NCBI GenBank assembly: GCA_965224465.1
Contig: OZ245049.1
Location: 4,170,001-4,202,000 of the forward strand
Reading direction: 5' to 3'
Length of the DNA: 32,000 nt
DNA from: Flavobacteriaceae bacterium
GTDB lineage: Bacteria; Bacteroidota; Bacteroidia; Flavobacteriales; Flavobacteriaceae
The position numbers and the translations under genes are program-made. Of this stretch, positions 1-32,000 are shown in pieces (the first letter of the stretch is position 1; each line of letters opens with the position of its first letter). The notes under the pieces are model-generated. The model made no database searches. It was not told the DNA's origin and saw only the letters and a program-made list of their open reading frames with translations.

Positions 1-52
1 TGATTTTTCTTTTAAAAAAATAATTTCGAGTTGTAATTCATTCCTTTTTATC

Positions 53-100
53 AAAAAAAAACCTGCTAAGAATCAAAGATTCAAGGCAGGTTTATTTTTT
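53..100 (-). terminator. Rho-independent terminator downstream of the M49 peptidase gene
   Basis: AAACCTGC(58-66)/GCAGGTTT(86-93) stem with a 19-nt loop. An A-run precedes it and a T-run follows it, so it is U-tailed on either strand. Confidence 0.5.
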
Positions 101-110
101 TTAAAGAAAC

Positions 111-2144
111 TTAGTTTACACTAGGTAGTGTCGCATAGTTTTTAGCGTAGTACAACATCTGAGTTGTAAAATCAGCTTGTTGAGTTACTTTGATATCGGT
201 AATGTTTCCGTCTTTATCTTTTACAGGAACCAATACAGGGTTGATAAAACCACTATAAGGAGCTGATTTAAATTGACTGTTACGTTCCAGTACTTCTTTG
301 TGTATCGCTTGGTCAACTTTAACTCCGTAGGTTTCTACCAATGCTTTTCCTGCTTCAAAATCTCCTTCAGATTTGATGCGTTGAATTTCACGTAATAATT
401 CACCAAATAAAGTTTGTAATTTTTTATAGTCTCTAATTACAAAATAAGTTTTATTGTTTTTTATTACTTTTTCAATTACAGTGTCTTTAGCTCCTTTTTC
501 AAAAGCCCAAGCAGCTACCAATTGACGGTTACGCATGTGTGCTTCCTCAATATCATCCCCCAATTTTAAACGGATTAATTGTGTTAGCAATCCATTTCTG
601 ATATAGGCGTCAAAGGCTGCTTTTCCGATGCCTTCAGCATTAGGAGAAACACCTAGTTCTACCAGTTTTTTATTTGGTAAATAGTAGAGCCCTACTAAGT
701 CTGCACGTGCTTCTTCTAAAGTAGAAGCATAATTTTTCATGGTTTGTTTTGGTTGACCTACCCCTGGGTTTATTTGCCCACTTGCATGTCCAATAACTTC
801 GTGAAGGGAGGTATGTAGCTTGTCTGCTAACTGTCCGTATTTTAACTCTGCATCAATTTCTGCTTGGTCAAAAGCAAATTCTTTTAAACGTCCAGAACCA
901 CCAGCATTATTGTATGCATTAATAATGTTTCCAAGAGAAACTGACTTTGATCCATGGTGTTGACGGATCCAGTTATTATTTGGTAAATTCACTCCAATAG
1001 GTGTAGAAGGAGAAGAGTCTCCAGATTCACCTGCAGTATTTACAGTTTTGTAGGAAACTCCTACAACATTTGCTTTTTTGTGATTTGGAAATAAAGGAGA
1101 ATTGTCTTCAAACCACTGTGCATTTTCTGACAATACAGACATTTTTTCAGACATGTCAAAATCTTTGATTTGAACTACGGTTTCGTAAGAACCTCTAAAC
1201 GCTTTTGGATCATTATATACTTCAATAAATCCATTTATGATATCAATAGAAATGTCAGTATTGGTTGCCCAAGCGATATTGTATGCGTCCCAAGTTTTAA
1301 GATTTCCTGTTTTATAATAGCTGATTAATAGGTCAAAAGTATGTGCTTGTTCTTTGTTTTCTGCAACTGTTTTTGCTTTTTCTAACCAAGTAATAATTTT
1401 GTCAATAGCTGCTCCGTACATGCCTCCAGATTTCCAAACTTTTTCTTCAAAAGATCCATCTGCATTTTTTATTAATTTTGAGTTCAGTCCATATTCAATG
1501 GGTGTAGCATCGTTTTTGTCCATTTTAGAACTGTAAAAAGCATCAATGTCTGAGGCTGTTACATTCGGAGAGTAGAAGTTAGAAGCGGATCCTATTATAA
1601 GTCCTTTTGAAGCATCTAGATTTACTTTTTTAGCATCTTTATTGTTAAACAAAACGTCAAAAGCTTCTCCTTTCAATATTGTATTGGTTTCTTTTAATAT
1701 ACCAGATAAGTATTCGGCGGAAAATGCAGGTACAAATTTAGCATTTGAATAATGATGGTGGATGCCATTGGCAAACCATATTTTTTTTAGAAAAATCTCG
1801 AAATTTTTCCAGTCTTCAGAAGTTTTGTCCCCTTTATAAGTGGTGTAGACATTTTCTAGTGCTCTTTTAATGGTCAAATTGTGACGGTAGTTTTGGTCAT
1901 AAATAATTTCACGTCCTTCATAACCTGCTTGGGTTAAAAAGTAAACCAGTTTTTTTTGGCGTAAGTCTAAAGCTTCAAATCCTGGGATTTGATACCTTAA
2001 CACTTTGATATCACTGAATTGTTCTACATTGTATTGGAAAGCAGTTTGTTTTTTTGTTACTTCTTCTTCCTTCTTTTGTGTATCGGTACAAGAGAAAAGC
2101 AACGCTATTGCCATTCCAAAAACGGCAGTATATTTTATTTTCAT
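111..2144 (-). CDS. M49 family dipeptidyl-peptidase III-like zinc metallopeptidase (lipoprotein)
   Basis: Carries the HEVIGH (HExxGH) and EEARAD (EExxAE/D) motifs typical of DPP III. The N-terminus MKIKYTAVFGMAIALLFSC is a lipobox signal. The ATG at 2144 is preferred over the TTG at 2171 used by the ORF track. Confidence 0.85.
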   Translation of the reverse strand: MKIKYTAVFGMAIALLFSCTDTQKKEEEVTKKQTAFQYNVEQFSDIKVLRYQIPGFEALDLRQKKLVYFLTQAGYEGREIIYDQNYRHNLTIKRALENVYTTYKGDKTSEDWKNFEIFLKKIWFANGIHHHYSNAKFVPAFSAEYLSGILKETNTILKGEAFDVLFNNKDAKKVNLDASKGLIIGSASNFYSPNVTASDIDAFYSSKMDKNDATPIEYGLNSKLIKNADGSFEEKVWKSGGMYGAAIDKIITWLEKAKTVAENKEQAHTFDLLISYYKTGNLKTWDAYNIAWATNTDISIDIINGFIEVYNDPKAFRGSYETVVQIKDFDMSEKMSVLSENAQWFEDNSPLFPNHKKANVVGVSYKTVNTAGESGDSSPSTPIGVNLPNNNWIRQHHGSKSVSLGNIINAYNNAGGSGRLKEFAFDQAEIDAELKYGQLADKLHTSLHEVIGHASGQINPGVGQPKQTMKNYASTLEEARADLVGLYYLPNKKLVELGVSPNAEGIGKAAFDAYIRNGLLTQLIRLKLGDDIEEAHMRNRQLVAAWAFEKGAKDTVIEKVIKNNKTYFVIRDYKKLQTLFGELLREIQRIKSEGDFEAGKALVETYGVKVDQAIHKEVLERNSQFKSAPYSGFINPVLVPVKDKDGNITDIKVTQQADFTTQMLYYAKNYATLPSVN

Positions 2145-2237
2145 TGTAAATAATTTAGGATTGAATTTCAAAAGTACTTAAAACCAACAATAATTTTATA
2201 AATTAGCCTTTAAAAATCAATTAAATTCTTTGTAAAA

Positions 2238-3242
2238 ATGAAAATTCTAAAATATGTACTGTTGTTTGTGTTGATTATTGTGGTGGCGGGTGCTGTTTAT
2301 CTAGGGTCTTTGGACGGTACATATGATGTGAGTAGGAGTTGCACAATTAAAGCGCCATTGTCAATGACTTTTAGAACTGTTAATGAATTTAAGACTTGGG
2401 GAGACTGGGGGCCGTGGAAAGAAAAAGATAGTACTATTGTTTATCGTTTTTCTGCAATAACCTCTGGAGAAAATGCGTCGTATTCATGGACAGGGATCGA
2501 TCCTGAAAAAGGTGAAATGCGCAATGTATCTGTTGTAAAAAACAAAGAGATATTGCAAAAGATAAAAATGGATGATTTGGATGAATTTGATGTTTATTGG
2601 GAATTTGAAGAGGTAGCTGAAGGCACAAAAGTAACTTGGGGTATGAAAGGAGAAATGCCTTTTATTGCACGGTGGATGGCTGCTAGCATGGATCAGAAAA
2701 TTGGACCGATGTACGAGCGAGGTTTTGAATTGCTAGAGGAATATTTACTTCTTAAAATGGAGGAGCACAGTGTAGCGTTTAATTCCGAAGTAGATTATGG
2801 AGGTGGCTTTTACCTGTATTTGACAACTTCATGTACAATTGCCCAGATCCCTGATAAAATGGAAGAAATGATGCCTGTAATTCAAAAATACGTTGATGAT
2901 CATGCGATTGTTACTTCGGGAAATCCTTTTAATATGTACCATAAATGGGACGAAGAAAATAAAACGACGATGTTCTCCGTAGGGATACCTGTTAGAGAGC
3001 GTGTGAAGACAGATGGGACGGTGTTGATAGGTTTTCGAAAACCGATAAAAACAGCTCGATTTATTGCGAATGGAGATTATAAGTTTGGAAAGGAAGCATG
3101 GGAGTTTGCGTTTAAAACAGTCGCAGAAATGGGCTTAAAAATGCCGGAAAACGCAGAACCATTTGAGGTCTACTTAACCTCTCCTACAACCACAAAAAAT
3201 CCAGCGGATTATGTAACGGAAATCTATTTACCATTGGAATAG
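2238..3242 (+). CDS. Membrane-anchored SRPBCC-like / GyrI-like (effector-binding) two-domain protein
   Basis: 334-aa ORF with an N-terminal TM anchor. The W-rich N-terminal half looks SRPBCC-like and the C-terminal half looks GyrI-like. Assignment is by sequence resemblance only. Confidence 0.55.
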   Translation: MKILKYVLLFVLIIVVAGAVYLGSLDGTYDVSRSCTIKAPLSMTFRTVNEFKTWGDWGPWKEKDSTIVYRFSAITSGENASYSWTGIDPEKGEMRNVSVVKNKEILQKIKMDDLDEFDVYWEFEEVAEGTKVTWGMKGEMPFIARWMAASMDQKIGPMYERGFELLEEYLLLKMEEHSVAFNSEVDYGGGFYLYLTTSCTIAQIPDKMEEMMPVIQKYVDDHAIVTSGNPFNMYHKWDEENKTTMFSVGIPVRERVKTDGTVLIGFRKPIKTARFIANGDYKFGKEAWEFAFKTVAEMGLKMPENAEPFEVYLTSPTTTKNPADYVTEIYLPLE

Positions 3243-3400
3243 TGGGTTTTGTGGATATACGGGTGTTTGAATGTGTTTTTAAAAGAGAGGCTATAAACAG
3301 TGTTGTTTTTGGAATACTTGCTTTTTAGTTTTCCTGTAAGAAAGTAAGGTTTAGTACGTGTTAGTTTTTTGGTTTATAACCACGAGTCACCATCTATTAA

Positions 3401-3970
3401 TTATTCCTGCACTTCCTTATGGCGGTAACATGCTACATCGTGGTCGTTGATCATACCTGTAGCTTGCATATAAGCGTAAATAACGGTAGAACCTATAAAT
3501 TTAAAACCACGTTTTTTTAAATCTTTTGATATTTTGTCGGATAAACCGGTATTTGCAGGAACTTCTGACTGGTTTTTCCAATTGTTTTGGATGGGTGTGT
3601 TTTGGACAAATCCCCATATATATGTACTGAAAGATCCAAATTCTTCTTGAATTTTTAGATAAGCTTGTGCATTGGAAATACTAGATTTTATCTTAAGTTT
3701 ATTTCTTATAATTCCTGAGTTTTGTAACAAAGAATTGTATTTCTCCTCCCCGTAGTTGGCTATTTTTTTATAATCAAAATGATCAAAAGCAGTGCTGAAA
3801 TTTTTTCTTTTTCTGAGTATCGTAATCCAACTGAGACCTGCTTGGAATGTTTCTAAGATTAGAAATTCGAATAATTTATCTTCATTGCGTTGAGGAGTTC
3901 CCCATTCGGTGTCATGGTATTTAATGTATAAAGGATCATCTTTACACCAAGCGCATCTTTTTTTTGTCAT
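3401..3970 (-). CDS. tag: DNA-3-methyladenine glycosylase I
   Basis: The N-terminus RCAWCKDDPLYIKYHDTEWGTP and overall length (189 aa) are characteristic of Tag, including its zinc-snap Cys/His residues. Confidence 0.9.
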   Translation of the reverse strand: MTKKRCAWCKDDPLYIKYHDTEWGTPQRNEDKLFEFLILETFQAGLSWITILRKRKNFSTAFDHFDYKKIANYGEEKYNSLLQNSGIIRNKLKIKSSISNAQAYLKIQEEFGSFSTYIWGFVQNTPIQNNWKNQSEVPANTGLSDKISKDLKKRGFKFIGSTVIYAYMQATGMINDHDVACYRHKEVQE

Positions 3971-4099
3971 AGTTTTTTTTTGATTCCTCGATGTTTGACA
4001 ATCGAAGTTGTTGGTTTTGGATTGTGCTAAAGATACGATTCTTTTGTTTTGTGAGAACGGAATAATTTTTGTTATCTTTAATGTATAAAATCCTGTGTT

Positions 4100-4501
4100 A
4101 TGAGATATATAGCTTTCTTTTTTATGATGATTTTTACAGTTTCTAGTTGTGTGTCTACGACTAAAACTGTTGATAGATCCAATAAGTTACCTGAACATGC
4201 AGTGCGAATCGCGAATGATGCATTGGCATATGAAATTATTATTATTGATATTGGTTTTGATAGGTATTTACATTCCATTGCTAAACCTGCTAATTTTCAC
4301 TCACAATCTTATTATGAGCAAAAAAATATTTTTTATGTCTCCGAGTGGAATATTAGAGCAAGCAATCCTATGAGATACGACCCTAATTTGTATGAAAACC
4401 AAATTGATTATAGGCAAGGTGTTGATTATGGGATGGATGTAAATTACAAATTGTATACTTATTTTAAGTTTGTAGAGTACAAATATAAAGTTAGGTTTTG
4501 A
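4100..4501 (+). CDS. Small conserved hypothetical lipoprotein
   Basis: 133-aa ORF with lipobox FTVSSC. It is followed by a strong terminator. Confidence 0.6.
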   Translation: MRYIAFFFMMIFTVSSCVSTTKTVDRSNKLPEHAVRIANDALAYEIIIIDIGFDRYLHSIAKPANFHSQSYYEQKNIFYVSEWNIRASNPMRYDPNLYENQIDYRQGVDYGMDVNYKLYTYFKFVEYKYKVRF

Positions 4502-4520
4502 TAGGATACCTATAAAAAAA

Positions 4521-4548
4521 CGCCCTCTTTAAAAGGAGGGCATTTTTT
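4521..4548. terminator. Bidirectional rho-independent terminator between convergent genes
   Basis: GCCCTC(4522-4527)/GAGGGC(4536-4541) stem, with an A-run upstream and a T-run downstream. Confidence 0.65.
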
Positions 4549-4582
4549 ATATGAAACAATTAGTAAAGAAGTGTATTTGGTA

Positions 4583-5878
4583 TTATTTTACCCAAGCATC
4601 AATAATAGAATAGATGTTTTGTTGTTGTTGTTGATTGAAAGAATTGATGCGCGTTTTATGGCTTCCATTTTTGTGTACAAATTTGTACATCTCACGTTGT
4701 TTTGGGTCGTTTCTTAATTGTACCGCTGTGGAACTCCATGCGTCTTTTTCTCCGTAGATAAATAGCATTTTATGAGCAAAATTATTTAGGAAATAATCAA
4801 TTTCTTGCATTGGTTTTTCGTCAAATTTTATAGTGATGCCTTCTGGAAAAGCCCAATCAAAAGTATAAATTTTATCTGTGTTTAAATATTTTTGAAAAGG
4901 TTTGGTTTCGTAGCCATAAATACCCTGTTGGGTTAGTGCAGCCCAAAAATAAGGTTGTAAGTTTGTAACTCCTTGCTCTTCAAAAAAGGAATACCCTGAA
5001 ACGGTTATTAGGTGTTTGTATATTTCTTGAATGCTGGCATCTTTATTGGGAATTCTTTTAAGAGAACTTCCCCATTGCCAAAAAGCAAAAGAGTATTCTA
5101 GAATGCTATAATCAAGGGCTTTTTCAATACCAAATTCCCAAGTGTATTTTTCTGTTTTAGCTACTTTTTTAAATTGCTTTAAAAGTGCGGCTCTATTTTC
5201 AAAACATAATTTTTGAAAGTTTTCTATCTGTTCACGCTCTTTTTCGTTTCCGACTGTTTTTAAAAAACGGAAAACACGTGGGTCTTCACGTTTAAAGTTT
5301 AAAGGACCTACATAACAAACAGAGGCGTCCACATTGTTTGGGAAGAAACGACGATGTGCCATGGTTGTTTGGCAGCCTTTAGAAATCCCTGTGGTTACAA
5401 ATTTAGCAGTAGGATAGATGGCTTTTCGTACAGCGCTGATAATGCGTTCTTGGTCTTTGGCTGCATTTTCTATGGTAAGAGTGAGCCAGTCTATTTTTTT
5501 AGGGCGCGAATTGTTGAAATAGCGATGTTCAATAGTTAGTTGATTGGCTTGGTAATGATTGGCTAATTCTCCTGCCTTATTGGTGTAAATTCCATAGCCT
5601 TGTAATTCAACAATTACTGGTTTATCGGGGTTAACATATCCAATTAAAACGCGTTGTTTGAACGTGCCTTTTTCGAGGTCTGTATAATCGATGGGTTGTG
5701 TGAACCAAAGTTCGTAATTGGTGTTAAAATGACTTGTTTTTGTTGTTTCTATTGCGCTTGTTACAATAGGTATGTTTTGTAGTTTTTCTAAGATGGATGA
5801 TTGCGTCTCTTGTGAAAAACCTGCAATGCTATATAGCAAAAAAGATAAGAAGAGAATTTTGGGTGTTTTAATGTTCAT
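4583..5878 (-). CDS. Secreted alpha/beta-hydrolase serine peptidase (S28/S37-like aminopeptidase)
   Basis: 431 aa with a signal peptide and a GxSxG nucleophile elbow (GISKG). It lies 19 bp downstream of the proline-racemase-family gene in the same operon. Confidence 0.65.
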   Translation of the reverse strand: MNIKTPKILFLSFLLYSIAGFSQETQSSILEKLQNIPIVTSAIETTKTSHFNTNYELWFTQPIDYTDLEKGTFKQRVLIGYVNPDKPVIVELQGYGIYTNKAGELANHYQANQLTIEHRYFNNSRPKKIDWLTLTIENAAKDQERIISAVRKAIYPTAKFVTTGISKGCQTTMAHRRFFPNNVDASVCYVGPLNFKREDPRVFRFLKTVGNEKEREQIENFQKLCFENRAALLKQFKKVAKTEKYTWEFGIEKALDYSILEYSFAFWQWGSSLKRIPNKDASIQEIYKHLITVSGYSFFEEQGVTNLQPYFWAALTQQGIYGYETKPFQKYLNTDKIYTFDWAFPEGITIKFDEKPMQEIDYFLNNFAHKMLFIYGEKDAWSSTAVQLRNDPKQREMYKFVHKNGSHKTRINSFNQQQQQNIYSIIDAWVK

Positions 5879-5897
5879 ATGCTTGTTTTAAATTTAT

Positions 5898-6977
5898 TTA
5901 TCTTAAAATAAACCCGTTTTTCATCGGGTCGTTTGGATCTATCATAAAGGTATTTGTTCCAGTAATATGTGCGGTGCCTTCTACTTGTGGAATTACAGCG
6001 GTGAATGGACCGTATTTTTCTTCTGAAATTACAGAACCTGAAATTACAGAACCTAAAAATACAGAATTTGTAATACTTTCGATGCTCATTTTTTGGTTAA
6101 AATCTATTTCTTTTCTTTTTTTATGAATAGCCATTCTTCCAGCTACGCCAGATCCAGTAGGGCATCGGTCTACTTCTCCATCGGCAAAGATGCATACATT
6201 TCTACTATCCACTCCTTTATTCTTGGAACTGTCAATAAATATAGTGCCATACAGTTCACTCATTTCATCTTCAAATGGATGTAGGATTTCAAGGTCTTTT
6301 TTAATGACTTCCTGTTTGATGTCCATGCCTGTTTTTATAAGCGTTTGATAGTTTTTGAGAGATAAATCAAAATCAAAATTATTTTTTTGTAAATCTACAT
6401 AGGCATAAAATGCCCCTCCGTACGCTAGGTCGTAAGTGATTTCTCCTATTTTTGGGAGTATTATTTTCCTGTCTAATCCGACTACAAAACTTGGGACGCA
6501 GTGAAATCGTACACCTGTTACTATCCCGTTTTTAACATTGGTATAAGAAATAATTCTACCACAAGGAGCATCTATTTTAAGTGTGTTTTCTCCTTCCTTA
6601 ACTGTGATCCAATTTAGGGTAATAGCGAGTGTTGAAATAGCGATTATGGCATGTCCACACATGGTGGAATAGCCTTGGTTGTGTAAGAATAGGATGCCAA
6701 AATCTCCTTCGTCATCGTTTGGAGGTGTTAGAATGCATCCGTACATGTCTGTATGTCCTCTAGGTTCAAATAGAAGAGCGGTACGCAATAGGTCAAAGTT
6801 TTTTTTACAGTAATTACGGTATTCTAACACTGTATTTCCTTTTAATTGAGGGAAACCATCTAGAATAACACGCAATGGTTCGCCTCCTGTATGCATGTCT
6901 ATGGTTTTTATTTGCATCCAATTGGAAGGAGGGGAGAACTGTGTATTTGATAGGATGTTTTGGTGCGTGGTTTTCAT
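5898..6977 (-). CDS. Proline racemase family enzyme, predicted trans-3-hydroxy-L-proline dehydratase (Cys/Thr type)
   Basis: Family motifs MHTGGEPLRVI, STMCGHA (first catalytic Cys) and DRCPTGSG are present. In the last motif Thr replaces the second catalytic Cys. The ATGA start/stop overlap with the upstream OCD-like gene indicates translational coupling. Confidence 0.75.
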   Translation of the reverse strand: MKTTHQNILSNTQFSPPSNWMQIKTIDMHTGGEPLRVILDGFPQLKGNTVLEYRNYCKKNFDLLRTALLFEPRGHTDMYGCILTPPNDDEGDFGILFLHNQGYSTMCGHAIIAISTLAITLNWITVKEGENTLKIDAPCGRIISYTNVKNGIVTGVRFHCVPSFVVGLDRKIILPKIGEITYDLAYGGAFYAYVDLQKNNFDFDLSLKNYQTLIKTGMDIKQEVIKKDLEILHPFEDEMSELYGTIFIDSSKNKGVDSRNVCIFADGEVDRCPTGSGVAGRMAIHKKRKEIDFNQKMSIESITNSVFLGSVISGSVISEEKYGPFTAVIPQVEGTAHITGTNTFMIDPNDPMKNGFILR

Positions 6978-7936
6978 AGTTTCTCCATGTATTTAGTGTA
7001 ATAATAAGAGGCAGCAGTAAGATCTTCTAGGGCATGGCCTACAGATTTGAATAAGGTGATTTCTTTGTCGTTTTTCCTAGCAAATTTATTGGTACTGCAC
7101 AAAGAAAATAAATCCTCTAAAATATTCTTTTTTGTAATGCTGTTCTCTTTTAAAGGAATTACAATATCTCCAGATTCTCTAAGACCTGCTTCGAATGTAT
7201 CTACATAAAGGCTTGCTTTTTTTATTAAATCGGTATCAGATTCGCGCATGGTTGGTTTGTAAGCACCAACAAGGTCTATGTGCGTACCTGGTTTTATAAA
7301 GTCTCCCAATATAAGTGGTGTTTCTGAGAGTGTAGCACATGATATAATAGCAACATGAGCTGCGGTTTCTTTTATGGAAGAAACAGGAGTACAGGTGAAA
7401 TCTTCGTTTTTTAATTGATTGCAAATACGGCGTGCTTTTTCTAGCGTTCGTCCCCAAACGAATACCTCTTTAATGGGGCGTACACTTGCGTGTGCTAAAA
7501 TCAGGTTGCTGGATAAGGCGCCAGTTCCAACCATGAGTAGTGAGGAGGCGTCCTTTTTTGATAAATAGCTAGAAGCTAGAGCAGATGCTGCAGCTGTGCG
7601 TTTTGCCGTGAGTTCCTGTGCGTCTAAAATGGCTTTAATATGTCCAAATTGTGCGTCTAAATAAATGTATGTTCCTTGGATGGAGGGCAATTTATAGATC
7701 CCATTGTTAGGGCTTACTGTTACGATTTTGACTCCAACTTCTTTGCCAGGGTTCCATGCAGGCATTAATAGTAAGGTACTGTCTTTTTTTTCGAGAGGGT
7801 TCTCAAAATCGTGATGATGGCGTGGAGGTACATTAATAGTTGCTTCTGAGAAGTTTTTTTTAAGTGCGGCAATCAATTCTTTGAAATGGGTGTTGTTTTT
7901 TATAAAAACACCGTTTATAAGCTGTACGTTCTCCAT
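6974..7936 (-). CDS. Ornithine cyclodeaminase/mu-crystallin family protein, likely delta1-pyrroline-2-carboxylate reductase
   Basis: 320 aa with a Rossmann motif MVGTGALS and OCD/mu-crystallin-like sequence throughout. It is translationally coupled to the dehydratase gene. Confidence 0.75.
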   Translation of the reverse strand: MENVQLINGVFIKNNTHFKELIAALKKNFSEATINVPPRHHHDFENPLEKKDSTLLLMPAWNPGKEVGVKIVTVSPNNGIYKLPSIQGTYIYLDAQFGHIKAILDAQELTAKRTAAASALASSYLSKKDASSLLMVGTGALSSNLILAHASVRPIKEVFVWGRTLEKARRICNQLKNEDFTCTPVSSIKETAAHVAIISCATLSETPLILGDFIKPGTHIDLVGAYKPTMRESDTDLIKKASLYVDTFEAGLRESGDIVIPLKENSITKKNILEDLFSLCSTNKFARKNDKEITLFKSVGHALEDLTAASYYYTKYMEKL

Positions 7937-8347
7937 TCTCCTAAATTTTTCTTTAAAAATATGAATTTATTTCAGCACGTGTTACTAAGGGGGTAAGATA
8001 AGATTGTTTTTGGCTAGTTTAGTTTCATTTTGAACCCGATTTACAGCTTGGTTTCTACGGCTTTAATTGCGTTTGTTATGTTCTAAATTGTGAAGGAATT
8101 TTTAAGACAATGTTAAAAGTGTTAAAATTACATTTAAAAAGTCGTCGAAGTACGATTTGCCATAAAAATGGAGCAACTTTAAAAAGGATGTTCTATTGAT
8201 AGTTCCATAGAGTAAAAGTTGAGTAATTCTCAGAGCTATTTCTCTTTTGCTGTTTTTTATGGAATGAAAATCGTAAAATATCCCTTGTAAAATGTTAATA
8301 CCGTATTAAATTATTAAAATAAGTGTTTTTAATTGTGAAAAACGTAA

Positions 8348-8355
8348 TATCTTTG
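8348..8355 (+). promoter_or_regulatory. Candidate Bacteroidota -7 promoter box (TAnnTTTG)
   Basis: TATCTTTG lies 72 nt upstream of the small-ORF ATG. No well-spaced -33 TTTG was found. Confidence 0.3.
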
Positions 8356-8426
8356 CAGTGCGAAAGAAAAAGAATATAGAATTCGTAAAAAGAATTCGGC
8401 TAACAAACAAATAAAAGAGTACTATT

Positions 8427-8561
8427 ATGAAAGCGTTAAAGAAACAATTTGGTTTATTAAACGAAACGTTGAACGGAGCTCCTAAAGGAAAAGGAAACTT
8501 TGTAAGAATTGAGAATGCAAAACGTTCTGTATGGAACAATAAAAGAAGGTTCGGCCTATGA
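8427..8561 (+). CDS. Unlisted small basic protein, 44 aa (MKALKKQFGLLNETLNGAPKGKGNFVRIENAKRSVWNNKRRFGL)
   Basis: ATG-initiated ORF below the 60-aa cut-off of the ORF track. It is bracketed by a -7-like box and a hairpin plus T7 terminator. No family was recognised. Confidence 0.35.
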   Translation: MKALKKQFGLLNETLNGAPKGKGNFVRIENAKRSVWNNKRRFGL

Positions 8562-8601
8562 TAATATAGATATTAAACTTTGGAAATTATTTGGATAAAA
8601 A

Positions 8602-8629
8602 CCTGCGTATTAGATATGTGGGTTTTTTT
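8602..8629 (+). terminator. Candidate rho-independent terminator
   Basis: 9-bp stem CCTGCGTAT/ATATGTGGG (3 G-U pairs) with a 3-nt loop, followed by T7. Confidence 0.4.
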
Positions 8630-9056
8630 ATGTCCATTTTTTTGAAGACTTTTAAAACGTATTTGCTTGAGATTTTAATAGCATACGCCCTTTTTATTCT
8701 TGTACAAGTAAAATTTTTCTTCGGTACTTTGTTTTCTATGTGCTTTACATGGATAATATGGTTTGTGTCAGCCATCAATTTTTTGAAGTACTTATACAAT
8801 TACAATCCAAAATAACCGATATAAATAGGTTGTTTTACGTTCTAGCGTTGTTAAAAAATAGAACAATAACTATGGCTATCCATTCATTTTTCGCCTAGCT
8901 AAAACAAAAATAATTCCATTTCTAAACCGTCACTTGAAAAATGTAGTTGGTATAACAGAATTGTTGTTATGCCAATAATTATAGGACTACCTGTTTGTTG
9001 TGTTCTTGCTGTGTTAAGATGGTATAAGTAGGAAATGGAATGTTGTTGGTTTACGA

Positions 9057-9154
9057 GATTCCGCATTAGGGATAGCAGTGGAAAGCCCGTATGCCACTTT
9101 GTGGCAACGTACTTGAAACGGATAGCCCGACGGACCGATAGGGACGGAATGCCC
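9057..9154 (-). repeat. GC-rich structured element, family 'X', copy 1 (possible ncRNA or REP-type element)
   Basis: Minus-strand sequence is GGGCATTCCG...CGGGCTATCCG...TGCCAC-AAA-GTGGCA hairpin...CACTGCTATCCCTAATGCGGAAT. ATTCCG and CGGAAT can close the element. It shares three conserved blocks with 21237-21352. GC content is far above the surroundings, and the overlapping 85-aa ORF looks non-coding. Confidence 0.45.
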
Positions 9155-9185
9155 AAAAAAAAATCCGCTCATTGCTGAACGGATT
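9155..9185 (-). terminator. Rho-independent terminator of the M20 peptidase gene
   Basis: On the minus strand, an imperfect hairpin TCCG-TTCA...TGAG-CGGA is followed by T9. Confidence 0.55.
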
Positions 9186-9204
9186 AATGAATTTTGTAAT
9201 TGCT

Positions 9205-10596
9205 TTATGACTTACTCATTTCTGTAAAATATTCAAAAAAGTAAGGGATGGTTTCAATTCCTTTAAGGTAATTAAAAATTCCATAATGCTCGTTTGGCGA
9301 GTGAATGGCATCGCTGTCTAAACCGAATCCCATAAGGATAGTTTTACTTTTTAACTCTTGTTCAAACAAGGCTACAATAGGGATACTTCCTCCTGAGCGT
9401 TGTGGAATCGGCGTAGTTCCAAAAGTTTTAGCGTAGGCTTTATGAGCTGCTTTGTACCCAATATTGTCTGTAGGTGTTACATAGCCATGCCCTCCATGGT
9501 GTGGGGTGACTTTTACCGACACAGATTTAGGTGCTATTTTTAAGAAATGTTTGGTGAATTTCTCTGTAATTTCATCGGGTGTTTGGTTGGGTACTAGGCG
9601 CATCGATATTTTTGCATGTGCTTTGGATGCGATCACTGTTTTTGCTCCCTCTCCAGTGTATCCTCCCCATATTCCGTTTACATCTAGGGTAGGGCGGATG
9701 GAGTTGCGTTCGTTGGTGGTGTATCCTTTTTCTCCGTGAATATCACTTAAGGCGATAGATTTTTTATACGCCTCTAAACTAAAAGGAGCTTTTGCCATTT
9801 CTGCACGTTCTTCCAAGCTTAATTCTTCTACATTATCATAAAAACCATCGATGGTAATGCGGTTGTCTTCGTCTTGTAAAGAGCCAATCATTTTAGCCAA
9901 TATATTGATGGGATTTGCTACAGCTCCTCCGTATAATCCTGAGTGTAAATCACGGTTTGGACCTGTTACCTCAACCTCCACGTAGCTCAATCCACGCAAT
10001 CCTGTGGTGATGGATGGTTGCTGGTTAGAAATCATTCCTGTGTCTGAGATTAAGATGATATCATTTTTTAATTTTTCTTGATTTCTCTTAACAAACCATT
10101 CTAGACTCTCTGAACCAACTTCTTCTTCACCTTCTATCATAAATTTGATATTGCAAGGTAATTTGTTATTGGCAGTCATAAATTCCATGGCTTTTACATG
10201 CATGTACATTTGTCCTTTGTCATCACAAGCACCACGTGCAAAGATGGCACCTTCTGGATGAATGTCTGTTTTTTTGATTACAGGTTCAAAGGGGCCACTG
10301 GTCCATAATTCTAATGGATCGGCAGGTTGCACGTCGTAATGTCCGTAAACAAGTACTGTTGGAAGTGCAGGATCTATGATTTTCTCGCCATAAACAATCG
10401 GATTTCCGGGAGTTTCACATATTTCTACAGTATCACAACCTGCTTTTTCAAGAGCGATTTTGATGGCATCTGCAGTTTTTAAAATGTCTTTTTTATAGGC
10501 AGGATCTGCGCTAATTGACGGTATTTTAAGGAGTTCGATCAGTTCGTTTATAAAACGATCTTTGTGCGTGTCAATGTATGATTTTATATTTTCCAT
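9205..10596 (-). CDS. M20 family dipeptidase (ArgE/DapE/CPG2-like metallopeptidase)
   Basis: 463 aa. The motifs LVYGHYDVQP, ARGACDDKG and MIEGEEEVGS are typical M20 metal-binding and catalytic motifs. Confidence 0.85.
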   Translation of the reverse strand: MENIKSYIDTHKDRFINELIELLKIPSISADPAYKKDILKTADAIKIALEKAGCDTVEICETPGNPIVYGEKIIDPALPTVLVYGHYDVQPADPLELWTSGPFEPVIKKTDIHPEGAIFARGACDDKGQMYMHVKAMEFMTANNKLPCNIKFMIEGEEEVGSESLEWFVKRNQEKLKNDIILISDTGMISNQQPSITTGLRGLSYVEVEVTGPNRDLHSGLYGGAVANPINILAKMIGSLQDEDNRITIDGFYDNVEELSLEERAEMAKAPFSLEAYKKSIALSDIHGEKGYTTNERNSIRPTLDVNGIWGGYTGEGAKTVIASKAHAKISMRLVPNQTPDEITEKFTKHFLKIAPKSVSVKVTPHHGGHGYVTPTDNIGYKAAHKAYAKTFGTTPIPQRSGGSIPIVALFEQELKSKTILMGFGLDSDAIHSPNEHYGIFNYLKGIETIPYFFEYFTEMSKS

Positions 10597-10646
10597 CTGT
10601 TTTAAATTTTTCTGATGCTAAAGTACAAAAAATGTTGACGAACTTC

Positions 10647-10676
10647 TTTGAAATATGACTTGAAAGTGTATATTTG
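10647..10676 (+). promoter_or_regulatory. Bacteroidota-type promoter for tRNA-Leu (-33 TTTG / -7 TATATTTG)
   Basis: TTTG at 10647-10650 and TATATTTG at 10669-10676 are spaced 18 nt apart. The -7 box ends 9 nt before the tRNA 5' end. Confidence 0.5.
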
Positions 10677-10685
10677 CACTCGCAA

Positions 10686-10767
10686 GCAGGCGTGGTGGAA
10701 TTGGTAGACACGCTAGACTTAGGATCTAGTGCCGCAAGGTGTGAGAGTTCGAGTCTCTCCGCCTGTA
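10686..10767 (+). tRNA. tRNA-Leu (anticodon UAG), long variable arm, no encoded CCA
   Basis: Acceptor GCAGGCG pairs with CGCCTGT (G1-U72 wobble). D-arm GTGGTGGAATTGGTAGACAC. Anticodon stem CTAGA/TCTAG with loop CTTAGGA. Long variable arm, and T-arm GAGAGTTCGAGTCTCTC. Confidence 0.9.
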
Positions 10768-10777
10768 CAAGCTGAAA
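10754..10777 (+). repeat. attL: 24-bp direct repeat (tRNA-Leu 3' end plus 10 nt)
   Basis: TCTCTCCGCCTGTACAAGCTGAAA is identical to 20995-21018. Confidence 0.85.
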
Positions 10778-10815
10778 CCTCAACCGTTGGATTATCAACG
10801 GATTGAGGTTTTTTT
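10778..10815 (+). terminator. Rho-independent terminator after tRNA-Leu (supplied by the inserted element)
   Basis: CCTCAACCGTTG/CAACGG(A)TTGAGG 12-bp stem (one bulge), followed by T7. Confidence 0.7.
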
Positions 10816-10824
10816 ATGCTTTTA

Positions 10825-10845
10825 ATTGTACGATTATTGTACGGT
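10825..10845 (+). promoter_or_regulatory. Paired ATTGTACG(G) motifs, 11-bp phasing (candidate integrase arm-type sites, left end)
   Basis: ATTGTACGattATTGTACGGT. The same doublet occurs in the same orientation at 20836-20856. Confidence 0.4.
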
Positions 10846-10860
10846 CAGCTATTGTTTGAT

Positions 10861-10922
10861 GGTGTAAGCACTTTATTTGACAAAGATAAAAAGATGTTTT
10901 TCAGCTTACATTTCGTGCATTT
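10861..10922 (+). repeat. 62-bp direct repeat, copy 1
   Basis: GGTGTAAGCACTTTATTTGACAAAGATAAAAAGATGTTTTTCAGCTTACATTTCGTGCATTT. It is 61/62 identical to 12500-12521 plus 14537-14576, the copy split by IS66. Confidence 0.85.
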
Positions 10923-11130
10923 ACTGCATTACTTTTTTTTCTGTAAACATAATACTACTTTACATTTAGTTTTTAATAAAAGTAAAAACCAATCTAAATC
11001 TTTAGTATTGTAGTTTAGAATGATTTTAAATATTTTATTAATCAGCATAGTAACTAACTTAATTTTATACATTAGATGTGTTTAACCACAATTATTAAAA
11101 ACAGTAACGATTTAACACAAAAAAATAATT

Positions 11131-11748
11131 ATGAAAAAATTAGCTACACTTATTCTTTTAGTACTTTCAATTAACATCTCAAATGCACAAAAAAAATTAA
11201 AGTCAATTGATACACTTGATTTAAATAAAACTACAGCAAAAGAAATGTTTAAAAAATTCAAGAATAATATTGATGTTAAAGTGCTTATTCTTAAAGACGG
11301 TTCGATAGTCCAAAAGGGAAGTGATTTTACAATTGGAAAACCTTCAAATCATAAAGATGTAAATAATAAAAATTTCAGTTATTTAATGATTGGAAAATAT
11401 ACAATTATGAGCGCTCTAGGTGCTGTCTATTTTTATGACACTTTTTCTCAGACAGAAATTGTAGTTGAAAAAATTAAAGTATTTAGAACAAAAAGAGTAA
11501 TTCAACCCGCAATTGAGTTTACTAAAAAAGACGGAACAAAAACGGGATTAGGAAAATATGGAAGTATTATAAACTTAGAACTAGCAATTTTAAAAGGTGA
11601 AATTATTAATCCAAACAGACCTATGACGAGAAGTGAGGCTATTGCAAAATTAAAAGAAGCTAAAGATTTACTTGATTTAGAAATGATGAGTGAGGAAAAA
11701 TATAAGGAGTTAAAGGAACAGTTAAAACCCCTAATAATGATTAAATAG
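11131..11748 (+). CDS. Secreted hypothetical protein with SHOCT-like C-terminal motif
   Basis: 205 aa with a signal peptide (LLVLSINISNAQ). The C-terminal region AIAKLKEAKDLLDLEMMSEEKYKELKEQL resembles the short C-terminal SHOCT domain. Confidence 0.6.
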   Translation: MKKLATLILLVLSINISNAQKKLKSIDTLDLNKTTAKEMFKKFKNNIDVKVLILKDGSIVQKGSDFTIGKPSNHKDVNNKNFSYLMIGKYTIMSALGAVYFYDTFSQTEIVVEKIKVFRTKRVIQPAIEFTKKDGTKTGLGKYGSIINLELAILKGEIINPNRPMTRSEAIAKLKEAKDLLDLEMMSEEKYKELKEQLKPLIMIK

Positions 11749-11873
11749 AAAGTATTATTTATGTTTTCAGCAAACATAATTTACAATTTAGTAAATGCGC
11801 AAAATAACAAAGGAGAATTCAATGGCGATTCATTTGAAAATTACGTAATATAATTTTATCTCTTTAGTGGTTT

Positions 11874-12233
11874 TTATTTGCCTACTGCGTGACTTCTTGT
11901 GATTTTGTATTCTGTATTCATTGAAACAATATCATCGTGTACTGTAAGTGCTCCAAAAGAATTGTTTGCTCTGTATTTGTGACTAATTGTAAAATATAAA
12001 ATTTTATCTAGTGGGTCATTTTTGAAATGGGATACATCTGCATTTCGTTTTTTATAAATTGCTATTTTTTTTGCGACCGTAACTGTGTCCATGAATTTAA
12101 TGCTTATTTTTTCATAACTAGAAGGGTCTTTAAAATTTGTTTGGACATAGTTTTCTATGCTTTTTTCAAAAGGGGTTTGTTCTGCACACCCAATAATTGA
12201 TAAGACTAACAGGGATAATAATAATTTTTTCAT
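11874..12233 (-). CDS. Hypothetical lipoprotein
   Basis: 119 aa with lipobox LSIIGC. No family was recognised. Confidence 0.55.
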   Translation of the reverse strand: MKKLLLSLLVLSIIGCAEQTPFEKSIENYVQTNFKDPSSYEKISIKFMDTVTVAKKIAIYKKRNADVSHFKNDPLDKILYFTISHKYRANNSFGALTVHDDIVSMNTEYKITRSHAVGK

Positions 12234-12499
12234 CTGATTTGGTTTTAATTAACTGTTGAAATTATAATTTATTTTAGATATTATTGCCTTTATATTTTAA
12301 TATTTATTGATTTTTCTATAGTTAGTATGCTTTACGATTGGTTCTCTTTTTTATATTTAACCTATGTTAAGTTAAGACAGGTGAAATAACCTTAGTTGCT
12401 GAGGTGTGTATAATTTATTTTGCTTGTTGTCTTGACTGTGTTTCATGTTTCTAATATTGTGAGTAATTTCTTTTATTCGGGTTAAGTGGTCGGACTATA

Positions 12500-12521
12500 G
12501 GTGTAAGCACTTTATTTGATA
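12500..12521 (+). repeat. 62-bp direct repeat, copy 2, left part (interrupted by IS66)
   Basis: Matches 10861-10882 and continues at 14537-14576. Confidence 0.85.
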
Positions 12522-12600
12522 GTAAGCGTACGGAGAACTACATCTTGTAAGAAGTTAAAAATAATCTAATTTTTGCATCTAAACAAAAACGAAAATATAA

Positions 12601-12954
12601 ATGTTAGGATTAGGTACAGAACACACGTATTATTATCACTTATCTGCAGTTGATATGCGAAAAGGATTTAATGGATTAAGTGGATTAGTTAGTGAGCACA
12701 TGGAACAAGAGCGAGATAGAAATAGTGTTTATGCATTTATCAATAAGCAAAAAAATAAACTAAAACTTCTTCATTGGCGACCTGGAGGATTTGTACTGTA
12801 TTATAAACGATTGGAACGAGGTATTTTTGAGCTTCCAAAATACGACATTGAAGATGGATTAGTAGTTTTGAGTTATACCCAAATGGTTATGGTTTTAGAC
12901 GGAATTAGTATTATAAATACTCAGAAAAACGAACGTTATTTAGAGGCTAAATAA
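12601..12954 (+). CDS. tnpB: IS66 family Orf2 accessory protein (IS66 TnpB; unrelated to RNA-guided TnpB)
   Basis: 117 aa. The motif DMRKGFNGLSGLV is typical of IS66 Orf2, and the gene sits directly upstream of the IS66 DDE transposase. Confidence 0.85.
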   Translation: MLGLGTEHTYYYHLSAVDMRKGFNGLSGLVSEHMEQERDRNSVYAFINKQKNKLKLLHWRPGGFVLYYKRLERGIFELPKYDIEDGLVVLSYTQMVMVLDGISIINTQKNERYLEAK

Positions 12955-12997
12955 TTCAATAAAACTGTAGGTTTTACCTGCTATTTAGTCTTGTTTT

Positions 12998-14500
12998 TTG
13001 TATATTTATAGTGTGGAAAACAATACAATAGACATACAAAAAGAGCTGGTAATTTTAAAGATTGAACTTGAAAAAACAGCTCAAGAACTAGCTGAAATTA
13101 AGCAGCAATACGAGCAGCTTAAAAGAATGGTTTTCGGGTCTAAAAGCGAACGTTTTATCCCTGTTGACACAAATCAATTGTCGCTTTTCGGAAAAATAAT
13201 AGCTGAGAAAGAAGAGGCATACAAAAAACATATTGTAATCTACGAAAGAAAACAAAAGAAGAAAGGAAAGAAAAAACCTGTTCGCTCTTCTATACCTGCG
13301 CATTTTCCGCGAGTAGAAGAGATTATAGAGCCTAAGCACATAGAAGAAGGAGCTGTAAAAATAGGAGAAGAAGTTACAGAACTTTTAGAAATAACGCCTC
13401 TTTCCGTTTTTGTAAGACGAATTGTAAGACCTAAATATGCACTTCCGGAAGAAAAAGGCGTTGTTATAGCAGAATTACCAAGCTTACCGATACCTAAAGG
13501 AAATGCATCAGCAAGTTTATTGGCCTTTATACTTATTTCAAAATTTGTAGACCATTTACCACTTTACAGATTAATTCAAATTTTTAAACGACAAGATTTA
13601 AAAGTAAGTAAATCAACAATTGGAGGATGGGTATCTAAAAGTTCGGAGCTTATCGCTCCTTTATACGATACATTTAAGGCTCAGTTTTTAGAAAATGCCA
13701 ATTATATTCAAGCAGACGAATCTCCTATAAAGGTTTTAGATAAAGACAAGAAAAAATCAACACACAGAGGGTATATGTGGGTGTATCGAAATCCTGTTAA
13801 AAATTTAGTTCTTTTTGAATACAATAAAGGGAGAGGAAAAGTTGTTCCAGAAGAGTTTTTTAAAGATTTCAATGGGACACTACAGTCCGATGGGTATGCT
13901 GCATACCAAAACTTAACAACAAAAGGAGAAATTACTCTTTTAGGTTGCATGGCTCATGCTAGGCGGTATTTTGAGAAGGCGCTGGATAATGATCCTAAAA
14001 GAGCGGATGTTGTTTTGTTGGAAATTCAAAAGCTATACAAGATAGAACGTAAAATAAAAGAACAAGAATTAACTATTGAGCAAACTAAAGCATATAGAGA
14101 AAAACATGCATCACCTGTTTTAGACGGAATAGAAATTTATCTTACAAAAGAGCGAAAAAACGTACTGCCTAAAAGTGCCATAGGAAAAGCAATTGCTTAT
14201 ACTCTTAAAATATGGCAAAACCTAAAACTATACATCGATGATGGCAGGTTTGAAATAGACAACAATAATATAGAAAATGCCATAAGACCTTTAGCTATTG
14301 GCAGAAAAAATTATCTCTTTGCTGGCAGTCATGAGTCCGCACAAAACATAGCTCTATTTTATAGCTTTTTTGCTACTTGCAAAAAGAATAACGTAAACCC
14401 ACATACGTGGCTATGTGATGTCCTTAATAGATTACCAGAACATAAGGCTAATAAACTTTCGGAGTTACTGCCTCAAAATTGGAAGCCTGTTGATAAATAA
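12998..14500 (+). CDS. tnpC: IS66 family DDE transposase (TnpC)
   Basis: ~500 aa with an N-terminal coiled coil followed by the MVFGSKSERF motif, and an IS66-type catalytic core and C-terminus. The start is uncertain: either TTG at 12998 or GTG at 13012. Confidence 0.85.
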   Translation: MYIYSVENNTIDIQKELVILKIELEKTAQELAEIKQQYEQLKRMVFGSKSERFIPVDTNQLSLFGKIIAEKEEAYKKHIVIYERKQKKKGKKKPVRSSIPAHFPRVEEIIEPKHIEEGAVKIGEEVTELLEITPLSVFVRRIVRPKYALPEEKGVVIAELPSLPIPKGNASASLLAFILISKFVDHLPLYRLIQIFKRQDLKVSKSTIGGWVSKSSELIAPLYDTFKAQFLENANYIQADESPIKVLDKDKKKSTHRGYMWVYRNPVKNLVLFEYNKGRGKVVPEEFFKDFNGTLQSDGYAAYQNLTTKGEITLLGCMAHARRYFEKALDNDPKRADVVLLEIQKLYKIERKIKEQELTIEQTKAYREKHASPVLDGIEIYLTKERKNVLPKSAIGKAIAYTLKIWQNLKLYIDDGRFEIDNNNIENAIRPLAIGRKNYLFAGSHESAQNIALFYSFFATCKKNNVNPHTWLCDVLNRLPEHKANKLSELLPQNWKPVDK

Positions 14501-14536
14501 TCAAGGGTGTACTTTACCGTACGCTTACATTTGATA

Positions 14537-14576
14537 AAGATAAAAAGATGTTTTTCAGCTTACATTTCGTGCATTT
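14537..14576 (+). repeat. 62-bp direct repeat, copy 2, right part
   Basis: Matches 10883-10922. Confidence 0.85.
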
Positions 14577-14612
14577 CTTACATCGTTCTTCATTTATAAT
14601 TATCAAAAAAAT

Positions 14613-15200
14613 CTACATTAATAACATTTTTTCAAACACTTCAAAGTTTATACTGTCTGAATCTTCAATTTGTTGCATCAATTTTAAGTATCGTTTTGTA
14701 GGTTTTCCTTTGTATGTTTTTTTGAAATGCTTTTTATAAAGCTGCTCAAAGGCTTCATCAGTTTTAAAATATGCTTGCATTGTTTTTTTTAATAGCCTAT
14801 TTGATTTACTATGTGTTTGACTTTCATACATACAATTTATAAAAGCTTCACGATGTAAAAAGGATGCGCCTATTAAATATAAGATTCTGCAACGTTTATT
14901 TGTTCGAGGGCAGAGGAAAAACCATACAACGCCCTTGCCTAAATTAGAGGGTACAGAAACCAAAAGTATTTTGTGTTGCTGTGGCTCATCAAAGTAATTG
15001 TAGTTTAATTCAATAAAGGCTTGTTGATTTATGGTGTTTACTTTTATTGAAATACACCCTGTTTCTATTCCGTTACTACTCCATTTTATTATTCCGCTTT
15101 TAATAATGTTTGAGTTAAGATAACCCCATTCTTTAAGTTTAGTAATGCTTAGTTGTAGCGCATTATCGAATAAGGTAGGGTCTGTATAAGGCTTCGGCAT
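14613..15200 (-). CDS. Island ORFan, 195 aa (degenerate zinc-ribbon-like FLCPRTNKRCRILY segment)
   Basis: Long ATG-initiated ORF, last in the co-directional island operon. No family was recognised. Confidence 0.5.
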   Translation of the reverse strand: MPKPYTDPTLFDNALQLSITKLKEWGYLNSNIIKSGIIKWSSNGIETGCISIKVNTINQQAFIELNYNYFDEPQQHKILLVSVPSNLGKGVVWFFLCPRTNKRCRILYLIGASFLHREAFINCMYESQTHSKSNRLLKKTMQAYFKTDEAFEQLYKKHFKKTYKGKPTKRYLKLMQQIEDSDSINFEVFEKMLLM

Positions 15201-15257
15201 AGTGTCTAGTTTTGATAAATGAAACCTAAATTCTTAGAGAACATTTATTATTTGTTT

Positions 15258-16349
15258 TTACTTTATTAAATAATAATCTGCTAAATCAAAGCCGTTATTA
15301 AAAGAGGTTTGTTCTAGTAATTTACTAACTGCAATTTTAAAACCTTTGGTGTTTAGCTCCTTTGCTTTGTTGCTCCAGTTGTTAAACTCTCCTTTGTCGG
15401 GAAAAGCGAAACAGTTCCTTTTTTTTAAGGGTTCTAGTAATTCAAATTTAAAATTGCTTTTGCTCCCAGTAGCAAGCCAAATAAAATCAGGTAAATAAAT
15501 ACTCATAATAATAGCGGTTTTTTCACTTTCAACAATGGCAATGTTTTTTTGATAGTCCTCATTAATTAAGTGTAAACCAAATAAGCATTGGCAAAGGTTA
15601 AAATTAGGCTCTTTAACGGCTTTATGTAACCAGTTGATGTGATTGTATGGCTTCTTTATTCTTTTGCCTGTATCTGTATTGTAGAGCATTATTTTAGCAC
15701 CGCTTATTTGCTCTTTTGTGTTAATCTGCCAAAAGATAGTTGCGTTTTTCCAAAAGTAATTTGTGCCAGTTAGATAGTAGTTACTTGTTGCTTTTTGTAC
15801 TTCGGTAAGTGTAAAATTCTTTAGTAAATAAGTTGTTAGGTTATCGTCAAATGGTTGGTTGTTGTATTTTTTTATTAAGCCGTCTTGTATCTCTAAACTG
15901 TGAAAGCTTGGTTCAATTTGTTCAGGTGCTTTGATCGTTTTTACTTCATTTATCAAAAATGTTCCGTCAGTATTGAAATACTTACTTTCATTATTTAGAT
16001 AATTGATTGTTGAGGTTTTTAAATACCATTCAGTAATAAAACAGCTTCCTTCTCTTTGCTCTAATATTTGTGAAGTGGGGATGATGGCTATAGCTCCATT
16101 TTCATCTACTAATTTATGCGCTTTGTCTGTTATGCTGCTAATGCTTAAAAAGGGTACTAAAAACCCTCTTTTTCCTTTTGGTGGTGCTTTGTGATAGTTG
16201 CAGTTTTGCTCCCTGTCGCATCTGCCAAAATCAGTAGTTAAGTAGTTGCCCTTTTCTGTATCAATATAATAAACAAACGTCTTTTTAGAACAGTTAGGGC
16301 AAACATACTTTTTACTACTTTTCTCTAAGGAATATTTAAAAACCTCCAT
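15258..16349 (-). CDS. Zn-ribbon + Toprim-like primase-related protein
   Basis: The N-terminal segment CPNCSKK...(C-rich: CDREQNCNYH) looks like a zinc finger. The C-terminal VESEKTAIIMS and AFPDKGE resemble the Toprim E and DxD-like motifs. It overlaps the helicase gene by 14 nt. Confidence 0.6.
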   Translation of the reverse strand: MEVFKYSLEKSSKKYVCPNCSKKTFVYYIDTEKGNYLTTDFGRCDREQNCNYHKAPPKGKRGFLVPFLSISSITDKAHKLVDENGAIAIIPTSQILEQREGSCFITEWYLKTSTINYLNNESKYFNTDGTFLINEVKTIKAPEQIEPSFHSLEIQDGLIKKYNNQPFDDNLTTYLLKNFTLTEVQKATSNYYLTGTNYFWKNATIFWQINTKEQISGAKIMLYNTDTGKRIKKPYNHINWLHKAVKEPNFNLCQCLFGLHLINEDYQKNIAIVESEKTAIIMSIYLPDFIWLATGSKSNFKFELLEPLKKRNCFAFPDKGEFNNWSNKAKELNTKGFKIAVSKLLEQTSFNNGFDLADYYLIK

Positions 16350-17535
16350 AAGATAAAATGTTTTTTTTAGTTGAAATATAAGCTACATTCCCTGCTGTTT
16401 TACGCTCCACAACTATTTTAAAATGCCGTAGTCGCTTCATAAAGTTAGATTTATTAACTGGTCTAAAACCGTCTTCAATACAATATGCTTTGTATTGGCA
16501 GTATAGTTTGCTGATAGGTGTGTAATCTGTCGAAGTATTATATTCAAACTCATCAACAAACATTTTTACACTATCACTTTGTTTTTCGTAATCGGTTCGG
16601 GCGTTTTCTATGGCTTCACATTTACTGAAATTCTTTTGTTTTAAAACTCTTTCAAGACCTGATAAAATCCAATTAAAAACCCCTGATAGCTCGCTGTCAA
16701 TTATCTTGTTTGCGAGCTGCTTGTCTTGTTTGTCTTCGGGTATGGTAACGTCAAAACCAATGATTAAAAAACGTCTGAAAAATGCGTTCGTATGTTCTAC
16801 GTCTTTTGGTAAATCATTACAGTTAAATATAAGCTTTGCGTATTCATTTAAAATAAAAGGCTCTCCATAGGGCAAACGTGCTTCAATTGGTTCTCCTGAA
16901 GCCATTTGTTTAAAAATATCGGTTTCTAGTTTTCCGTTTATTTCACTAGCATAATTGACTAATTTATTTGCTATTTTTGCCCTAAAATATCCGTTGTCAT
17001 TTGTTAGGCTTTGTAATGAATAGTTACTAATATTTTGAAGACCTAAAAGGGCGTTTATTATATCAAAGAATACGGATTTTCCGTTTGCTCCTGTTCCATA
17101 CAGGATAAGCATTTTTTCTAATTTTAAAACGCTTGGTTTTATGAAAATATACCCACAATATTCTGCAAATACTTTTTGTTTGTTTGGGTCGGGTAGTACC
17201 TCATCTAAATATTTTTGAAATAGTGGTGCTTTGTTTTCGGGGATGTATTCAAAAGGTAATTGATGTGTTAAAAAATCATTTCTGTTAAATGCTCTTAACT
17301 CTCTTTTTGTGGGAGTTATTTCAAACGTTCCATTTTCTAAATTAATGAGTACATTTTTTTTGTTTGTCTTTGGCGTGGGTAGATATGCATCTGCCATAAA
17401 CTGTTTAAATAACTCATCTTTGAAAGTGTGAATTTTACATTTGAATTTTTCAACGCCCATTTTAAAAGATACATTGCCTAAAAAAGATTGAAAGCTTTCT
17501 TTGTTGATTTCGCTCCAGTAGCTGCCATTATACAA
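16336..17535 (-). CDS. P4/D5-type primase-associated SF3 helicase (phage/plasmid primase C-terminal domain)
   Basis: Walker A GTGANGKS, plus a D5_N-like region before it and a P4-type C-terminal region after it. The listed start is a TTG. The frame stays open for 75 more codons upstream (to 17760) with no start codon; see findings. Confidence 0.75.
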   Translation of the reverse strand: MYNGSYWSEINKESFQSFLGNVSFKMGVEKFKCKIHTFKDELFKQFMADAYLPTPKTNKKNVLINLENGTFEITPTKRELRAFNRNDFLTHQLPFEYIPENKAPLFQKYLDEVLPDPNKQKVFAEYCGYIFIKPSVLKLEKMLILYGTGANGKSVFFDIINALLGLQNISNYSLQSLTNDNGYFRAKIANKLVNYASEINGKLETDIFKQMASGEPIEARLPYGEPFILNEYAKLIFNCNDLPKDVEHTNAFFRRFLIIGFDVTIPEDKQDKQLANKIIDSELSGVFNWILSGLERVLKQKNFSKCEAIENARTDYEKQSDSVKMFVDEFEYNTSTDYTPISKLYCQYKAYCIEDGFRPVNKSNFMKRLRHFKIVVERKTAGNVAYISTKKNILSYGGF

Positions 17536-17732
17536 ATAAATGAAACCATTTTTTTTGCATAAACCCCAGTTATTAACCTTTGCGATTTTTAAAAGTTGTT
17601 CAATGCATAGAACTAAATAATGATTTTTAGAAAGCTTATAGCCGCTAATACGTTTATTTAGTTTTTTGAATTTGTCAAACTCCGCCTTGTTTTCCTTGTT
17701 GTAGCTTCCGTCGTCATTAAATACAAACTCTT

Positions 17733-17924
17733 TTAATTCTTCAATTTGTTTTTTATAATTTCAATATCGGGAAACGCTAATATTTGAAAGTCAATTTTAT
17801 TAATGCTTTTTGATAGCTCCTGTAAAATATCATCGGTTGTTTTTTCTGAATACTCAAAGGATTCTGATAGTTTTTGTACCTCATCTGTAATGATGGTATT
17901 TAACTTGTTCTTGCTTGTATTCAT
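17733..17924 (-). CDS. Small acidic ORF (63 aa), possibly the N-terminal part of the helicase gene
   Basis: ATG-initiated and 3 nt downstream of the preceding gene. It ends inside the start-less open extension of the helicase frame and contains an in-frame A_AAA_AAC heptamer. Confidence 0.45.
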   Translation of the reverse strand: MNTSKNKLNTIITDEVQKLSESFEYSEKTTDDILQELSKSINKIDFQILAFPDIEIIKNKLKN

Positions 17925-17927
17925 GAC

Positions 17928-18236
17928 TTAAAACATTTTTAATTGGTTGGTCTGAGGAAATAAATTTGGGTCTGTGGTTATGGCTTGAACGGTGCGCCCT
18001 GAACGTTCGCATTTTATTACTCCTATAACCATGGCTTTATCTTGGGTAATCCAATCTGAAATATATTGAGTAACCATGTAGGTTTGGTCTGGAAACCCTA
18101 ACTGTGTTGCAGCCATTCTACGGGTTAAAGGTTTCTTGTGTAGTAAATTGAAAAGTTGTGTTTTGTTTGCCTTTTTTGTATCTTTACCTTGCTTAGAACT
18201 ATTAAAATTAAGGCTTTGTGTATTGGTAGTACTCAT
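17928..18236 (-). CDS. Island hypothetical protein, possible winged-helix DNA-binding protein
   Basis: 102 aa. The HTH assignment (segment LTRRMAATQLGFPDQ) is tentative. The gene is tightly packed in the operon. Confidence 0.45.
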   Translation of the reverse strand: MSTTNTQSLNFNSSKQGKDTKKANKTQLFNLLHKKPLTRRMAATQLGFPDQTYMVTQYISDWITQDKAMVIGVIKCERSGRTVQAITTDPNLFPQTNQLKMF

Positions 18237-18240
18237 AGCC

Positions 18241-18525
18241 TTATTTTTTTAGAGGTTTTAGACTTTCTAAAATCTCATTGCGTTTATAATAGTTTTTATT
18301 AGCAAATTTGTAAACGATAATCTTTTTGCTATTTTGCCAATTCCATAAAGTTGTGGGATTGATTTGAAGAAGTGACAATACCTGTTCTCTTGTCATCAAA
18401 TCGTCTTTGGCTGTTTGATTATGGAACTCTTTCTTAAAGACTTCTAATTGGCTTTTTACGCTTTCTTTGATTAGCTGTGCTAAACCTTCAGGACTTACGT
18501 TCTGTAATAAAATTGACTGTGTCAT
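18241..18525 (-). CDS. Excisionase-family / MerR-like helix-turn-helix protein (Xis-like)
   Basis: 94 aa. The segment LMTREQVLSLLQINPTTLWNWQNSKKIIVYKF matches the HTH_17 excisionase-type pattern. Confidence 0.65.
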   Translation of the reverse strand: MTQSILLQNVSPEGLAQLIKESVKSQLEVFKKEFHNQTAKDDLMTREQVLSLLQINPTTLWNWQNSKKIIVYKFANKNYYKRNEILESLKPLKK

Positions 18526-18596
18526 TTATCTACTATTTAAATTAATAATAGACAAATATTGATTTGGGATTGACCTTTGAAATGGTAGTTTTCGAC

Positions 18597-19430
18597 CTAT
18601 TTCAAGGTTATGTTCAGGTTGCTTTTATATTGCTTATAATCGTTTGTTCTTTGGATATTAGGATTCGACTTTAAGTTTTGCTTTCTTAATGTGGTAATTG
18701 TACCTTCAAAATATTCTCCATTAATCCAATTAATAAAATGCTTTAATTCAACTGTTTCTTGAAAATAACTATCTAACATCATCAATTGAAAGATTACGCT
18801 TAAGTCAGTTTGACTACTTGCAGTAATGTTTTTATTAGTTCTGTATAATTCCCATAAATCAAAGGTATTGCCTTTGAAAATATTATTGTGTAAATTAGGT
18901 TGAATGTCCTCTTTTTGTTGAGGTTCTTCATGCCTAGGGTTATCTAATTCTCCTAATTTGGTTTCTAAATATATTAGGTAGGCTTCACGTTTTTCGATAT
19001 TAATTGCTTTCATTCCGAAATGTTCAGTTCCGTACTTGTCAAGATAAACTTGGTCGTACTTATTGAATTGCTCAAATTTTTTAATTTGTGTTTTTATGAA
19101 AAGTTGAGTTTGTTTACTTTTGGTTATAAGGTTATTGAATCCTTCTTCCTGTTTTGTTTTAAGGTATTTTTTAAGTGTAATTTCGTAGTATTCGGGGATT
19201 AAGGAGAGGTAATCAATTGGGAAGTGGTCACGGTCTTCTAATTGCATTAAGAACTTGCAGCAGTCAATATCTGTATGAATTTTTTTCTGCTTATGGTCAA
19301 TATGAAAACGGCTTTCACTATAGTTTAAATTGTAATTGCCTTGATTTTTTAAAATATTATAAATATCTTTTGACTCAAAATCTGATTTTTCTAATAACGT
19401 GTAATTTTCTATAGTTAAATCTAATATCAT
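18597..19430 (-). CDS. Island hypothetical protein, possibly RteC-like regulator
   Basis: 277 aa, adjacent to the integrase. The C-terminal segment SSQTDLSVIFQLMMLDSYF...HFINWI loosely resembles the RteC winged-helix end. Assignment is weak. Confidence 0.35.
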   Translation of the reverse strand: MILDLTIENYTLLEKSDFESKDIYNILKNQGNYNLNYSESRFHIDHKQKKIHTDIDCCKFLMQLEDRDHFPIDYLSLIPEYYEITLKKYLKTKQEEGFNNLITKSKQTQLFIKTQIKKFEQFNKYDQVYLDKYGTEHFGMKAINIEKREAYLIYLETKLGELDNPRHEEPQQKEDIQPNLHNNIFKGNTFDLWELYRTNKNITASSQTDLSVIFQLMMLDSYFQETVELKHFINWINGEYFEGTITTLRKQNLKSNPNIQRTNDYKQYKSNLNITLK

Positions 19431-19497
19431 TGAGGAATTTTATTTTATGCAATAAATGTACGAAATGTAGTAAAAAAAACAACTTTATTTTTTTTTG

Positions 19498-20802
19498 TTA
19501 AAAATACTTACTCATGTCCATTGCTAAATCCTTGTTGCTTTTACCTATGTATTTTAAAAACATTGCTTCGGTACTATGTCCTGTTATGTACATTAAATGG
19601 GTAGTGGGTATTTTACCGTAAAAGTTAGAAGCAAAAGAGCGTCTTCCAATATGCGAGGTTACTAATTCGTATTTTTTGTATAAGCCTGTTTTTTTTCTGT
19701 AAATTTTACTGTCAGGTTCTGTTTCTGTTTTTTTGCTGCCTTTAATTATTTCGTTTATTTCTGCTATTTCACAAACTACCTTTATAAAGTCATTGTACTT
19801 TTGGTCTGAAATTGAATAAGGAAATTTTCCGTTTCTTTTATTGAGTATTTCTAATGCTTTTGGATGCAAAGGCACGGTCATGTTCTTAGTTGTTTTCTTT
19901 TGGGTAAATTCGATTAAGTGTTTGCCGTCTTCAATACGTATTTGTTTATCTGTGAAGCGCATAAAATCCGAAACCCTTTGTCCAGTATAACAACTGAAAA
20001 TTAACCAATCTTTTGCGTTGTTTAGGCTGTCGGTTAATTGGCTACTGCTGATGTTTTCTATTTTTTTTAAGTCTTCAAAGGTTAAATAGATTATTTCTAC
20101 TTTTTCACGTTCAATTTTTAGTCCGTTTAATTGGTGGTGGGTTGCAATACCTAAAAAACGAGCATGGAAACAAAATGTTTTTATAAATACAAATGCCCTT
20201 TGGATGGTGTTTTGTGCGTACAATTCCTGTTTGCAGTAGTTTACAAATTCATTTTTAAAGCTGTCGTTTACGCCATTGATTAATATGGTTTTTTTTCTGA
20301 AAGCTTCAAAGCGTTTTAAAAGTGCTTTTATTACGTTAATCTTTTTTAGCGTGCTTTTTGTGAGTTCATTTTTACGGTAGTCATTGTAAAAATCTATGTA
20401 GTTGATTAAGTCGGAAGGAACGTGTTTTTCTTCTGTGGGAGGATTGTAATAATAATCAATTTGAGTTTGTAACCATTCTTTGTTTATGGTTTCATGGTTT
20501 ACAGAATTGAAAGCGGTTAAAATGTGTTTTTCTATTTTGTTGAGTTCAGAATTTACTTCGGTTTGTTTATTGGTAACTTCAATATCCTTTGATTTTTTTT
20601 TATGTTGTTTGCTCCAGTATTTTTTTTCAATCTCAAATTTTGTTTGCGCTCCAAAATTATAATCTGTATAAGGGAGTTCTTTTGCTTCTCCTGTTTTCTT
20701 ATTAATTATAGTAGATGGTTTGTCAATATCTCTATGTAGTAGACGTAAAACTAAATTTGCCTTTTCTTTTCTTGAACGGTATAAAAAATTAATGGATGCC
20801 AT
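19498..20802 (-). CDS. int: Tyrosine-type site-specific integrase (Bacteroidota phage-integrase family)
   Basis: 434 aa. Catalytic-domain motifs are YTGQRVSD (Arg I), HIGRRSFAS (H-x-x-R) and HSTEAMFLKYI (His/Tyr). The N-terminus is arm-binding-like (MASINFLYRSRK). Confidence 0.9.
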   Translation of the reverse strand: MASINFLYRSRKEKANLVLRLLHRDIDKPSTIINKKTGEAKELPYTDYNFGAQTKFEIEKKYWSKQHKKKSKDIEVTNKQTEVNSELNKIEKHILTAFNSVNHETINKEWLQTQIDYYYNPPTEEKHVPSDLINYIDFYNDYRKNELTKSTLKKINVIKALLKRFEAFRKKTILINGVNDSFKNEFVNYCKQELYAQNTIQRAFVFIKTFCFHARFLGIATHHQLNGLKIEREKVEIIYLTFEDLKKIENISSSQLTDSLNNAKDWLIFSCYTGQRVSDFMRFTDKQIRIEDGKHLIEFTQKKTTKNMTVPLHPKALEILNKRNGKFPYSISDQKYNDFIKVVCEIAEINEIIKGSKKTETEPDSKIYRKKTGLYKKYELVTSHIGRRSFASNFYGKIPTTHLMYITGHSTEAMFLKYIGKSNKDLAMDMSKYF

Positions 20803-20835
20803 AGGTGTATGTTTTTAACAATACAAATATAGAAA

Positions 20836-20856
20836 ATTGTACGGTAGTTGTACGGT
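20836..20856 (+). promoter_or_regulatory. Paired TTGTACGG motifs, 11-bp phasing (candidate arm-type sites, right end)
   Basis: ATTGTACGGtagTTGTACGGT lies 34 bp upstream of the integrase start codon. It is the same doublet as at 10825-10845. Confidence 0.4.
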
Positions 20857-20994
20857 TAAAATCAAATTGATTAAAACTATTGCAATCTAAATAAAAGTAG
20901 TTATATTCGAAAAGGCTTGCTGTGTATTGCTTTTAATAGTATTTTTCAATGAAACTAGGTAATGTGAGTATGTGGCTGTTTGTGGTGTTTGTAC

Positions 20995-21018
20995 TCTCTC
21001 CGCCTGTACAAGCTGAAA
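20995..21018 (+). repeat. attR: 24-bp direct repeat (orphan tRNA-Leu 3' end)
   Basis: Identical to 10754-10777. It is followed by its own terminator. Confidence 0.85.
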
Positions 21019-21019
21019 G

Positions 21020-21046
21020 CCCGGAAATTTATTTTCGGGTTTTTTT
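21020..21046 (+). terminator. Rho-independent terminator (probably the original tRNA-Leu terminator)
   Basis: 8-bp stem CCCGGAAA/TTTTCGGG (one G-U pair), followed by T7. Confidence 0.6.
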
Positions 21047-21236
21047 ATGGACTTATTTTAAGGAATATGGACTTTTAAAAATGATTGGAATTATCTGTTG
21101 TTTCTTTTTTAGAGAGCACTACTATTCTTAGGAAGCAGCTGATTTTAGTGTTTGTAAAATCCTCCTTTATCAATAGTATATTTCCATAGCATATACATGG
21201 CTATTATGGTCGGGGGATACATAATAAATCTGCTTT

Positions 21237-21352
21237 GGGCGTTCCCCAAGGGGCGGGCTATACGCTCATACGCTTCGCTTTTTTTAGATTGGAGTAACTA
21301 CCGTTCCTCCAATCTGAAAAAAACTGCAGGGTAACCGCTGCTATCCCTAACG
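21237..21352 (+). repeat. GC-rich structured element, family 'X', copy 2 (3'-truncated)
   Basis: GGGCGTTCC...GCGGGCTATACG...long hairpin AGATTGGAG/CTCCAATCT...CCGCTGCTATCCCTAACGC. It has the same three blocks as copy 1, in the opposite orientation. It abuts a RAYT 5' fragment. Confidence 0.45.
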
Positions 21353-21437
21353 CTTCACGGTTTTTTCGCGAAATTAGGTCTTACCAACTTTTTTTTGTGA
21401 AAATAATTTGAATGTATATTTACGTGTATGTATTAGC
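21353..21437 (-). pseudogene. Orphan 5' fragment of a Y1 (RAYT/IS200-like) transposase gene
   Basis: About 90% identical to 23103-23187, the 5' end of the larger pseudogene. It is truncated after roughly 25 codons and contains stop codons. Confidence 0.6.
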
Positions 21438-21445
21438 TATTTTGT

Positions 21446-21545
21446 TAATTTAACAGGCCATCCCTCTGGGATTATTATTTGTCCAGATTGTGTGGGCGTA
21501 ATTTCTTCCTTGCTGTATGCTCCAGAGGAGCAATCCTGTTTGTAG
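21446..21545 (+). repeat. REP-like unit flanking the RAYT 3' end
   Basis: GTTAATTTAACAGGCCATCCCTCTGGG...GCTGTATGCTCCAGAGGAGCAATCCTGTTTGTAGCACC. It has the same head and tail motifs as the 23187-23945 array. Confidence 0.7.
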
Positions 21546-21600
21546 CACCATAGGTGAAAATGTTATTGTAGCACCATAGGTGCGACCTGTTAATTGTTCC

Positions 21601-21886
21601 CCCATCTATCCAATCAAATAAATATTTTTCATTATAATCAACATCAAATTTCTTTAAAAAATCTAGATATTCTTCTTTTGAATGTTTTTGTTTTATGATG
21701 ATTTTCTTGGTTCAAAATATATTTCACCACAGTGTCTATTTGATTTTTTGAATATGAAAATTCTCCAAATCCTTCTTGCTAACTAAATTTGCCATTTACC
21801 CAATTATTATCTTTTATGAATTTTGATGAACCTGCTTTTATATTTCTTGCCAAATCTGAAATTGAAATATAGGGTTTTAATCCAAT
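21601..21886 (-). pseudogene. Y1 transposase (RAYT/IS200-like) pseudogene, C-terminal part
   Basis: Translation reads GLKPYISISDLARNIKAGSSKFI...KFS*QEGFGEFSYSKNQIDTVVKYILNQENHHKTKTFKEEYLDFLKKFDVDYNEKYLFDWI. An in-frame TAG (21779-21781) sits where the conserved Trp is expected. IS30 separates it from its N-terminal part. Confidence 0.75.
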
Positions 21887-23010
21887 CTTAAATTCAACTA
21901 ATAAACGCAACTTTTCGATTTGATTCTATGATGGTTATATTTTCAAAACAGAAAAGTAGGAAAACCTACCTTTCTTGTCTTGATGGATATGTATCTTACG
22001 GTCTCAAATCTCGAAAAAAGAAGTTGTATGAAACACATCACCCAAGCACAAAGATACACAATTTGCTGCATGTTAAAACAAGGTTATAAACAGGTTGAGA
22101 TAGCAGCTGCTATAGGAAAAGACAAGTCTGTTATTAGCAAAGAGATTAAGCGTAATTCAGACAAAAGAAATGGAGTTTACAAGCATGAATTAGCCCAAAA
22201 AAAGTATGCTAAACGTCATAAAGAAAAGCCTAAAAGAAAACGCTTTACAGAAGATATTCAACAAGCAATAGAATTGTTATTGCGAGACGATTATAGTCCT
22301 GAGCAAGTAGTTGGTATCCTAAAAAAACAAGGTAAAGAAACGGTGTCTATTGAGCGTATATATCAGCATATTAGGGAAGACAAGAGGAATGATGGTGATT
22401 TACATACACACCTTCGCAGACAGGGAAGGAGATATAGAAAACGTGGCTCATCAAAGGATTCTAGAGGGGTTATAAAGAATCGCATTAGTATAGAACAACG
22501 ACCTGAAGTTGTTGAACAAAGAAATCGATTTGGAGATTTAGAGGTCGATTTAATCATAGGTAAAAACCATAATCAAGCCATACTTACCGTAAATGATAGA
22601 GCTTCTGGAATGCTTAAAATGAAAAAAGTAAGCTCTAAAGAAGCAGTTGTTGTCACCAAAGCTATCAATGAAATATTAGAAGACTGGAAGCCTTATCTAC
22701 ATACTATAACAGCTGATAATGGAAAAGAATTTGCAGGCCATGAGCAGGTTGCAGAAAATTTATGTATTGATTACTTTTTTGCGCATCCATATCACTCTTG
22801 GGAAAGAGGATCTAACGAAAATTTAAATGGTTTGATTAGACAATATTTTGCCAAAGGAAGTGACTTTACAAACCTAACAGATCAAAGAATCAAAGAGGTA
22901 GAAACAAAATTAAATAACAGACCTAGGAAGAGACATAAATACGAAAACCCTATATTTGTAATGGAACAATTATTATTTAACTAAAAGTTGCGTTTGTGAC
23001 TTGAATTCAG
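21887..23010 (+). mobile_element. IS30-family insertion sequence (~1.12 kb)
   Basis: Imperfect ~28-bp terminal IRs: CTTAAATTCAACTAATAAACGCAACTTTT against the reverse complement CTGAATTCAAGTCACAAACGCAACTTTT. CAAT is duplicated at 21883-21886 and 23011-23014. Removing the element restores the reading ...DHIHLLIGLKPY... in the RAYT. Confidence 0.85.
22028..22984 (+). CDS. IS30 family DDE transposase
   Basis: The N-terminal HTH MKHITQAQRYTICCMLKQGYKQVEIAAAIGKDKSVISKEIKRN and the catalytic region (GDLEVDLI, TITADNGKEF, SWERGSNENLNGLIRQY) are typical of IS30. ATG 22028 is preferred over the upstream TTG 21980. Confidence 0.9.
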   Translation: MKHITQAQRYTICCMLKQGYKQVEIAAAIGKDKSVISKEIKRNSDKRNGVYKHELAQKKYAKRHKEKPKRKRFTEDIQQAIELLLRDDYSPEQVVGILKKQGKETVSIERIYQHIREDKRNDGDLHTHLRRQGRRYRKRGSSKDSRGVIKNRISIEQRPEVVEQRNRFGDLEVDLIIGKNHNQAILTVNDRASGMLKMKKVSSKEAVVVTKAINEILEDWKPYLHTITADNGKEFAGHEQVAENLCIDYFFAHPYHSWERGSNENLNGLIRQYFAKGSDFTNLTDQRIKEVETKLNNRPRKRHKYENPIFVMEQLLFN

Positions 23011-23190
23011 CAATCAATAAATGAATATGATCTGGCATTGCAAATATGGCTAATGATTTTTGGTTCCGTTTGCGGATAATACCTGTGATGTATTTATGTA
23101 ATTCTTCACGGTTTTTTCAGGAAATTAGGTCTTACCAACCTTTTTTCGTAAAAATAATTTGAATGTATATTTGCGTGTATGTATTAGTTA
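23011..23190 (-). pseudogene. Y1 transposase (RAYT/IS200-like) pseudogene, N-terminal part
   Basis: Translation reads NTYTQIYIQIIFTKKGW*DLIS*KNREELHKYITGIIRKRNQKSLAIFAMPDHIHLLI. There are two in-frame stops (23132-23134 and 23117-23119) and no ATG. The HxH-type motif (HIH) is retained. Confidence 0.75.
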
Positions 23191-23945
23191 ATTTAACAGG
23201 TCATCCCTCTGGGATTATTATTATATTGCTTGTCCGTTTGTTTGCTACAAACAGTTTGTCCCTCTGGGACTTCTTCTTTATTTACTCCAGAGGAGCAATC
23301 CTGTTTGTAGCGTCTGTTTATGTTTTGTAACCCCATTTTTGTAATTAAGGAATTATAACCTATTTTCTAATATTTGTTCAGATTGTTTGGTCATGATTTC
23401 TTCTTTGCTGTATGCTCCAGAGGAGCAATCCTGTTTGTAGCACCTGTTTATGTTTTGTAGCCCCATTTTTGTAATTAAGGAATTATAACCTGTTTACTAA
23501 TATTTGTCCGGATTGTTTGGTCATGATTTCTTCTTTGCTGTATGCTCCAGAGGAGCAATCCCGTTTGTAGCGCCTGTTTTGTTAATTTAACAGGTCATCC
23601 CTCTGGGATTATTATTTTATTGCTTGTCCGTTTGTTTGCTAAAAACAGTTTGTCCCTCTGGGACTTCTTCTTTATTTACTCCAGAGGAGCAATCCTGTTT
23701 GTAGCGCCTGTTTATGTTTTGTAACCCCATTTTTGTAATTAAGGAATTATAACCTATTTTCTAATATTTGTTCAGATTGTTTGGTCATGATTTCTTCTTT
23801 GCTGTATGCTCCAGAGGAGCAATCCTGTTTGTAGCACTGTTTTGTTAATTTAACAGGTCATCCCTATGGGATTATTATTATTTTATTGCTTGTCCGTTTG
23901 TTTGCTACAAACAGTTTGTCCTTCTGGGACTTCTACTTTATTTTT
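23187..23945 (+). repeat. Composite tandem array of REP-like units (order U1-U2-U2-U1-U2-U1', period ~129-134 bp)
   Basis: Unit boundaries are at 23187, 23316, 23446, 23576, 23710 and 23839. Every complete unit ends with CTCCAGAGGAGCAATCC(T/C)GTTTGTAGC, which includes the hairpin GCTCC-AGA-GGAGC. U1 units also carry two CCCTCTGGG mini-palindromes. Confidence 0.85.
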
Positions 23946-24955
23946 TATGCTTATCCGTTAACTTCCCCAAGATAATTCCATCTATATGATACCGCTGCAA
24001 TCATAAGCCTGTCGAATAAGTTATTAAATGTTCTCCTATTGAATTTGTAGCAGTACTCGTTCAAGTAATTTTGAAGAAAATCATCATCTATTCTATGATG
24101 GACATCCAGTAATAGCCTTTTGGCGTTACTAATTGCTTTGTGAACCCAAGGTAAAATAGAATTGATATTTTTCTTTGGCACAACATTAGAGACTAGTTCA
24201 AAATCCTTAGTCAAGTCATTAAAGCTATTTGATCCATCGGAAATTATTTTGCTACCTCCTTCAACCATTTGATTTACAGTTTGAGCTACCTCTTCTTTCT
24301 TTAAAGAACTGATTACTTTCATCTTTAGGAATTTCACTCTCTTATTCACCCTGTGTTTCTTGCTGTTATAGTGTTCTGATTCTAGTTTAGACTCTATACT
24401 TACTAATACTATTGATTGTCTTTGACTTCCTCGCCCCCTTTTTAAAGGTGCTGTTTTATCTCTTGTTATTGAAACGGTTTCAAAAAACCCATCATCCAAT
24501 TCAACCTCATCACTAAGCTGATATTCATCGTCTCTTAACCCCATAACGCATCTTAACTTATGAACCATTGCCCAAATAGGCTCATATCTTTTATGACCTA
24601 TCTGACGTTGAATCTCTTTAGCCGAAAATGATTTTTTTGTGCTTGTTATTAAATGCATAGCTATAAACCAATACTTAAAAGGTAATTTACTGCTTTGCAT
24701 AACAGTACCGCTTTTCAACGTTGTTCTGTGAGTACAGTTTTTACATTCCCACTGTTCTCGTTTCTTTTTCCAATAATGAGTAGTTCCTCCACACTTTTTA
24801 CACTTAACCCCTTCTTTTTCGCGATAGGACTTAAATGCTGCTTTACAACTGGCTTCATCTGGGTAGTGCTCACTAAATTCAATTAATCTCATATCGATTA
24901 TTTATGTTTTATGAAAATACAACAAAAATATTAGGGAAACTAGCGGACAAGCATA
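23946..24955 (-). mobile_element. IS1595-family (ISXO2-like) insertion sequence, 1010 bp
   Basis: Terminal IRs are TATGCTTATCCGTTAAC and the reverse complement TATGCTTGTCCGCTAGT. The perfect 8-bp TSD TTATTTTT is at 23938-23945 and 24956-24963. It is inserted into the last U1 repeat unit. Confidence 0.85.
23951..24892 (-). CDS. IS1595 family transposase (ISXO2-like, N-terminal zinc ribbon)
   Basis: 313 aa. The zinc ribbon is CKKCGG...CKNCTH and is followed by an ISXO2-like DDE domain. Confidence 0.85.
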   Translation of the reverse strand: MRLIEFSEHYPDEASCKAAFKSYREKEGVKCKKCGGTTHYWKKKREQWECKNCTHRTTLKSGTVMQSSKLPFKYWFIAMHLITSTKKSFSAKEIQRQIGHKRYEPIWAMVHKLRCVMGLRDDEYQLSDEVELDDGFFETVSITRDKTAPLKRGRGSQRQSIVLVSIESKLESEHYNSKKHRVNKRVKFLKMKVISSLKKEEVAQTVNQMVEGGSKIISDGSNSFNDLTKDFELVSNVVPKKNINSILPWVHKAISNAKRLLLDVHHRIDDDFLQNYLNEYCYKFNRRTFNNLFDRLMIAAVSYRWNYLGEVNG

Positions 24956-25038
24956 TTATTTTTTTAGAGAGCACCACGAATGAAAATGATTAATGGGTAC
25001 TTAGAACTATGCTATAAGTTAACTTTTTAAGGATGCTG

Positions 25039-27615
25039 TTAAAAATAAAATCGAAAGAAAAAATTAGGGTTTAGTCCTAATGATATTGTTGTGAATGTTT
25101 CAATTTTTACTGATTTATTATTGGAACTGTCGGTGTTGTCAGGTATATAAAAATCTGTATTTAGTATGTTCGATTTATTGTAAATATTGAGAACCGAAAA
25201 ACCAAACTCTCCTTTTGTTGAATTTATTTTTCTTGTAAAGTTAAAATGATACAATACCGAAAAATCCAAGCGATGGTAATCGGGTAAGTTTTTTGAATTT
25301 ATGGGAGCATATTCAATGGAATGTATGTTGTTTCTTGTTTTGATACCTATCGCATCGGTATATGGAGCTCCTGTTCTGTATTTCCATCCTAGTGAAAATT
25401 GATATTTTTTTAACGTGTAGGACTGAGACCAGGTAAGCGAATGGGTAATATCATTATTTCCATGGAAGGGATTTCCTTGGTTGATGTTTTCAAATGTATA
25501 ATTATTTGTAGCGTAGGTATATCCAATCCATGAAGTATAGTTGTTTATTTTCTTTTTTAGTAATATATCTATCCCTCGTATGGTGCTATTACCTTTTGAT
25601 AGATCGTTATTAATGGGTGATTTGAATCCTTTTGTAAGTGTGGTAAAGCCATTTATATTTTTATAATAGAAGTCGGTATTTATTTTCCATCCATTTTTAT
25701 TGATTGAAAAACCAAGTGTAAGTTGATCACTTTTCAAAATAGGGACACCTTCTCTATGTGCTAAAACCCATATTTGATTTTCGAGTCCTGGATTTGGATC
25801 TGAGAATTCCATAATTTGGCTTACAGATTGGTTCCTTTTTTCAGCAGAGCCTCTTAGTTTAAGTATATTTCCTGTTTGATATTCTATATGAAATCGGGGT
25901 TCTATAAAAAGCTCTTTTAAGGAAGAGTAATAATCTGCTCGCATTCCAAGATCTATATTCCATGCACTTAAATTTGAATAGTGAATCCCTGTATAGAATG
26001 CATGTGTTGTTCCATTTTTTGCATCTATTATAACATCAGTATTGGGTTCTTTGAATAGGTGACTAGCACTGGTAGAGAAGAATTGGTAACCTGTAGTTTG
26101 GGTAAAGTTTTCTGAAAGAATTAATTTGGAATGCATTTTTATTCCTAGCTCTTTAACATGGTTTTCTTTTCTTAGTGTGAGCGGTTTTTTTAAGTAATAA
26201 TTATATTCTTTTCCTTCATGAGAAAAATCATAGATGGAATTGTACAATTGAATTTTAGAAGATAAGTTTTGAGTCCAGTTTCTTTCCCATGTAGCACTCA
26301 TTCCTTTATTATAAATATTAAAGCTGTCTTTAAAGCTGTATCCGTTCTCATCAATATCTAGATTGTATTTCAGCCTGTTTTTTGTGTAGATACTGGAGAA
26401 GCTAAACCTGTTTTTTGGAGTGTTACTCAATATTTTAAAAGTATAGTCATAAAAGTAAAACGAGGCGTTTTCTTTAGAGTCGTCATTGGGATTGTAGTCA
26501 AAGTCCATGTTAAACCGTGTGTTTTGGAATGCTTTATCTGCAAATATTCCAAAGGTGAGGGTGCCTTCCTCAGATGAAATTGGTATCGATTTTCTTGCAG
26601 AAACAATAATTCCTATTTTTTTTGAAATTGGAATTTTAAGGCAAGCATTTCCATGTGTCATGTTAAGACCTATAGAACCAGTAGTTTTTTTTGGTGTTTT
26701 AGACTGGGTTTCAATGTCAATAATTCCTGCTATTCGATCTCCGTATTTTGGTTTTACTCCACTTTTATATATTTTAATATGATCGGTAATGTAGGGGTTG
26801 AATATGGATAGCATTCCGAAAAAATGATTGGAATTGTACATCTTTATTCCATCCCAAAGAATTAGGTTTTGATCTGGAGTTCCTCCTCTAATGTATAGGT
26901 CTGAGGCTGTTTCTGAAAGGCTTTCAATGCCTGGTAATAATTGTATGCTTTGTAAGACATCTGGTTCTGGAAGTCCTGCTAATATATCCACACTATTAAG
27001 CTTGAAATTTAGGGAACCATCTTTTGCTTTTACGATTGCAGTTGTGATATGTTTTTTAATTACAACCTCGTTTAATGCATAATTTTTTGAGGGAAGGATA
27101 TACGTATTGCAATTTATTTTTTCATTTAATTTCAGCGAGATATGGATCGTTTTGTAGCCTAAAAAAGAAATGGATATAATGTCGGTTGGTTTGCAGTTTT
27201 TAATGCTAAAAAACCCGTTTTTGTCAGTACTTGTTCCTACTGTTTTGTCTTGAGATATAATTGTAGCTTGGTGTATAGACTTTCCGTTTATTCCATTCTT
27301 TACATAGCCACAAAAAGTTATTTTGTCTAAAATCTTTACACTGTAAAAATTAGTATCTATCTGGTTGAAAACTAAGGGGTAGTTTTTTTCAATGGTTTCA
27401 ATTATTCCTTCTAGTGAACTGGTTTTTAATGCACACGTTATGTATTGCTTTTTAAGCTGGGTAGTGTTGTAGGCAAATTTAACATTAAACTTTTTTTCAA
27501 GACCATTCAGGATCTCAATAAAAGGTGTGTTTTTATAGTGAATACTCGCTGATGCTGTTTGGGCATTGGCATTCAAATAAACGATGAGGAAAGCAACAAT
27601 AAAAAATAATTTCAT
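25039..27615 (-). CDS. TonB-dependent receptor/transducer with N-terminal STN signalling and carboxypeptidase-regulatory-like domains
   Basis: 858 aa with a signal peptide, an STN-like N-terminal extension, a CarboxypepD_reg-like segment (CGYVKNGINGKSI), a plug and barrel, and a C-terminal aromatic residue. Its start codon abuts the FecR stop codon. Confidence 0.85.
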   Translation of the reverse strand: MKLFFIVAFLIVYLNANAQTASASIHYKNTPFIEILNGLEKKFNVKFAYNTTQLKKQYITCALKTSSLEGIIETIEKNYPLVFNQIDTNFYSVKILDKITFCGYVKNGINGKSIHQATIISQDKTVGTSTDKNGFFSIKNCKPTDIISISFLGYKTIHISLKLNEKINCNTYILPSKNYALNEVVIKKHITTAIVKAKDGSLNFKLNSVDILAGLPEPDVLQSIQLLPGIESLSETASDLYIRGGTPDQNLILWDGIKMYNSNHFFGMLSIFNPYITDHIKIYKSGVKPKYGDRIAGIIDIETQSKTPKKTTGSIGLNMTHGNACLKIPISKKIGIIVSARKSIPISSEEGTLTFGIFADKAFQNTRFNMDFDYNPNDDSKENASFYFYDYTFKILSNTPKNRFSFSSIYTKNRLKYNLDIDENGYSFKDSFNIYNKGMSATWERNWTQNLSSKIQLYNSIYDFSHEGKEYNYYLKKPLTLRKENHVKELGIKMHSKLILSENFTQTTGYQFFSTSASHLFKEPNTDVIIDAKNGTTHAFYTGIHYSNLSAWNIDLGMRADYYSSLKELFIEPRFHIEYQTGNILKLRGSAEKRNQSVSQIMEFSDPNPGLENQIWVLAHREGVPILKSDQLTLGFSINKNGWKINTDFYYKNINGFTTLTKGFKSPINNDLSKGNSTIRGIDILLKKKINNYTSWIGYTYATNNYTFENINQGNPFHGNNDITHSLTWSQSYTLKKYQFSLGWKYRTGAPYTDAIGIKTRNNIHSIEYAPINSKNLPDYHRLDFSVLYHFNFTRKINSTKGEFGFSVLNIYNKSNILNTDFYIPDNTDSSNNKSVKIETFTTISLGLNPNFFFRFYF

Positions 27616-28521
27616 TTATCTATCAACAAGAACAATGTTGTTCTTGTCAACAAAAGTAAACTTTATTTTTAAAGGTTCAAAAACTGTTTGCAATGCTTTT
27701 TCTAAATTACTATGTACAAAACCACCAGTATACCGAATTTTAGTGTTTACTTTCTTACTGTCTATGCTAATGTTGTATTGGTTTTCTAAGGCAGTTATTA
27801 CTTGGTTTAAAGGAGTGTTTGAAAAGCTACTTAATTTTTTTGTCCATGAGGGTGAATTCTCACTGATATTCCATTTTTCAAAAGAATTGTCTAGAAATCT
27901 AATGGCCTGACCTTGGTGAATTGTTTTAGAAAAGGGGGCTTTTTCTACTTTAACAGAACCTTTATAACAAGAAACTTCAAAAGTATTTTTACGGGCGTTT
28001 ACTGTAAATTGCGTGCCTATAACGCTCACGTCTCCTTGGGGTGTTACTACTTTGAAAGTAGACCCTTTGGCTACTTTAAAAAAAGCTTCTCCAGTTAAAT
28101 TTAAGCGTCTATTGTTTTTCCAAGCTCTTTTTTTATGTGTTAATGTAGAAGTAGCATTCAGTAATACTTGGGAGCTGTCTGGAAGTGAAATTGCTAACTG
28201 TTGTCCAGTGCTAGTGTTGTATTCGACGGTGTTCTTAAAGGAAAATACATAGGTGATTAATATAGCTATAGCTGCTACAGCACCGTATGTCCACAAGGAG
28301 AATACCGTGCTTTTTTTCTTTACATGTATTATTTTGTCTTGTGTTTTTTTTAATAAATATTCTTTGTCAAAACCTGGGAGTTCTAATAAATCAGTTCCTT
28401 TTAGAATGGATTTATAATGCTTGCATTCTTCGGTTTTTTCAAAAGACGCAATTTCGTGATCGGCTAAGGTTCCGTTAGCCCATTTAGCCAAAAAATTAGT
28501 TATGTTGTTACGTTTTTCCAT
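27616..28521 (-). CDS. FecR family anti-sigma factor / transmembrane sensor
   Basis: 301 aa with a single TM segment (WTYGAVAAIAILITYVF) and a FecR-like periplasmic domain. It lies between the ECF sigma factor and the receptor. Confidence 0.8.
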   Translation of the reverse strand: MEKRNNITNFLAKWANGTLADHEIASFEKTEECKHYKSILKGTDLLELPGFDKEYLLKKTQDKIIHVKKKSTVFSLWTYGAVAAIAILITYVFSFKNTVEYNTSTGQQLAISLPDSSQVLLNATSTLTHKKRAWKNNRRLNLTGEAFFKVAKGSTFKVVTPQGDVSVIGTQFTVNARKNTFEVSCYKGSVKVEKAPFSKTIHQGQAIRFLDNSFEKWNISENSPSWTKKLSSFSNTPLNQVITALENQYNISIDSKKVNTKIRYTGGFVHSNLEKALQTVFEPLKIKFTFVDKNNIVLVDR

Positions 28522-28660
28522 TTTTTAATGATGTTATAGCAATATTTTCCCAAATGATTGTTTAAAAACAGATCCTCAATCGGGTTGAGTGTCGGTTGTT
28601 TTTTGATAAAAAACAGAAAATAATTGATCTATATCTGTCATAACAATATTGTATTTGATA

Positions 28661-29134
28661 TTAAATAGCGATGCCAATTTTTTCTTTTAATTCCAAGAGT
28701 GCCAAATGCATTCTTCTTTCCACTGCTTTTTGAGTGATTCCTATAATTTCAGCAATTTCTCGGTATGTTTTGTTATCTTTTCTACTGAGTAAAAAAACCT
28801 CTCTTTGCTTTTGAGGTAAATTAGAAATACTCTGTTGTAATTTTATCAAAAACTCTTTTTCTTCCATTAAAAATTCAGGGCTATGGTCAAATAATTTAGA
28901 AGTGTCTACCGTTTCGTTGTATCTCAAAATTACTTTACAGTGTTTTACTTCGTTGAAAAAGGTGTTCTGAGCAATTTTCATGACAAAGGATTTTGCCTTT
29001 TCAAAGAGTACCTTCTTACAATTATTCCATAGTTTTATAAATGCTTCTTGGGTAATGTCTTCTGCTTGTTGAAGATTTCCACATTTATAATAAATAAAAT
29101 TCCGAATCACTTCAGAATGATTGTCAAAAATCAT
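28661..29134 (-). CDS. ECF-type RNA polymerase sigma-70 factor
   Basis: 157 aa. Region 2 (AEDITQEAFIKLW) and the region 4 HTH (YREIAEIIGITQKAVERRM) are present. The N-terminus is rather short. Confidence 0.8.
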   Translation of the reverse strand: MIFDNHSEVIRNFIYYKCGNLQQAEDITQEAFIKLWNNCKKVLFEKAKSFVMKIAQNTFFNEVKHCKVILRYNETVDTSKLFDHSPEFLMEEKEFLIKLQQSISNLPQKQREVFLLSRKDNKTYREIAEIIGITQKAVERRMHLALLELKEKIGIAI

Positions 29135-29288
29135 TTTAAAGTTCTGTTCTTCACAGATAGATTTTTTTTTGTCATCAATAAGGGGCTATGTTGTTGCTCC
29201 AAAACTAATTAAATATTTTCTAACATTAAAATATTAACATTCTTATTTTATTCAACCTGCATTTATAAGTACAACAACTTTCTTTTTG

Positions 29289-29354
29289 TTTACCCTATTT
29301 ATTTTAATGACTATCTATTTTTTTTAATAAATCTAAAAAAATAAATAGGGTAAA
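29289..29354. repeat. 17-bp perfect inverted repeat with 32-nt spacer in a long intergenic region
   Basis: TTTACCCTATTTATTTT (29289-29305) pairs with AAAATAAATAGGGTAAA (29338-29354). Confidence 0.8.
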
Positions 29355-29912
29355 GCAATTGTTTGTTGTTGTCTTTCTGAATACGAATATTAAAAACACA
29401 ATAAATGATGATGTAAACCACTCGCTTTCTTTTGAGGGCTGATTAAAAGTGCTTTCTGAAGAATAATGTAGACCTAGCGCCTCATAGAATACTATAGTTA
29501 AGAAATGCTATTTGGAGTGATTGAATAGGCATATTTGCTATAGATAGTAACAGCAATAGGGGCTGGTTTATAAGAGGGAAAATGCTATTTGTAAACAACT
29601 ATTAATAAAAACAGCTTAATATTAAGTGCCCGTTCCCATGGTTTGTTTGTGCCTGATGTTGCATGTAGAACTGCTTAAAAACAAAAATTAATATCGAATT
29701 AGATTAGAAATAAAAATGTATACAGGAAGGATTGGAGTGTTTAAGAAACACTAGAATACTGTTTTTTTTGTGTTTTCATGAATCTTTTGTATACCATGCG
29801 TATGAAATTCCATGAAGGGAAATTGTAATTAATAAAATTTAAGAATAAAAGAAATAAGGGGTGTTTTTATGTTTTGAATAAAAATAGGTCACTATTAAAA
29901 AAATAATTAAAA

Positions 29913-30281
29913 ATGAAAAATTTCATAAAATTTAGATTGAAAAGCTTTAAATATGCTTCTAGAGGTATGGTTCTATTGATACGGACAGAGCACAGCATTA
30001 TTGCGCAAACATCATTGTTTTTAATGATTATTTGCATGGGGATATTTTTTGGTATTTCAAAACAGGATTGGATCAATCAATTTCTTGCTATGGGACTTGT
30101 TTTAGCCACAGAGGGCATAAATACAGCGGTAGAAAAACTAGCGGATTTTGTACATATAGAACAACACCCTAAAATTGGTTTTATAAAAGATATTGCGGCT
30201 GGAGCTGTTGCATTTGCAGCACTTTTTGGTCTTATTATTTTTATAATTATTTATGTACCCTATTTTAAAGTCTATGTATAA
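29913..30281 (+). CDS. dgkA: Diacylglycerol kinase family protein (DgkA/undecaprenol kinase type)
   Basis: 122 aa with three TM segments. The motif ATEGINTAVEKLAD is typical of prokaryotic DAGK. Confidence 0.8.
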   Translation: MKNFIKFRLKSFKYASRGMVLLIRTEHSIIAQTSLFLMIICMGIFFGISKQDWINQFLAMGLVLATEGINTAVEKLADFVHIEQHPKIGFIKDIAAGAVAFAALFGLIIFIIIYVPYFKVYV

Positions 30282-32000
30282 TAAAATTTTTAACGGTCGT
30301 TTTTCCACATTGTATGCCTTTGTGATAGCGTACCTAATTATCTCATTTGTGATACGAAGTATCTTTTTCGTACTCTCTTATCAACAGATAGATTTTTCGT
30401 TTTTTAATGTATTAAGCATTCTTTCGCTTGGGTTTCTATACGATTTGGGAGCTGCAATTTTCTTTATATTTATTTATGCTAGTTATTTGCTTATTATTCC
30501 TTCAAAAATAATAGGGTCGGTTCTTGATAAAATAGCCATTTATTCGATTTTATCGTTGACTTTGTTTATCACAATATTTTCTTTTCTAGGAGAAATTCCT
30601 TTTTGGGAGGAGTTTAATACGCGGTATAATTTTATTGCTGTTGATTATTTAATTTACACGTACGAAGTAGTAGAAAATATCAATCAGTCTTATCCATTAC
30701 CTATGCTTATTGCATTGTTATTGTTTTTGTGTCTCGCATTGCTGTATATATTTACAGTAACTAAAAGATTTCAGAATACGTTTACTGTTAAAACAAGTTT
30801 TAAATCTAGATTTTTACACTTTTTGGGAATTCTATTTGTTTTCTTGTTTTATATTCAATGTGTAACTAATAAACAAGCTGAGGTAAGTGATAATACGTAC
30901 AATAATGAATTGTCTAAAAATGGTGTTTTTTCTTTTTTTGCAGCCTATCGATCTAACGAATTAGATTTTCATACATTTTATGCAACTTTAACTGAAAAAG
31001 AGGCATTTGATACAATGAGAAAGGAGTTAAAACAGGAGAATCAAGAATTTTTATCTACAGAAAATACTATATTTTTAAGGGATACTAAAAGCGATTCAAT
31101 TGCTTTAAAGCCAACAATCATATTAATCTGTCTCGAAAGTTTTAATGCGGATTTTATGCAGTCCTTTGGGAATACCAAAGGACTGACTCCAAATCTTGAT
31201 GCCTTAGCTAGTAAAAGTATTTTATTTACAGACATGTATGCAACAGGGACTCGTACAGTGAGGGGGATGGAAGCAATTACTTTAAGTGTGCCTCCTACTC
31301 CTGGTCATAGCATTGTGAGGCGACCAGGTAATAGTAATTTGTATTCCATAGCATCTGTTTTAAGACAACAAAAATACGATTTGAGTTTCTTTTACGGAGG
31401 AGATGGGTATTTTGATAATATGAATAGTTTTTTTGGAGGGCAAGGATTTGATATTGTTGATAGAAATAGAGGTAACCCATTGTCAGACGATATCAAAACA
31501 ATACGTACCAATATCACAGATGATGAAGTGACTTTTGAAAATGCTTGGGGGATTTGTGATGAAGATATTTATACCAAAGTGCTACAAACGGCAGATGCTA
31601 ATTATTTAGCAGGAAAATCTACGTTTAGTTTTGTGATGACTACATCTAACCACCGCCCCTATACTTTTCCTGATGGGAAAATTGATATGCCACAAGGATC
31701 AAGAGAAGCAGCTGTGAAATATACAGATTATGCTCTGGGTGATTTTATAAAGAAAGCACAACAAAAACCATGGTTTAAAAACACTGTCTTTGTGGTTGTC
31801 GCAGATCATTGTGCAAGTAGTGCTGGGAAATGGGATATTACTATTGATAAACATCATATCCCTGCATTTATCTATAATTTACCGGGGATTCCAGCAGAGA
31901 ATATTTCTAAATTGGTTTCTCAAATTGATATTATGCCTACTGTTTTTGGATATTTAAATTGGAATTATACCACGGCACTATACGGCAAGGATATTTGTCA
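30274..32000 (+). CDS. LTA synthase / phosphoglycerol-transferase (sulfatase-domain) family membrane protein, 3'-partial
   Basis: The ORF is open from ATG 30274 to the window end and is absent from the ORF track because it has no stop codon. The N-terminus has multiple TM segments. The sulfatase-type domain carries LICLESFNA, TRTVRGMEA, TSNHRPY and VADH. It overlaps the dgkA stop by 8 nt. Confidence 0.8.
   Translation, partial: MYNKIFNGRFSTLYAFVIAYLIISFVIRSIFFVLSYQQIDFSFFNVLSILSLGFLYDLGAAIFFIFIYASYLLIIPSKIIGSVLDKIAIYSILSLTLFITIFSFLGEIPFWEEFNTRYNFIAVDYLIYTYEVVENINQSYPLPMLIALLLFLCLALLYIFTVTKRFQNTFTVKTSFKSRFLHFLGILFVFLFYIQCVTNKQAEVSDNTYNNELSKNGVFSFFAAYRSNELDFHTFYATLTEKEAFDTMRKELKQENQEFLSTENTIFLRDTKSDSIALKPTIILICLESFNADFMQSFGNTKGLTPNLDALASKSILFTDMYATGTRTVRGMEAITLSVPPTPGHSIVRRPGNSNLYSIASVLRQQKYDLSFFYGGDGYFDNMNSFFGGQGFDIVDRNRGNPLSDDIKTIRTNITDDEVTFENAWGICDEDIYTKVLQTADANYLAGKSTFSFVMTTSNHRPYTFPDGKIDMPQGSREAAVKYTDYALGDFIKKAQQKPWFKNTVFVVVADHCASSAGKWDITIDKHHIPAFIYNLPGIPAENISKLVSQIDIMPTVFGYLNWNYTTALYGKDIC

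Follow-up and report, generated by a model that had tools for sequence, protein, structure and literature searches.

What kind of element lies behind the tRNA-Leu gene of this Flavobacteriaceae genome, and by which machine does it move between cells? The initial annotation of the window, which is the whole 32-kb stretch of DNA analysed here, described an island of ~10 kb (~8.2 kb without an IS66 element), bounded by an exact 24-bp repeat of the tRNA-Leu 3' end and free of virion and conjugation genes, and proposed that it is a phage satellite.

Integration at the 3' end of tRNA-Leu(TAG)

The target gene, tRNA-Leu(TAG), was placed at 10686-10768 on the plus strand by ARAGORN, and a second call (Rfam RF00005, 57.7 bits) placed it at 10686-10767. 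Its last 15 nt lie within attL (10754-10777, plus strand), and these together with 9 nt downstream make up the 24-mer TCTCTCCGCCTGTACAAGCTGAAA. The whole-window search found exactly two copies of this 24-mer, attL and attR (20995-21018, plus strand), which are identical at 24 of 24 positions, and none is expected by chance in 100 shuffles with 3 mismatches tolerated. A tyrosine integrase put the island into this end of the tRNA gene, with a duplication of 24 bp. The 10.24-kb interval is a bounded integrative mobile element and not core DNA; its att-to-att length is 10,241 bp, or 8,226 bp without the IS (2,007 bp) and its 8-bp target duplication, so that both the bounds and the sizes given earlier are borne out.

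The same holds for the terminator reported behind each att copy. The hairpin and T-run at 10778-10816 (plus strand; -18.9 kcal/mol, z = -6.1) was brought by the element and replaces the terminator of tRNA-Leu itself, which has been moved to the island's right end (21019-21048, plus strand; -12.6 kcal/mol, z = -4.0). Both were seen by their folding energy, and a simple terminator scan picked up neither. The flank to the right of the island is crowded with IS elements.

Near the two ends, TTGTACGaTTaTTGTACGG in the tRNA-proximal arm (10826-10844) and TTGTACGgTagTTGTACGG in the integrase-proximal arm (20837-20855), both read on the plus strand, share a pattern that is confined to these two places (0 expected) and may represent arm-type sites of the integrase. 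In the excised forms of three relatives (L012, L013 and L020), repeats of the CCGTACAA type are found on both sides of the attP core.

Gene content and condition of the window copy

The core genes all lie on one strand, the minus strand, in the order integrase, ORF277 (protein X), Xis/AlpA-like HTH protein, ORF102, SF3 helicase, Zn-ribbon/DUF6371 protein and ORF195. The integrase (434 aa, 19498-20802) matches Phage_integrase and Phage_int_SAM_5; its ORF reads intact, the R, H-x-x-R, H and Y positions are readable in the sequence, and it is 73% identical to the integrases of two relatives (L097 and L101). ORF277 (18597-19430), whose N-terminus varies while ~100 aa at the C-terminus form a conserved domain, occupies the position of TnpC in Tn4555, and a fold search with its AF2 model (pLDDT 79) gave no match. 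The 94-aa HTH protein (18241-18525) is of the MerR/excisionase/AlpA type. It matches HTH_17 weakly (1.7e-4) and phrog_66, 'excisionase and transcriptional regulator', and HTH_17 matches are precomputed in its relatives. The small conserved ORF102 (17928-18236), between the HTH and helicase genes, matched no family and no PDB entry; it groups with the helicases of relatives, as would fit the two being fused in some relatives.

The SF3 helicase of the P4/D5 type (~529 aa, 16336-17924; D5_N, DUF5906, Pox_D5) matches TIGR01613, 'phage/plasmid primase, P4 family', at 3e-51. A 1-nt frameshift within an A-run (17749-17754) has broken it into ORF63 (17733-17924) and an ORF of 399 aa (16336-17535). The region 17733-18236 had been listed as an ORFan, which we reject for its 17733-17924 part, the helicase N-terminus severed by the frameshift. 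Identity between the window helicase and an intact homolog (L005) is still 90%, which suggests that the damage is recent or that the frameshift is a sequencing error.

The next gene encodes a protein with Zn_ribbon_16 and DUF6371 domains (15258-16349; Pfam, 7.6e-60 and 1.3e-22) that also matches PG0870_Nterm of NCBIfam. A gene of this kind adjoins a DnaB-like helicase in a phage-like contig (L025), and the region of phage csAssE-Sib that matches the protein is annotated 'DNA primase/helicase'. From such context and from motifs, the protein is a putative primase. The Toprim domain assigned to it earlier was confirmed by none of the profile searches nor by the PDB sequence search; the rest of the earlier gene list (integrase, HTH protein, helicase, Zn-ribbon protein, IS66, lipoprotein and secreted protein) stood. 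ORF195 (14613-15200), without a Pfam match, belongs to a family of 1,488 clusters whose members are uniformly 195 aa long; Cys97, Cys104, His116, Cys123 and a His-Arg-Glu motif are invariant in it. It was found in 9 of 26 elements and is the final gene before attP in the relatives in excised form.

The cargo consists of a 205-aa secreted protein with an N-terminal signal peptide and no family match (11131-11748, plus strand) and a 119-aa lipoprotein whose signal peptide ends in Cys (11874-12233, minus strand), which matches phrog_21933 and has a homolog in the island L109. A 69-nt repeat, given here on the plus strand, lies upstream of the secreted-protein gene (10861-10929). Its second copy, 93% identical to the first, is split into a left part (12500-12521), whose last 8 nt (12514-12521) are the IS target duplication ATTTGATA, and a right part (14529-14583) that begins with the second ATTTGATA. 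A third copy, partial and inverted, stands in the gap from the stop of the integrase gene to the start of ORF277 (19447-19494). The paired arrangement recurs in relatives, and the repeat is a putative shared promoter/operator.

The element that landed inside copy 2, a conserved repeat beside the cargo, is an IS66-family IS (12522-14528, plus strand) with TnpB (12601-12954; TnpB_IS66) and a DDE transposase (12998-14500; DDE_Tnp_IS66); its inverted repeats start with GTAAGCGTACGG, and 8 bp of target are duplicated. Judged by its sequence, the window copy is probably crippled by the frameshifted helicase and the IS66 in the conserved repeat, damage that the initial annotation passed over together with the kinship to mobilizable transposons. 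These two lesions and the IS-crowded right flank would suit a decaying immobile remnant. Such a state of the window copy may belong to a doubtful reading, in which the island would be a plasmid-like replicon that integrates, has no transfer route of its own and is carried by vesicles, transformation or generalized transduction. However, the att copies are identical throughout, the integrase reads intact, and the damage to a helicase so close to its intact homolog is recent or a sequencing error.

Related islands and their excised forms

Homologs of the DUF6371 protein make up over 3,513 clusters; identity to it is 68-80% in the best 120 listed. At least 23 relatives have repeats of 13-19 bp as their bounds, each pair at the 3' end of a gene for tRNA-Leu, Arg, Ala, Ser or Met. 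They come from Polaribacter, Flavobacterium, Lutibacter and further genera, and 20 of the 23 measure 6.3-8.9 kb. An intact copy is carried, for example, by Polaribacter glomeratus ATCC 43844. They keep the order integrase, X, Xis/AlpA-like HTH, small protein, SF3 helicase and DUF6371, followed by one to four small accessory genes. Among the products of these are QatA, an anti-phage ATPase, as well as a KAP NTPase and proteins of the P63C or Ant-like kind. The smallest islands of the family (L096 and L201) have essentially no gene beyond DUF6371. The window island is a member of this very large unnamed family of 6-9 kb Flavobacteriaceae islands.

Six distinct relatives were found in the excised (attP) arrangement, and three of those contigs have circular overlaps. 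Two contigs from two samples (L013 and L014) are permutations of one identical circle of 8,392 bp, terminal overlaps of 45 and 78 bp occur in L012 and L191, and L020, L193 and L201 show a permuted order with the integrase after DUF6371. In L012, L013 and L020 the attP region contains a terminator, a tRNA-3'-end-like core and arm repeats. The excision expected from the earlier reading is seen in relatives, as circles and attP junctions, and the metagenome search for attB/attR junctions of the window island itself gave no match. In the window island, the integrase and the HTH protein would excise the element as a circle, which the helicase and the DUF6371 protein, as putative primase, would replicate.

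A plasmid-like replicon would likewise yield circles that assemble from metagenomes and would need none of the transfer genes, which were not found; moreover, VEIME-like concatemers are reported from vesicle fractions too (PMC9618062, PMC11876622). Against it stand the thousands of variants with a fixed architecture, intact att sites and many tRNA targets and genera. The family size, conserved layout and varied targets and hosts imply an efficient horizontal spread.

Conjugative and phage relatives and the route of transfer

The earlier statement that virion, relaxase and T4SS genes are absent was upheld by the profile searches. Pfam, PHROGs, NCBIfam and PADLOC gave no relaxase, T4SS, capsid or terminase in the window, and the 100 accessory proteins of 23 islands likewise included no relaxase, T4SS or virion protein. 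The Pfam relaxase negatives are weak, because the Mob protein of Tn4555 itself gave no Pfam match and MobV only a sub-threshold one, and an unrecognised relaxase is conceivable. The Mob of Tn4555 and the MobV of pFunn3_1 were used as BLASTP queries, with no match in 230 element proteins at E <= 0.1, and NCBIfam gave no relaxase match in the window or in the accessory proteins of relatives.

By gene order and protein comparison, the backbone of the island is syntenic with mobilizable transposons of Bacteroides, its closest annotated relatives; this link is new. The order is TnpA, integrase, TnpC, Xis, AAA ATPase, DUF6371 and Mob in Tn4555, and HTH, integrase, hypothetical, HTH, DUF3987, DUF6371 and MobV in the pFunn3_1 element (a B. 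xylanisolvens plasmid). The NBU-type MTnBf8 has int, several ORFs, a P-loop NTPase, a Toprim primase, a MobN1-like gene, cargo and attR beside tRNA-Ser. The integrase, X/TnpC, an Xis-like HTH, a P-loop helicase/ATPase and DUF6371 or Toprim are common to all, and these transposons are also small (10-17 kb), integrative and circle-forming. The integrase of MTnBf8, like that of the window island, lies at the end distant from the tRNA gene. NBU1, of 10.3 kb, also targets the 3' end of tRNA-Leu. On the other hand, the integrases are only distantly akin, the window helicase is of the phage P4/D5 type, unlike those of the transposons, and the Mob relaxase that stands right behind DUF6371/Toprim in them is missing from the window island and the 26 relatives examined.

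The island could belong to a relaxase-less branch of Tn4555/NBU-type transposons, excised as a circle and moved by conjugation, with an oriT that the relaxase of another conjugative element in the cell would use or with nicking by an unrecognised relaxase such as ORF195 or protein X. This agrees with the gene order, with the 33-38% identity of the DUF6371 proteins and with the place of ORF195 after DUF6371, where Mob would be. We nevertheless consider it unlikely. Neither the BLASTP nor the NCBIfam searches found a match, L096 and L201 end essentially at DUF6371, and the relatives bear phage packaging genes rather than Mob. ORF195, at 195 aa under half the length of those two Mob proteins (467 and 677 aa), has no visible HUH or Mob_Pre-type motif and is present in a minority of the elements.

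The packaging genes were found in elements with the same core, which is a second new link. L016 and L017 have the integrase, X, HTH, helicase (74-76% identical to that of the window) and DUF6371 (54-55%), followed tightly by portal, head-morphogenesis protein, terS, terL and a tail-like protein, and L132 is a genomic copy of this kind with portal, terS and terL. L020, an element of 6.9 kb with an integrase 56% identical to that of the window, carries terS (phrog_51, 1e-22) as its sole virion gene; among the smaller contigs fetched, only L020 and L226 have terS. The same integration and replication module beside portal and terminase genes would also be expected of a degraded prophage that lost its structural genes. 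We regard this origin as highly improbable, since random decay would not yield the uniform 6-9 kb product seen in at least 23 islands with one short layout and intact ends, several also as circles, and no fragments of structural genes remain in the window.

A circle with neither relaxase nor virion genes has to borrow a transfer machine, and the capsid of a co-infecting phage would be the likeliest one, given the same-core elements with the small terminase alone or with portal, terS and terL. These relatives make it plausible, at about an even chance, that the island is a phage satellite of the VEIME/PICMI type that travels in the capsids of other phages. The satellite proposed earlier keeps its bounded form, its lack of transfer genes and its terminase-bearing kin; neither the window island nor the 23 genomic islands surveyed showed a recognisable terS, cos/pac site or gene that would redirect capsids, and the 32-kb window holds no helper phage. 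It also speaks against the satellite reading that the mobilizable transposons, which among annotated elements stand closest to the backbone, are moved by conjugative transposons. In IMG/VR close relatives are nearly absent (best DUF6371 match 55% identical; one match for the ORF195 family), which is weak evidence because IMG/VR selects on viral hallmark genes.

Several known elements resemble the island. VEIMEs (virion-encapsidated integrative mobile elements) are marine, range from <5 kb to 16.8 kb and carry an integrase, an excisionase or AlpA and a primase/helicase without capsid genes; some have terS, and some are integrated in Flavobacteria (Eppley et al. 2022, PMC9618062). They are defined by concatemers inside virions, and the present family is compared with them by description. 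PICMI (phage-inducible chromosomal minimalist islands) of Vibrionaceae are very small satellites of reduced gene content that lack capsid-remodelling genes and are packaged as concatemers (PMC10803314); they live in another host phylum with other proteins, and only for PICMI has dependence on a helper been demonstrated. With P4-like satellites the island shares the P4-family helicase, tRNA-gene integration and the AlpA/Xis-type HTH, but it has no Psu, Delta or Sid matches and no recognised cos, and the role of primase would fall to its distinct DUF6371 protein instead of a domain of the alpha protein. SaPI/PICI-type satellites carry their own terS, as does L020, unlike the window island, which also lacks a divergent Stl-like repressor. 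Tycheposons of Prochlorococcus are tRNA-targeting tyrosine-recombinase elements with a primase/helicase and cargo, found in vesicle and virus-like-particle fractions. By description they are set apart from the window island by host and proteins, and they are mentioned in PMC11876622.

Boundaries and gene content of the tRNA-Leu island

The sole tRNA gene in the window, detected by both ARAGORN and Rfam, is a tRNA-Leu(TAG) at 10686-10768. The 24-mer att core TCTCTCCGCCTGTACAAGCTGAAA, which spans the final 15 nt of this tRNA and 9 nt downstream, occurs exactly twice, at 10754-10777 (attL) and 20995-21018 (attR), and no match was expected in shuffled sequences even when 3 mismatches were permitted. 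The exact duplication of the tRNA-Leu 3' end, which the initial annotation had taken as the limits of the element, was thereby confirmed. A hairpin and T-run follow each att copy (-18.9 and -12.6 kcal/mol) and no shuffle folded as well, which agreed with the earlier proposal that each copy has its own terminator. The insertion therefore supplied a new terminator to the tRNA and moved the old one to the right end of the island. The motif TTGTACGNTNNTTGTACGG was found at only two sites, 10826-10844 and 20837-20855, one beside each att site, with 0 expected, and we infer that this pair represents putative integrase arm-type sites. Excision is predicted to produce the attP junction ...GTGTTTGTAC-TCTCTCCGCCTGTACAAGCTGAAA-CCTCAACCGTTGG... 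and an attB junction in which the tRNA end is followed by GCCCGGAAATTTATTTTCGGG. The G+C content is 26-34% within the island, compared with 35-41% on its left side.

The core genes are all located on the minus strand. The integrase (19498-20802; Phage_integrase and Phage_int_SAM_5) is followed by ORF277, called protein X here (18597-19430; no family match), a 94-aa HTH protein (18241-18525) with a weak HTH_17 match and the PHROG annotation 'excisionase and transcriptional regulator', ORF102 (17928-18236), an SF3 helicase, the DUF6371 protein (15258-16349; Zn_ribbon_16 and DUF6371) and ORF195 (14613-15200). The helicase matched D5_N, DUF5906 and Pox_D5, as well as TIGR01613 ('P4 family', 3e-51) and a PHROG 'DNA primase' family (4e-81). 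The remaining part contains an IS66-family element (12522-14528; TnpB_IS66 and DDE_Tnp_IS66) with GTAAGCGTACGG inverted repeats and the 8-bp target duplication ATTTGATA, and two cargo genes encoding a lipoprotein (11874-12233; phrog_21933) and a secreted protein (11131-11748). PADLOC gave only insignificant matches for the island proteins.

The initial annotation had counted 17733-17924 as part of an ORFan, but this stretch (ORF63) is the N-terminus of the helicase, cut off by a 1-nt frameshift. The helicase is a single gene of 520-529 aa in relatives, which imply an A7 run where the window has A6 (17749-17754), one A short. The rest of the window helicase is 90% identical to the intact protein of a relative, L005. 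The frameshift is either a mutation that inactivated the gene recently or a sequencing error in the homopolymer. The window copy is an ordinary, damaged member of its family.

The DUF6371 protein had been described as a Toprim protein, for which profile and PDB sequence searches gave no confirmation; the DUF6371 profile had no match in the PDB, and the Toprim resemblance of the conserved acidic motifs in its alignment (IAIVESEKTAI ... FPDKGE) is a reading by eye. Indirect evidence points to a putative primase: the protein has an N-terminal zinc ribbon besides the acidic motifs, its gene constantly adjoins replicative helicases of three types (D5-like, DUF3987 and AAA_25/DnaB-like), and a region matching it is annotated 'DNA primase/helicase' in a gut phage. 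The primase role is also supported by the phage replication context in the human-gut IMG/VR contig L025, where a Zn-ribbon/DUF6371 gene adjoins a DnaB-like helicase, a Bro-N protein and a ribonucleotide reductase (9929-17476).

Protein X of the window has only 12 homologs. Its confident model (pLDDT 79) shows an N-terminal alpha/beta unit, a long coiled-coil hairpin and a C-terminal helical domain, and Foldseek found no match for it in the PDB or BFVD at E <= 0.001. In relatives, protein X ranges from 225 to 812 aa, with a variable N-terminus and a conserved C-terminal part of ~100 aa. From this pattern and from a position like that of TnpC in Tn4555, we speculate that it might be a sensor-regulator. 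The ORF195 family, found in 9 of 26 elements, is strikingly uniform at 195 aa; it comprises 1,488 clusters without a Pfam domain. The residues that never vary, among them a Cys-x6-Cys ... His ... Cys pattern and many basic and aromatic positions, suggest that ORF195 is a zinc-binding DNA-binding protein; its model (pLDDT 50) was unusable, and its profile returned only noise from the PDB. ORF102 also gave only noise against the PDB. The small protein of ~102 aa clusters with helicases, which is consistent with its fusion to the helicase in some islands.

Two direct copies of a 69-nt repeat enclose 1.6 kb of cargo. The first copy (10861-10929) is located between the arm site near the tRNA and the gene for the secreted protein, and the second, just after ORF195, is split by the IS66 element (12500-12521 and 14529-14583). 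A partial inverted copy (19447-19494) is located between the integrase and ORF277. In relatives, a 20-22-nt A/T-rich core of the repeat forms an inverted pair, with one member directly behind the integrase gene and the other 110-130 nt away from the tRNA-proximal att site, and the ATGCACGAAATG part of the repeat follows the ORF195 homolog in circular forms. This pair faces in two directions, towards the core operon and, in L005 and the window, towards cargo genes of the opposite strand. We suggest that the repeat is a putative shared promoter/operator. We rejected a role as integrase arm sites because the third copy is 1.5 kb from the core, which is too far, and an origin of the duplication from two tandem elements because the sequence upstream of the second copy has neither a middle att core nor a terminator.

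To its right, the island is flanked by a mosaic of IS elements. This flank contains an IS30-like element (21891-23007; HTH_38 and rve, 25-nt inverted repeats), an IS1595-like element (23887-24953; 17-nt inverted repeats), solo extra copies of the latter 17-nt repeat (23227-23243 and 23621-23637) and a repeated 20-nt motif, CCATAGGTGCGACCTGTTAA. A G+C-rich structured stretch (21200-21400) lies immediately right of attR, where Flavo-1 RNA (RF01705) gave a weak sub-threshold match on the minus strand (21247-21358; 20 bits vs a gathering score of 42, E = 0.22). On the left side of the island, 7936-9205 is a stretch of ~1.3 kb left of an M20 peptidase gene, with a G+C of 0.29 and no ORF of >=90 aa.

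A family of related islands and their excised forms

At E <= 1e-10, more than 3,513 clusters are homologous to the DUF6371 protein. Identity is 68-80% for the best 120, and the named ones among them come from Polaribacter, Mesoflavibacter and Flavobacterium. Scanning species-representative genomes yielded 79 loci. In 23 of these, direct repeats of 13-19 bp that match a tRNA 3' end (Leu-TAG, Leu-TAA, Arg-ACG, Arg-TCG, Ala-GGC, Ser-GGA or Met-CAT) allowed an island to be bounded; all but three of these islands measure 6.3-8.9 kb. Polaribacter marinus and P. marinivivus use the same tRNA-Leu(TAG) site as the window. The gene order is fixed: integrase, protein X, an HTH protein of ~93 aa, a small protein of ~102 aa, helicase, DUF6371 protein and 1-4 small accessory genes. 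In some islands, the helicase is swapped for another type. Since bounded islands occupy many sites in many genera, the block is a mobile unit, and the possibility raised at the outset that it is a conserved core region of relatives can be set aside.

The accessory genes of relatives encode the anti-phage ATPase QatA (Qat), KAP NTPase, HD-CE and P63C or Ant-like proteins. Cargo of this kind is frequent on satellites. Related islands (including L174, 12865-17909) also carry an HSP90-like ATPase and a restriction-enzyme-like protein. A second subfamily (L139-L173, e.g., L149 and L157), whose DUF6371 proteins are 36-50% identical to that of the window, is located at tRNA-Met and has the integrase beside the tRNA, a different helicase of ~345 aa and cargo proteins of 900-1,500 aa. 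We found no description of the island family in the searchable literature. Integration of VEIMEs in Flavobacteria is on record, so the VEIME dataset may already contain this family without a name for it.

Circular forms were seen in relatives. Two 8,519-bp contigs from two JGI samples (L013 and L014), each with a 127-bp terminal overlap, are rotations of one identical 8,392-bp circle. Terminal overlaps were also found in the contigs L012 (45 bp) and L191 (78 bp, giving a 5.9-kb circle), and a permuted order with DUF6371 followed by the integrase in L020, L193 and L201. Between the last gene and the integrase, L012, L013 and L020 carry a terminator hairpin, a core resembling or matching a tRNA 3' end (in complement) and flanking CCGTACAA-type repeats; the core of L020 is an exact 13-nt match to tRNA-Arg. 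This layout is what joining the attL and attR flanks of the window island would give. With six distinct relatives in the attP arrangement, the results indicate that members of the family are excised and maintained as circles. Support is good for the architecture, the family and the excision-replication logic of the island. For the window island itself, scanning metagenomes for its attB and attR junctions gave 0 matches, and in the search for an empty site or other strains its flanking proteins were unmatched and its own proteins were singletons. A replicon without a dedicated transfer route, or a dead remnant, would be compatible with the frameshifted helicase; we consider it unlikely.

Transfer genes and the shared backbone

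No relaxase, T4SS, capsid, portal, terminase or tail family was found among the window proteins with Pfam, PHROGs and NCBIfam, and the same search of 100 accessory or X proteins from 23 islands gave none. The smallest islands (L096 and L201) end nearly straight after the DUF6371 gene. Our results bear out the initial annotation, which had noted the lack of capsid, terminase, tail, relaxase and T4SS genes in the island and had judged it not to fit an ICE or a prophage. T4SS, coupling protein and relaxase were not found and the 8-kb size leaves no room for an ICE, and no capsid, terminase or tail genes of a prophage were found. A decayed prophage is very improbable.

In Tn4555, the block consists of TnpA, integrase, TnpC, excisionase, AAA ATPase, the DUF6371 protein, a hypothetical protein and CfxA (PMC13183296). 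A circular sequence of 10,057 bp, CP103138.1, has the Tn4555 order with a 'mobilization protein' straight after DUF6371, and the plasmid pFunn3_1 encodes HTH, integrase, hypothetical, HTH, DUF3987, DUF6371 and MobV relaxase proteins. MTnBf8, an NBU-type element, contains int, several ORFs, a P-loop NTPase, a 'Topoisomerase primase', a MobN1-like gene and cargo, with attR beside tRNA-Ser (PMC13597742); its integrase is at the end remote from the tRNA, as in the window island. The Tn4555/NBU set of tyrosine integrase, Xis-like protein and accessory genes with a circular intermediate, and of a P-loop ATPase/helicase followed by a DUF6371/Toprim protein, recurs in the island, with the circles seen in its relatives. 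From the shared order and the 33-38% identity of the DUF6371 proteins, its backbone is that of the Bacteroides mobilizable transposons minus the defining relaxase. Tn4555/NBU-type elements carry this relaxase, whereas no Mob relaxase was found in the window island by BLASTP, NCBIfam or Pfam, the last being blind to Tn4555 Mob.

CP103138.1, deposited as a Bacteroides fragilis 'plasmid', is an excised Tn4555 circle with cfxA. PLSDB/MOB-suite typed it as non-mobilizable despite its mobilization protein, which has no Pfam match.

In a Pfam control, Tn4555 Mob had no match and the MobV of pFunn3_1 was matched only below threshold, so the Pfam relaxase negatives are weak. With both proteins as BLASTP queries, none of the 230 element proteins was matched at E <= 0.1. 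Conjugative mobilization of the island, in trans or through a hidden relaxase, would suit its backbone, but with this BLASTP result we regard it as unlikely. We rate the family as a satellite-like, relaxase-less branch of the Tn4555/NBU backbone.

Link to phages and possible capsid hijacking

The IMG/VR contigs L016 and L017 carry an integrase 45% identical to that of the window, protein X, the HTH protein, a helicase with 74-76% and a DUF6371 protein with 54-55% identity. Close behind this core, and in the same orientation, come genes for a 239-260-aa protein, an SPP1-type portal, a head-morphogenesis protein, terS, terL and a tail-like protein of 816-1,341 aa. The gaps are so short that no att site could be hidden in them, and core and packaging genes therefore form a single element. 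The same arrangement, of >=15 kb, was found in L132, a Christiangramia genome contig. No major capsid protein was recognised by PHROGs or Pfam in L016 (5995-15927), L017 (7627-17427) or L132 (11089-19000), and these elements could be small temperate phages or capsid-forming satellites. Their sizes are at least 15-18 kb.

The 6.9-kb relative L020 (IMGVR_UViG_3300000405_001831) shows the attP arrangement; its integrase shares 56% identity with that of the window, and its helicase is DnaB-like, not D5-like. The sole virion-related gene of this element is terS (3568-3936; 122 aa, phrog_51 1e-22), which is ~61% identical to those of L016 and L017. Another relative, L226, also has terS. A terS gene on a capsid-less element is the classic satellite device for redirecting the large terminase of a helper. 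The 19-kb 'Bacteriophage sp.' MT835758.1, with a 50% identical helicase, was dropped as a relative since it shares only the helicase and a distant integrase.

Like phage satellites in general, the window island has an integrase and att sites and its own replication module (SF3 helicase, frameshifted in this copy, and DUF6371 protein) and lacks a full virion gene set; no packaging-redirecting determinant (terS, cos/pac or capsid-size factor) was recognised in the window. Cos/pac sites are unrecognisable without a known helper. Among the P4-like features (Psu, Delta, Sid, cos and alpha primase-helicase), only the helicase part matched (TIGR01613). The PICI layout of divergent repressor/activator, pri-rep and terS or ppi/cpm was not found; the core is on one strand, and no repressor or terS was recognised. 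In IMG/VR, the DUF6371 protein and the helicase returned nothing as single-protein queries, matches being obtained only with alignment queries, and close relatives of the island are nearly absent from IMG/VR.

VEIMEs and PICMIs are packaged in the form of concatemers and do not remodel the capsid (PMC9618062; PMC10803314), and the size range of the islands fits theirs. Movement of the island by capsid hijacking, the satellite mechanism, has in our view an even chance: it would account for a relaxase-less element whose helicase is of phage type, whose entire core is common to elements with packaging genes and which has one small relative with terS only, although the window island shows no recognisable packaging determinant, its close relatives are scarce in IMG/VR and its closest annotated backbone is conjugative.

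We tentatively propose, as a somewhat doubtful wider model, one Bacteroidota integration-replication chassis (integrase, protein X, Xis-like HTH, helicase and DUF6371 putative primase) with interchangeable transfer modules. These would be a relaxase in the Tn4555/NBU elements of gut Bacteroidales, portal with terS and terL, terS alone, or none; the last would make thousands of minimal Flavobacteriaceae islands of 6-9 kb very abundant unnamed marine phage satellites, with ORF195 and protein X as possible new hijacking or helper-sensing factors. The backbone common with Tn4555/NBU suggests that one chassis can exchange conjugative mobilization for capsid hijacking or the reverse, which bears on the origins of satellites and mobilizable elements. 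The family is very common in Flavobacteriaceae (>3,500 DUF6371 and ~1,500 ORF195 clusters), a group with a major part in degrading the carbon of algal blooms. Should the islands be satellites, this key marine group would harbour a large, untapped collection of phage parasites, with new helper-sensing and hijacking genes and cargo including anti-phage systems. Intact copies are present in the cultured strains Polaribacter glomeratus ATCC 43844 (L096 and L098), P. marinus MSW13 (L097) and P. marinivivus CECT 8655 (L134), so the transfer question is directly testable.

A related island in the locus L003 (9007-14311) is followed by a second integrase, an HTH_3 gene and about 10 small same-strand ORFs with the look of a prophage early region; here an island and a prophage may lie in tandem at a single att site.
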